A DNA stretch of 64,000 nt, from contig OZ316898.1 in the NCBI GenBank assembly GCA_973895155.1, positions 6,125,079 to 6,189,078 on the forward strand. Reading direction: 5' to 3'. Of this stretch, positions 1-64,000 are shown in pieces. Source of the DNA: Marsupella aquatica. Lineage: Eukaryota > Plantae > Marchantiophyta. Position numbers and translations under genes: made by a program. The stretch's first letter is position 1. Every line of letters begins with the position of its first letter. Under the pieces are notes generated by a model. That model saw only the letters and a list, made by a program, of their open reading frames with translations, had not been told where the DNA came from and made no database searches.

Positions 1-1010
1 ACCTTGAGGTTGGAGTCCATCACTAATTTGAAGGTTGGCTCTCGTAAGGAGCGTCTGCTGACAGGAGCATGAGCCTTGTTCCTTATCTCATTCTGAGGAC
101 ACCATTAATGGCGGTGGTGGTGTCTTCAAATTAGTAAGGTGTAGAGTATCGCCTAAAGTCCTGGCCAGTCCTTTGTAGGGTTGTTGAAGCTGGTAGGACA
201 GTCGGTGTCTGGTTTCCATTTGAGTTATGGACGTTTTGACTAACGAAGGTGGTTCTAGGGCCTCACCCACTAGGGGACCGAACTCTGGTCTAATGTAGGT
301 TCGAGACGTATTGCTTCATTCATTCATTCAATTGACTTGGGTTTTTCCTCGTCTATGATCCGATCCTTGGACGGTGGCTCTATGCTTTTTGCTCCACAGT
401 GTACTAACCGACCAGAAGGAGCCACCGGTGGTGGAATTTTGTCGTTTTCAATTTTGACGGTAAAATGATTTGAACGTCATTGTTTTGTGTGGAAGTCTGG
501 CCACCACCCCACCAGTTGACCTTGAAGTTTGAACCTGCTGAAAATTGCTGGACTGAATTTCAATAAAACCAGCATTGTAACTCATTAAATCAAGGTGCAT
601 TTTAAAAGCCATTCATTTTTACCTAAATCTTACTTGGAAATGCTTTGGCAACAAAACACAAAGGAAAGACTGAGATGTCTCCTCAATAGGCTAAATCCTT
701 TAGTCACCAGATCTAGTGATTCTTGTTAAATCTAGGGAAATCAAATGGTTCAATTATACACTTCAAACACTTAACAACAAGAATTACTTTTAAGGAAAGA
801 AGAGAACTTACTGTTACACTCCTCTGCAAAAATGAGCAAGGAAAGAAAAAGAAATCACCGTTTACACCAGCATTCTTCTTAGTGACTGAAATTGACTAGA
901 TTCCACATCTTTCAAGTGTCTTTGCGGATTTCAGCAAAAATGGCCACTTTTATTGTCTTCCTTTATTTAGCCAGTTTCCCACTTAGCTACAAACCCCATT
1001 AGCCATCTAT

Positions 1011-1174
1011 GGGGTATCCTTAATGGGACCCCAAAGTGAAATGTGTTACTTGATTGGACCCCTGAAGTTTTGGGTACTTTAATTTATGGTCTATCATCAT
1101 CAATTAATGGTCTAAATACTCAGGGGTATCAAATCACACTTTTCATTTTGAGATCCTATCAATCAAATACCTCC
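1011..1174. mobile_element. Small foldback/MITE-like element
   Basis: ggggtatcc...aaagtgaaatgtg...acccctga (1011-1064) is an imperfect reverse complement of tcaggggtatcaaatcacacttttcattttgagatcc...atacctcc (1120-1174); non-coding. Confidence 0.5.
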
Positions 1175-3574
1175 TCCTTTAATACAATGAGATTGGATCA
1201 TTGAATTGGGGAAAGAAACATACAATGACCAGGATGAGACAGGCATGAAAACACAACCTATGCTAACCAGGCCCTTGACCAAAGGCTCATCTTTAAAAAA
1301 ATGAATAAAATATACTTCACTTATGTCATCGATGAGAGTGTCTTGTTGATACCGGATGAGGGGGTGGATGGATCAAGGGTCTAGACCAGCAGTCGAGATG
1401 TCTCAATCTTCACTTTGGATATTCTAAAATCTTATAAAACAATGATTTATGTTTCTATGATAGATTATTCTTAGAAGTTTTGTTACAAATACCTATGATT
1501 GAACCCGGATTGAACCATTGTCCTTATTTATGGCAGTGGAAAATGGGCTTTCTTATATGAATAGGGTCAAAGAAAATTAATAAACCTTTCAAGGAAAGAA
1601 AATTAATAAACCATATCATTTTTATTTTTATTTTGTTTAAAAAAATATAACAACTCCAAGGCATCATTCATTTTGTTTGTTTGGAAAACTGATTTAAACA
1701 AAAATACAGATTTATGGTAGAAACTAATCCAATTGAAAAGGCCCACCTTAAATGGAAATATAAACACATTGAAAACAAGTGAAATAGTATAGAAGTCCAG
1801 TGTTGCAGTCCATTATAGAAGTCCATTGTATTGCAGTCCATATGTATTGCAAATAAAAGTATATTGGGGCCGTTTTGGGGGCCCCCATCACCTAGCTAAA
1901 CATAGTTTAGCCAATAAGTGGGCCTGAAAAGTCATAGCAGTATGTTCCTACACATCCTGACCGAGGGAGCAAAGAAGGGTCAATGGGTGGACACACAGAT
2001 TGCTGGATGTTTTGGACACCATAGCAGTCTGGCCCGCCCAAATCACCTTGAAACCCTGCCCAAAACCGAGTCCCACCTTATCCACGACGGGCAGATAGAC
2101 GATGATGGAGGAGAGGAGAGCGAATGAACATGCTGGAAGTCTGGTCTCGCATTGGGTGGCAGCCACTTTTGTGCACGCAGCACCGATCTGATTGGGCAGA
2201 TGCCTATTTTGGCTTGCAGTCACGGTTTACTTGGGTATTCACTTTACTTTTGGTCGATCAACTGGTCTTGTACTCAACTCTGCATTGGTTCCCTAATTTT
2301 CACCCTGTTTGTTTTGTTGTCTTCTTGCCTTGCTTACCAGGTCTGTGACAGAAGGGGTCAGTCACAAAGGCTGAACGATGACAAGGCTACTAGATGTGTT
2401 AAGTAGATGATTGTATTATTCTGTGGATGAAAACCATGTTTCACACATGATTGACAACATTTTCCTGAAACACCAGGTTATTTGGAATGGAATTCAAGAG
2501 AGTGTTGCATCATGGAAACAATATGTTGGTCTATTCATGAAATGTTTGATTTGGTTTCATATGATATTCATATGCACAATCCTCACACTTAGGATTCATA
2601 AAGTAGATAAAGTGGTAGTACATGAGTGATTGGAAGAGTGTTGGCTTGGTGGTTATCCCATTCATTATGGGCTAAATTTGAAATTGAGTTGTTGTAGTTA
2701 AGTTTGAATTTATGGGTACCTCAAGGTTAATACTGCAAAACTTTAATTATAACCATCAGTGTCTTTAGAATATTATAATGGATCTTTAGAAGGGTTTAAA
2801 TTTACAAGTCTGGCCTAAACTAAATTGCTCAAGAAGTAAAGTGTTTTTCAATTGTGAAGTCACTCTATTGTTTGTAGATTATCAAAGATTACTAGCTCAT
2901 CTTTTGAAATGAGTGGACCAAGGCTAAAGAATGTGAAGATTTGATCACTAGTGAGTTTTTCACCCATAATGCAAGCATTGAGAGTTTAGCCATTGGAGGT
3001 TCAACTAACAAAAATGGTAGTACCCACGTGCAATCCAAAATAGATATTTCCAATGAAAATTGCCTAGATTTTTAAACAACATAGGCAGGAAAAAAGGTAT
3101 TATAGAATACTCTTTAATATATATATCTTATCAAGTAAAATACACAATTTGTATTAAAAATCTGGAATTTCTTTGGAATTTTTATTTATAAATATGAGTA
3201 TTTATATTAAGCTAGGATGGTAAGTGGTACCCCAAAATATACACAAAGTTAATCCCTCAAGGTTTAGCCCCACTCTACTGTAGTGGTTGAGGACACATTA
3301 AGTAGAGATGTGCAATACAATATATGAGGAGTCTTCTTGCTATGTGCCTGGATCACAATAATTTCCATCTAAGTGGTTAGCATTGCTCAAATAAGCATCC
3401 CTTCACATATTAGTATACCAAATGTGAAACTCCCAAGTAAAACAGAAATATTGTCTTAATTATCCACTATGCAAAGATTAGATGGGAGCATTGTCAGTTT
3501 CTTTCACATGCATTTTGATAAGCTTTTGCATTGTTTTGAAGTGTCTCCAAGCATTGTGGGAGGTAGAGAGAAGT

Positions 3575-3850
3575 TGTTGAGTATTGCTCTTAGTCTTGTG
3601 ACTCTAGGGTTAACCGCAATTAGGCTAAGTCAGGTTAAGACTTAGCTAAGGTTAGCAATGATGCATGCTGTATATAACCAGGGCTGAATATGCCAGCCTC
3701 TGGTGGATCTTCAGTTCATTGTTGGAGTGGAGCAAGAGAGAATAAAAGCTCTTGCTTTCCCATGGACGTAGCCTCAGGCGAGAGGAGAACCACATACTCA
3801 CTGTGTCGACTACTTTGTATAGTATTTACATGTGCATCATGTCCCCAACA
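3575..3850 (+). mobile_element. Solo LTR (copia-like)
   Basis: Starts TGTTG, ends CAACA; flanks gaagt/aaagt (4/5 TSD match); internal TATATAA, AATAAA and a 'ggacgtagcc...gaaccac' motif reminiscent of plant copia LTRs; no adjacent internal domain. Confidence 0.65.
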
Positions 3851-5902
3851 AAAGTCATGGACTAGTGAATTTAATTAGGTTTGTCTAATCACTTTTCATT
3901 TATGTATGTGCCCAATCAAAGTGTTTGCATCTCAAGCATGCTAAACATACACACTCCTAGATTTGGTCGAGACTTACTGTTTTTTAGCATATTACATTTT
4001 CAAAAACATTGTGCTCAATAATAATACCAGTAAAAATAAGTTTGGATGGACTGGCAGGTTGGCTGTGAAGCCCAACTGGCAAAGCTGGGATGGACTTTGG
4101 CACCCGCTTGGCATAATGTAAAGACTTGTCTTTTACAATTCAACAAAAATGTGAGCTATAAATGGTCTTTGTACTTATTGTAGTCCCTTCGGGAGCCCGT
4201 TCCAATTACTTTACTTAGTGGTAGTTGTTGCTTATGCCCAATATAGTGGGGGAATTCTTAGCAAAATAGAAGCACCCATTTTCAGTTTAGTTAAGATATT
4301 TGACACCCTGGAGAATCACTATCTCAAATTAAAATGCCTAAAACCCTATGAACATATGCATCTCAAGCACCCCTTATTGTGTATTTTGATGTAATTCAAA
4401 AAATCCTTGAAATTTTAATAAGTGATATTTCACACATAAAAAGTACCATGAACACTTATTAGTTCTCAGTGTTTCCATTACTGATATGCTTCATTTCTTG
4501 TAAACTATATGTCAGGCCACGATTAGAGGCTGCGCATAAGGCAAAATTGACCCTCTCCCATGTTGGTTGATCTCCCGCTTAGGGACCATTTCCCCTAGTA
4601 ATCCATGCCTTTCGGCTAAAGTGGGAAAAAGCACAAAGTTTGTAAACAGAATAGAATCCCACATTAAACCATACAGAGTAACCTGGACTAATGACACACA
4701 AACTTTTGTAAGAAAATTTTATTTTCTTTAGCCTTTTTTCCAAGTAATTTTCCTACTTGGTCTTACAAAAGTTTAGACAATGCCTCCGTTTGTGTGCAAT
4801 TTCATTTTGTAGATATAATACATTTTAAATGTGTGTCATGCACACTCTGGCTTTATGGATAGGTTTACTGCTTGTAGGTAAAATCATTCTATGAACTTAT
4901 CTCTCAAAAGAACAACAGAGTTAAATTATATATTATCAATTATCAATTATGGTCAAGAATACTATGTCCCTCATCATCATGGTTTGTAAACTTGGGTTCC
5001 TTTGGAAGGTTTAGCTTATTGTAGTGCAAAACTGAATGTCAAAGGTCATACTGCACAACTAACAGTTAGATTGAGTGACTCTAACAACCTTTTTATACCT
5101 AGGAGTTGGTGCACATTCAAGCTGGTTTTGTTTGATTGGCGGGCAAGTATAGAGGGGAGTATCACACTTCTACAGGCACTTAGAGTCCTCACAATAAAGG
5201 CTCTTAAGACTGTTTCCCACAAAGTGACCCCAAAAGCTACTAACTTCAAGCCAGCTGCCACGAAATTGTTATTTTTTTACCCACATACAAGTCATTGGTA
5301 GTAATTTTGTCTGAAAACTAGCTTATCAATGAGCAAATGTTTGATGAGTTGAGTGAGCAAGTACCCCAGCAAGTACATTAGCCCCTTACAACCCCTTCTC
5401 TCTTACAGTCATGGCCAACTGAATGTAGTTACTCACCTGGTTAGCCCTACAATGTTGTGCATATTTCTAGTCTCAAGGGTCATTTGCTTAGTACTAAAAA
5501 ATGACGAGACAAACAATTACCTGTTTCATACTATACATTACTTAAAAAGTTAAGAAACAAACAAAAGGAATAAAATATATACTCTTTAATAAAAAATAAT
5601 TACCTGTTTCATACTATACGGAGTACTTGGTGGTCAAAGGATAATCCTTCACACTTCGTCGATTAAAAAGGTAAGAAAAAAACAAAAGAATCAAATATAT
5701 ACTCTCTAAGAAGAAATAAACAAATTAAAGGTTCCTTCATCTTTTTTTGTCTCATTATATTGGACATTCCTCTTCTCACTTAAGCCATCATGATGTTATG
5801 GAATATTGCATACTAAATGTATTTCAACACACATGTCTCAAAATACATTTAGGGTCTTTTTGGTAATTTGGTCCCTTCACAACGTGTGAAAGAGTAGAGC
5901 TG

Positions 5903-6023
5903 TCCAGTCCATCGTATTATTGCAGTCCAGTCCATCGTATTTCAGTACAGTACATCGTATTTCAGTCCAGTACATCGTATTTCAGTCCGCCATGTATCAG
6001 TCCAGTCCATCGTATTTCAGTCC
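5903..6023. repeat. Short tandem repeat (~20-bp unit gtccagtccatcgtatttca)
   Basis: About 5-6 degenerate copies visible. Confidence 0.7.
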
Positions 6024-6571
6024 AAAGGTATGGGCCGACAAAAGTATCATGGGGAGCTTTTCTGGTCCCCCATCACATAACTTAACTGAACACAGTTCAG
6101 CCAATCATCTCAGCCAGACGGAAAAAGCGAAGTAGGGGAGGAGAGGATTGTGATCTTCGTCGCTCTTCATCACTCGCCTGCAATCCGTCATCCTCTCAAA
6201 GATAAGCCAGGCGCATGCAAGATTGCAAGGGAAGACTGCAGGCTTTGCAGCAGGGCTCAAAGGGTGGGGGGCCCCATTTGAATGAATGCACTAGACCACA
6301 ATGAACCCTATAGATCACCAGCCATATCCATGGTTCAAATATAAAGGTTGTTTACGGTACACCCTGTATAAGTGCATACTAGATAACTGCATTCTGTGGA
6401 TAAATGCAGGGTGATCATGTAGTCCCCTTATATTATAGTTTTTTTTAATATCAATGCACCAAAATGTAGTTCTTGTAGGTACATCTCAACCCTCTCGAAA
6501 CAAATAATATATGAGTTCATTGTCTTTTATAAATGTACTAGCCCCATGCCTGTGCGTTGCACGAAAGACTT

Positions 6572-6790
6572 CGAGTGAGGGCAAGATGTCGAAGAGAGAG
6601 CAAGATGTTGAGGTGAGGGCAAGATTTGGAGGTGAGGGCAAGATGTCGGGGTGAGGGTAACATTTTGAGGTGAGGGTAAGATGTCGAGGAGAGGGCAAGA
6701 TTTGGAGGTGAGGGCAAGATGTCGAAGTGAGAGCAAGATGTTGAGATGAGAGCAAGATGTCAAGGTGAGGGTAAGATTTTGAGGCGAGGC
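6572..6790. repeat. Helitron 3' subterminal minisatellite (~19-bp unit gaggtgagggcaagatgtc)
   Basis: About 11 degenerate tandem copies between the RepHel stop and the 3' hairpin. Confidence 0.85.
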
Positions 6791-6876
6791 AAACATGGTT
6801 ATGCATTGCAAACTTATAATTCAGTCAAAAAGTCAAAGAGATTAATACAAAAGTGATACAATATTTATTCAGGTGT

Positions 6877-9800
6877 TCAGTAAAGAACCTCATCCTATAC
6901 AACAATTTTTGTCAACTTTGCTTGACCCTCCTCGGAATCTGAAAGTAAAACCTTGATAGTTGTAGGTGATGTTGCCCTTGAGAATGCTACATACAACTGT
7001 CCATGACTAAATACAGGCTTTGAAAGCTGCAACCCTACATGTTCTAAAGTCTGACCTTGAGCCTTGTTTATGGTCATTGCATATGCCACTCGAATTGGAA
7101 ACTGGACCCTACGTAATAAGAAAGGAAGTGACTCATCAGAGGTCAACGGAATCCGTGGGATAAATGTAAGGGTCCCTGCATGTTTTCCTGCAAGAACACG
7201 TGCCTCAATGACACGACGATTCATTGCTCTCACAATTAACCGAGTACCATTACACAACCCCAAAGAGTGATCTATATTCCTAAGTAAAATGATAGGGCAT
7301 CCAACCTTCAGTACCAACTTATGAGGTGGAAGACCACTCGGCGTGAGTGTATTCAAGAACTCCGTAGGGTAGAAATTTTCCCCTTCGAGCTGATCTGGAC
7401 GATCAACGCTAAAAAACTCACTTGATTCCCCAAGAAGTCCTTCTAAGATAGAGTCGTTAATTTTTAGTGCCTCGTCATTTGTCGGCGCCAGAATAGTTCT
7501 CTCACTTAAGAACCTGTCGTCCACATTAGCAAGAGTCGGGTATATTGCCTGAACCAATGATTCCACACGTCCTCCATCCACCACCATAGACTCAGGGCAA
7601 GTAATAAGATTATTTGAAAGCCCTCCTTTTGGGAGTTTATCATCGCCCAATTGTAGTAGCCACTCCGCAAATGTAACATTACCAAATTCAGGAGATGCGT
7701 TAGTTCCTCTTGCCCGCATATTTTCAGTTAGCTTCAAAGTCCGTATACTACTCCACACATAAGACTTCTTCAAACACGACCCCACAATCTCTGGACGACT
7801 TGCCCTTGCCTTCACTGGAAGCACTTGTTGAAAATCACCTGCAAATACAACTACAACCCCTCCAAAGATTTGGTCATTATCTCGTATGTCGCGTAAAGTT
7901 CTATCCAATGCCTCCATTCCATGCCGATGGATCATGGGTGCTTCATCCCACAAAATAAAAGTTGCCCTCCGCAATAATCCAGCAAGGTCAGATTGTTTTT
8001 GGATGCCGCATGTCGATGTCGAGATTGGTTTCAATGGTAGCTTGAATCTTGAGTGTGCGGTGCGACCTCCATCTAACAAAAGACTTGCAATACCCGAGGA
8101 AGCTACGGCCAATGCAATGTCCCCATCTACATGGACTCTCCGAAGTAGAACATTCTCCACAAATGTTTTGCCCGTCCCCCCTGGTCCATCAATAAAGAAT
8201 GTCGCTCCATCTCGAGCCCTCACCGCTGCAAGTATTGTAGTGTACGTTGCCCTTTGACCCTCGTTCAACAACGGCTCCTGCTCTGCAAGTTGTTGTAGAA
8301 GTACATCCATCGGGTAACGTGTCTCCTCTCTTATCAACCGGTTTCTATTTTCTTCCTCTTGGAAAAACTCCATACCTGGTTCCGGAAGACCAAACTCCAA
8401 CAATGTTTTACCCACACTTTTCAAAGCCTCATCCATCAAATGTAGAGCAAAGCTCTGTTGCTGCTGCTCCGTAGAATCTAAGAAGCCCATTGATTGCAAA
8501 CGATACCTACAATCATCACTCAAATTGGATGCATGTTGTGTCCACAGGTCGCACGGTTTGGCAACACCTCCAAACAACAATATTGTGATAAATAGTTGCC
8601 GAATTTGCGCACCGGTGTGCATACTTGCTGCTTCTTGAAGGCATCTATCCCACTCTTCATCGTTCTCATACAAACCCCGGGCAAGAGCCGCGGCCTGAAA
8701 GGTTGGGTATACATTGCCCTCAAATGTGCGAAGGTCGATAAATGATGTTGCACCTTTGATGTGAAGAAGAAGCGCCCTCAAGTAATACCGTTCACCCGCG
8801 GCTGGCGGCACAAAATACATCCTCCCAATGCTAAACCCTCTTCTTCGTGGGTTCCATGCACGGGAGGATGCATCCCACACAAACTCATTGGGGAAATTGT
8901 TGTAGAAAAGTTGTCTCGCACCTTCATGTAACATGTTAGCTTTGAACCACCCTTTGAGGGTTGTGTCCCTATGAGATTCTCGTTGGACCACATCATTGAT
9001 CTCAGAATCCTCATTGAACATTATTGATTGTTCCCCCTCACAATGCACCTGCAACCTTTGCACTGAAGTAGTACTCTCAGACATTTCAAACTGATTGATG
9101 CGCCATACTCCTTCAGCAGCATACACATATCTAGCATCTAAATGCTCCTTTACTTCGTCTCGTTGCTCAACCTCCACCGTTGCTTTATCGTGCCCTTTAT
9201 AACAGTACTTATATAAATACTTGATTGCTTTAATCGAAGAACAAATCTCCACATTGATATGAGCATTAAATCTCATGCTCAAATATGGACTATGAGGAAC
9301 AACCCACCTATTGTCAAACTTAAATCTGCTTTGATCTTTTGAGAAACTCCGGCCATCATCCCGACGTCGATACATAGGATACCCATCATCTCCAAAAACT
9401 GTTTCGGATGAAAATGATCGCGGATAGCCCTTGCTGCACTGTCCATCAACCATGCAAGGTGAGTTTGAATACCCGCGACTGCATGGACCATGAACTATAG
9501 ACTTCATAATAGTCTGATATAATTGGGGATGTACTCGCGTGTCCGGTATCTCTGCCGAAACCAATTCGTCAACCAACTCCGGGGTGCGCAACTTATGTCG
9601 TTCCACCAATATTATCAGTATGTGGGCGTGCGGCAGACCCCACTTCTGAAATTCAATGACATACATAGAGGCAATAGGTCTACCTAATACCCCTGTCCGA
9701 ATGTCCGCCAACAGGGCCTTCAACTTAAGTTTGAACACTCTCGCCACAATGTCATCGCGGTCAGCTGCGGTCTGGTAGGGGTAGCACTCCGCTTTGATTT

Positions 9801-12197
9801 CAGGCCATTCAGGATTGCACGTAAAAGTTATGAAAAGGTCTGGAGGCCCATACGTTCGAACAACCGCCATGGCATCCTGATAGGCCTGCATCATATGTCG
9901 TGCACTACCTCCATAGGTTGATGGTAGAATATAGGTTCTACCCACATCACTTGCTCGTGCGTCCTCATTTTGAACTGCATCTTGTAGCCCTTGATACAAC
10001 TCGGTCCTTAGCTTCTTCTGATTATTACGAATGTAGGTGAGTCGTGTTTGATCAATACATGCATAAGCATCCACAATGTATTGCTTTAGCAATCGTCCTC
10101 CACGAAGCAACCAATCATCTCCCCGTCTTGCATGTAACCTATACGCATAGTACTGAAGTTGGGTCACCTTCTTAGAACCATTTCGTCCACCCCTCGCTCC
10201 TGCATCAACAGCCACAATAATTCCATCTTGGAATTCATGGCCTGCCAATGGGATGTCATAAGACCACCCATCCTGTCCGTGAGGAAAAAGCAAAACATAA
10301 TGAAGGGGAGCATACGACCGATGCCACTCAGAAATCCTTTGTAGGCCACCATTCCTCTTCCTTAGGATTATGTCCCTACCACGTGTTTCAATATCTTCCT
10401 CTCCCACCATAATCACGCCAATTTCATCTGTTGTGGGCTTATTATAGCGCCTAGGGTCAGTATCTCACTCTGCTATAATACGTAGCGATACCTCTGCCAC
10501 CTCAGTGCCATCAATGCGGCTCCCCGCATTTTTGAAGAGCCCCACATATGGATTGTACGTATGCAGCATGTCTTGCAGTGAAGCTAACATAGCATGATCC
10601 AATTGTGGCATCCTATTCATCCTACAACCCAAGAAAAAACCATGAGACACAACTTACTGGAAACATACTTAGAATATTAAAGGAAAAAGCTTTCAAGAAT
10701 GTTGCACATATTACTTATTTACCTGTTTCCCAACTCATTTTCTGTATCATGAATATACAGTTGAGCAAATTTTGGTCCTTCTCCATCAGGCGGCAAGAGG
10801 CTACCGGCACGATGATATAATGCTCCTTGGATACGAAAGGAATATGGGCCTTGATTACCACCCCTTTCATCAATTTTAACACCTAGGGATGTAAATGCCA
10901 ATGCATTATTGTAGCCTCGAATATTCTTCCGGAATGCTGTAGCTGCGGCATTGGTACCAATCAACAAACTCCGTAGAGGTTCAGGGGGATCACCAAGTTC
11001 AGACAATACCACCTTCCCTTCGGCGCAACACATGGTAAAGAACGGGTTGCGTTGCGTCCCTGACTTGCACTCTTCGATCCAATGAAGCGCTTTGCATTGT
11101 GTGCACTCAATGTTCATGCGTCCCAAAAGATGTCGACCCATTGAAGGGTACAACGGTTGTCTTGCCTTTGGTAACCGTTGGATCTGTTCCACTCTTTGAC
11201 GCTCACGCAACACGTCATTTGGATTGAGTTGAGCTGGGGTAACTGGTGCCAGGTTTGTGCCTCCCATTTCCTCTTGGAGGATATTCTCAATCTCGTCCTC
11301 CTCAGATTCGTTTGGTAAATCCAAGGTGCCCTCAACAAATGTGTCAAATTGACCTCCTCCATCATCAAGGATAGGATTTCCCCCCTCGTGCAGAGCACCA
11401 TCAATGAGCCAATCTTCATCAAAGATGTCAGGGTCAGACCGTTCATTGTTTGGTATGGATTCACAGGGCATGGGGACGGCCAAACGGGCAACCCCATCTT
11501 GTAAAGCGCCATCAATGAGCCCTCCCTCGTCAAAGACATCCACATGTTGTGACCTAGTGTTGGTTACGGGCTCGCACGGTGGGGGAATGGCAAATTCCTC
11601 CGGAGACTGGTCAACCCTACACGCGTCCAAGGCACCATGAATGAGCCAACCTTCATCAAACATGGGAGGATCGGATGAACCGCTCATAGGCGTCACTGCA
11701 TGATTGGAAATTGCACTTGGGGCTGCCTCTCGGGTATTATTGATAGCGATGGATCTGGCCAATGCTTGTTGAGTAGCCCTTGCTTCACGGCGAAGTTGTC
11801 TTCCACTATTTTCCCGGCCAGATGCCGAAGTTGATCCTAAACTTGCCCCCTCAAGGGAGAGCAACGGTCTCACCAACGGTGTTGTTGGAGTTTGCCGCGG
11901 TGCCCTTGCTTCGCGCCTTAGTTGCCGACCACTAACTCTGTGGGCAAGTGGCACACTTGGCATGGCACTTGAATCACTTGGTTGTGGTGCCAAAAGTGTT
12001 GCACTTGGTGGAATGCACATTTCCGGCACCGGAGAACCCACAGTTGGTGTGGCACTTGGTTGCGGCATCGCACAGACTCAAGCCCCCTCTTGCTGTCGTC
12101 GCAAAGCATATTGTTGCCGACGCCTTGCATTTATTGCTTCCTTATTTTGGGCATGATGCTCGCGATCAGCTTCCAGCCTCTCCCTTGGGGTTCTCAT
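6877..12197 (-). pseudogene. Helitron RepHel (Zn-finger, HUH Rep, PIF1-like SF1 helicase); 2 exons; inactivated by in-frame stops
   Basis: ATG at 12197 (MRTPRERLEADREHHAQNKEAINARRRQQY); GT-AG intron 10622-10722 joins ...ENELGNR to MNRMPQL...; motifs CTQCKALHW..CC, TFTCNPEW, GLPHAHIL, YLYKYCYKG, GPGGTGKT, DEAPM, GDFQQVLP, TINKAQGQT; stops TGA 12078-12080 and TGA 10465-10467, probable premature TAG 6895-6897; reconstructed frame is 1740 codons. Confidence 0.92.
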
Positions 12198-13369
12198 GGT
12201 GTAGAAACTCTCAAAACCTGTCCATCATCTGCATCCAACCCACACAACATATGAGAATTTTTTATGCACTTGCAATCAAGCTCGACAGACCCCTAATTAT
12301 GTTGAACGCCGGTTGGGCCACACCTTTGCAAGAGACTCGAGACATGTGAGGAGATCCAATATCCGTCGATGATACTGCTTACCACAATCCCTCGTCTCAC
12401 CCTCCCAACCTTGGCGGCGATCATCCTCCTTCCAGGACGTCTCTTGCCCCTTTGGTATCCACTTAGCTGACACCAATTCAGCAAGCATTAGAAAAGGTGA
12501 GAAATGCCTTTGCCCCCATGTGAAACGCTCACGACCAACCCCTTGTCATAAGCACAAAGGGGGTTCACAAAGTTTCCGATAGCGGCCATATGATTGTTAC
12601 CCATGGCCACATCCAAAACCATGAAAATATTAGAGGGGTCCAGAAAATAACAATTCGGGCCAAAACCCATTTTTGGGGTGGTCACCCATCCGAATGGCCC
12701 TCACCCATGGGATGTAGTGGCCGTCAAGTGCTTTGGCCCCCTTCGGATGTGCTCACAACCATTTCCCAAAAACACTCAGTCCCCCATCCGGGCTGCAGTG
12801 ACCTGCCCATGGGATCTGATGGTTGTCCACTGGTTTGGCCCAGACCGGATTCACCCACGGCCGTTTTCCAAAAAGTTATAGTCCCCCATCAGAGTGGCCG
12901 TCACCCATGTGATGAGGGGTAGTCCACAGGTTTGGCCCCAACGGAATTCAGTGACGACCATTTCCCATAAATTTAGTCTTCAGTCTGGGTCCCCATCCTG
13001 ATCCTCCACTCGTTTGGTTCCAACCGAATTCTCTCACGCTGATTCCCCAAAAACATTAGTCCCCTTATATATGCTTCTGGGGTCCTGCCACCCCCGGACC
13101 ACATTTCCAGTCATTTTTTTGGCCCTCAACCCGACGCAAGCGGAGACAACCGTGGATACCTGGCGACCAAAACTACGGCGGCCAAAGCCATGGCAAGGTT
13201 GCCAGTCAACATTCCCGATAGTTTTGGAGCCACGGCAAGCGAGTCGCGGCAGCCAAGGGCAAGCCAAGCCCTGTCATGTACGCCTGGACCAAGGAGGGAG
13301 TTCACGTCAGGAGGCGAGCGTGTGCAACAGGTGCGAGCAAGGGAGGATTGTCCCAGTAAGGCAGGGCCG

Positions 13370-14165
13370 TGGCACAAAGCGCGAGCTGCAGGGCAGGGCA
13401 TTGGCTTGAAGAGGGAGGCAGTGCTGTGGAGCAGGCCGTTGCAGGAGGGCAAGGCAGGCAAGAGAGCCAGGGTGAGGCAAGCGAGCTCGGCCCTGGCGAG
13501 GGGCCGTGGCAGGCGTGTCCGGGCAGCAGCGCCTTGAATGGGAGGGGCTGTGGCAGCCGTGGCAAGCCTGGCGGCAGCAGCGTAAGCCCAGGCAGCAGTG
13601 CCTGGAAAGGAAGCCGTGGCGAGGCGGGGGCGCGTGAGGTGAGGGAGGGAGGGAGGCGCCGTGGCGAGGGAGGGGTGACGGGAGGGGGAGCGCCCCAATG
13701 GCAGCCGCGCGAGGAATGGCCGAGCGAGGGGAAGCGGCCAGGCAGCAGCGCCTGGAAAAAAATCCGTGGCAAGGCGGGGGCGCGTGAGGCAAGGAGAGGC
13801 GAGGCGCCTGAGGGAGGGAGGGAGGGAGACGCCGTGGCGAGGGAGGGGTGATGGGAGGGGGGAGCGCCCCGATGGCAGCCCCGAGGGAGGCAGCGCGAGG
13901 GATGGCCGAGGGAGGGGGAGCGCCCCGATGGCAGGATGGGTCGTGGCGAGGGAGGGAGGAGGCAGGGGCGCCCTGATGGCAGCCCCGATGGCAGCCCCGA
14001 TGGTGAGGGATGGTTGAGGCAGGGGGAGCGCCCCGATGGCAGCCCCAATGGCTGCTGATGGCTGAGGGAGGGGGAGCGCCCCAATGGCAGCCCTGTGGCT
14101 TCTGATAGCCGACAGTGAGCGCGAGGTGAAGCAAGGCAGCAGGCAGGGCGCTGGCAGAGGCAAGG
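13370..14165. repeat. GC-rich degenerate tandem repeats in Helitron 5' non-coding region
   Basis: Recurrent gggagcgccccgatggcag and gccgtggcgagggaggg units; G-rich plus strand; generates spurious overlapping ORFs. Confidence 0.8.
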
Positions 14166-15346
14166 CCGACCGTCATGAGATGTCGACGTACTTTGTCTGG
14201 CAAGCGAGGCAGATGCACACAAACAAACCAATGAACGGCCCTTAAAATACATGAAAAAATCCAACGGCCAAGGATGGCTCCCGCCCTAAGCTCATTTCGT
14301 AAACGGACGAAACGCCAAAAAGGGCGGCATCGGTTATTATAGTGTTAGATACTTGCTTTTATCAATTGGTGCAAAAAGTACACAAGATGCTTTTAATGAT
14401 CAGAGCTTGCAACAATTGCATGCAGTACTCACATGCACTTATCCAGTTTGTAAGGGGCTGCACTTGACTTTAGGGTAAGGAGGTTAGGGCTCGGACCTGA
14501 CAGCAGGTTCATGACATCACAGATGGCACTACATTGAGCAAGCAGGTTAGGGTGGAGGTGGTCTAGTCCTAGCCCTAATTTCGTTCTCAATTGCTTGAAT
14601 TGCATCATGTGCTGCACTCTGTAATTGTACACATACCTAGAACTGCGTAGACTTAACACCTGCATTCTTGGGTTGTGAAAACCTTGGATAAGTGCAGGCT
14701 CAGGGCATCTTCTTTGGAACCTGCACTTAGACACAGTAGATTGCACATTACGCTCCAAATTGAAGGGCCTTGCTATCAAAGCACCATTCAAGTGGATAAA
14801 TGTTGATGTTGGGCATTAGTGAATGTAAGAATGCCCTTCAAGGGCTGCCTGGACCATTGTGCTATCTCAGCCACAAAATTAGCTGGACACATAAAATCCA
14901 AACCATATACCAGCCCACCTGACCAAAGGTTATGGTCACAATAAGCTGAACACTATGCATTCCTGTTTTGGCAATACTGTGTAAAAGATGGTCTTACAAT
15001 ATGTTTGGGGCCATTTTTGGGCCCCCAAGACAACAACTAAACAAACCCAAGCAAAAAATAAAAAATCCAGATGATTTAGATTTAGCTAAAGTACTCCATC
15101 TAGGGCATTCTCCCAATTTGGAAATCCCTCAGGCTGAGAGTCTAGTGCTTTCATTTGGCCATCATGGGAGGGCTTTATCTTACACATGAGGGCTTTATCT
15201 TACAATATGTGTTCCTTTCTGGTGGGAACTTTTTCTCTCGTAGGGAACTTTATCAGTTAGCTATCCAACTTAAGCTTTGCTAGGGATGATGACAACCATG
15301 ATGACATCCTGAGAGGTGGTAGCAAGGCCATGGCGAGGGACACACC

Positions 15347-15347
<1 letters not shown>

Positions 15348-15383
<36 letters not shown>
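15348..15383. repeat. (GA)n microsatellite
   Basis: Run of about 17 GA dinucleotides. Confidence 0.9.
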
Positions 15384-15386
<3 letters not shown>

Positions 15387-17899
15387 TCAGTTGTCAGGGG
15401 TGGATCATCCCTCTCAGAGCATGTGAGAGTCCCTAAAGACGCTCTTAGAGGGAAAGGGACACTAATGTGACCATGGGTTACTCCAAGGGTCCCTTCGTAA
15501 TCCTCACACACTGGCATGTCTTTAGGGAGACAGAAGAGATTGCATCCTTCTAAGGCAATCCGCCAATGAAAAACTGGCATAGGGTATCCCATAGGGTTGC
15601 ATCAGAATCCTGGTATTGAACAGAAAACCAAAGATACTGTTCCTGAGGAAGGGACAGATGATACTAATTTTAATAAGAAGAAAACTTTGTATTCCATAAG
15701 TTGAACAAGCTAAACCTCAATAGCCCTTCCCCTTGAATTTCCAGTATTTCAAAATTGCCTGGTGGAAGAGTGGGCTTTTGGAAGCCAGAATGATATCAAC
15801 AAAGGAACTACAGTACTTATAGGCTCTTCTACTGGATGGCTCTAATAAGGCAACCCCATAATTTAATGCTACCTTTCTGGTGTGAACTTCACTCGTTATC
15901 CCTCACAGATTATTTTATATAACAGTGTCGACAAAAAACACTGAATTTGGAGACATGATCCCAAAGATCCCCTACGAAGGCAGGGAGACGAAACAGGTGA
16001 CCCAATATATAAAATGCAGAAAACAAAAGAATATCCCATGTAGACCAGAGGAGCCAAACGCCCTACAAAGGCCAAAATTAAGCTTTACAGTGGGGATGGC
16101 AAGGGAAAGATCACATCCTCACAGTGGAGCAAGGGCCATCAGGCCACGGCAAGGGGGCAAATGAGGCAACCGGGGGGAGGAGGGGGGGGGGGGGGGGCGC
16201 TCTGGTTGGGGGCATAATAGCGTGGACTAGGACTAGCAACGCTTGCATGACATGAAGAGAGAGGGCAGGCAGGGAGACCATGGGTGCTGGTACGCCTGAG
16301 GGCAGACGGGTCGTTGGATGAGGGTGTGGTGGAGGTGGTGGTGGGGTAGGGAGTGGGGGTGGTGATGCCCCAGGGTGGTGGGGGACGGTGGAAGCTGAAG
16401 AAAGTGCGTGGACGGGGAAGATTCGTCATCTGCTTCTTTCTGCCCATACTCGTCTCCCCTTCGTCTCTCTAGTGACTGCTGTGTGACCTTTTTCTATCTC
16501 TCTCTCTCGCGCGCTCGCTCTGCCTCTCTCTCTCATCTCTACGTGTGTCTCTCATGTCTCTGCCAAATGTTGTGCGGCACAAGAAGAGGATTGAGGTTGT
16601 GCGTGCCCCTGCTGCTCCTGCTGAGCTGCTGCTGATCTTCTGGCATGGCATCCTGCAGATGATGACATAATTTCGCTAAACCTATCTCTGTCCTTGGTTT
16701 GAGGAGTGAGGGTAAGGCTGGGACTCAAGGGAGGGGTTGTTGTGGCGAGAGGAAGGGGTAGCTACAGTTCCAACAGCGTAAACGTAATCCATCCTGCTCT
16801 GCAAAGCGGAAAAGCGTCCAGCCCTGCAGCAGACTGATTATTGAACATCACCAAACACCACCCTGTGTGTGAGCGAGAGAGCGAGAGCGAGAGCGAGAGA
16901 GATTGCTCACACCCTCGGCCGTGTGGTCCTCGACTGCTACTGCCACTGAAAACGTGCAACCCTATCTCATATCATATCAGGCATTCTTTCAGGGAGGGAG
17001 GGAGGCAGGCGGGGAGACGAGGCAAGGAGACAGACACAGGAGGCGACTGTTTATTTTTCCATTATCTGAAGACCGTTCATTGTTTGAGGCCACCGAAAGG
17101 AGTAGAGAGGTGGAGCGCGGAGTGGGACGTAGGTGAGAGCGAATCGGAGCGGAGCGGAAGGGAAGGGAAGGGAAGTGAAGACGGAAGGGAGAAGGGGGAG
17201 GAGGAGTTTGAGGACGAGGGGTAGTGGGAATGGAATGAAGTGCTCCATTGATTTGTAATATCGTCGTCGGCTACGACTGTATTTGTTGGCGAGGAATTGA
17301 AAAATTCCCGCAGAGAGAACAGTTGCATGGTGGGAAACGACGAAGATTTTTATTGCGCGGCGTGGATTCTGAGAACTGGCAGTGGCAATTTTTTTCCCCA
17401 GCATTATTTGAGGAAGAAAGGCTTTGTTCTTGCAGGTCGGTGCTGCGATTTGTCTCTGTAACGGATGCCGCTCGTCCTCGGTTTTGCCATGCGACGCGAT
17501 GTGTTAATTAGATAGATATAGAATAGAAAGAGTTAAAAGTGAGACTCACCGTCAACGGAGCCAGCCACCTTCGATTGATTGGAGACGAGGGTTGATTGTC
17601 GCGTTTCCGTCCTCCCTTCTTTCATTGGTCTCGTGTTGTAGTAGCAGCAACTGTGCTGGTTCCCAAATTTTACGAATTCAATGTGTGTGGTCTTCCTTCG
17701 TCAGCCAGCCGCATGACAAATAGAGATGGTGCGGCATCATCTTACAGCGGCGAGATAGCGAGAGGTGAAGAAGCGGAAGCGCAACAAGCTAGGGCGGCGG
17801 AGAATTCTGTGGAATAGTATTGTTGTCGAGATAATTCTGGCGTAACGATACGTACCTTGGGGGTATTCAGGCAGAGGGAGCGTACATGTGGCCTTAGCG

Positions 17900-20800
17900 A
17901 TGGTGGCAACGAAACGAGTCCCCTTAGCAGAGGTCGATAATGGAAAGGAGAGTAGAAGGGTGGCGGGGGGTACTATTGATGGAGTAGGAGGAGGGGGAGG
18001 CTCCATAGATCCTCTTGGGGGCTTCATCTTCGTCTGCAACAATGACACTATGGGCGAGGACTTCGAGCGCCACCTTTTTGGTAAGTTCTTCTTAAACCCC
18101 GACGACTCTGTTTTTCTACCGGCAAGCCGCCTGCTGTTCGAGCTTAAAAATTGCTGCTCACTGCTATCTCCGTCTGGCGTCGCATGGCTTATTGCGGAAG
18201 TCGGTAGACGACTTGTCGCTGCTGGCCGACCGCCTGCGAGCCTTCTCTGAACATTGATTCCTCGGCCGAGATATTTTATCAGCTAGCGACTCTCAAATGG
18301 CCTCAAATTTGTCCTTATGTTGGGACGACCTTTTGAGAGAACGTTGTCAGTTTTCCAGAACATATGTAGTTAGAATTCCGACGGTACTGTTTGAGCTGGG
18401 GCATTGCCTCTAGACCCGCATTAGGAATGCAAGCTGTTGGGAGTGTTTTAATTCCTAGGCTCGCCGTTTCCGCTTCAAAATTTGAGTAGGTTTAGTTCAG
18501 GGACGACGACGTTGTTAAGGAAATTCTGGCTTGCGTCCAACTTCCTCAAAAAGTGACGAGTGAGCCAATACTCGTTTTGATAGTTCGGCGAATGGCGTGA
18601 CCTCAATCCCTGCTCACTTTCGGAGCTTCATGATCATACTCCGGATTCGACTACCTTTATGTGCAGTGATTGCATGCTTAATGTTTATTTGATGTAGATT
18701 CCAAGTTTTGTGCTGTCTTCTTGATGGTGTCGTTGGCATGTGCCTGTCGTTGCTCGATTTCTCTGTCGCGGCTCACAGACTTGAACATGTAGAGGTTGAA
18801 CGTGTGGTTCTTAAAAGCAGGATTGTCAGGTTCTTGGTCATGTGTGCGGAACTCTTGTTATGCATATAGATTGGGGGTTCGGGGTTGTCTCTCTTGGATG
18901 AAAGGTTTTAGGGGTCCAGGATTTATTAGATAAGGTGCTGTAGAGAGGGGCTGCCCAGTGCTCAATTCCGACAGTCATGAGGAAAGTATCCCAAGTGTGC
19001 CCAACATTTGTGCCCGGTATTTCATTATTGCGGTGTTTCAACCTAACAGTAATACGACAAAGAGCAGAGGACACCCGTCGCGGCATTTTGGACTGATTTG
19101 TGCTCAAATTTCTGGCGAATAGGCACTTTTGAATTTGTCTTCACAAATCGTAAATAACATGACCAGTATAAACCAAGACTTGGAGATTCGCCCCATGGAT
19201 GTAGATTGCAAGAGAACATGAGGCGACACCATGAGAGATTATCTGAATGCCCTGGTATTTTAATTCTCATGGGCAGGGACTCCCACGACTCATGGTTTGT
19301 GGTGAATGTCATGCAGGTTTGCCGCAGAGATATCAGGATTCTGTGAAAGCTATCCAGCCAGGACTACCACTTTTTCTTTACAACTATTCAACGCGTTGCC
19401 TGCACGGTGTTTTTGAGGTGATTTTCCATTCCTTGTAGGTCTCACACCTTGCTTAGTTCCTCTTCCAGTGATGCGTGAGAAGAAAATCTCGTATGGGTTG
19501 AGATATTCCTACTTTTTTCCTAGTCAACAAGTTTCGAACCTTCTGGCTTGAGCTTGCTTGTAGTTTGAACTTTCTTCCTGGGAATTTTGGGCAATGTTCT
19601 CGCTCTGCGGTTTTAATCCTCTTAAGAGGGGTGGCCTCGTACAAGTGTCGGTCCTTATGAACGAATGAAGCCCGCAGTCGGATAGGGTCATTGCTTGCTA
19701 TCAGTGTCCTTTGTTGGTTGTGTTCGTTTTTTACCAGAATTTGTAGCTTTTAGAAGGTATGAGGTCTAAGACGTTCGGAGTCAGATTGCCGGTTTCTACA
19801 GCGAGCTCAATTCCATCAGTATTTTGGGGTTTAAGCTCGAGATGCGTGTAGTTACACAACTTTTAAGAATTTTACCCTTGAGATGATTCTGTTAAACCCT
19901 CTGCTTTACCTGTGACCCAATTGCCCCTATGTTAGTCTGCCTAAACATCATATCGTAGTAGTCAGGTGGACTTAGAAACTGAAAGGATTATTCTTTAGCT
20001 ACGTATGTCTCTGATTTCGACTACGTTGAAAGGCTCACTTAACATGGCTGTGAGATGTACTGTGAGCGTCCTTTGTGGTTTAATTGATTCTCACCTGTAG
20101 TTGATGCCAGTGCTACTTTGCCTGATTGTGCCTGTACGTCTGTTTCTCTCCCTTCTTCAAACACTTTTACCACTTGGTTGGAATAACAACTTTAGACTCA
20201 GGCTGGCCCAAGATTCTGCCGGTTAGTTGTCAGGCAGCAACGGGTGGAGCCTACTTGTTAGCTTTGTGGACAAATGCTTGAGGTAGTAGTACACAACCTG
20301 TTGTAGAATCCTTGGGATTGTCATAGAAGCAAGAGCCTTTCTCATGTTATGGAAGCTGGTCTAAGTTTGGGCCATGTCACCAAGAAAGCTCACTGTCAGT
20401 TGTTTGGATTTGAGAAGGCTTCAAGTGATGGTGGCTTGAATATTGAACCGGATGCATTTGGGGAAAATAAGGAGTCCCGAAAGAACGGAAGGCAATCTAT
20501 TTCGAGATTTCCTGCTCAGGTAAATATCTAGACCGGGAGGTGAAAGGAGAACTGACATTGTTGGAACACGCTGTATTGATGAATAATGGCGCCAGCTAAT
20601 TCAAGTCCCAAAGTCAGCTGATTTCCTGCCGTCTCTGAACTTTCCAATACTCTTCTTCAATTATTTATTGCGCATAGCAGGACGGCCTTGAAGAATTTTC
20701 TGGAAATCTATGTTTGTAACTGAGTGGCCTTGGAGCCTCATCAATGCCAATTTCTCTAGTCATTTTGAAGAGCTGTGTTCTATGCCGTTGAAAAATCTTA

Positions 20801-23800
20801 ATAAATCTAACACTTTTTGCAGGTGAGAGTGAGGTGGCGAGAAGAGAGACCACCTCTTGGTGAAGAAAAATTTCGACCAGTTCTTTATCACTATGATGGA
20901 TCGAAGTTCAGACTTCAGCTTTCAAAATCTGAGGTAATTCTGTCTTCGCGGTGTATAGCCATAGCTTGGAATTACTTTTTCGCTGTGGTGGGTCTCATTC
21001 CTATAGAAATATTTCGATTTTGAATTTTGGATCATTTTTTAGGCATAGTTGGTGTTCAGAGAGATGTTACAGTGATTCAATCCGAAGTATTGCGCAACCA
21101 CTATGGTTTCTCCTGATTCTGATTCCTACTGGTCTGCCCAAATTTTGGCTTCATTCAGGCGCAGGAGCTTCTTAAATTATTCGGGGCCTCACCTGTGAGG
21201 AAGATTGAGGAAGTGCCAGAGGATACTGGTGGAGAATGGGAGAAAGTGAAGACCAAAAGTAAAGGAGGCCGTGGTTTTCGTGGCGCTCCTCTTGCTAAAG
21301 GACCTACTTCTCCTAACTCAACTGGTGGAAGAAGGCGAGGAGCAGCTCAAAATAGTTCCAGTAGCAATGGAGGTGCCTCACTTTCTGGTTTTAATAATTT
21401 TGTACATGAGGCAGTAGGCCGAGGAAGAGACCGTGATAGCAAAACTGATAGTGCCCAGCGATGGCGGACTGATTCGGACTCATGGAGTGGATCTTCAAGT
21501 GCGGGTACAACATCTTCCAATTCTGGTTTACTTGAGGAAGAACGGTCAAAGAAATTGCCACATGAGAATGGATTTGTTGTTGAGATGGGCGAAGGTGGTG
21601 GGTTTGTTAGTGGTCCGGGCTTTGATGGAATCAACGGGGTATCCACCTCTAAGAGCTTCATTCATTCAAACGGTAATCATGTGGAGGATGAGCAGAGAGT
21701 GGAGATTAGACTAATGGAAGACGACTCAAATGAGTTAAATGGGTTTAGCATCAATGCCATAGGGGGAGCAAGTTCTAATTCCCGTTCCGGTTTTGTATCA
21801 TATAGTGCCGCTTTGAAAGCTGGTATGTTAGCTTCAGCAGCAGCTGAAAATGGTTTTGGAGAAAGTAATGTTGTATCTGCGCCTGCAGAGCATGCGGTTT
21901 CGCCAAATAGTAATTTGGGAAATCGGAGTAGTACGAATTCTTACAGCAGTGCTGCAGCGGCCGCTAATGTGTCCCCTTCTAGCCTTAACAGAATCACGAA
22001 GGGGGATGTTTCTGTGGACGCTGTAGATGGCCCGACCCAGAAAGTAGGTGGGTTGAATAAGGCTCGATTGAATGGTGAAGGGGTGGCTAGTAATCATGTG
22101 AAAGCCAGCCCTGTATTTGGAGTCGACATTGGAAAACAAGAAATGAAGGCTGACATTGGGACGAATGGAGATGGAACTGCTAAGAGAGCACAGCCATGGG
22201 GCAAGCCTATAACTGCTAGATCTAGTCTCCCAGAAGTTGGCTCTGTACAGAGCACTGCGATCGGAGACAAGCCGAAGGCCACGGTGAAAACAGCCGGTGA
22301 TGCTTCCTCACCGCCCAAGAAGCTTGCTAAGGATGTTTTGAAGAATGTTGTCAGTGAGGGAGAAAATGGCGACACTAGCTCTGGAAATGGGCGCCCTGGA
22401 CACTCAGAAGCAAAGGAGAATGCAGGAAAGCCTGCAGATCCTATTGTCAGGAAGAATGCCTGGCAGGGTAATGATGCTGCTGTTTTGCGGCTCCTGCACG
22501 ATCCAGATCCAGCAGTGAATAGCTCTCCAGTGAATGGGGAGACCACTGCGCAGGGAGCGGAATCAGAGGTGCCGAAAAAGCAAGAGAAGGACCAGATGCC
22601 ACCTCAGCAACCTCAAGAGATTGCTGTGCTGTCTTTAGCGGAGAAGGGTGACACTGATGGCCGTCCAGCACAATTGTCAAAACACTTCCCAAATTCTTCA
22701 GGTACATTGCTCCCTCATGGGTCGCAGACGAGGGCAGTTCCACAGGAAGGACCTCCATTTCAGCAGGGCCGGCCTGTTCACGAATCAAGGAAACAGCAAT
22801 TGGATAGTCAGAAACATGACAAACATCAAGAAGACAGGGCACACTTCAGGAAGCAGCAAGGTCACCCTCAAGAGCATCTGCAACATCCACCCTCAATGTT
22901 GCACACACAAGCTCATCAAATTGGGCAAGGCTTAATGCCCTTGCACATTCCTACTCCCTCTTCCCCAGGATTGCAGCAACATCACCACCATCCTCTCTTA
23001 TCCCCATCGCCTCAGCTATATCGGGACCGTTCTCGATCTCGTGCAGGGAATGGCAATGTTGAGAATGTTCATTACAGACCTATCAGTAGGAATATGCTTG
23101 ACGGGGACGTGGCACTGCAGAGCCCACTCGTCCCAGGGAGCTGGGGGTTGCAGTCCCCAGTGCTCTTGATGCAGCCAGTGATTTCCCCAGTCACTGGTGG
23201 GTTTACATTTCCCCCACCTGCCCCTCATCTGCTCGTCAATGTGGAGGCCCTCCATGCTGAGATATTGGAATTTGCCCAGGCAGCAACTCCTTCAGCTGAG
23301 GCTCGAGTGCATGCAGAGGCGGCTGTTGAATGTGTTCGGAGCAGTGTCAAGCTGTTATGGCCTGAAGCAGATGTGGAGGTAAGTTTTTCGAGCGTAGTAT
23401 AACCCCTTTTTTTTCTTCTATAAGGTACTTCGTAGACTGATTCAAACTTCGAGGGGTCAATACCTAGACGTATAGAAGTGTGATTTAAAACACCAAGTAT
23501 TGTTAAGAAAATTTCTTTGTTTTAACTCTTTTCTGCAAAGTATCATACTAGGAGGCGTGAATGGGGGATTGTTTCCTTGAGATATTGTGAGGGACTATGG
23601 TTTAGGGCTCAGGATCAAATTTGAAAGTATCTAATATTACTCTTCATGCTTTGACAGGTTTTTGGTTCATTTGCGACAGGCTTGTGTCTTCATCACAGTG
23701 ATGTGGATGTGGTGGTAGTAGATGCACCTCCACCCGAAGAGGTCCTAGGAAACCCGGCTTTGTCTGGAGCACGATTGTTGACTCCTTTGATAAGGGCTCT

Positions 23801-26456
23801 TGCTTCTGCCCTTAAAGAAAATGATTGGTGTGAGGGTATTAATACAATTGAGACTGCTTCAATGCCTGTCATCAAGCTCCGTTGTAGCCCAATTGCAGAG
23901 GGTGTCCCTGCTAGTACGCCCGTAGCTATTGATATCACAATTGGGGGGAAAAGATCTGAGAGTTTTGCAGGGATTCGTCAAATTAGTGTACAAAAGGAAG
24001 GAGGTCCGAGTAAACCAGTGAACCACAGGTTCGAGGCTGCAAGAAATGCCCACAATGGAGCTGCTGCAAGAGAGTTCGTAATCGAGAGACTCAGACAACT
24101 TCCAGCTCTCGCACCTTTGGTAAGTTGGTTTGAAATGCTGCTTCGTTCAGTTTTTTGCTGTTTAGTTTGTCCAATATCTGGTGGCGGCCTAAGTATGTTA
24201 AGGAGGTTTCTCTAATAGACACGTTTTTCTGTTTCAGGTTCTGCTTCTGAAAGCGTTTTTGAGATGCAGAAGTCTTAACGATGTCTATTCTGGAGGGCTT
24301 GGATCATTTGCCTTGACCTTGATGCTTGTTTTCTACCTAGAGGTAATGAAGTTTTCTCGTTTCATATCTTTGAGCAAACCCACATCAGTTTCGGCAAAGT
24401 TTACGATGGGGGCTCCGTGAGTTTTCCTGGAGTCAAGGCGTTGAGTAAGTTGCAATCTTTTGGTTGGGTAGATCTCTATTGAGGTTACTTAATCTTGGCT
24501 TTTTGCCAAGGTTCTGGTCTTAATTGTTGCAAATCAGTGGGTATCAAACTGATGGTCATTTGATCACATCTCCGTTTCTCCAATTGGAAATGTTATTTGA
24601 GCGTGTGGTCGTTAATGTCTCCGTGAAAGTCCTTTGCTTTCCTTGATATAATTCTCCGCTCTATCGTGTACTGATACTTTGAATTCCTGTCTTCAGCGAG
24701 CACCAGTTTCATGCGGCATTCCTCAAGAAATCATTCGTTCATCAACGTCTTCTTCTCCAGCAACTGGTGAGGTTTCTCCTAAAACAAACGTGGAGACCTC
24801 TTTTCATGTAGATGGGGAGACCTCTTCGCAACCGAACAAAGAGACTTCTTCTCAAGTAAATGGCGATGCCTCCTCTCAAACGAATGGGGGAGCTTCTGCA
24901 GCAATTCAGGAGATTCCATCTCCAGTAAGTGGGGAGAACTCTTCTCTAGGAAATGATCTGATTTCTTCCTCAGTGAAAGGGAAGTTTCCTTCCTCCGGGA
25001 AGGGGGAGAGTCCTCCAGCAACCGGAGATATTCTTTCTCCAGTCATTATGGAAATTCCTTCTCCAGCAAACGGAGAGACAAGTGCTTTATCTGTCGACAC
25101 ATCTCAGGCTTCAGGAGCTATGGCAGAGTCAATGGACTTTTCTGACGACGAGTCTTCTGATTCATCTGTTCTGACCAGCACTTCAGCTTCCAGCATGGTA
25201 TCCATGGAAGGGGCATCTCATCATGGGGAAATTGCTCCAGTGCCTATGAATTCCTCAAACGAGGAGCCTCTGCTGAGGAAAGCAGGAGGCATTGTGGAGG
25301 AGTTGCTGACCTCTATGTATTCTGTTGCCTCCCCAAATCTCGGGACGCTGTTGATTGGATTTCTGCAGCACTTTGGCACGGAGATTGATTTCTCTCGAGT
25401 TCGTCTTGTCTTGAAGGTACGGCTACTTTCATGGAAGATATAGCTCATTCCAGATGCCAGCTGTCTGTCCAACCAGTCCGACTAAACTTGTTTGAGCTGG
25501 CCACAATCTATTGTTCTTTATGTTATAGACAAACCAACCTATCACTATTTGTAAGGGTTTGATATAAAATATATGTTTTCCGAGCAGTTGTGCGCAGTGT
25601 TTCTGATGCATATTCTAGAGATATGCGATGAACCATCGTTTGGACAGATGTGCATAGCACTAGTAACAAATGACTCCAGTAAGCGATGGATTGGTTTCAA
25701 TTTAGCCAATTTTTGGTCGTCGTTGTAACGAGAGTTCGATCGAATTCTAGGGAGTCTGAGGAGGAAATGAATTAATGTATGTGACTTGTCTTGTAGGGGA
25801 AAAATGGAAATCCAGGAGGTATGTTCTGGCATGAGAAGAATGCAAGAACTTTACCATTGTGTATTGATGATCCCTTGCGACCAGATGCCGCAATTGGAGC
25901 AGGATCTTTCAACATCTGGCAAGTGCAGGTATGTTAGCATTCAAACCAAATGCATACCGTAGAATTTCCCTAGCACTGTCCTTGTCCACTATCATGTCAT
26001 AGTTGTTGCTAATCAATGTATTTTGACATCCGTTTGGTCAGTCCCAGCATCAGTTTTGCTAGACAATTTTCCAAACGCAAGTCAACATGGCCGATCCTCC
26101 TGGGGACTAGTAAATCATTAGTTGAATATGAACTCCAGATATTCAAAAGAATGAAATGTGGAATATAAACCGAGGCTCTGAGACACGAAAGAATAATTCG
26201 ATTCTAAGGCTTCCGTTGAAAACGCTAGATTTGTATTGTAATCTTGCGTAATGACTTTCTGTGACAGTTTTTTTCTCATCGATGATTTTTGGTCCTGTGA
26301 CAGGCTTCTATGCGTGACATGTATTCTGTAATAGTGAGACCTCAGCCAGTTGGCAGCAACCATCTCTCTGATGGTGAAAGGATTGGAAAGGGCCCTGGAC
26401 GGAGGCGACATGTATCTCTTTTGCAGCAGTTTTTGGTAAATGACATGTACCCTTGA
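17900..26456 (+). CDS. DCD-domain / Trf4-PAPD5-like non-canonical poly(A) polymerase (terminal nucleotidyltransferase) fusion, 10 coding exons, ~1428 aa
   Basis: Exons 17900-18080, 19317-19417, 20418-20519, 20823-20933, 21159-23378, 23658-24119, 24238-24342, 24697-25416, 25797-25928, 26304-26456; all GT-AG and phase-compatible. DCD motifs GGFIFVCNNDTM..RHLFGLP, PGLPLFLYNYS..LHGVFEA..GG.NIEP.AF, SRFPAQVR, FRP.L.HYDG.KFRL.L. NTase motifs LHAEILEF, EVFGSFATGL..SDVDV, IDIT, LLKAFLR.R.LNDVYSGGLGSF, NLGTLLIGFLQHFG, LCIDDPL. The last exon is the least certain. Confidence 0.88.
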
Positions 26457-29064
26457 ATGTCAGTTAACTGTTATTGGGGCGACTTTCACCCAAGTTGGAC
26501 AAGGGCACAAGCCCTCGGTGGGCCCAAGCAGGCATATTTTGAGGAGCGAAGGAATATGGAGAAACCAGATTGTACGCAACAGGTCAAATCCTGCTTGGTG
26601 CTTGGATATCTTCAATTTTGCACGAAGGCGGTGACAGACGAGTGGTGCGACTAAAAGAGACAAGAAGCGTCGATACACCTGCTGGCCAATGAACTTTACT
26701 AGTTGTCACCAATTCGTGACTATCATCCACCTCTTGCAACATTCTACTTCCCTGGAGGAATGCATCAGCTACTCAGGGTTGTAATTGTCTATTTATTGAG
26801 GGAGACGGGAGACGATCTGCTTCTGTACATGACTGCAAGTGGTGATTTTGACATCACCAAAACTTTTCATAAAATGAGTTGAATCTTCCATCATTGCGAT
26901 AGTGGCGTTCAATGCAACTGGTATGATGGGTGACACTGAGCCGGGAGCCTTCACAACGCAATTTTGTCTTCTGATGTTACTGGATAATGTAGCATCTAAT
27001 GTTAAAGTATGATCAAGGACGTTCCAGTGTTTAAGAGCAGTGTGTGCGTTAATTCCTATTAACTTTTGCTTCAAATTAGTCTGGGAAACTTGAGCTAATA
27101 ATAATATTGGAAGCCTTCTTGGTCCGGGGAAAATAGAAAGATTCTTCTGTAGTTTTATTCTACTTCTAGAAGCTTCTCTCTGCCTTTGTCATTCCTCTAT
27201 TGTTACGTCCAACCATCAGACAGGTGATTTCCCCCTGAGAAGCCCGTCTGGCATCTCTGGACCTGCCGGACTTCTGCTGGGCTAGACTTAGCAAAATGGT
27301 TTGGTGGAGCTTCATGTCAGTTTGAGTTTGATGGGGTTGGACGAAGTGGCATTTTCTCGAAAGAGGAGGTGGGTGGATGGAAGTAAGATGTGGTTTCCTA
27401 GGAGCGAGGATCAAAATGGAGTGATCACTCTGGAATTGAAAAGGACTGTATTCATCAAGTACCATTCATAAAACTGGGATTGGACTTCATTGATGGACAT
27501 GTAAATGTGGAAGGCATGTTGGGAGCACTCAAGGTTCTGGGTTTGACAGAGGAGCGCAAACGTATCGATCATACTTGGCTGACTCTCGCGTTTGGATGTG
27601 GAGCTAGTTGATGGAAAAAACTATCCATTCAAGTATGCCGTAGACCTGGTAAACTGTTGGTATTCGCAACCACCAATTGGGCGAGGTAATCGTTGCGGAA
27701 CAGAATACTGGGCAGGCTCATGTACTCACTTCGTCTATCTCGATCAGCTAGCCTGAGCCGATCCCAAACCTTCTTGTATAGCAAACTACTGTTATACTTG
27801 TGAAAATTTAAGAGGTAGTATCCGTATTGTGGGTCTTGTTTTTTTCTCGAATGTACAGAAGTCATGCCTAGGATATAGCATTCAAAGCATGCCAAATGTC
27901 GAGCTTCAACAAGCATTATTGGATCTGTAATGATTCTTGCTTCTCTTGGTCATACTGATGTTTAATGATTCTTGCTTCTCTTGGTCATATTGTGTTTAGG
28001 CCTACATGTTGTAACCATAACATCTGAGGAATGCAGGACTTGCTCATCTAGCAGGACGAGGTGGATCTTGTTTTGGTCACCGAATTTTCGTGCTCGAGAA
28101 CATCCACCAAGTGCAAATCCACAAGCAAGAAACCCACGCTTGCAGGAAGACAGAACTGTTTGCCACGGAAATTTGTAGTCTTCTTTCACACGCAGTTTGT
28201 TGAAGATAGCCTACTTGCATTGGTTCTATTGTGATGTGGAACAAACCCTGACATTTCCGCTACCTCAGACTGCCGGCCATACAAAATCCAGAAATGCCGA
28301 ACCCTGACAATTCTCTTGCTACTTTAAGTCAGCTGGGCAAAGGAAATGTGTCGGCCCACTGTCTGGACGTGAGCCACGTGAATTTCCGTTGTTTGGAAAG
28401 ACGAAAGGACGTATGTTTAGTACGCAGGTAACAAGCTGTGGGACAGAATGCACACCTAAAATGATAAGATGGCCGAGTTGGAGATCTTCCAATGTAAAGA
28501 GAAATATCCTTGAAGCGAATACATTGTAGAACTATTCATTTAAAATGATCAGGTGGCCGAGCGGAGACCCTCCAATCTTCAGTGAAATATCCTTTAAACG
28601 ATTATAGTGCATGATGCTGTAGTGATCAATAGTGTACAAAGTCTTGAGAAAGAAAGTAGACTTCTTCAAAACATTTGTATTGATTTCTTACAAGCACAAT
28701 GGCTTCGTGCAGCTAGTGTTTTTTTGCCTAGGCTTTTTGGCTGAACATATGTACTTTTGGCATATCTTCCAGGGACCAGACTCCCACCTATGCTTCCAAG
28801 AAAAATAACGCATTGTCAACGTAATCAGATCATTGTGAGCATTTGATCAATAAGAGGAACTAAGGCTTCATTCAATAATACGTGATCCATAAGCATTGGA
28901 TCAGTAAAACCAACAAAGGGTTTATTAAAAAAAAATCATGATCCAGTGCATGTTTCCAATGGCAATGGCAAACTTGTGAAACGAAAATAGTCAGTACAGA
29001 ACCTTTTTGAAGTTATCTATCCTCTCACACCCTTAATCACGATGTGCATGGCATCAACAGTGAC

Positions 29065-29160
29065 TGCCTGCAGTTGATCTACCCTGGAACATCATGTGCC
29101 TGCAGCTGATCTACCCTGGAACATCATGTGCCTGCAGCTGATCTACCCTGGAATATCATG
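29065..29160. repeat. 32-bp tandem repeat x3
   Basis: tgcctgcag(t/c)tgatctaccctggaa(c/t)atcatg three times, directly abutting the pogo TA site. Confidence 0.9.
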
Positions 29161-29162
29161 TA

Positions 29163-32100
29163 CACTGCTCACTATCATTAGTCTTATGTCACAAATAATG
29201 TTATACTCAATTAATGTTAGTAAGTCTAAATCAAGTGAAGGGGGTATTTTGACAAAAAAATAAGAGTAATTGTGGATCTTTTGTAATTGTAAATAGTATT
29301 TGTGATTTACACTAGGTTATGGTAAAAGTGGACAGGTGCAATTGACATGTCAGTCTGAAAGCTTGCTGACAATAACGTGGACCAATAAAGCCACATGCAT
29401 TGGACAGCTAGTGTGATGGCTGCATGCATCACTAGCTCTCTACGTAATATTTTCTTGGATTTTCCTCACTATAGTAAGATTCTACTCAGAACATAAAATC
29501 TCATTGACTTTTGTTTGAGGCCATGCAAAAACGGGGGCAAAGTTTTGAGTCGCTCCAGATTGTACAGTAGCTCTCTATCCTGACAATGAATTTTCTGTTG
29601 TAAAGCTTTGTCGTGACAAGTCCACATAGGCAACATTTGATTGCAATCCCCTTTGAGAACGCCTGAATTTTCTCAAAATTACAAATCTTGTTGACTTTAT
29701 TTGCCACCATGCAAAAACAGGGCAAAGCTACGGGGGGAATTTGAGCTCACAATGCTCCGATCATTGATGTGATTCAAACATTGACAGATTGGAATGAATT
29801 GTGTGTCAATATAAGGGACTGAAAGATTTGTAACTTGCACATTTCAAATCTGGGAGGTTCCCGTACGTCTTGCTTGCTGATGAAATTATTGATTATTGCA
29901 TGCCCCTTTGAGACTTGTACGTAGCTGAGAATCGAGTTGATCTTTTGATTGATCTGCAAAGGCAATAGATAGAGAGTGTGCTTGTGTATTTTCAATGATT
30001 CACAGTTGGCTTCCTATCATTGAATTAGACCATTTCGAACAGCTGAGGTTGTTGTCAAGCTTTCTTGAGTATTTTTTGCATTTGCAAGAAAGAACGGTCT
30101 GCAACTAAGCTGATCCACGAGGTGAGGTGAGTAGCTTTGGTTTGATTAAAGCTGAATCTTTAGTTTGCTTTCAACTTATTTTCAATCCATTCGATCAATC
30201 AAACATTGAGTTGAAGTGGAACTTGTGTCTGAGTGGCAATTTCTCAATCTTGTGAGCTTGCAGGTCCAGGTGCAGGTCAGGGTACGTGTTCAAGTTAGTT
30301 CAAGCTATTGATCACAGATGGGCTCATATGGCTCTCCCCTTTTAAGTGCATGGAGACATGCAAGGCAGCCCTTGCCTCCAGTTCTGTCCACTGAAGAGGC
30401 TGAACATGGAACCTAAGAGTAGCAAGAGCAAGTCAACCAGCAACCACTATCGATTCAGGCTGAAAGATCTCGTACATTACAACATGTCTGCACTAAGGCC
30501 CAACGAGTGAAGGTCATTAAGTGGATGCAGGCTACAGTTCAATTTAGAGGAGGAGAGGAACGATTGATTGCCACCGATGCAATTAAACAATTTCCAAAGT
30601 GTTTTTGTTCTGCTAGTGCAACTGCAAACATTGTGAAGGCATCACGATGGTGGAAGGAACGGGAAAGTATTCTGGAATCTTTCAAGGTAGACAAGATGTG
30701 TGTGAGCCGATCATTTCGTGATGGGAGGAAACAGACAGAGTTGAAGGCGGGTCCAGGCAGGGGGAGGAAAGCAGCCGCTTGGACTACTTGGTTGTACCCT
30801 ATCGTGAGAGATGAGTTTGAAAGATTAAGGTCTGCAGGCCTGAAATTCTCACCCAAGGTACTCCTTCTAGTTGCTAAAAATGCATTAGTGACAAACAATC
30901 ATCCCACTTTCTTTCCGCAAGCTATCTTGGATGATGATCCAAGATCTCTGACAGATAGAATAACCCCTAGGTGGGTCCAACAGTTCCAAGAGCAAAATAA
31001 CATTGTCCATCGTTCTCAGACCGGTAAACTTATGGTTTCCCCTGCCAAGCAAGAGTTCATAGAGAGAAGAGTAGCTTTCCACATGGGATTTCTTGCACGT
31101 GGTTTTAGATCTGGAATCTTGGATGAGAATGACCAGGAGAATATGGATGAGACTCACTTTTGTGTCAATATGGACAACGGGAAGACATTAGGTTTCAGAG
31201 GAGACAAAAATGTGAAATATGCAGATATTGTTAGTGGAGGAGTTGGAATTACCATGGTAGTAAAAGTCACAGGAGGGGTTCGAGGGAAAATTGGGACCCC
31301 TTTCATGATTTTTCAGAATGATCATTGTTCTTATCCGATTAGGGGAGTTCCTGATAATGTGCCAGGTGTATGCTATCGCTCCACAACATCCTCGTTTATG
31401 ACTTCAAAATGTCTGACAGAATATTACAAGGATGGGAGGGTCAATTGGGCAGATCCTAGTGGACATAGGAAAGTCCAATGGATGGATAACTACCCATGGC
31501 ACAAAATTCTTCCGGATACCAAGACAGCCTTGGAGCACATTAACATGGAGGTGAGAAGATTCCCTGATAATGCTACTCACTTGGTACAACCCTGCGATAG
31601 CTTTGTAATTTCAAAAATCAAAGATTCCTGGACACGAAGGTGGGAGGTGAAGAAAATGGAGCTGATCAGGGATAGTCAATTGCAGGGTGATGGAAGGCAT
31701 GGTACAAGTGGTATGCTCATTAATCCAGGGAAATCTTTTTTCTTGCAATTGGAAGCTGACTCTGTACGTGATGTCAACAGGCAGGTTGACAAACATTACG
31801 GAATAAGTTATGCCAGAAAATCTATGATTAGAACTGGTCTCTCCTTAAATCTCAATGGGCTGTGGGAAGAGGAGCAACTTTCACCAGAATTACAGCAAGT
31901 CATTGAGAAATATCGGTGGAATTTTAACAGAGGGTTGCAAGGTCTGTTAGATATTGATCCACGATTGCCCCTAACATAAATTCCTTTGAATGTTGGAGAA
32001 CCCTCAGCTCAAGAAGACCTTGACAGTGATGAAGTTGATGAGCTTGACAGTGACGAAAATGAGGACTCCCTGCTATTGTCTCACGAACCTGAACCACTTG

Positions 32101-32790
32101 AGGCGCTTGAGAATGGAGAGCCAGTAGAGATTGAACCAATAGCACCGGTAGAGAACTCTGCAGATGCTGAGTTTTGGGAATACCTTTCCTCCCAGTATGG
32201 TTTAGACTAAAATGCTTCAAATTGACATGTTCAGTTTTGAATATTTTGTATTTGCAGTTTACCTGGGCCTTGACCAATTTTGTAATTGATAGTTATTCAA
32301 AGGAAAATATTATTTGTTAATTGCAGTTTGAAAGATTCTGCACACATCGCTCACAGCGCTTTTGCAATTGATTCTTAAATTGATTCACATAATATTTACT
32401 TTGATAGTTAGTGACATCATCGCTGGTGAGATCAACATATTCCACTACTTTTTGAGCATTTTGGGGAAGAAAACAAATATGCTTTTGGCAGATCTATGAG
32501 GACAGGTGTCTGTTTTGAGTGCATAAGTTTTCAGTGCAATGGGGATTCACAAATACAATACAGTAGTGTTTTTTCATACCCCTAAATTTTAATTTCATAT
32601 CATAATGATGTTTTGCGAACATTGTGAATTAATCTTACCAAAACCTGAATTAGCATTAGCCACATTCTATTTAATGCGCATGTAAATAGTGTCACTCCAA
32701 AATTAACATTGGTAAGGTTAAATCTCGATAGGTCCAAATCTTGAGCACTCACCCAAATAGAATTAGTAAGACTAATCACGGTGAAAAGTG
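29163..32790 (+). mobile_element. pogo/Tc1-mariner superfamily DNA transposon
   Basis: TA|CACTGCTCACTATCATTAGTCTTA at left; TAAGACTAATCACGGTGAAAAGTG|TA at right (19/24 TIR match); TA TSD; encloses a DDE transposase. Confidence 0.8.
30507..32210 (+). pseudogene. pogo-like DDE/DDD transposase (DDE_1 type), probably disrupted
   Basis: Motifs NMDETHF, WMDN, PDNATHLVQPCD; the frame continues past TAA (31977-31979) into an acidic tail ending at 32210; upstream in-frame TAA/TAG and no clear ATG start. Confidence 0.82.
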
Positions 32791-33853
32791 TAGGTGTTTT
32801 GTCACTAATACCCAGGAATTACGTTGAGAGTGCTATAATCTACATAAACCTTGCATCATATGTTGTTGCTCAGTGAACATGTTGGACGAGGTATTTTCAC
32901 ATGAGGACGTGATCATACTAGCTAGTGTTAGGCAGGTTTACTATTATGGCAAGGTATTGCCTCCAGGTAAAGGTAAGGTATTGTAATGGCTGCCTGATCT
33001 GACATGTATCAAATTTGGCTATACCTTGTATAATAGCTTACCCGGCAGGTCTAGATTTTGCTATACCTGTATTAATACCAATATCTCCCATGTATAGAGG
33101 GAGGTATAGGCCAAGTAATGATTTCTCAAGGGTTTTGGGAGGGAATAGGGGAGCCCTCTCTCTCTCTCTCTTACAGAAAGACAAAAACCAATATAAGTGT
33201 AAGGGTTTGAAGAGGTGTATGGGAGGCGCATCTGTGCCTTGGCTGGCTTGAAATGTGTACAAAAGTAAAGACTTTTTTAGTTCGCATTGTTCATAGCAGT
33301 TTAACTTTGTTGGACTGGCCCTGGGACTGGCAACTTTATCAGGTGCTACAGCCAATTTTTGGTGACAACTCTATTATAGCTTTGGTTAAAATTGCTTGAA
33401 TTGGGATGTGAGAGAGAAGCAGATTTTATGACATGGTAGAGTTTTGAGACCAGAGCATGACACTGTTTCAGATCCTACTCCTGGGGGACCTTTGCATGCA
33501 TCTTTATTTCGGGACTGTACGTTTTCACAAGATGCACTGCAACATGTATGTAAGGCCGAGTTAGATATTTTTTGGCGAATCCCCTTGCTTGGTGTAAGTA
33601 GATTGAGAGGACTTACACCATAGGTCAATTTTTGGCTTGGCGATTCCTTGACATCCCGCTTGACATTCCTGGCTCCCAAATTGAATGGAAGCGCATATTT
33701 CTTGATTTTCTTTGGATTTTTTTTTGAGATATAGTGACAATCTCCAAGAAATTGGCCCGATGATTGGGTGGACACGGTTATGGAGACTACTAACATTGGT
33801 GACTTCTTGGATGCATGAGGTGATATGGATATGGATATCTATGGGTATATCTC

Positions 33854-34137
33854 GGGGGTTTCACTTCCACAAAAATGGCACGTCACGTGCAACGAAGGAT
33901 AGGTAAGGGTCGTTTTATTGGTTCAAAGGGAAGACTTAAGAATTTTTGCAAAAAAACAATAGGGTCTTTTAAATCCAATTTTGAGACTTATAAGAATAAT
34001 AGAGTTATTGTAATCAAAATTTTGGAATATATTCCAACTTTATAGGAGTTAAAAATAAATAAATTTCCTTACATTTTAGGGGGTCCGAGCCTAAAAACGT
34101 CGCAGGTGATGGGGAGGCCTCCATATAGTGAGACCCC
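33854..34137 (-). mobile_element. MITE family A, copy 1
   Basis: TIRs gggggtttcact...agtgagacccc; body is the reverse complement of 35371-35625. Confidence 0.7.
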
Positions 34138-35370
34138 TGAGGGGTATATTAGATGTTGAGTAGCATGGTAACCATCAGACCTGATATATTGGAGTGTAAT
34201 GATTGTATGTGTTGAATGCATATTCTGATCTCTCTTTGTTCCCGCATTTGTCCCTGGGGAATCACTTTGTTGGATTATTAGAATGGGGTGCGAACAAATG
34301 AAGGCTATTTTTAATCTTGTTGGGGTAATCATTATAAGCAAAAATTTATACTAAAGGCATTTAAAAATCCAATTTGGTAAAAATATATATTTTATATTCA
34401 GCAAGGTATTTAAGAATTTGTCAAAGCTGTATAATAAAGGGTACAAGGGGATTTTAATTGAATTATTTTTTCAAATTTCATTGGTTTGTTCTCAGGTGTT
34501 TTAGTGGTTTTACTCTACTTAAATGATTCCCCAGGGGCATTCGTTCCTCATGTTCGTTCAAAGATTGATACCTCAAAGATACAAGTTTTGTATTTACAAA
34601 CTGACAACTAGTACATCTTCATTTCTTTGCTCTTTCTCAGGCCTCTTTCCAGGTGGAGGCAAATGGCCATCAATGACCCAAGTCATTTTCATTCAAAGAC
34701 CAAATTGAGGATGGTTCAGCTTGGAATAAATTTATGGCGTGAGTAAAGAGATTTGTAGTGGAGCTGAAGGAGGCTGAGATGAGTGGAGTGTCTGGTGGTC
34801 TTCTATGTGGGCATTCTAATTAGATCATGGACACCTCTTTCAACTTTGAGGAGCTTACTTAGGGTCATCTACTTTATACCAATGGCAACTGATCCATTTT
34901 ATCTAAAACCCCTCTTGATGCTCAGTCTGTGTTATTTTTCTCTAGGCTGTAAATTGGCTACTGTCCTTGGCTGTCTTACTCAATGTACCTGCTGGCCAAG
35001 TCATGCTTCTATGGATTTGTCCTAGCTAGCTTGATTCAGGATTCTTTGCCAATCTCTACTCTCTTTTTTTCTTTTTAAAAGGGGAAATCCGTGAAACTCT
35101 AAGGATAGGGAGGCAACAGAAGCCAATTACAAAATATGAAGTGGGCTACCACTCAGCCATGCATGCTTGCTTTGGCATCTGCTGCAATCTTTCTTAATTG
35201 CAACTCCAACTTTCTCTCTCTAGAATTGCCCTTGTGCTATGCTATACCTCATCAACATTGCTTCCCAAGTATTATGTGTAGGTTTCTTCCTCCCCTTGCA
35301 TTTTTGTTTTTCCATTCAGCTACTGAAATTTAGTCTTTCAATTTTCCGTCAAAGACTTGGGGGCGGGCTT

Positions 35371-35625
35371 GGGGGTCTCACTATATGGAAGTCTCCCCAT
35401 CACCTGCGATGTTTTTTAGGTCTCAAACCCCCTAAAATGTAAGAAAAAATTATTTTGTAACCCCTAAAAAAATTTGATTGAAAGACCCTAATGTTATAAG
35501 TCTCAAAATTGGATTTAAAGATTATTGTTCTTCGAAGAAGGTTCTGAAGTTTTTCTTTAGAACCAATAAAATGACCTTATTCTTAGTTACAACTGATGTG
35601 ACATTTATGTATAAGTGAAAACCCC
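35371..35625 (+). mobile_element. MITE family A, copy 2
   Basis: TIRs gggggtctcact...agtgaaaacccc; shares ccccatcacctgcga, taagtctcaaaattggatttaaa and accaataaaatgacc with copies 1 and 3. Confidence 0.7.
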
Positions 35626-35980
35626 TCAGATCAATTAAAGACCTCAATTGAATTCTGCAAAGTTTTCTCTTGAGCTAGCTTGCGTGTCATTGAAGTACAT
35701 TACTTCATCTAGACACTGTCTTTCTCTTCCCACACACATACCAATTTGGCTTTTTCCATTATTTTACCTACTGAGAATTTCTATTGGCAGGATTGCATAT
35801 TATAATAGCTAGGGTTGGATGGGGTTGTGAGGTAATGGAAGATGCAAGCGCCCCATAATTAGATGCTATTACACTTTATTAGCTGTGTAGAACTCAGTGT
35901 AGAAGCAACATATTGGTGCTGCTTGGCATGGTTAGGGTGGAGGTGTCATGGAAGAAAGAATTCAATCAATATAGCATATC

Positions 35981-36174
35981 TGCATCTTGGAACTGCCTCA
36001 GTATTTTGTTCTGTAGCAAATTTAGACCTTGCTACACAGTAAATAATAATTACAGAACCCCTTGCGGGGTCACTTGCAAATTTGCATCTTGGAACTTGCC
36101 TCGGTATTTTGTTGTGTAGCAAATTTAGACCTTGCTACACAATAAATAATAATTACAGAACCCCTTGCAAATTT
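35981..36174. repeat. ~103-bp tandem duplication
   Basis: tgcatcttggaact...gtagcaaatttagaccttgctacaca...ttacagaacccc occurs twice. Confidence 0.8.
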
Positions 36175-37164
36175 ACTGGCGCGCGCCAGAGCACTGGCAC
36201 CAGAGCACGCTACATCAGGAACACGCATGACGAACATAATCGAATTAAGATTGCTACTGAAGAAGTGAAGAACCTGCGGGAGACCCCAATTTTTCTGGGT
36301 GTGTTCTCATGACAGTCAGAGCAAGAACTTAGACTGGAAGTTCTCACTAGCATGCGCAATTCTAAACAAATGGATGCAGGGACAGTACGCAAAGCTGTTC
36401 AGAGATGTCGACCTGTGTCCATACACCATTATATTCACGTGGACCAACGTCCATACAACCGCCATGGAGATATTCCCTCACTGTCTCGTCCTCGCTGACA
36501 TGCCTCCCAAGAGTATGGCTCTGATTGAACCCCGCAATTGAACCTCCGCAAATGTCTTCTGATCTTGTACTCATACCTCGGTGTACGTGTTCGATCAACT
36601 GGATGAGGATTTGGAGGCACGGCGGGACGGAGAAATTACTAGCGCGGCGCAAGAGTGGATCCTAAATGTGGGCCATTGTTCCATCCCCGGTTCCATCAGT
36701 TTTTCTTCTGGTTCGTTAGTTCGTTGTCACTGGTTAGTATTCCACAGGGGCTTCGAGGAGGCTATTCGAAAGGAATTCGTTCCTTCGGAAGGAATTACAC
36801 AACTGGATTTCATACATACGATCTTGACATTTTATCACTTGGAAGAAGCATAAATTTATATGGTTGCTGTCGCTTGCACAGAAGTAAGTTACAGGGAGAA
36901 CAAGACTGTTGAATTCAGCCGTCCATGCAAAACGTGGTCTTTTAATTACTGCAACCCACGTGTTTGACTTAGAAGCTTGCATAATACTATATAGAATTAC
37001 TTGAGGATACAAAAATTCCCATCCTCGAAGACTTCTCTTTTTGTTACACCAAGCGACAGATGCTAAACGGAACTAGAAAGCTCTCTTTCTCTCATTGTTC
37101 CACGACAAATGTTGAATGGGTTGTAATGAGGTAGCACTGCGCCAGCTGATCTAAATTAAGTGAT

Positions 37165-37442
37165 CGACCAAACTGTTATGACTACGTAAGATCCATGGTG
37201 TAAAAATACAGCAAACATGAGACATTCAGTACTGGCTAGTCAGTCGCAGACCACAACACAGAACAACACTAAAGGAAAGTGAATCGACACATATCACGGT
37301 GAAGAAATCTGGACACTAAGCAAACTGATTTGTCCGGAGACGAAATTACAACAGTTACCTTTCTTGGGAAACCACGCCTGAAAACCAGACCTGCGTAAGT
37401 ATCTGGCTCTGAGTTTCAAGTATGAAAAACCCTTCAAATATT
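37165..37442. repeat. Left arm of an old long inverted repeat (right arm = ~39192-39314 + ~45049-45220, split by the copia)
   Basis: Reverse complement aligns by eye: tttgaagggtttt..cttgaaactcagagccaga..tttcagg..tggtttcccaa..cagtttg|ctta.tgtccagatt..tcgattcactttccttt. Confidence 0.75.
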
Positions 37443-37535
37443 AATAGTATGAAACCGCGCCTGAAAAGCAGACCTGCGTAAGTATCTAGCTCTGAGTTTC
37501 AAGTATGAAAAACCCTTCAAATATTAATAGTATGA
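37368..37535. repeat. 83-bp tandem duplication
   Basis: gaaacc(a/g)cgcctgaaaa..agacctgcgtaagtatct..aacccttcaaatattaatagtat occurs twice. Confidence 0.88.
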
Positions 37536-39314
37536 GTATAATACATGAGTTAGAACGGTTTCTCCATCGTTCGACGGGAGCTACAACGAATGAAATCGTT
37601 GCTTTACAGTACATTCTATAGATTACTATTGGAGCAAACCTCCTCCGTTTCGCCAAAGACGCTAACTTCGGGGCTAACTTCCGTTTCTCTGCAGCCTCTC
37701 GTTATGATGTCGTTATGATCTCCCTCTCCTTCTTCCCCCCACTCCGAACGTTCTGGAATTTTCACTCTTTTTGCTTCTGTTTTTGCGAAGCCAAGAGATA
37801 TACAGGGATAGTATCGCTTCTTTTCTACTTCACGATAGTGTGATTGGATTGTGATTGAGCTCCCCCCAGCTGGAAAGAGGTTAATTTGGGCAGGGGCACG
37901 CGAGAATTCATGGTCCTGATTGGCTATTTATCTTCCGTTCATGATTGGACCGGGGATTGGACCAGTTGAAACTGGAATGGAGCTGGTGGTACAGACCGGT
38001 CTATAGTGCATCGACTCGATCGAAATGAAATTCTCCACCTGTAGAGTAAAACACACGCCATCACAAATCATCAAGTTGAAGCTGTTCACCAATTGATTGC
38101 ATTGTTCCTCTTGCAGTTCCATCTAGCCGGGCTGGTATGTATGGTTCTCCTGCAAAGAGATGGTCCAAGGATGGTGACAGGCAAGTCTGCAATGCTTCAT
38201 TTCCATATTCAGGGACTTTCCTTTGCTGTTTCGCACCATCCCGAACTCTATCCGCCAATTGAAATGAAGACCCAGGATACGCGGAGTGTGCTTCTATTTC
38301 GCCAAAAGGAAAATCCGATCTACGTGGAGTGTGTTCGCTTTTTGCTGAAGGAAGATCCTGACTGCAAGGACAGCGTGTCTCTTTTCTACTTGAGGATACT
38401 GTGTTTCTTTTGAAGTTTCAGTTTCACAGGAGGCAGCCAGGTGCGTCCTCAAGTGATGGACGGCGGCTTCTTTCAAATATAGTGCAGTTCTGACTCAGAA
38501 CTTCAAGAGATCGAACCCATACGTTCCCGAGGAGGCTTGAGTGTCTGATCACACGTCGAGTTGCTGTGATCAAATTGAGAGTCCAGAAGTGATTCAGAAA
38601 CTCGAGGGAAAGTGAGCTCGACTGTTCGTGAGGAGGCCTGCATATTACACCTCAAGAAGTGATCACAAATTGTGAAGTCCACAACAATGCCGACGTTAAG
38701 GGAACTGTGTGCACTGCGTGAGCTCGAACGTACACTTACAATGATGCAGGTAGTGCCTATTCTCGAGAGGGACAAGCCTCCGAGACCTGAAAAGAGGGCG
38801 CGTAGAGTGCCTCAGGGAAGTATTGATGGCCCAATACCGACCGGGAGACCGACTCCACTCCAAGACGTGGCACAGGGTTTAGGGGGCATGACATCTCTAC
38901 ATCTTCGAGACACAACCATACAACTGTCGGGAGCTGAAGAAAAAGTGGAAGCGAAGAGCAACCCTTTGTACTGTGGGTCGCTCGGCATTGTGGTGGAAAA
39001 ACATGGTCCAAACGACATCAAAATTTGAGAGCGGTCGATGCCGTGAATTGGATCGATCTGCTATTGATGTCTGTAGTCTGTAGTCGGGTCAAATGCCCTT
39101 GTAGTGTAAAGCAACTATTTCATCCAATGTTGCTCCTGTCGAAAGGCTGAGAAACTGTTGTAACACATGTACTTTTCTCATCATTCTTTATAAAATTTGA
39201 AGGGTTTTCCCATTCTTGAAACTCAGAGCCAGAAAGTTGAGTGGCTCTGTTTTTCAGGGATGGTTTCCCAAAAAGGATAAATCTTGTAATTTTGTCTCGG
39301 GAGAAAGCAGTTTG

Positions 39315-39602
39315 TGTTGGAGTTCTATTGTCGTTAGGACATTACGCCCACCTTCTCTTGCTCTGATTAGTGCATAAATATAGGAGTAATTACTAGCCGT
39401 ATATGACACTGCCGTCATTGCTTTAGTAGTATGGGACAAGGTCTGAGTTGGCCCTTGTCACGTTGCATTGACCTTGTGTGTGATAGACCTTATTTTCAGG
39501 AGCTTATCTCCGCTTGGACCCATGCGGGCTGTGTGCCCGTCTCTCTCATGTATTTATCTCCCTCTCCTCTGTGAGATTATCAAGTTGTTTAAAACTTCAA
39601 CA
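39315..39602 (+). repeat. 5' LTR
   Basis: TG...CA; about 99% identical to 44756-45043. Confidence 0.96.
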
Positions 39603-39614
39603 TGGTATCAGAGC
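39603..39614 (+). promoter_or_regulatory. Primer-binding site (initiator tRNA-Met)
   Basis: TGGTATCAGAGC immediately after the 5' LTR. Confidence 0.93.
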
Positions 39615-39646
39615 CATAATCTAATACCTAGTAGAAGCCAGTCACC

Positions 39647-42600
39647 ATGTCTTCTGATGTTACCAAAATCTCATTCCTCGAGAGTGACAAGCTAGTGGGT
39701 GCTGCGAACTACATGGTTTGGGCATTCCTGGTAGAACAGATCCTTCGTGAGAAAGGTCTATGGGAAATCGTTCGACCTCTGATTGTTCAGGTAACTTCTC
39801 AGACATCACAGGCTGGCTCTGCTGCTGCCAACGTAGGTGGTACACCTCAGGCCGGTGCAAGCTCGTCTAGCACCTCAGGCAGCAGCGGATCTGGATCTCA
39901 ACCAGTCTCTCAGGCTCCAAGCCAGAAAGACAAAGTAAGTGCTCCAATTGTTCCAATCGTCATGCGTCTACGTGAAGATCCCGCGAAGCTGTGGGTCACA
40001 CTCAAGAAAAAATACGAATCTGCAGCTCTCTCACGTAAGCTTGCTCTCAAGACTGCTCTTTCTGCATCAAAAATGAAAGAAGGGACCTCTGTTCAGGAAT
40101 ACCTACACAGCATTGAACGCCAGGTTGCTCAGCTCGGCTGCGTAGGAGAGTCAGTCCCTGATAAGGAACTAATCACGATTGTGCTCAGGAATTTGCCCGA
40201 CAGTTGGTATAACTTCGTTGCTGTCTACGGAGTCATGTTTTCAAAGGAAACCCCAGATGCTAGTTTTGCAGACCTGGAGGAATACTTGCAGGCGGAAGAT
40301 GCACGCCGAAGAGCTCGCTCGGAAGAGCACTCATTCACTGCTACAGCATACGAACGACGGCCTATTCAGACTACTAGATACACTTGTGGAAGGGGTCGAG
40401 GACGCAGCACCCGTGGGCGACACCAACACGTACCTGACAGGCGCATCGAACCATGCAGCCACTGTGGAAGACGAGGGCACTTTGAGTCAGATTGCTTTAT
40501 TAAGCATGCCGACACAGGGATGCGGTCCCTGACAGTCTCCCAGCAACGAGAAATCACTCAGCGCATCAAAGATCTCCAAGCAGACAGCTCCAAGGCATAT
40601 GCAGCTGAAGAAGAACCTGATGACGGCGAATACCTTACAGGCTCAGATAGTGAGAACAAATCTGGTCTCACTATGGAGGCTATGCTCAGCGAATTTGAAC
40701 CGCGAGAATCCAAGCGTCAAACCTGGATCCTGGATAGCGGCGCATCTACTCATATGAGTCATGATGTGAAAAACTTTTCTACCATTAAAGGCAATTCTTC
40801 CACCTCCAATGTTGTTACCGCCAGCGGCACCAAAATGCCAGTGTCTGGATCAGGATGTATTCCTATTTCTCGCAATAAAACAATTTCTGATGTTTTGTAC
40901 ATCCCGAGTATCACTAGAAATCTACTATCTATCGGCAAACTTGCCGATCAGGGTCATTCTGTACTGTTCGACTCTAAGTGCTGTTACATAATGGACAATC
41001 GTAGTCCTAAATTAGTTCTTCTCAGAGGATACCGTGATCCAGCCAATAAGCTATACAAGCTTACTGTTCCCAACATTTTGCCAGACACTAGTCTCCGACG
41101 CACTTCTGTGCTACCACACCCCAACATCACCGCTCAGTGTCAGCTAGTCGAAGGTCCCCACTCGGTGGCACAACGGTGGCATCAACGACTGGGGCACTCC
41201 AACTACCAGCGTCTCAGCCACATGACAAAGCATGGACTTGTTCTTGGAGTTCCACACCTATCATCGTCGAAGGATATCTGTGAAATTTGTGTCAAAGGCA
41301 AACAAACTCGAAACCGTATTCCAAAAGCAGCAATTCACCGTGCAACTCGACCACTGCAGCTAGTTCATACGGACCTCTGCGGTCCACTCCCTACTTCCTC
41401 CTTGTTTGGTTCCAGGTATTTCATTACGTTCACCGATGATTATTCCCGGTACTCCTGGGTCTACTTCCTCCAGTACAAAAGTGAAGCCCTGGAAAAATTT
41501 AAGTTCTTCAAAACTCAGACCGAGACAGCACTGCGTTGCAAAATTGCTTGTCTTCGGAGCGACCGAGGGGGAGAATATGTGTCTGCTCTATTCACCCAAT
41601 TTTGTCAAGACAACGGCATCAGGCGACAACTCACGGTCGCCAAAACTCCTCATCAAAATGGTGTCTCAGAAAGGAAAAACCGTACCCTTCTAGACATGGT
41701 GCGTAGTATGTCCATTGGATCTAATGCTCCAGAATTTCTTTGGGAAGAGTACGTTCGGGCTGCAAACTTCATCAACAACAGGTGCAGCACTCGTGCTCTA
41801 AATCTGGCTACTCCATTTGAATGTATAACCAGAAACAAACCAAACGTAGGGCATTTTCGAGTGATAGGTTGTACTGCTTACATTCATGTTCCCAAAGATA
41901 TGCGGAATAAACTAGAAGAAAAATCTATCAAGACAGTTCTTGTTGGCTACGATGATCAAAGCAAGGCCTATAGATGCTTTGATCCCACAACTCGAAAAAT
42001 CATCATCTCTAGAGATGTAATATTTGACGAAGGTACGCTAGGAGATTTCTTGTCTCCATCTACTTCTACACAAGAAACACTCTTTGATCTATTTTCTGAT
42101 GACGATCACATGGAGACACAGTCCCAACCTGACACATCAGTTCCAACCACTTACCCTCTTGATGACTTTCTCGATCAAGAGGCCGTGACTCAAGCACCCA
42201 GGGATCCCGATCCAAGCTCCCCCGGAGAACTCACGACACCAATTATCGCTTCATTACCAGAGGATCAACCTCCACCGTCAGTACCGAGGCAAGTTCGCAG
42301 AGCTCGTCAAAGACTTCTTCAACGCACCAGGCCTTCCTCAGGGAGACTTACTTCCCATCCATACAAATACTCTGATTTTCACGTGACTTATTCTGCTGAA
42401 GAGATAGAGTTTTGTACAGCACTATTGGCAAATTCTGCTACAGACGTTCAGCTTCAACAGGCACTATCAGATCCTCTCTGGCTTGCTGCCATGCAAACCG
42501 AGATGAACGCTCATGACAAGAATCACACATGGGATCTTGTACCTCTTCCCTTCGGGGAGAAAGCACTATCTGCTCGATGGGTCCTTCGGGAAAAAATTGA

Positions 42601-44057
42601 CCATGCAAGCAACAACAAGCTTAAAGCCAGAGTCGTGGCTAGAGGGAATGAGCAACGAGAAGGGATTGACTACGAAGAAACCTTTGCGCCAGTGGTAAAG
42701 TGGTCCACTGTTCGACTGATCGTAGCTCTCGCTGCCACCTTTGGTTGGAGCTTAACTCACATGGATGTTGTTACAGCCTTCTTAAATGGAACTCTAAAAG
42801 AGACCATTTTTATGCACCAGCCACCGGGTTTCTCCAAGATTGGTCAAGAAGACTTGGTTTGCAAGCTTCGTAAGTCGATATACGGGCTCAAACAAAGTCC
42901 ACGTGCGTGGTATGAGGAAGTAGATTCCTTCCTGAGGTCCATTGGATGTAGGCGCAGTGCTCTTGATCCCAACTTATACTTGAAGCAGGAAAACGGTAAA
43001 ACGGCCCTTATCCTTCTATTTGTTGATGACTTGCTAATCACTGGAGATGGCTCCGACCTGATTACTGATTTACAGCTGCAGCTCAAATCTAAGTACGAGA
43101 TGAAGGACCTGGGAACTGTCAAAACGCTACCTTGGAATTGACTTCGTCACCACCAACCAAGGCATATTGCTTCATCAAAAGCCCTATGCAGATCAACTTG
43201 TACTCGACTACGGCATGGATAATTGCCGACCCATAAGCACTCCACTGCCCGAAGGACTGGAACTCTCCTCCGAGACCCACACTCCCAGTGTAGACGTTAC
43301 CACTTACTGCCAACTGGTAGGCAAGCTCATTTATCTCACAAATACTCGGCCAGATATTTCATTTTCTGTTGGTCTAGTCAGTCGATTTATGACACATCCT
43401 CAGCAAGCACACTTTGATGCTGCTATGCATATTGTTCGATACATTAGCAGTACAACCGACCTGGGCATATTCTATAGACGTGGAGCATCACTACAACTCC
43501 ATGGATTTACCGACTCCGACTGGGGGAACTCCTGCCCCGACACAAGAAGATCCACTGGAGGATACGTCTACAAATTGGCAGACGGCCCAATAACTTGGAG
43601 CAGCAAACGGCAACCAACGGTATCTCGATCTACCACCGAAGCTGAATACAAGGCATTATCTGATGGTGCCCAAGAAGGAGTCTACCTTAAACGTCTAATA
43701 CAGGAACTGCAGCAAGTCAACATCCCTGCATCTATCCTCAAGTGCACCAGCCTGCAAATCGCCACCGACCTCAGCGAAGCATTAATGCCTACTCAACAAG
43801 ACCTTCACCTTCACTGCGATAACATGAGTGCCATTAAGCTTGCAAAAAATCCAGTATTTCATGCACGCACTAAACACTTGGAAATTCACCATCACTTTGT
43901 TCGGGAGAGAGTTCTAGAGGGGGAATTATCAGTTCGACACATCAAGTCTGAAGATCAGACAGCAGACATCTTCACAAAAGTCCTTACTCGGCACAAATTT
44001 GAGAGAAATAGAGCACAACTAGGTATGAAATCTGTGATGCAACTGCAATCACTTTGA
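39647..44057 (+). CDS. Copia gag-pol polyprotein with a single +1 frameshift near 43121-43124
   Basis: Zn knuckle CSHCGRRGHFESDC; protease WILDSGAS; GAG-pre-integrase WHQRLGH..CEIC; integrase HTDLCGP, RSDRGGEY, NGVSERKNRTL; RT KARVVARG, YGLKQSPRAW, FVDDLL; RNase H TDSDWG, CDN, ADIFTK. One extra A in gtcAAAAcgc breaks DLGTVKRYLGIDF. Confidence 0.93.
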
Positions 44058-44142
44058 TCCTTGTTCTTATAACGGTGAATACATCGTAATCAGTTTCCCA
44101 TACAATAGAGTAAGGAGTCCTACTCAACTAGTCTGCTACACC

Positions 44143-44601
44143 TCAACGAAGTCTAACACTTTCGCGGACTAGATAAATCTCTGCCTCCTGACGTGACCGA
44201 AAGGATTTAAATCGGTTTCCTCTAAAACCGCTTACTAGTGGCTCCACTTCTTCCCATGTAGTGTATATCCCAGGACGACGCCCCCGAGCAATGGCATAGT
44301 AACGACGAGGCAGCTCTATGCTGCTCCTCACCACATCGTCTGCATATGCTCGAACCATGTTATACTCACTGCCTCCACTGGAGACTGGTACTCCCAGTGC
44401 TACAGGACCGATTGGTCTCTCATCGACTTCACTCACGTGACCATCTGTTGCATCAAGCGTTGCTGCGTCTGCAGTAGGTCCTCTCTGTCGACCTCGGTGC
44501 AATACATCACGCAGCATTCGTGCAAAGGAGGCAATGAAGTCCAACATTGCCAACAGCAGTACCAGTCCCGACTCACGTAGTGTCATGGCGTTCTGATCCA
44601 T
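44143..44601 (-). CDS. Antisense accessory ORF (152 aa from first ATG) with a C-terminal RNase H1 N-terminal hybrid-binding / caulimovirus viroplasmin (Cauli_VI) domain
   Basis: YYAIARGRRPGIYTTWEEVEPLVSGFRGNRFKSFRSRQEAEIYL (44170-44304) fits the HBD pattern YAVxxGRxxGIYxxWxEC/VxxxVxGFxxxxFKxFxxxxEAxxY; hydrophobic N-terminal segment GLVLLLAMLDFIASFA; lies between the pol stop and the PPT. Confidence 0.85.
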   Translation of the reverse strand: MDQNAMTLRESGLVLLLAMLDFIASFARMLRDVLHRGRQRGPTADAATLDATDGHVSEVDERPIGPVALGVPVSSGGSEYNMVRAYADDVVRSSIELPRRYYAIARGRRPGIYTTWEEVEPLVSGFRGNRFKSFRSRQEAEIYLVRESVRLR

Positions 44602-44746
44602 CACGATCTCTAACTCTTCGGATCTCACGTTCTTGTTGCATGACACTCACCTTGGCTTCCGCTCCAGTCATAGACCTACCTGATATATGTTCGTTCACAT
44701 CTTACGTGTCTCTGATCAGATTGTCTCATCTGAGTAAGATGTGGTC

Positions 44747-44755
44747 GAGAGGGGG
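44747..44755 (+). promoter_or_regulatory. Polypurine tract
   Basis: GAGAGGGGG directly before the 3' LTR. Confidence 0.9.
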
Positions 44756-45043
44756 TGTTGGAGTTCTATTGTCGTTAGGACATTACGCCCACCTTCTCTT
44801 GCTCTGATTAGTGCATAAATATAGGAGTAATTACTAGCCGTATATGACACTGCCGTCATTGCTTTAGTAGTATAGGACAAAGTCTGAGTTGGCCCTTGTC
44901 ACGTTGCATTGACCTTGTGTGTGATAGACCTTATTTTCAGGAGCTTATCTCCGCTTGGACCCATGCGGGCTGTGTGCCCGTCTCTCTCATGTATTTATCT
45001 CCCTCTCCTCTGTGAGATTATCAAGTTGTTTACAACTTCAACA
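44756..45043 (+). repeat. 3' LTR
   Basis: TG...CA followed by TSD GTTTG. Confidence 0.96.
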
Positions 45044-45294
45044 GTTTGCTTACTGTCCAGATTGTCTTCGGTGTGCTGTTATCGATTCACTTTCCTTTTT
45101 TGCAGCCTCTACAGCTTTGTGATTGTTTTGTGTTGCGGTTTTGAACAGACGGAATGTTTTGATGTGTGTGCAATCTTTTTACAACATGGATGTTTCCTTA
45201 ATTGTAAAGGTTTGGTCTTTCAGCCACATCACTCAGCATAATTGGCACTGTCTAGTACCTGTACACTTCCCTTGACATACAGTTGGAGATAATA

Positions 45295-45615
45295 CCCTCG
45301 TAAACCCTCGTCCTTTCTATTGTATTGTATTGCTTAAACCCTCATTGGGAGTACTGTACTGTATTGTACTGTACTGTACTGTATCTTATCGTATTGTCTT
45401 AAACCCTCCTATAAGTATTGTGTAGTATTGTATTGCTGGAACCCTCCTTGTGAGTACTGTATTCTTTTGTACCGTATTGCTTATTATTGCAATTATTGCA
45501 TTGTACTGCAATGCTTAAACCCTCCTGGTGAGTATTGTATTGTATTGTACTGTATTGCTAAAATCGTCCTTGTGACTCTTTCGTATTATATTGTGAATGT
45601 ATCCCTCGTCCTTCA
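45295..45615. repeat. Compound minisatellite: AAACCCTC motif alternating with (gtatt/gtact)n
   Basis: About 5-6 irregular units. Confidence 0.7.
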
Positions 45616-46347
45616 TATTGTAACGTTTAGACCCCTCTTTGTGAGACTTCCCTTGTATTTTCACTGAAGGCGATGGGCCATAACCCCTCTCTTGCCTGGC
45701 CCCAAGATTCTCTGATTTAAGAGTATTTGCTAATAGCATGGATCAACTGATCGGCCCCTCCTATGCGTATTCTTTTGAACTTACAAGCTGGGAGGGTTTA
45801 CAGTCAGTAACCCTTGGGCTGTGGGCTGTTTGTGGGTTAGGGGCTGTAACTCACTCTGGCTCATCGCCCTGGAGGATTACCCCCCCCCCATGATGCCCTT
45901 CCCGCCCATGGGTTACCCTCCACAAAGATCTACAACTCAAGCTACAACCTTTTGTCAGTTGCTACAAAGCCAATTTGCCTTTCTTTTGATGTCAATGAAA
46001 TGTCGTGATTACATGATTTCATCCATTTATACAGTGACACATATGCAAATAATACCTTAAAAATGTTTTTACACAGCTCCACACAGAAATATAGGCTTCC
46101 AATCTCAATGCAGTCTTTGGATATCTTAAAGTAAAAAACCCCATAATCCTAGAAACAACCTCTTAAAAGATGGGTTTTTGTGGAATTCCAAAGACAAGTT
46201 GGAGAACTCTGTGACAGTTCTCAAGAGCTTTGTTTGCATCAGTATTTAGGACTAAATTTCAGTCCTCCCACAAGGACTTTTTGGCATGTCTATCAAGCTA
46301 CCAAAAAATATCCAAATGAAATTCCCATGACATCCACCATAGAGCTA

Positions 46348-46753
46348 CACTTTTCAGTGTAATTAGTGTTAGTCACACTAACTTTATGCTAACACTATTT
46401 TTGCGCACATGAATTAGTGTTACTGTGGTTTAAGAGTGGAAAAATAGAGAGAAAAAAACTATTTTGAAAAATACATAACAATTAATGTTACTTTGGACTC
46501 AAGATCATCCATGTTTTACAAGAAATTTATTGGAAAAAATTTGTCTTGAAAACAGAAAAAAATTAATGTTACTTGGACTCAAAATCACTTTTAACTTGGA
46601 CTCAAGATCATCCATGTTTTACAAGAAATTTAGTGGAAAAAACCTGTTTTGAGAACAGACAAAAATTAATGTTACTTGGACTCAAAATCACTTTTACCAA
46701 AATTAGTGTTATGGACACTAATTCTTGCTCAACATTAATTACGGTGAACACTG
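46348..46753. mobile_element. Non-autonomous MITE with pogo-type TIRs and an internal tandem duplication
   Basis: TA|CACTTTTCAGTGTAATTAGTGTTA at left; ...CAACATTAATTACGGTGAACACTG at right; both resemble the TIRs of 29163-32790; ~105-bp internal duplication (about 46480-46697). Confidence 0.7.
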
Positions 46754-48121
46754 AAGGCTTCTCTGAGCTGCTGATAGGTTCCAGAATACATACGACAAAA
46801 TACAAATCAGAGAACCTCACAAATTTTGAGACAGACAATGAATGGAACTCTAAAATGGAAGTCGAGCCAAACTTAATTTTTGGAAGAGAATCTAAAAGCC
46901 TATCAGAGTATGACGACAACCGTAATTCACTTGTATAGGGAAAGATTTTGAGCAAATACTAAAATCATTGAGTCCCCAAACCAACCACTAAGGAGTTCGC
47001 TGAACTCTGACCAAAATCATCGAGTCCCCAACCCACCAATGAGGAGCTCCCTGAACTCTGTGATTAGGATTGGTACTCCCGCAAGTGCTTGAGCGTTTCA
47101 CATATCGAGTTGATTATTTAATAACCGGATAAGGTACGGAGCATTTATTTGCCGTTACGCAATCTCAGATAATTTTCTTTCCCTTATTGTTCAAATGATC
47201 TCCGTCCACTTGAACATTGGTGGTCTCTGTTGGACTACTAGCATTCTCGGCCAACCACCAAAAGCACCAAAACATTATGGAATTCATGTTTGCAAAAATG
47301 AATCTCGACCTGGATATGGATATGGATATGGAGAAAAACTGAGATGACAGTGAACTTCCTTGGAATGCTGCGATGCTCAGCAGTACTTCGCAAGCACGCG
47401 GACAGCAAGTAACATGATTATAAAGAAAAGTTTTAAGCTGACGGTTCAGAATCAATAAAGCCAAGAAGAATTCCTGGGCATAGACGTCTGCTTGATTACT
47501 GTTCTTTCTGCATATGCACATGCAAAGATCATGTATGGTCCCAGGTGCTGCAGCCGCTATCAAACTTTGGTTGCAATGCTAATCTCATTTTCCAGCCGGC
47601 CTGAATACTGTTGCTTTATTGTCATACAATCTGTCCCAAGAAGTGGCTAGTGACAATCCAGAAAATGACACGCATATGCATGTCTGGCTGGCTAAGTTCG
47701 ATATCTCAATTGCCTTCCACTCCTGTCAAGTATTATCCATTCAATACACGCGTCAAGATTGCAATCTGCGTTTCAAATGGCCAACACTGGTGGTCCCTGT
47801 TTCGCAGAGCCAACAGTATCATGAGAAAACCCGAACGACAGTGTAAAAGCTACAACAAAGTACTGCAGATTTTAAGTAACATTGATTGTATTCAAATCAA
47901 AGGAGCATAAAGGCTGGAGTTTATTCGACGGTGTAGCCTTATCTCAAAAATGACAGAAAACCATTAAACGAGTCTCAAAAATTTTAAATAACAATTTATT
48001 ACTGGTCCTGTGATACATTGTTGTCCAAAAGTTGCAACGATGTACAATGATCCACATTAAACTCACATGACAGACTACAGCAGAAAGGGTAAGACAGAAT
48101 AATCTTAACAGTGATGGGATT

Positions 48122-48328
48122 CGAACCCCTATACAGAAGCAAGACATGCTAATGAAGCCATGGTCCAAATCTCACTCTCTCTGTTCCACTTTAACCCCTA
48201 TACAGATGCAAGACATGCTCATGAAGCCATGGACAAGCTCTCTCTTTCTGCTTCACTTTGAACCCCTCTGTACAGATGCAAGGCAGGCTAATGAAGCCAT
48301 GAACAAGCTCTCACTCTTTTTGCTTCAG
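48122..48328. repeat. ~69-bp tandem repeat x3
   Basis: aacccctatacaga..caagacatgct..tgaagccatg..caa.ctc.ctct three times. Confidence 0.8.
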
Positions 48329-48853
48329 TAAGCGGCTTTCCAAGCTGATGCTTCTGTGCCTTTGCAATGGTGATGTCGGCAAATTGGTAATGTCGGCAAA
48401 TTGGTTTGTGTCACACATGTTGGACTAAGGTAAGTTACAACGTCCTATGTTTGTGGTCTAGAATGATGTACAAGAAACATAAATGTGTGACCGTCTAAGG
48501 TTTTGGCTGTCTTGCATCTCTTGCACTTTAGCCCAGGTTAGGTCTGAACTGTACAGACGGTGACAGGGGAGTACCTCACTTGAATCTGAATGGAAGCACG
48601 GCTGCTAAGCCTCAGGTTCGCCAACCCACTTCTTTGAAGAATGAACAAACTTGCTAGCTACTCTAGCATGATAAATGGATGATACACATGCAAATGAGCC
48701 CGCAAACATCTACGTAAAGGGGCAAACTAAAACACTAATAAAGGGGGCGGGGACCGGAATACACATTTACAACCCACACTCCAAGGATTTCAAGTAATTG
48801 CTTACTCCTTGTGCTACTCTAGAACCTGCGTGCTCTTCCCTGCGAGCAAGTTG

Positions 48854-51800
48854 TCAATAATCGAGCTCTGCCTGCTGCTTGGCTGCCTGTGCAGTCCAGT
48901 ATGAATGTGCACGTGTAACACGCTCCAGTAGCTCCTGCGGGACTGGCTCCCCCCTTCGCTGGTGTGGTGCTATTCGAGCTGTGTGTACCAATGTCTTCCA
49001 TTTGTCCTGTCACATCCAGTTATCTTTATTACTCTTTGCATGCCTTGATTAAAATGACATAAGACATGACTTCACACGATGTAGAGATGTAGCAACAAAA
49101 CAAGCTGACACTAGCGCGACCACCTGTTCACTTGGCATGCAGAATCCACAATCACCAGGCACAAGTCTTAACTCCCTACATAGTTTACGACCCCCGTCCC
49201 CGTAACAACAACCAATTCGGAGATGATCTGGACGTCATCGGTTATGTACCAAACACTTAATGAAAGAAAGCCAAGTCCCAAAGATACCTTCAGATCAACA
49301 TAAGTTCGGTGCTTTGCTTGATCAAATGCTCGCAATTTTACATCACGCCATCTGGAAGGAATCCAAATGGAGATCAGGAAAGAAACACAAAGATGCAATG
49401 CAATTCAGGGAATTAGCAGGTACTACGAGAATGCTGTTAAATTAACTCGCTTGAAGAGAAAATATTTGCACTGATCGTCATTCCTTCATTCAGCACCTAC
49501 TTTAAAGTGACAGTTTCAGGAACCCATTGACAGAGTGCTGTCCTCTCCAGGTACAGTTCCCAACAAGTCAAGCTTTAGAGATTCACCTGCCAGTTCCGAG
49601 CTTCTCCACAGCATGCACGAGGGCTTCCACCTCTGCAACAGTGAAAGGTCGGCGGACACGACGCTTTCCTACATCCAGGGAATGAGGTTTTTGCCTTACG
49701 GGCACGAGTGCTAGGCCCTGCATGTTTTCGCCTACATTCGTGCCTGGGTGAAGAATGATAGCCCCGGAACTTGGAACTAGTGATTCATGAGCTACAGGAT
49801 GAAGTATAGGGGCAGCGAGCTCAGACTCGTTCTTTGATACTCGACGACTAGCATCAGCTTGTGCTCTGATGGCTGCCAAAGCACCAGCTGCAGCAACCCT
49901 TGTTGAGTGTGGAGAGAGGGTGGTTCGATCACTCACGCCTGGCTTGGGTTTGTTTGCAGGGCATCCCTTTGTTCCATCGTCCTGAGAAACTGAAAAGCCC
50001 AAACCCACACGCTTTCCTTCAATGAAATCGCCAGAGAGAGGTGTTCCATATCCCTCAGTATCTACACTTCCTCCATTTCCCTTACCGGGGCGTTTCTTTG
50101 GACAGCGACTTCCCAGTTCCCCACCATTTGGGGCTGCAGTAGCGCCATATACAGGAAAGCTGTACAAAATAAAATGAATAATTAATCCAAAAAGTCTATA
50201 TGACACCTCCAAGATATCAACTTTCTGATCCTCCCAAGAATACTATTCTACAATGTGGGACCACCATTACTTCCAATTTCCCCTAACGACGAAAGCTTTT
50301 CCTGTCCAGCATACTCCATAACAAATTTCAAAACTCAACTTCAGTGTTAGGATGCGTGCCTACGGGCGGCAAAAATTTAGAAGAGTAACAAGTGGTCTCC
50401 AGCATTTTGCATCAGATGATTGTAAAGGGAATAAACCACACCTTGATCTCAACTGGAATAGTTCTTACCGTGGAGAAGGCTGACCAGCAGCACGCGAAAG
50501 CACAAGGAGGGGGTCCTCAGATGTCGACGTAGGTGACGAAGGCACAGGACTTGGCTCCAGCATAAAACCAAGTGAATCGGGCTTGCCAGCGCGCGAAATG
50601 CCCACTTGAGCTAAGGTTGCACCTTCGTCAGGAACTTTTTTGCCTTGCAAGAGCACGCGGACTCTCAAGCCCCCTCCCAAAAGATTCATGGCCGCATCCA
50701 TCACTGCTCGCTGATTCAATTTAACAAGAGTCTTAGATAAAGAACGCTCAAAATTGTGAACTGCCAGCGAAGTTCAAAGACTCACGATCAGCAGCTTGAT
50801 GGTACCTTTCCAGATGAGGCTACTGGAAATATCCACGAAACACAAAATAGTTGTAACAACTTAAAAACAACAGACTAGAACAGTTATGCGAATCACATCC
50901 CGAAACAAGAGAGTCCATGTCACGCACCTTCAGGTTTGAGATAGTGGCGGATTCAGGTAGGTCAACAGACAGCTCAGGAACTGTGAAAGATTTGATGGTA
51001 AGCTTGACTGCAACGGAGGAAACAGCCAATGTCATTTTGCGGACCCAAACTGTGGACAGGATGACGATGACTTCCATGAAGAAAAAAATCGGAAAGATGA
51101 GAGGTCGATGAGGTACCATGAGACTCTCCACCCTTCTTCGACAGTTTTGCAGTACAACCTCTCGCAGTAGGTGACGAGGCAACACTAGCGGCTTTGGCTG
51201 CAGAACATAACAAAAGTACAGATTATCAATTCCCTGTCATTTTGCTGCAATCAGGAACACCAAATTGCGAAGACAACAGTGGTTTTGAATGTCGAGGATT
51301 AAGTCTACCATGCTTGATGCTCCTGGCACAAAAAAAGTACTTTGCCCCTCTCTTCTCACTGTAAGCCCTTTTCTCCAGAAACCGCTTGCCCCACCAAACT
51401 TGTAAGAATGGAAAACATCTTCTACTCCGGATCTATGGATCGAAACTTTTTTCCATCTTGCGATAAACCTTTACACAATAACTTCCTACTAGTGCATTGT
51501 TTGTTTACATCTAGCAGGACCAACCAATCTGCTATAGTAGAAAGTACGGTGGGCAGTGAAAACTGTTTAATTTACTTCTATGCGAGCAGAGTCAAGGTTA
51601 TGAAAGAATATAATTATTACCACTCCGGAGTTTAGCTGCAGCTGCAGGGGGCTCACCCCCCGCACATTCGAACCCAAGATCCATGAGATTGGTGGTATTC
51701 ACATGCAGGTCAGGACCAGGATTTGACAAACCGTCTGAACTCTTATTTCGTTTGGCTGGGAATCCTCGTGACGTTCGCTGACGTGTGTACGATAGACCTC

Positions 51801-54060
51801 CATAGTAAGCTTTCTTAGTGAGCCCCTCATCTGAATTGTACAGCAAGCGCCGGTGTTCAGTTTTCTGGTTCTTTCCTACGCTAACTTCAAGTAACCAAAA
51901 CATTGCCAAACCCAAAAGCCCAGCCCAAAAGCCAACAATGGCGAAAGTATTGACAAGGGCTCAGCATACTACCAAATGGTCAGAATTCGTGCAAGAAGTG
52001 ATAGAAAGCAACCGCGACCTACTGTGATCGATACCTCACACACAATTCAGGTGACATGCGGCCTCTACGGCATAATGGAAAGTGTACTACTATTAAACAG
52101 ATTTTACAATGCACAGGCCACAATTTCAGCGCGAACGTTTTAATGCTCAACACTTGTCAGCTGACAGAAGGCATTGACTATTGACTCGTTCTGGTGGGAG
52201 ACCGAAATCGGAGTACCTGAATCACCTCCTGCCTCCATTTCTGCATGCTTTCTCTTGGATCGAGAGCTTGACACACGACTGCGTTTCACCATCTTCACAA
52301 CTTTTCTTGCTCTCATGCCCTTTGCGTACGACTCCTTCGACTTCTTTGATAATTTGCCTGAAAACATCTGCTTTGAAGAGCCACATTTGCGATCTTTAGA
52401 GGATATTCGGTCCCTTAAATTTCCTAGTATCAGGTCGGACAAGAACCCACATCCTGCCTCAACATCGTTCGACTCCAGCTTCCCCAATATCACATCAGTG
52501 ACTTTCAGCAATTTCTTGGTATCAACCTGGCTCTTATCATCAACTTCAAGACCTGAGTCTCCTTCGTCCTCCTTCCCGTAGAATTCTCGACTCTTCCACG
52601 GCTTCACGTCTTCATCAGACCTGCGCTGGTCTGAGATTTGAACTTTCCCATTCAAGTCCATTATTATCGTTTCATCCTCTTTGAGGAGCTTACTGTGTGG
52701 ATGGGTGACTTCTTCCGATGAAGGTTCTGCTTTCGTAACATCTGAAACTGTGCTTGACACGGGGTCCTGAGCTGTACAATCGAAATTTAAGCTATATTTG
52801 ACAGAGGCCTTCGGAAGATCAATTTCCATGTCAGCGGTGTGTTCAGTCCCTCTGATTCCCGATACAACCTCCTTTTCGTCATCATGCTCTTTGCTATTCC
52901 CCAACATTTCAGCTTTGGGATTGGGTAAACTATCAATGGTTTCATCAGAATCTACATGCATTTTATGAAACCCTGCGGGATGTTTCATAGCATTGGAAAT
53001 ACTGGAATCGGGATCAGACTTAATGGTGTGGTTTTCGTCATTGTCAGAAACAGATGATGTCATCATCTGCTTTTCCATTTCGCATACCTGCGGCGCCGGA
53101 TTGACGGCTGCTTCGCAACCAGTCTCCATATTTAATTTCAATTCGGTTTCAGGTGGAGCATTGGAACACTCCCCTGACGGGGCCCGAGATAAGAATGCTT
53201 TGTTGACTACACTATGAACAGAATCAGCGCCTATATCATCATTCTTTGTTTGTTCATGAAGAAGATTCTTCTCCTCATGATCTTTAATGGCTTCACCGAG
53301 AGACTGGAGGCAAGAAGCAAGTGTAGATGATGGCTCACGCTGCAGTTTTTCAGCCCGGGCTGCCCGTACAGGTAATTCGGGCTCTTTTACATGCGATTCC
53401 ATCATGTCTGAAGATTTCTGCTTGAAAGTACTTCTCTCGGACAGCTTGAGAATCTCTTGCTCCTCTCCGGCGCTATCCTCCTGTAGAATCTGCCCAGCGA
53501 CTGTTGCAAGCAGCTCGAAAAAACCAGAGCGTCCTCCATAACCAGATGTCCGCGTCGTGGACTGCCCCCTCCCCTGAATTGAATCAATGCATGATTTGTG
53601 AGAGGAATTAAGACAACATATGCACTGCATGGACGCTCACCGGGTCCCAAAGGAAATATCAACGACCATCAACGACAAGAGAATTTGCAATCATTCGTCA
53701 ATTACAATCTAGCACTTGAGAAATCTGGGATGCAAGACGATCTGGGCACGTTGTTCCGCCGGCCTTGGGTCTTAGCAATTAACTTCATGGTCTCCACTGA
53801 GGTCGTTCAACTATTGCTAGTGAATGTCAATTTCCAGCCATCGAGGAAGCGAGATCGGCTTCCCGACAGATCTTCACCACGACTTAAATCTGGCTAAAGC
53901 ACGAAAGGAAGCCTAGCTCAAGGGCAACAACCTGAATTGGGTATTTTGAGCATGGAGAAAAGCCCAAGGACCATACCCTGGAAGAACGCATAGCTCGAGG
54001 TAGTGCTGGGCCATTGTATCCTGGAAACCCACCCCCAACTCGTCGACTTCGTGCCTCCAT
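48854..54060 (-). CDS. Telomere repeat-binding protein, TRFL/TRP family (ubiquitin-like domain + C-terminal telobox Myb + Myb extension), 9 coding exons, ~947 aa
   Basis: Exons (minus) 54060-53977, 53573-52217, 51830-51621, 51197-51117, 51007-50928, 50710-50469, 50159-49587, 49351-49288, 49006-48854; all GT-AG and in phase. Motifs GFPGYNGPALPRAMRSSR, FELLATVAGQIL, VKLTIKSFTVPEL, GGGLRVRVLLQGKKV..LGFMLEP, RRVRRPFTVAEVEALVHAVEKLGTGRWRDVK..HRTYVDLKDKWKTLVH, RRGEPVPQELLERV..YW. Confidence 0.93.
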
Positions 54061-56559
54061 CACTCGTCACATCACCTTTAAGAACTTTCTAGACAGATGC
54101 GAAGGTACGCGGTGGAATCAAATTGACGACTGGGAAATTCTTCCGTCTGCGTTTTCTTTCTTTGCAACAGTGCTATGTTCAATTTCTTAAACAATCAGTA
54201 TCCTCCTGCCGATGTGGTAGCTGATCAAATTGCAAGCTTTCTGTTTTGGTTCACCGGGGACTGGCCGGCCTAGCCATCGATCACCCGACGCTCAGGCCAG
54301 TTCCGCAATCTTAGAAGGGAACAAATCTGGGTCACAGATCATTACGTGCAACCATATGCTCCCATACCTGCACTCACTGTTTTCTTCGCGACGGTAGGAT
54401 TCACTCAAGTGAAATCTCCTGGGCCAGACAAGTGAACAGCACTTCAAGCTTTGATGCTCTCCTGCTCTCCGTAAACGTCACCCTGCAGAGACGATGATCA
54501 AACTATCAAAAGGCTTCGTCTGCATGGACAAAAGCAAAATTCCCTCCGATCAGCGCCGGCTGCACGCATTGACCCACCTACATGTCATTCTTTCACCCCA
54601 ATTAGCCTTGTGAAGTCACAACCTCGACAAAATACAGTGTGAGCTCTGTGTCGTCACGGAGACAAGTCGGCCGTGTACAGCGCTAACCTCCTAGTCTAGA
54701 TATCTGACATCCAATTTCTCCCTCTACGAAGCCAGCAAGGAAACAAGTATCAACACTTGGTGATGCATTGCTCGATCGAATCAAGCAGAGCGCCCTACTG
54801 TCCTACCCTTCCATGCCATGCCATGCCAACCCGAAGCACTGCAGCGATCACGACGAACCCATCTGCCAATGAATCGATCGAAAGTAACGAGCAAACAACC
54901 AATTTGCTTCCATCAACCATTCAAAATCGTCATGGATGGACAATTGGCCAAGCAAGAGAAGACAACAAGCGCCACAGCCTCCTTCCCTGTACCTACTCCA
55001 CACTTGAGTCCGTCTCTCCGTCCGTCATGATCGTGAAGTAACGTACGTACACCAGCCAGCCAGCCAGCCAGCCAAGTTGAACAAACGGGAGAGAATGAAT
55101 GATTGACAGGACCTTTATAGTTCTACTCCAACAGAAAAACCACAGCACGAATGATTCCTCCCATTCGAAGAGGACATCCTGACTGTGCGCTATCATCCAG
55201 ATCGTGCTTTCCTCGAGCAGCACTTCGACTCATTCAACGATCGAATGAACAAACACAACCGCAAGCAAACCGATCGATGAACAGATTACGAGAAGCAGAA
55301 GTGCGTGAGACAAAAACCAAAAGATGAGATGAAAAGACGACATTGTCACATGGGCGGTGGTCCGGGCCAGTTCACAGAGCACAATTGTAGACCTTGTCAA
55401 TCAATCTAAGCAGATAACCAAGACGTTGTTGAACTACCGTCGTTCCGGCACACGTATATGCGAGCAATCAGCACACCCTCCTCGAAAAGAGACCGAGGAA
55501 GAGAAACCTCGTGATAAACCCCGCCATTGACGACCTACCGACATGGACATTCTAGGACCCCGGCGCCAAAGGCTGAGAACGCATTGCCCTCTAATCGTGA
55601 TGTCGGCACATCGAGCAATCAGGAGACCAGTTTAGATCGGGGACGAGCTTACGCAGATCCAAGATGAACTTCTTGGCGTCAACCACTCGAGTTATAGATC
55701 AATCGACTGAACAATCAGTCCATCAGTTGATAGAGCGCGGACGGAGTGACCAACGAAAATCAATCGGTCCGGTCGTTACATGACATGAAAACAGCAGCCT
55801 TGAGAGAGCGAGGGAAGCGGAAGCGTGCCAACGACGACGACGGCATCGCATTGGCGAAATTGCCAACTTCCAGCGCCGGGGGCTTCTTCTTGTCTTTCCT
55901 CGTATCGTCATCTTGAAACTTCACAAGATTTGTTCGGTTAGAAAGGAGCGCAATTCGATGGAAACAGAGGAGGGATCGCTCATCAGTTTCGTATTGCAGC
56001 AGATTGGGAATGCCGTGATACGAAACGGCCGTAAAACAGTTGATACGAGGAGGAGGATGAAGACACAATATTCAAATTTCAAGGACAAAGAGCAAACCAA
56101 CGATGAAAATGACACAGAACTTTATTGTGTCCTCCTCATCCGTGCAGTGCCGCGCCATGCCATGCCATATGCCATGTGCTCAGTGTCCACACTCATCGAG
56201 AACGTGACAACATCAATCAGAGAACTGCCGTACAGTGCGTCCGTTCTTCCTGCACAATTTCATATATCTGGCGAAGGAAGGCTTCCGATCTGGATACGAG
56301 TGGTAGAAAACATATTCGACAAACAGACAGCAAGCATGCATGTACAAAAACGTCGCAATGCTAGCCAATCGATCGGGAAATCCAAAACCCCCTCGTGGTG
56401 TCCACGCAGTCTGGCTCTAAAACCCCAAGATCAGCAGCATGCGGTGGCACTTACCAGCGAAAACCACACTTTCGCTCCAATGACGCGTCCTCTAGAGTTA
56501 TTGGTCGCCTCAATTGCCATCATCTCTCCGTTCCGTCTCGCCAAAAACCCCCCGACACC

Positions 56560-57660
56560 GCCCGTTGTCCCTCTTCTTCCTAAACCCTCTACCCTCTCCC
56601 CTCTCGTCGCTCTTCTTCCTTACCCTCCCTCCCTCCTCAATTGATCTTGCTCTTCCCTCCTTAAACCCTCCGACCGCAATCGATCTCAGATCTGCCTCCT
56701 CTCCCCTTTCGTCCCTGCTCTCAAATCCTCCGATGCTCCAATTCGAGCCGGCCTCTCTCCTTTCCTTTCCTCCCTCTCAATTGTTCTCCCTCGCAACCTC
56801 CACTTCTCCACTCAATTCTCGTCCTCTCGACCTCTCACACTCCCCACTGCCCCTCGTACTCCACTTCGTCAACAATCTCTCACGCAATTGACCCCCGATC
56901 CGACACTCTTTCTCCTCGCCTTCTCTCCCTCCTCCTCGTTCCTCAATGTTTCTCAACTACCTCTCCTTCCCTTCCCTTTCCCTTTCCTTTCCTTTGCCTT
57001 TGCCTTTGCCTTGCCTCGCCTTGCCGTGCGTTTTCTCACGCAAGCTCCCCGACCTCGCAATCTGCCTGCCAGCCCGCCCGCCTGCCCAACGACGACGCAG
57101 CGCAACAGCACGAGAGCGCGACCACGAGAGACTCCTCTGACCAGGCCATCAGCGACAATCAAGCAATCAAGCAACCGAGCGAGCGCGCCAGCGAAGCCAC
57201 GAAGCACAAACCACCATGCAAAGCCGGGACCCAACGAGAGCACACACAACTACACCAGGATGGAGAGCACGAGCAATTTGCGCCCGAGCGCGTCCTGTAT
57301 GCAAAATGCAAGCCAGCCCTCGCCTCGGGGGAAAGCACGGTACCAGACCAAACCAAGCAAGGGTAGGACCACAACGCCCAAAGGCCTTCCCTTCATTCTC
57401 CCACCGGCGGACCGGGCCGGACCGGACCGGACCGGACCGAACCGAACTGCGGTCCTCCACTGAGGGACGGCACGGACGGTGCATCCCGTCCCGGAGGGAG
57501 GAGGACTGGAGGAGCCCGGTTCTGTTCCGGGTTGGGTTGGGGTTACTCTCGAGGTTGCCGGGCCGTACTACCCGGGAAGGACCGTAACCGCGCGGGTTTA
57601 AGAAAAAAAACTGTGCGGGGACAGGACGTCGGGACTGGGCGGGACCGTACGTGCCGCGAA
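56560..57660 (-). promoter_or_regulatory. Probable promoter / first non-coding exon region of the TRFL gene
   Basis: GC-rich, CpG-retaining, microsatellite-rich island (gaccg repeats, long purine/pyrimidine-skewed tract) 2.5-3.5 kb upstream of the ATG, bounded by AT-rich transposon debris. Confidence 0.4.
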
Positions 57661-58879
57661 ACTGCGAAAGTCCTCATGTGAGGAAATACGGTACGCGCGT
57701 GCCCATACGACTTTTAGATGAACTACTCAGTAATTAAGATTACATTCTCTACATTAGTGATTACTCTAATAATGATCAGGAGTGCGAGAAGTTGGATGTG
57801 ATTTTCCAGATTTGATTAGTACTTCACGTCTCCCAAATGTGCAGATTGCGCTATGATTTCAAAAGGACGAAAAAATGCTGGTCAATAAGGAAGCCCGATT
57901 CATATGTAGTATAGCAAACTGGTTTTTTACGTTTTTCAGCATTTCTTTAGATCTAATATATTGTCCCATGACATTTGCCTTCTGGAGAACTATCATAGCT
58001 TTGAGAGCGTTCGGATTAAAAATTCCTACATTGCTACATGGAAAAGAGAAATTATGTTTTGTTTTTATTTTGGAATTTTTTGTCACAAATTAAACTTTTG
58101 ATGCTGTCTTAAAGTAATGGATTTCCTCCAAATAAACACCCCAGATTGATTCCATAGCTCCTTTAACTGTAAACAAAATATAGCTTTGTAGACATTAGAG
58201 CAATATAGACATTAGAAGCAAACAAGCAATGCTGGAATGTTAGTAGCAGCAATATGCTGGAAATATTATTGCTGGAAATATTAGTGCTGGAAACAGAGAA
58301 CAGGGGACAGAGAACAGGGGACAGAGAATAGGGGACACACACAAATCTTGCTTGTTTGATGCTACTCATGTAGTCATTATTTTGGTTTCCTTCAAAGTAT
58401 TTTCTAGTGAGATTTTGGCTTAACAGACATGAGCTCAAAGCTCTGACATGAATTAAACCCTGAACAGTTCAAAAAACAACCTTCCCAGTAGAGCTCCAGA
58501 ACCAGATGATACTCGATGTAGTGTATGAGAGAAACAAACCAGCTGTTAGGAATTAACTATAATTTTTAACTCTAGTTAGTTGGCTTCACTAGAGATAGTT
58601 TGTTAATCCTTGATTAGTTAAAGATTATACTCCCTTAGGCTTACAAATTTTAGCTCCCTTGGGGGCTGGAGGTTTGCAGAAGTCCTCATTCTTCACATGT
58701 ACATTCTTGTACTATGGATCCTTCAAGAATTTCTCCATAGTGGTGTCTCTATTGGTCTAGTGCCTGGGCAGTGGTCAGAGTGTTCGTTGTCACAATGTTG
58801 GATAGGGGTGGTAGATTGAATTATTGTTAACGATTGCGTCACTGGTCACCCTTTGTTGGAGGTTTCATGTTCAAATTAG

Positions 58880-61060
58880 GTAGATGTTTGAGATCTGCAA
58901 TGAGTGGAAATCCATGATGGAGTGACATACTTGCAAGGAATTGAAATGGATCCAAACACCCCAACCAAATAGAGTGGCAGAATGGTTGAACTGAACTTTG
59001 TTGGGGAAAGCATGCATCATGCTCATTGGGCCCAATTTGCCCCAAGGTTTTTGGATTAAAGCTATCAAGCAAGCTGTTTATGTCTACAACCATTGCATAC
59101 GCCAAAGTCTCACTATTTGGAGCCCCCCGCATCACCTTTGATGACACAAGTACACACTAACATTAGAGAAAATATTTTGGGGAATTATTTCACCCCTATT
59201 CGGATGAAATATTCCATTCTTTGGTTTTTCCTTGGAATCATTCTTTGGTTTTTAAACCCTATTTTAACTAATAAGTCTCAACATTAGATGTAAAAGACCC
59301 TAAAGTTCTTTTAAAATTCTTTTAAAGTTTCCCCTTATAACCAATAAAATGACCCTATGATTCATTGAAAGTAATATGCCATTTCATGGAAATGAGACCC
59401 CCAAGATTCCATATTATTTAGGAGAAGTTGATGCAGATTATGTTTGAGTTATGGTACCAGAGCTCAATGGATCACTCTAGACTTTGAGTATTTATGTGTG
59501 CTGCATATGTTCATGTTGAGGAAACACACAGGTTAGGTTGGACCCTAAGTCTAAATAATGCCCTTTTTTTAGGCATTAGTCCTTGGCAAATGGGGTATAA
59601 GTTATGAAATTGTGTTGATTGCAAGGCACTTTGTGAGCAAGAATGGTTGTCAAAGCCCCAAAATAATCCAGATGAGCTGATGGTGGTGCCCAACACAGTG
59701 GAGCTTAGTTGACAGGGGTGTTGAGAGCGCTGCTTACAGTCCTTTTGGTAGAGATGTAATCCATCAAATTTCTCACTCCACTAGGGCAAAATTTGGCCAA
59801 CCCTTTAATAGATTTAATTTTGTAGCTGGACCCTAGTGTTTACTTGGTCTCGTACTTGGTTGCGCATGAAAATGATCTTGGTGTAATTCTGCTTACTGAA
59901 GATAGAGATCCCTCCAGCTATGATAAGGCTATGGTCTCTCTAGAGATTGAATAATAAGTGGATGAAAGCAGTGTTGAAGAAGTCTGGTTTTTTGCACAAG
60001 AATTCAACATGGCGCCTGGTTGATTTGCCTTCACCAAGAGTCAACCATGATTGTTGCATTTACCAAAAAGAAATGGAGAATTACTCACATTTTGGCGGGC
60101 ACTTTGTTCACATTAAGGTGGCACTATATGTGGATGACATGTTGATTATTGTTGAGAAAAATATGATGTTGCACATTTGAAAACATTGTTGAGGAAAGAG
60201 TTTCAATGAAGAATTTGAGTCAGGCTAATAAAACTTTAAGGATGAAAATTCATTGTGATAGGGAGCAGAGATAACTATGGTTGTCTAAAGTAGTGCACAA
60301 GGTAGTAGCCAAATATGGGATGGAACATGCAAAACCAGACAGTTGGTGTTGCATTCATTTAAAACTCTTAAAGAGTGATTTCACTTTTATTGATACTTAG
60401 AGACACATTTAGCATTGGAATCAATTTCCTTGTGATAACGTGGTGAGTAGTTTGATGTATGAAATGACATGCAATATAGACCTTACATTGCCCATGCCAT
60501 TATTTAGCAGTTTGTGCAAATTTTACGGCAAACCATGCAAAGCAAGGAAGTGGGTTTGTATAATTTTGGAGGTACATTTGATTATGGGATTTTATTTGAT
60601 GTTAAAGTAGATCAACTCTAAGTTGGAGTTAGATGGTTCTGTAGATTCAGGTTTTGACTTGTAACTTGGACAACAAGAAGTCTACTGCCGACCTTGTGCA
60701 GAGTATGTGTTCATGGTGGATGGAGGCTGTACCAGCTGAGTGGAAGTCAACCACTCAATCTTGTGTTGAGTTGTCTACAATTAAAGTTCAGTACATGGTT
60801 GTTTGTGAGACAACTAAGGAACTGGTCTGGCTATAGACATTGATGAATGAACTTGGTCTTAAATACACATGAAAGCCGGATCACATAACAAGGAAATTGT
60901 GCTAAAAAGAGCAGGCATCCAACAAAGTCTACTTTTGCTTCATAATGGCTCTCCAAAATGAGCACATGAGCCAAAATCACAGCCAAAACAATCAGCATTG
61001 TCCCTCTATACAAGAAAATGGTGAAGGGAGTTGTTGCTTTGAAACTGGTTGCAGATTTGG
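58880..61060 (+). pseudogene. Heavily decayed Ty1/copia pol remnant
   Basis: Fragments: integrase (PNRVAEWLN*TLL..LPQGFWIKA), RT (KNSTWRLVDLP, LYVDDMLI), RNase H (LDNKKST, WKSTTQSCVELST..QYM..TKELVWL); many stops and frameshifts. Confidence 0.8.
59103..59402 (+). mobile_element. MITE family A, copy 3 (nested in the decayed copia)
   Basis: gtctcactat...gcatcacct, taagtctcaa, accaataaaatgaccct, ...tgagaccccc. Confidence 0.6.
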
Positions 61061-61934
61061 GCATTGTAACATCCAATTTTGGGGGAAATGTTTAATCCAC
61101 CAATTCCTCACTTGACCTTCACTGATGGCTACTACCCACTTTAGTGGATGTTTTGACCCACTTCTAGGTAGCCTCATGGTCCTGATTTCAATCTTTGTGA
61201 AGCCTCATATGACATAATTTTCCCTCAATTTTTCCTGGACAGACATATCCCAAATCCCCCAAGATAAATTTGTATTCATTACTCCTTTGTGTGAGTGAAG
61301 AGTTGTTGCCAATATACCTCCACCATGAAGTATGTGGGGATAGTGATGTTGCGGTTTGATCTATCTTGGATACCCAACGTCATAGACCTTACACGGGACC
61401 TAACAAAAAGCATCCTGTGTGAAGCTTGATCCCTTTCCCTTGGACACGGCTCAACCTGAGCTCACCCAAGAGTCCCAAAGTTTACAAGTCACCCATGACA
61501 TTGTTAGTTCTTCCAAATTGCTCATGCATGTATATATTGGGGCACAATTTTATCCTTTCATTGCCACATGCCTCCATCGTGTCCAATCAGACCAAAGGCT
61601 GATTGTATCCTTTTCAATGCCACATGCCTCAGATTTAGCAAATTATGTATTTAGACTTCTCAGATATTAGTTTTCATCTAGAGTTTGGAATAACCATGAT
61701 TTGACTCTAGTTGACATTCCGGATAACTCTATTATTGAAAATATTTTTATGAGGGGGCCATTGCCTACTTCAGAGTTCTGGACACAATTGATGCAACCTA
61801 CCATACAAAGCTGACTAACAAGATTTCACTACTTTTTAAGATATTTAACGACTACTGGTAAAAATAGAGTAGGGGGGACAAAGATGATAAATTGATCTTC
61901 AGAGCCCTCATTTATTTTCTATTTTGTGATTAAA

Positions 61935-62156
61935 AAACAGCTTTTAAGTACTTTGCCACTAAAGATATTCTAATTGACAATAGTGCCACTATTTTTTCTT
62001 AATTATAAAAATATCATGGTTTTGTATATGGATGACAAGTTTACCAAGATAAATAGGGAAACTATATATGAAAAGCGTGACATTTTTGTACATACAAAAA
62101 AATAGTGGAACTGTAAATTCAAACATCTTTAGTGGCAATGTACTTAAAAGCTGTTT
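61935..62156. mobile_element. AT-rich MITE/foldback with ~65-bp TIRs
   Basis: aaacagcttttaagtactttgccactaaagat...ccactatttttt versus aaaaaatagtgg...atctttagtggcaatgtacttaaaagctgttt. Confidence 0.7.
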
Positions 62157-64000
62157 GAAAATATTGTATGACAGTATGATATGTAAGACATTTTCTTATG
62201 TCTGTTCAAAGTAGATCTGTATTTGCCCTGCAAAAGGGACTGGGATGCTCAATGTTGAAGTGATTGTCAAAATGCCCGTAAGTTCTTACATCATCATATC
62301 AGAGAAATCAATTAACAACCAACATATGTATGAATTATGGGGGCCAATGAAAAAAATTGTCATCAAATATGTCTGAGTATAAATGAGATATTTGGCATCC
62401 AATTCCAAGTGATGTAGCTGGACTCATCAACCACACTCCCGACCACAATTACATGAGGGTTTGTTGTAACCCCCAAAAAACCATTGTCTTTTTAATTGAG
62501 CATGGGGTGTGGGAGTTGAGAATAGTCTTTAATGACGTGTTCTACTTTTGTGAGGTAGTTGAGATTGTGAGTGCTTAGTTTTCCAGAAATGTCTAACTCC
62601 TAATGACTACAAGTAGTAACTGCATAAATTTTGATGCAACTAAAGATTATACATGATTTGTGTGCAGGTTCAAAATCTCGTGGAGGGATAATCAGATTTG
62701 TTGAAATCTATTCTACACAGTTAAATGTCCACTTCATAAATTTAGCATTATAATACCTGAAATATTGACAATATTACACAGAACTTAGATGATTTTTTAG
62801 ATTAGCAGATGCACATGTGTTTTGTATCCTAATTATACACTAAATTTCATGGGGAACCCAAATTTGTGATGGTCAAACACTCATTTTGACTAAGGGAACC
62901 TAAGTTCATGATGGTGTGTGTTGCTCAAATGGGCCTCTGCAGGGATGCAACAATTTATTGCATGTGACATCAGCCATCATGTCATAAATTATACATCAAA
63001 GAAGCATGCTACCAAGCCATCAAGTACACAAAATAATTAAAAGAAAGTTCAGCCTGGATGGACTGAGGGGTCTGTTTTGCCTTTTCCCATGGACTATATG
63101 ACACACATGGCTTCACTTTCCACCCAAAATCCACATTGTTGGTTATCCTAAGAAGGACGCTTCACTTTTGAGAAAAACGCCCTGAGTAGATTGGTGTTGT
63201 GACCAACTATGAAATGCTAGTTTTTAGCAAACGTGTGCATTTATTTAATCAAATTTGGAGGTCTGATGCAGCTCAAAATTTTCCAGCATGTTCTCTGATG
63301 TCCAATCTATTACCAGACAAAGTCTCAGTTTTTTTCTGAAACCACTTGGTCCATCGCCAATGAGTGCAAAGATGGTCCATTATTATAAATTAACCACCAA
63401 CGGATGCTTCGCTTTTGTAAAGAACACCCTCAGAACTTGGGCACAAGCACCAACTTACCACTTTGGGACATTGACACGTCCCTTTTATGAAGGACGCTCT
63501 GAGTAGTTTGCGTGAGCTGCGACTTACAGGTTACATATGACTCAAAATTGTAAAGAGTGTTATCCGAGGGCAGATTTGATGTTCTGAGTCACTCCATCCC
63601 AACTTTGGAAATCCATGGGGGGTTCACAGCAAACCCCTAGGTCTATCCAGGCTTTACTTTCCCACTAAAATCACAGTAAATGAAAATAACATACAATAAT
63701 TACTATATGTAATACTAGAGGTGTAAACTTTTGTATGGAAAAGGCATATAATAGAACTAAAATTGATGGGGACCGGTGCCAAGAAGGACCGAGGATATTT
63801 AACAAATTGTTGTCTAACTCTATGTACCAGTCTTCTTGGTGTTGTAGGAGATATTGCCTGGTCAGGGATTGTTCCTGGTGAAAGGTTGATGTTCTTGCAC
63901 GTAGGGTAATCAGCTTTCCGGTTAGTTCATCTTTTATCATGCTTTAGACTCAGAGTTGGATAGTGTATAGTTTGATAATTTCTACCATAATTTCTCTTTT

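Follow-up and report, generated by a model that had tools for sequence, protein, structure and literature searches.

TUT4 and TUT7 carry RNA-binding modules of their own, and Mmi1 of S. pombe is a YTH reader tied to RNA 3'-end processing. To our knowledge, no biochemical function has been demonstrated for the DCD domain since it was first described. An RNA-binding domain is generally absent from Cid1-family enzymes, and in Trf4 a loop at residues 364–368 touches Air2 (PMC3479196). Arabidopsis is without a clear Air1 homologue (PMC8894942). MEE44/NTP9, another Trf4-related enzyme of that plant, is long and has not been studied (PMC8894942, PMC13030794); none of our hits was identified as MEE44. 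The DCD has been placed in the PUA-like superfamily by a study that describes its fusion to YTH, KH, zinc fingers and an mRNA methyltransferase-like domain, including heterokont Znf-YTH-DCD-KH forms of CPSF30 in which a reader is tied to the RNA 3'-end machinery. That study also found prokaryotic DCDs in restriction contexts (PMC7641849). Since it proposed that the DCD binds modified bases in RNA, what is new is not a link of the DCD to RNA metabolism but the joining of a DCD to a tailing enzyme.

We found this joining in a 64,000-nucleotide stretch of the genome of the liverwort Marsupella aquatica (the window). The protein has the catalytic triad and central domain in common with Trf4 (PDB 3nyb, the TRAMP core), TENT4/PAPD5 and plant TRL, but differs from them in having its own DCD and in falling outside the TENT4/TRL-type clade. 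TUT4/TUT7, Cid1, URT1 and HESO1 are alike in fold, with sequence matches weaker than that of Trf4. The fold predicted for the liverwort DCD is that of the YTH readers tied to 3'-end processing (Z 9.5–11.6), such as Mmi1, plant CPSF30-L and the heterokont CPSF30 forms; in such YTH 3'-end systems reader and polymerase are separate proteins, whereas in the liverwort they are one chain. Among described DCDs, subgroup I (the NRP/B2 type) is the closest here, but the liverwort domain is N-terminal and joined to an enzyme, and none of the four subgroups in the accessible part of PMC1182354 has a DCD-enzyme architecture. A sequence-only reading of the locus knew of no description of the architecture, and our literature search likewise found no paper on a DCD-nucleotidyltransferase fusion. 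PMC12839542 has DCD in a reference only, the supplements of PMC7641849 hold no relevant passage, and databases name family members only as "DCD domain-containing protein".

Gene structure and splicing

A single gene model (17900–26456, + strand) has 10 exons totalling 4287 nt and encodes 1428 aa, with one terminal stop and no other. The protein runs from the DCD through a disordered linker of about 680 residues to a Trf4-like nucleotidyltransferase. All nine introns have GT..AG ends. The features are as follows.

17303..17899, +, 5' leader, covered by an RNA-like contig from a related species
17900..18080, +, exon 1: start codon, Gly-rich leader, first strand and helix of the DCD (DCD from about 18017)
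19317..19417, +, exon 2: DCD, profile 23–55, E 3.7e-10
20418..20519, +, exon 3: DCD, profile 56–79; AAG acceptor confirmed by an RNA-like contig
20823..20933, +, exon 4: DCD, profile 81–117
21159..23378, +, exon 5 (2220 nt): last DCD helix (to about 21188), low-complexity linker (aa 176–857), first nucleotidyltransferase helices (from about 23235)
21231..21257, +, linker motif 1, W-E/Q-x-V-x-x-K, directly after the DCD; also in Mamiellales-type proteins
21798..21818, +, linker motif 2, SYSAALK type; a similar motif in Mamiellales-type proteins, twice in some
22458..22511, +, linker motif 3, AWQGND...LHDPDP; zygnematophytes to lycophytes
23658..24119, +, exon 6: catalytic palm, with GS at 23664–23669, D920 at 23700, D922 at 23706 and D997 at 23931
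24238..24342, +, exon 7: GGLGS motif and central-domain helices
24697..25416, +, exon 8: Ser-rich insertion of about 190 aa, followed by a helix conserved in the family and by the PAP-associated helix
25797..25928, +, exon 9: nucleotide-recognition motif (25863–25910)
26304..26456, +, exon 10: last helices and stop codon

The Pfam DCD profile (126 positions) matches exons 1–4 in order, with exon 1 taking positions 1–21. The domain also needs exon 5 to be complete, since that exon opens with the last DCD helix. The 2.2-kb exon is stop-free and in frame as claimed but reaches only the first enzyme helices, with the catalytic residues in exon 6. The FGLP, LFL, PAQV and PLxE motifs, given as DCD motifs in PMC1182354, are all present in the window model. 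In Calypogeia fissa protein P0001, near-identical to the window protein, the DCD spans residues 41–174 (E 3.9e-39), and PF10539 scores 133.8 bits against a cut-off of 27.8. A tblastn search of the window gave no second DCD gene. Eight ATGs lie upstream of the main start within the window, and the frame of every one closes ahead of it.

Evidence for splicing came from contigs of run X1, from a related species, which was tentatively classed as RNA by an automatic guess; none of the runs is recorded as RNA. They place GT..AG joints at the predicted sites of seven of the nine introns (1, 2, 3, 5, 6, 7 and 8); at intron 9 there is a 375-nt skip not placed at GT..AG. These joints were absent from runs X2, X4 and X5. 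At intron 4, which joins DCD to linker, no X1 contig bridges with 31 letters on each flank. One contig that stops at exon 4 carries 8 further loose letters, identical to the first letters of exon 5, and the following one begins at 21157, preceded by 19 unaligned letters. An in-frame CAG further upstream was considered as the acceptor of exon 3 and set aside in favour of the AAG at 20417, the site used in the main RNA-like contig.

That the exon 4–5 joint is not formally bridged, that no single X1 contig spans the whole mRNA, and that in Klebsormidium an enzyme model without a DCD is two accession numbers away from a separate DCD gene would all fit two adjacent genes merged in our model. However, the DCD ends within exon 5, in frame with the enzyme, and full fusions occur in independent genome annotations of many genera and on contigs scarcely longer than the CDS (1347 aa on at most 4918 nt; 937 aa on 3672 nt), which we read as spliced transcripts. 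We regard a merger as nearly excluded. The stop-free frame, the intron ends and the spliced contigs of the relative bear out the view that DCD and nucleotidyltransferase are one gene.

The enzyme and its placement

The catalytic signature is intact in the window model, as the sequence-only reading had it: G908-S909, D920, D922 and a third Asp, D997. In the family alignment GS, D920 and D922 are present in 51/51 sequences and D997 in 50/51, with one gap. Trf4 is the closest solved structure (3nyb; sequence E 6.3e-19, profile E 2.2e-36, Foldseek fold E 1.3e-14) and aligns along three stretches of the enzyme. Both a palm and a helical central domain were found, PF22600 and PF01909 exceeding their cut-offs. 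PF03828 (PAP-associated) is slightly below its cut-off in Selaginella (22.2 against 22.6 bits) and absent from the P0001 listing.

The nucleotide-recognition motif departs from that of Trf4. The window has Ala at the positions of both N431 and R435. Across the 51 family sequences the first position is Ala in 24, Val in 18, another residue in 6 and a gap in 3, with Asn or His in none; the second is Ala in 44, with Arg or Lys in none. The TRL-type rows have Asn in 9/10 and Arg/Lys in 10/10 at these positions, and the TENT4 rows have them in 3/3. Unlike Cid1-type uridylyltransferases, the family has no His at the Cid1 H336 position (0/48 aligned sequences). Uridylation may still occur, because HESO1, with Val there, is a known exception among uridylyltransferases; the Cid1 His336 to Ala change raises ATP use (PMC5689010). 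A further difference from Trf4 is an insertion of about 60–190 residues in the Air2-contact loop, placed by a numbering offset derived from D425/N431/R435. In the window it lies in exon 8 (about 24706–25284) and comprises about 190 aa, 23% of them Ser.

In our trees a TENT4 plus TRL-type clade excluded the DCD-enzyme family with support of 100/99 under two models. The rows do not include yeast Trf4, human TENT4 or Arabidopsis TRL; the anchors of the TENT4/TRL clade are a Macrostomum and a Urochloa "polynucleotide adenylyltransferase", and the clade labels are our own. Grouping the family with the TRL-type rows was rejected (AU p 0.004), as was grouping it with the TENT4 rows (AU p 0.0003). A single origin of all DCD-bearing enzymes was not rejected (p 0.497); its branch had an SH-aLRT of 85 in the quick mixture tree, appeared in only 18% of bootstraps in the careful mixture tree and did not resolve under LG+G4. 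Judged by its sequence, the enzyme is a lineage separate from the TENT4/TRL group, because it lies outside that clade, is without the Asn and Arg that read ATP, and has the insertion in the Air2-contact loop. As to the proposed link to RNA 3'-end surveillance, a TRAMP-like nuclear role and adenylation are not established, because of the clade placement and the missing ATP-reading residues.

The DCD domain and its kin

We predicted the structure of the DCD alone (mean pLDDT 88.8) and compared the model with 48,161 structure chains. The best match was PH1033 (1wmm; Z 13.8, rmsd 2.7, 125 aligned), which we take to be an EVE protein. The YTH domain of Mmi1 followed at Z 11.6 (rmsd 2.9, 121 aligned), and further matches were VcaM4I (11.3), the YTH domains of YTHDC2 (11.1) and AtCPSF30 (9.5), and THYN1 (9.1). 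All 15 chains with Z of at least 8 are EVE, YTH, ASCH or uncharacterised proteins of that fold group, the model has the EVE/YTH barrel of PUA-like readers, and Foldseek agrees. No YTH chain matched in a sequence-profile search at E up to 10. The comparison with PUA/YTH-like folds suggested by the sequence-only reading therefore gave an EVE/YTH-like match, and this predicted fold lends independent support to its idea of the DCD as a built-in selector. A predicted resemblance to EVE and YTH nucleic-acid readers makes it likely that the DCD selects RNA for tailing. Our literature search found no experiment showing RNA binding by any plant DCD.

EVE domains also bind modified DNA, and a common fold does not give the ligand. 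ESM Atlas look-ups returned generic DCD and PAP clusters only, and a complex prediction of the Selaginella DCD with its own enzyme domain, run without alignments, scored 0.01.

Within the DCD family, the fused domain has 61–69% identity to 10 of 12 NRP-type rows and 51% to the other two, as against 40–45% to the N-terminal DCDs of Kelch-type proteins. NRP-type rows nest with 11 of 14 fused DCDs (98/87), and NRP/B2 genes lie near the fusion gene in two genomes. Klebsormidium GAQ80717.1 was considered as the first part of a split fusion, a reading that was rejected because it is an NRP-type DCD.

Distribution of the fusion and candidate explanations

The fusion is not a one-off. It defines a conserved family that extends over most groups of streptophytes, with members in liverworts, mosses, lycophytes, ferns, two conifers and zygnematophyte algae, and with no flowering plant among the named hits. 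Precomputed Pfam annotation shows the fusion in 35 of the 41 hits, and a local HMM scan shows it in 48 of 51 family sequences, a set that counts isoforms and the window model. A 2026 review of plant tailing enzymes, whose family tree is based on five flowering plants, leaves the DCD unmentioned and thus appears to have missed a tailing enzyme of non-flowering plants. Identities between the window and Marchantia paleacea are 127/136 in the DCD, 181/240 in the palm region and 343/664 in the linker; with Selaginella they are 93/133, 138/227 and 75/269. The DCD is conserved on a par with the enzyme, while the linker (pLDDT below 50 in the Selaginella model) drifts.

Going by sequence comparison and predicted fold, we lean, if only somewhat, towards a self-targeting RNA-tailing enzyme whose DCD would read the target RNA that the tethered nucleotidyltransferase then tails. 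In the target RNAs the DCD would bind a short motif or a modified base, replacing an Air/ZCCHC-type adaptor (the Trf4 Air2-contact loop holds the long insertion here), and the enzyme would add a short untemplated tail. Ala in place of Asn/His and of Arg in the recognition motif suggests that the tail may be A-rich but loosely selective. Short linker motifs could recruit partners, and tailing might promote decay, which is our guess by analogy with Trf4 and Mmi1.

The DCD could instead be a protein-binding or localisation module that docks an active enzyme onto a partner complex or granule, leaving the partners to choose the RNA. The closest DCDs belong to NRP/B2 stress proteins, which the accessible literature reports with protein interactors, and conserved short linker motifs suit partner binding; but the structural matches at Z of at least 8 are all of the reader fold group, and other eukaryotic DCD fusions go with RNA-processing domains (PMC7641849), so we think docking rather unlikely. 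Those same fusions, pointing to mRNA processing, speak against a DCD that recognises a modified DNA base and recruits the enzyme to chromatin for the tailing of nascent or transposon RNAs. THYN1 with 5-methylcytosine DNA and the restriction enzyme VcaM4I are among the EVE-type matches, and the prokaryotic restriction contexts (PMC7641849) also suit this idea, to which we give a small chance. We find it about as improbable that DCD and enzyme fold together hold RNA and its 3' end with catalysis secondary. Mamiellales-type proteins (Ostreococcus-type algae) keep the DCD, linker motifs and enzyme fold but are catalytically dead by sequence, two catalytic Asp being replaced by Asn and His/Ala in 5/5 tree rows, and both DCD halves lie upstream in 16 of 18 marine loci, the other two being cut by contig ends. 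The DCD-enzyme pairing can thus persist without catalysis. However, the triad is kept in streptophytes (50–51/51) and in labyrinthulid fusions (3/3 rows), and the Mamiellales form is, by the trees, at most a putative orthologue.

A broader and more doubtful possibility is that the self-targeting enzyme represents an ancient, separate Trf4-related lineage coupling RNA-modification reading to 3' tailing in one chain, one that would predate the green-plant split, be kept dead in Mamiellales and lost in flowering plants, and whose reader would be the parent of the NRP/B2 proteins. If so, NRP/B2 stress and cell-death proteins would be RNA readers too. A DCD on an enzyme offers a direct read-out, in the RNAs tailed with and without the DCD, in Marchantia and Physcomitrium; the close NRP/B2 kinship would carry the answer to crop stress proteins, and the unusual nucleotide-recognition motif may give a new type of tail.

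Some family members depart from the common plan. Three records have no DCD (P0022, P0027 and P0040), and their gene models may be truncated. The Diphasiastrum paralogue P0030 has a decayed DCD, and two labyrinthulid-type members have an added RRM (P0091 by Pfam RRM_1, P0114 by its UniRef name).

The fusion gene and its splicing

The gene lies on the plus strand at 17900–26456 and has ten exons, with all nine introns bounded by GT..AG. As the sequence-only reading had proposed, the DCD exons run in phase into the 2.2-kb exon 5 as one gene, and the product is a stop-free 1428 residues. Exons 1–4 match Pfam DCD in profile order, the start of exon 5 (2220 nt) encodes the last DCD helix, and the same frame reaches the first enzyme helices. 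The match to the palm of non-canonical poly(A) polymerases falls in exon 6. The closest database protein is P0001 from the leafy liverwort Calypogeia fissa (exon 6, 95%; DCD, 134/136; linker, 588/680).

None of five available sequencing runs is recorded as RNA, and splicing was checked in four of them, X1, X2, X4 and X5; the type of X1 was guessed ("RNA?"), and this run has a different organism code from the window and many substitutions. X1 has joints exactly at introns 1, 2, 3, 5, 6, 7 and 8, all GT..AG, and skips the expected 375 letters at intron 9. On one side, the intron 7 and intron 9 joints are covered by fewer than 31 letters. At intron 4, one X1 contig extends 8 loose letters beyond exon 4, identical to the first letters of exon 5, and the following contig starts at 21157, preceded by 19 unaligned letters; we read the two as overlapping at the spliced joint, which falls short of a formal bridge. 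X2, X4 and X5 lacked the gene's intron joints. Complete fusion proteins (P0009, P0021, P0025, P0032) also occur on Logan contigs little longer than the coding sequence and on a transcriptome-style record. Since we read these as transcripts, they support the gene model independently.

A second spliced X1 contig over 24017–25829, with lower depth (22) and a shorter exon-8 insertion, is possibly a paralogue or another liverwort in that run. The 5' leader (17327–17897) contains eight upstream ATGs, which may regulate translation; the longest frame has 44 codons, and the last ends 2 nt before the main start.

Distribution and origin of the fusion

The architecture extends across most streptophyte groups. 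Both DCD and enzyme were present in 35 of the 41 longer proteins matching exon 6, with fusions in Calypogeia, Riccia, Marchantia, Sphagnum, Physcomitrium, Ceratodon, Selaginella, Diphasiastrum, Adiantum and Ceratopteris. An enzyme-only alignment search (56 proteins) added DCD-bearing Closterium and the conifers Taxus and Cryptomeria. When 1.84 billion representatives were searched in full with HMMER, the best 150 matches added Spirogloea (P0067), a marine protein (P0095) and three labyrinthulid-type proteins: P0114 (Mucochytrium), P0091 (filed under Durusdinium) and P0107. Hornworts, Chara, cycads and pines were absent from the named matches. No flowering plant was among the named matches of the exon 6 and enzyme-only searches, which are word-seeded and can miss relatives. 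Look-up gave names to 30 proteins; the angiosperm proteins so named comprised a DCD-less TRL-type enzyme (P0141) and DCD-only proteins (P0094; Triticum). The fusion was likely lost in angiosperms.

Other combinations, seen in P0118, P0109, P0165 and P0135, were two DCDs with a NYN nuclease and Trf4-like enzymes with ankyrin repeats, a CNOT1 CAF1-binding domain or a NIF phosphatase.

Proteins that we call Mamiellales-type, from the kinship of P0095 to an Ostreococcus tauri protein, retain a DCD that is often intron-split and overlooked by gene calls. Both halves were present at 16 of 18 marine loci, the other two being cut short. Their first catalytic Asp is replaced by Asn and the third by His or Ala. 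Short linker motifs are conserved in the family, and because two extend into Mamiellales-type proteins, sequence comparison favours a shared origin of these and the streptophyte fusions. Trees neither proved nor rejected a single origin for all DCD-bearing groups. The marine loci (L001, 2038–2800, and L002–L018) encode a pseudo-enzyme with DCD whose DCD intron is one codon off intron 2 of the window gene. The O. tauri record has a U-box where the DCD is expected, perhaps a merged gene model.

A literature search, with most subscription papers outside its scope, found no paper describing the fusion. The searched text of PMC7641849 lacks the words nucleotidyltransferase, Trf4, NTase and moss (Fig. 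13, on plant DCD classes, lay outside the text search and could show the fusion), a word search of its three supplements found nothing on the fusion, and the portion of PMC13030794 searched does not mention DCD. UniRef calls family members "DCD domain-containing protein"; databases thus already contain the architecture, without a name for it. The initial impression of an undescribed architecture held for the papers searched, but the architecture is present in many streptophyte groups. Both domains were already known; their fusion is real, conserved and apparently undescribed. Through this fusion, the role of DCD can be tested directly in model bryophytes, and its presence there indicates that angiosperm-only surveys have overlooked a predicted tailing enzyme.

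The two domains and their likely cooperation

In the structure predicted for the Selaginella protein, disorder connects two confidently modelled domains. When the DCD was modelled alone (pLDDT 88.8), a step suggested from the sequence, and compared with 48,161 chains, EVE-type and YTH chains matched best: the EVE protein 1wmm (Z 13.8), Mmi1 YTH (11.6), VcaM4I (11.3), YTHDC2 (11.1), AtCPSF30 YTH (9.5) and THYN1 (9.1). A second fold search agreed. The predicted fold confirms the profile-based proposal, in the part of PMC7641849 consulted, that DCD is a PUA-like domain with a possible role in binding modified bases, and does not itself give the ligand's identity.

In a DCD tree (55 rows, 129 columns), 12 NRP-type rows, so called for resembling subgroup I as described in the portion of PMC1182354 seen, formed a clade (100/99) nested with 11 of 14 fused streptophyte DCDs (98/87); three fern fused rows fell just outside. 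Judged by gene numbering, the enzyme gene has an NRP-type gene in its vicinity in Klebsormidium (GAQ80717.1 and GAQ80715.1, each on a contig of 257406) and Riccia (the pair R1sor_024145 and R1sor_024139). This proximity suggests that one DCD arose from the other by local duplication, in either direction. The 64-kb window contains no further DCD gene.

Trf4 is the best solved relative of the enzyme domain by sequence and by fold, and catalytic residues are retained in 50–51 of 51 family sequences, so the Trf4-like assignment and intact signature stood; grouping with the TENT4/TRL type did not. In trees of 59 enzyme cores (281 columns; DCD excluded, near-duplicates removed), drawn from a 93-row set plus four Mamiellales-type rows and without yeast, human or Arabidopsis reference proteins, the streptophyte family formed its own clade (100/99), lying outside the one that unites TENT4-type with TRL-type rows (also 100/99). 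Topology tests rejected joining it to either type.

Besides this placement, the family departs from Trf4 in its nucleotide-recognition residues and its Air2 loop. According to the part of PMC5689010 consulted, Trf4 reads ATP through D425, N431 and R435; the family keeps the Asp but, unlike TRL/TENT4-type rows, never has Asn or His at 431, or Arg or Lys at 435, in its 51 sequences. As a general rule, His marks U-adders and Asn A-adders (PMC3479196, in part), and changing the Cid1 His to Ala increases ATP use (PMC5689010, same part). By analogy, and with low confidence, we expect the tails to be rich in A and loosely selective. In Trf4, a loop of five residues contacts Air2 (PMC3479196, same part); this loop aligns with a Ser-rich exon 8 insertion of ~190 residues.

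Most likely, by slightly better than an even chance, the DCD would bind target RNA and the tethered enzyme would tail the RNA so held, the built-in DCD standing in for a separate adaptor. The gene structure, conservation and catalytic residues underlying this proposal are observed and the reader fold is predicted; we infer RNA binding, activity, tail type and outcome. The DCD could conceivably be a protein-binding module, a distinctly less probable role, and reading of DNA is doubtful. It is similarly improbable that the protein is a reader-scaffold with dispensable catalysis: the catalytic residues kept throughout the family speak against it, and their replacement in Mamiellales-type proteins speaks for it. 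That the model merges separate genes is very improbable beside the full-length fusions elsewhere.

Neighbouring elements

Other elements in the window:
6895–12077, minus strand, Helitron-type element (1189-codon frame, Helitron_like_N and PIF1 helicase)
30423–31979, plus strand, DDE_1 transposase-like frame (domain match)
39635–44057, plus strand, Copia-type retrotransposon (reverse transcriptase divided between two frames)
44143–44646, minus strand, 167-codon frame with RNase H1 N-terminal (Cauli_VI) domain (E 2.3e-18)
~49583–53636, minus strand, telomere repeat-binding protein gene (TPR1-type ubiquitin-like domain; start of Myb-like helix by eye)

A 452-codon frame that precedes the Helitron-type frame looks like its front part. 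The Cauli_VI frame is directly downstream of the Copia-type retrotransposon, on the opposite strand.

What the first reader, a model, noticed from the sequence alone, without database searches (positions are those of the whole stretch)
44143..44646. Copia retrotransposon carrying an antisense gene for an RNA:DNA-hybrid/dsRNA-binding (RNase H1 HBD / caulimovirus P6-like) protein
Seen in sequence: between the pol stop (44057) and the PPT, the minus strand holds an intact ORF that converges on pol and starts ~150 bp from the 3' LTR. It has a hydrophobic N-terminal helix, a linker and a complete C-terminal HBD retaining the Tyr, Trp and Phe-Lys residues. Established: this domain binds RNA:DNA hybrids and dsRNA in eukaryotic RNase H1 and lies within CaMV P6/TAV, a translational transactivator and silencing suppressor; extra 3' ORFs are known in Sireviruses (sense, env-like) and Tat/Retand gypsy elements (antisense), but I know of no HBD-only antisense ORF in copia. 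Inference: a transposon-encoded accessory factor, possibly driven by antisense activity of the 3' LTR. It could shield dsRNA or RT intermediates from Dicer or host RNase H1 (anti-silencing), aid reverse transcription in trans, or target R-loops. This is the best candidate for an undescribed system in the window.
Basis: partly seen in the sequence, partly recalled or inferred. Interest (0 to 1): 0.9.

Follow-up and report, generated by a model that had tools for sequence, protein, structure and literature searches.

The report
Copia antisense hybrid-binding accessory gene
A recently inserted plant jumping gene carries, on its opposite strand, an intact extra gene whose protein has only the RNA:DNA-gripping module of RNase H1 on a long tether, and since similar intact genes occur in a liverwort and several other assemblies, it is likely a helper that would shield the element's own copying intermediates.

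Summary
Observation confirmed. A young Ty1/copia element (39315-45043; 288-bp LTRs differing at 3 sites, 5-bp TSD, empty site in two other runs) holds an intact antisense ORF between pol and the PPT. The gene starts at ATG 44601 (152 aa), not 44646. It encodes a hydrophobic helix, a disordered linker and an RNase H1 hybrid-binding domain (PF01693, E 2e-18), with no nuclease. It is not lone debris: seven more proteins share the whole layout and start position (one from the liverwort Calypogeia fissa). Their HBDs are 55-84% identical and their linkers 9-18%, and the family's HBDs form one clade. That points to selection on the protein. Best mechanism, inferred: a tethered, non-cutting grip on the element's own RNA:DNA or dsRNA intermediates. 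The P6 argument for anti-silencing is weak: P6's matching motif is reported dispensable for RNAi suppression. One of three known binding residues (K60) is lost family-wide. Expression and binding are untested. Antisense 3' ORFs are known in gypsy; I found no report of an HBD one in any LTR element. New variant of a known kind.

The parts
39310..39314 (+). Left target-site duplication (5 bp)
   Evidence: Identical to 45044-45048; contigs of runs X2 and X3 join 39307 to 45042, i.e. the empty site
39315..39602 (+). 5' LTR, 288 bp, TG...CA
   Evidence: 3 differences from the 3' LTR
39603..39615 (+). Primer-binding site of the full-length tRNA-Met type (assignment recalled)
   Evidence: Directly after the 5' LTR
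39647..43141 (+). gag-pol part 1: Gag, zinc knuckle, protease, integrase, RT; ends after a frameshift
   Evidence: Pfam Retrotran_gag_2, Pol_BBD, gag_pre-integrs, rve, SH3_retrovirus, RVT_2 in copia order
43104..44057 (+). pol part 2: end of RT and RNase H, with a clade-specific insertion of about 24 aa
   Evidence: Open frame; EY-to-CDN spacing 55 versus the usual 31 aa; one clade, SH-aLRT 99, with the insertion columns dropped; D100, E144, D202, D251 invariant in 21 aligned rows (their catalytic role is recalled)
44143..44601 (-). Antisense accessory ORF, 152 aa (helix - linker - HBD)
44485..44580 (-). N-terminal hydrophobic helix (residues 8-39): membrane anchor or docking helix, role untested
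   Evidence: AlphaFold helix 8-39, pLDDT 95-96 over residues 11-30; best 19-residue hydropathy 1.95; conserved in 7 relatives
44320..44481 (-). Acidic, likely disordered linker (residues 41-94)
   Evidence: pLDDT under 50; 9-18% identity among full-length relatives
44161..44304 (-). Hybrid-binding domain (residues 100-147)
   Evidence: PF01693 E 2e-18; 1qhk and 3bsu best by sequence and by fold
44747..44755 (+). Polypurine tract
   Evidence: Directly before the 3' LTR
44756..45043 (+). 3' LTR, 288 bp
45044..45048 (+). Right target-site duplication

Best explanation
The element carries an intact antisense gene for a helix-linker-HBD protein with no nuclease, which is likely a selected accessory factor of one bryophyte-associated copia clade and is predicted to act as a tethered, non-cutting grip that would hold and shield the element's own RNA:DNA (and dsRNA) intermediates. 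Shown: intact ORF inside a young element; HBD fold and W/F/K contact residues; a family with the same layout and start position. Inferred: (1) a short antisense mRNA is made from a promoter in or near the 3' LTR; (2) the N-terminal helix fixes the protein to a membrane, or to itself or Gag/Pol, where the element replicates; (3) the 58-90-residue linker lets the HBD reach duplexes, as the HBD-linker of RNase H1 does; (4) bound hybrids are kept from host RNase H1 and other nucleases, and may be handed to the element's own RNase H. My odds: functional gene about 0.9; copia-borne across the clade about 0.7; HBD binds duplex nucleic acid about 0.8; this particular job about 0.45 overall.
For: Intact ORF, 3 of 1000 shuffles; PF01693. 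Of the 150 best hits among 5024, 7 match over nearly the whole length (P0002, P0134, P0147, P0166, P0170, P0172, P0219) and 3 over the C-terminal part. Identity to the window: helix 19-58%, linker 9-18%, HBD 51-84% for 8 full-length relatives. All 12 family or near-family proteins scanned have PF01693 as their only Pfam family. Twelve HBDs form one starred clade (97/86) in a tree of 75 of 169 HBD segments. W43 equivalent kept in 11 of 12 and K59 in 9 of 12; these residues are the human binding surface (PMC6846478 passages). Link to copia: the only named member of the family and the nearest named member of the pol clade are both Calypogeia fissa. P0002 and P0134 lie on Logan contigs of 5467 and 5180 bp, close to this element's LTR spacing (5441) and internal length (5153). 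P0296 (HBD family) and P0012 (pol of the same clade) each lie on one contig of exactly 3974 bp. A run holding the empty site also has a contig over 44056-44412 with 3 substitutions and no gap (X2), so another copy or allele keeps the HBD part. 0 of 80 out-of-clade copia loci carry an HBD, so it is not a general copia feature.
Against: No relative's DNA context was read, so the copia link is indirect. The 3974 match is post hoc: any exact match among 27 x 13 lengths arose in 11% of jittered draws, one of 2500 bp or more in 0.8%. The two C. fissa proteins share a chromosome length but lie 173 accessions apart, so they are not neighbours. P0296's helix scores only 1.0 bit against the helix profile. 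K60 is Ser or Ala in 12 of 12, and K60A cuts human HBD affinity nearly 10-fold. One X2 contig shows single-base insertions at 44532 and 44619; the first would shift the ORF unless an unlisted gap compensates (35 gap rows were not shown). This copy's pol is frameshifted, so the intact ORF here may only reflect youth. Copia reverse transcription happens inside particles (established knowledge), which a membrane-anchored protein would not enter. In P6 the same motif is a protein-binding site.
Confidence: 0.45

Rival explanations
1. Anti-silencing factor: the protein binds dsRNA (including the duplex its own antisense mRNA would form with the genomic RNA) and keeps it from Dicer or RDR pathways, perhaps at membrane-linked silencing bodies.
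For: The 40-aa motif binds both hybrids and dsRNA in vitro (PMC5902531 passage citing Cerritelli 1998). The ORF is antisense to the genomic RNA. Antisense transcripts can give dsRNA (PMC7264820).
Against: P6's dsR motif is reported dispensable for RNAi suppression; P6 silencing suppression maps to residues 80-110 (PMC5670102 passages). Single HBD lacking K60.
Confidence: 0.18
2. P6-like protein adaptor: the HBD binds TOR or ribosomal proteins, as P6 dsR does, and the membrane-anchored protein boosts translation of gag-pol or blocks autophagy of particles.
For: dsR binds TOR, eL18 and eL13. The top viral fold hits are caulimovirid TAV proteins (best E 2.3e-3). The helix has membrane-anchor hydropathy (1.9-2.1 in 7 of 8 core proteins).
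Against: Only the 45-aa domain is shared with P6. The TAV hits are below the E 0.001 bar. gag-pol is one ORF type and needs no reinitiation. The HBD tree holds no labelled caulimovirid row, so kinship was not tested.
Confidence: 0.1
3. Self-limiting regulator: the antisense protein clamps the element's own hybrids and slows reverse transcription, limiting copy number.
For: An HBD without nuclease can act as a competitor of RNase H (established knowledge, recalled). Antisense aORFs are proposed to be regulatory (PMC7264820). Uses the same anatomy as the best explanation.
Against: No data on direction of effect. The element is recently mobile.
Confidence: 0.1
4. A host gene family (helix-linker-HBD) of liverworts or other bryophytes that this one copia family captured recently; the conservation reflects the host genes and the copy in the element is a passenger.
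For: No relative's flanks were read. P0170 is an annotated C. fissa gene not adjacent to the pol hit P0019. Possible frameshift in one X2 contig.
Against: Contig sizes of 5467 and 5180 bp and the shared 3974-bp length. The linker drifts faster than is usual for a single host orthologue (inference). Transduced genes are usually in sense orientation (PMC7264820). The ORF fills most of the pol-PPT gap with its start position intact.
Confidence: 0.13
5. Dead fragment of a host or microbial RNase H1 gene, kept only because the insertion is young.
For: Young element (3 LTR differences) with a broken pol.
Against: Seven diverged full-length relatives with conserved helix, start position and HBD and no RNase H domain. 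The HBD lies at the C-terminus, whereas in RNase H1 it lies at the N-terminus.
Confidence: 0.04

Closest known systems
Antisense 3' additional ORFs (aORF-3R / eORF-3'R) of Tat, Retand and Ogre gypsy elements (Grande gene23, RIRE2, Retand TRP28, PvRetro13)
   Same: Same place and orientation: between pol and the 3' LTR, antisense; proposed accessory role; Grande gene23 has its own antisense promoter (PMC7264820).
   Different: Here the carrier is Ty1/copia, where REXdb lists 3' antisense ORFs only for 1% of SIRE (250-codon cut-off, which would miss this one). Known cargo is TRP28, PMD, SMC or DUFs, not PF01693. Much shorter region (0.7 kb versus 2.9-6.6 kb in Retand).
Hybrid-binding domain of RNase H1 (human 3BSU, yeast 1QHK; PF01693)
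   Same: Sequence and fold; Y29, W43, F58, K59 equivalents kept; a flexible linker next to it.
   Different: No RNase H domain; the HBD is C-terminal, tethered to a hydrophobic helix; K60 replaced by Ser or Ala throughout the family.
Caulimovirus P6/TAV (dsR motif)
   Same: An HBD in a separate accessory gene of a plant reverse-transcribing element, without nuclease.
   Different: P6 is about 520 aa, sense, multi-domain. Here only the HBD is shared. In P6 the motif binds TOR and ribosomal proteins and is dispensable for RNAi suppression.
Stand-alone HBD genes in fungal DNA transposons (Pleurotus Helitron capE; KDZ/Kyakuja cargo in earlier AI notes)
   Same: PF01693-only cargo gene inside a mobile element (PMC4289320). 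The nearest Atlas clusters are PF01693 proteins of 175-241 aa, mostly Basidiomycota.
   Different: DNA transposons of fungi, not a plant LTR retrotransposon. No kinship with this family was shown.
Archaeal-type RNase H (aRH) captured by Tat elements
   Same: An LTR element gaining an extra RNase H-related module (PMC4408406 passages).
   Different: aRH is a catalytic domain inside the gypsy polyprotein; this is the binding module only, in a separate antisense gene.

Membership tests
Ty1/copia LTR retrotransposon | LTRs with TG...CA ends, TSD, PBS, PPT | tested here: met
Ty1/copia LTR retrotransposon | Domain order Gag-PR-INT-RT-RH | tested here: met
   for Gag to RT; RNase H part by homology; frame broken once in RT
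Bryco lineage (REXdb) | PBS complementary to half-molecule tRNA-Met | tested here: not met
   PBS is the full 3'-end type (assignment recalled); Bryco is 100% half-tRNA-Met
Any named REXdb copia lineage | Clusters with reference RT/RH/INT sequences | not testable with these tools
   Reference FASTA too large to read; the element falls in an RNH-insertion clade of 29 rows apart from 22 mostly angiosperm rows
Conserved antisense aORF (aORF-3R) | Between pol and 3' LTR, antisense | tested here: met
Conserved antisense aORF (aORF-3R) | Present and intact in most copies of the family | tested here: inconclusive
   One X2 contig gap-free over the HBD part, another with two single-base insertions; no genome held
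Conserved antisense aORF (aORF-3R) | Transcribed in antisense from its own promoter | not testable with these tools
   No RNA data could be laid on it; only weak TATA-like words upstream
RNase H1 hybrid-binding domain (PF01693) | Pfam score above cut-off over the whole model | tested here: met
   66.8 bits versus 21; positions 1-43 of 44
RNase H1 hybrid-binding domain (PF01693) | Three-strand, two-helix fold | tested here: met
   Model E101-106, E111-113, H116-123, E130-134, H137-151; top rows 3bsu (prob 0.99) and 1qhk (Z 4.3, rmsd 2.3, 47 aligned)
RNase H1 hybrid-binding domain (PF01693) | Binding residues W43, K59, K60 | tested here: inconclusive
   W116 and K132 kept, K60 equivalent is Ser133
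RNase H1 hybrid-binding domain (PF01693) | Binds RNA:DNA hybrid or dsRNA | not testable with these tools
   Needs a binding assay
RNase H1 enzyme | Catalytic RNase H domain in the same chain | tested here: not met
   PF01693 is the only Pfam family in the ORF and in 12 of 12 relatives scanned
Caulimovirus P6/TAV | About 500-aa multi-domain transactivator with similarity beyond dsR | tested here: not met
   152 aa; the only Pfam domain is the HBD; the family is 103-251 aa

The most novel reading that the evidence does not exclude
A whole bryophyte copia clade runs a two-piece RNase H1: the antisense protein docks by its conserved helix on the clade-specific insertion in the element's RNase H and supplies the missing substrate-binding handle in trans. 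With caulimovirus P6 and fungal transposon HBD genes, this would make nuclease-free HBD capture a repeated strategy of selfish elements for controlling RNA:DNA hybrids.
Probability: 0.15. Interest if true: 0.85.

Novelty: new variant of a known kind. Interest (0 to 1): 0.62.

Why it matters
The function and origin of antisense ORFs in plant LTR retrotransposons is a stated open question, and most encode no recognisable domain (PMC7264820). This one has a solved fold with known binding residues, so it can be tested directly with point mutants. It also shows that copia elements can carry antisense accessory genes that a 250-codon survey would miss. If it shields hybrids, it names host RNase H1 as a pressure on plant retrotransposons and gives a transposon-encoded counter to it.

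Tried and rejected
No whole genome is held for this window, so copy number, ORF retention and dN/dS among siblings are open. Sequencing runs: 4 holders in 2 studies, no RNA holder listed; this says nothing about expression. DNA around family members: nothing confirmed in viral contigs or metagenome contigs with the ORF. Adjacency of the C. fissa ORF and pol proteins: not adjacent. Origin of the HBD: unresolved; 50 columns, unstarred sister group of mixed multi-HBD proteins, no labelled plant RNase H1 or P6 rows. P0292 is a doubtful member (long branch outside the clade) and was left out of the family counts. The N-terminal helix has no Pfam hit and only generic helix matches; that shows neither novelty nor absence. 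No complex model could be obtained, so docking of the helix on RNase H is untested. A spliced 5' exon through the donor-like site at 44651 was considered and set aside: the intron would be 57 nt and purine-rich, and the unspliced start aligns with relatives. Literature: 10 full-text searches found no report of an HBD ORF in an LTR retrotransposon; the library lacks most subscription papers, and REXdb Additional files 1 and 3 could not be read and may bear on this. Earlier scan notes: none for this sequence, this genome or copia antisense ORFs.

Full report
The element. The finding lies in a Ty1/copia retrotransposon at 39315-45043. Its LTRs are 288 bp, differ at 3 positions, and are flanked by a 5-bp duplication; a PBS follows the 5' LTR and a PPT (44747-44755) precedes the 3' LTR. 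Pfam gives Gag, protease, integrase and RT in copia order. pol is split by a frameshift in RT. Run X1 matches the window there without difference, while contigs of X2, X3 and X4 differ by a one-base gap at that place, so the break looks real and recent. Contigs of X2 and X3 join the two flanks, so the empty site exists and the insertion is polymorphic. The host is probably a bryophyte: the nearest named relative of both the RNase H and the ORF is the liverwort Calypogeia fissa. That is inference, not identification.

The ORF. The minus strand is open from 44646 to 44143; the first ATG is 44601 (152 aa). It starts 155 bp from the 3' LTR and ends 86 bp from the pol stop. An ORF this long arose in 3 of 1000 shuffles of the gap. 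Residues 100-142 match PF01693 at E 2e-18; yeast and human RNase H1 HBDs are the best solved relatives by sequence and by fold. AlphaFold with 9 sequences gives a confident helix (8-39), a disordered linker (41-94) and the HBD. Human W43, K59 and K60 form the binding surface (PMC6846478 passages). Here W116 and K132 are kept, and K60 is Ser133.

A family, not debris. The word search found 1 relative among 97 candidates, P0002, 48% identical over 95%. The profile search over 1.84 billion representatives gave 5024 hits; of the 150 listed, 7 match nearly the whole length, 3 match the C-terminal part, and the other 140 are proteins with two or more HBD matches, which may crowd out further members. 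A third search added P0278 (cluster mate P0296) and the doubtful P0292 among 23 hits. For 8 full-length relatives, identity to the window is 19-58% in the helix, 9-18% in the linker and 51-84% in the HBD. The window's Met1 aligns with a Met in 7 of 7 core relatives. All 12 proteins scanned have PF01693 alone. In a tree of 75 of 169 HBD segments (11 family, 2 candidates, 17, 45 drawn at random), 12 family HBDs form one starred clade (97/86); P0292 falls outside. W43 is kept in 11 of 12, K59 in 9 of 12, K60 in 0 of 12. Two conserved ends, a fixed start and a drifting linker of 58-90 residues are what selection on a protein gives. dN/dS could not be computed.

Is the family copia-borne? Directly shown only for this copy. 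The element's RNase H has an insertion of about 24 aa shared by 28 of 120 listed hits; with the window they form one clade (SH-aLRT 99, insertion columns dropped, 51 rows) that includes C. fissa P0019. Indirect links: P0002 and P0134 lie on contigs of 5467 and 5180 bp, near the 5441-bp LTR spacing and 5153-bp internal part; P0296 and the clade's pol protein P0012 each lie on a single 3974-bp contig. That match is post hoc: 11% of jittered draws give some exact match, 0.8% one of 2500 bp or more. Against: the two C. fissa proteins are 173 accessions apart, and P0296's helix is not a significant match to the helix profile. Among close copies, X2 has a gap-free contig over 44056-44412 with 3 substitutions although it holds the empty site, a contig with single-base insertions at 44532 and 44619 that may break the ORF, and a weak joint (27 letters) from the pol end into the HBD. 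None of 80 out-of-clade copia loci has an HBD. I put a clade-wide copia location at about 0.7.

How it likely works. The layout is RNase H1 with the nuclease replaced by an anchor: HBD, long linker, hydrophobic helix. The helix reaches a 19-residue hydropathy of 1.9-2.1 in 7 of 8 core proteins (1.09 in P0134), enough for a membrane anchor, but it could also be a docking or self-association helix. The simplest use to a retroelement is to grip its own RNA:DNA intermediates without cutting them, keeping host RNase H1 away and perhaps serving its own RNase H, whose four acidic residues are invariant in 21 aligned rows (catalytic role recalled). A viral protein shielding hybrids from RNase H1 has been reported for influenza NS1 (bioRxiv 10.64898/2026.05.04.722684, abstract only); this is an analogy, not evidence. 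All these steps are inferred (0.45). Anti-silencing is possible but the P6 precedent does not support it: the P6 motif binds hybrids and dsRNA in vitro, yet is dispensable for RNAi suppression and binds TOR, eL18 and eL13 (PMC5902531 passages).

What is known. Antisense 3' ORFs are described for Grande, RIRE2, Retand and PvRetro13, with unknown function and origin (PMC7264820, parts 1-2 of 3 read); Retand ORFs mostly carry TRP28 (PMC11963269 passages). REXdb counted eORFs of 250 codons or more; its eORF domain table has no PF01693 and 3' antisense ORFs are listed for copia only in 1% of SIRE (PMC6317226 passages and Additional files 4 and 5; files 1 and 3 unreadable). A PF01693 cargo gene is reported in a Pleurotus Helitron (PMC4289320 passages), and earlier AI notes describe such genes in fungal KDZ transposons (unchecked). 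Passages of bioRxiv 10.1101/572842, PMC4408406, PMC5670102, PMC13182070 and PMC12885004 were also seen; none describes this case. Ten searches found no HBD ORF in an LTR element.

Verdict. Real feature, probably a selected accessory gene: a new variant of the antisense aORF kind, in an unusual carrier and with a testable domain. Interest 0.62.

Noticed in passing
window 43704-43805 (+), residues 164-197 of the 43215-44057 frame: The element's RNase H has an insertion of about 24 aa (EY-to-CDN spacing 55 versus 31 aa), shared by 28 of 120 hits that form one clade with C. fissa P0019; it may mark an unclassified bryophyte copia lineage.
   Followed up: partly
window 37271-37613 versus 39100-39314 and 45049-45098: The copia landed inside the right arm of a roughly 2.1-kb inverted-repeat DNA element; the repeat continues across the insertion. 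A 113-aa ORF without Pfam hit lies inside it (38687-39028).
   Followed up: partly
window 44641-44690 (-): Upstream of the ORF lie two out-of-frame ATGs (44671, 44641) in one short frame overlapping the start, a consensus-like splice donor at 44651 and a TATA-like word at 44687; they could tune translation of the antisense gene.
   Followed up: partly
window 6895-12077 (-): Helitron Rep/helicase gene (Helitron_like_N and PIF1), with an upstream open frame at 10719-12077.
   Followed up: partly
window 30423-31979 (+): DDE_1 (pogo/Tc1-like) transposase frame of 518 codons.
   Followed up: partly
window 33908-35576: Nested inverted-repeat arms enclosing about 1.7 kb, probably a non-autonomous DNA transposon.
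   Followed up: no
window 21123-25443 (+): Exons of a host nucleotidyltransferase (MTPAP-like / NTP_transf_2 hit at 23655-24212).
   Followed up: partly
window 49583-53636 (-): Exon-like frames that resemble a telomere-repeat-binding Myb protein (resemblance recalled; no Pfam hit for the one frame scanned).
   Followed up: no
P0278 / P0296 (Logan proteins): These family members have a C-terminal extension with a CxxC word after the HBD.
   Followed up: no
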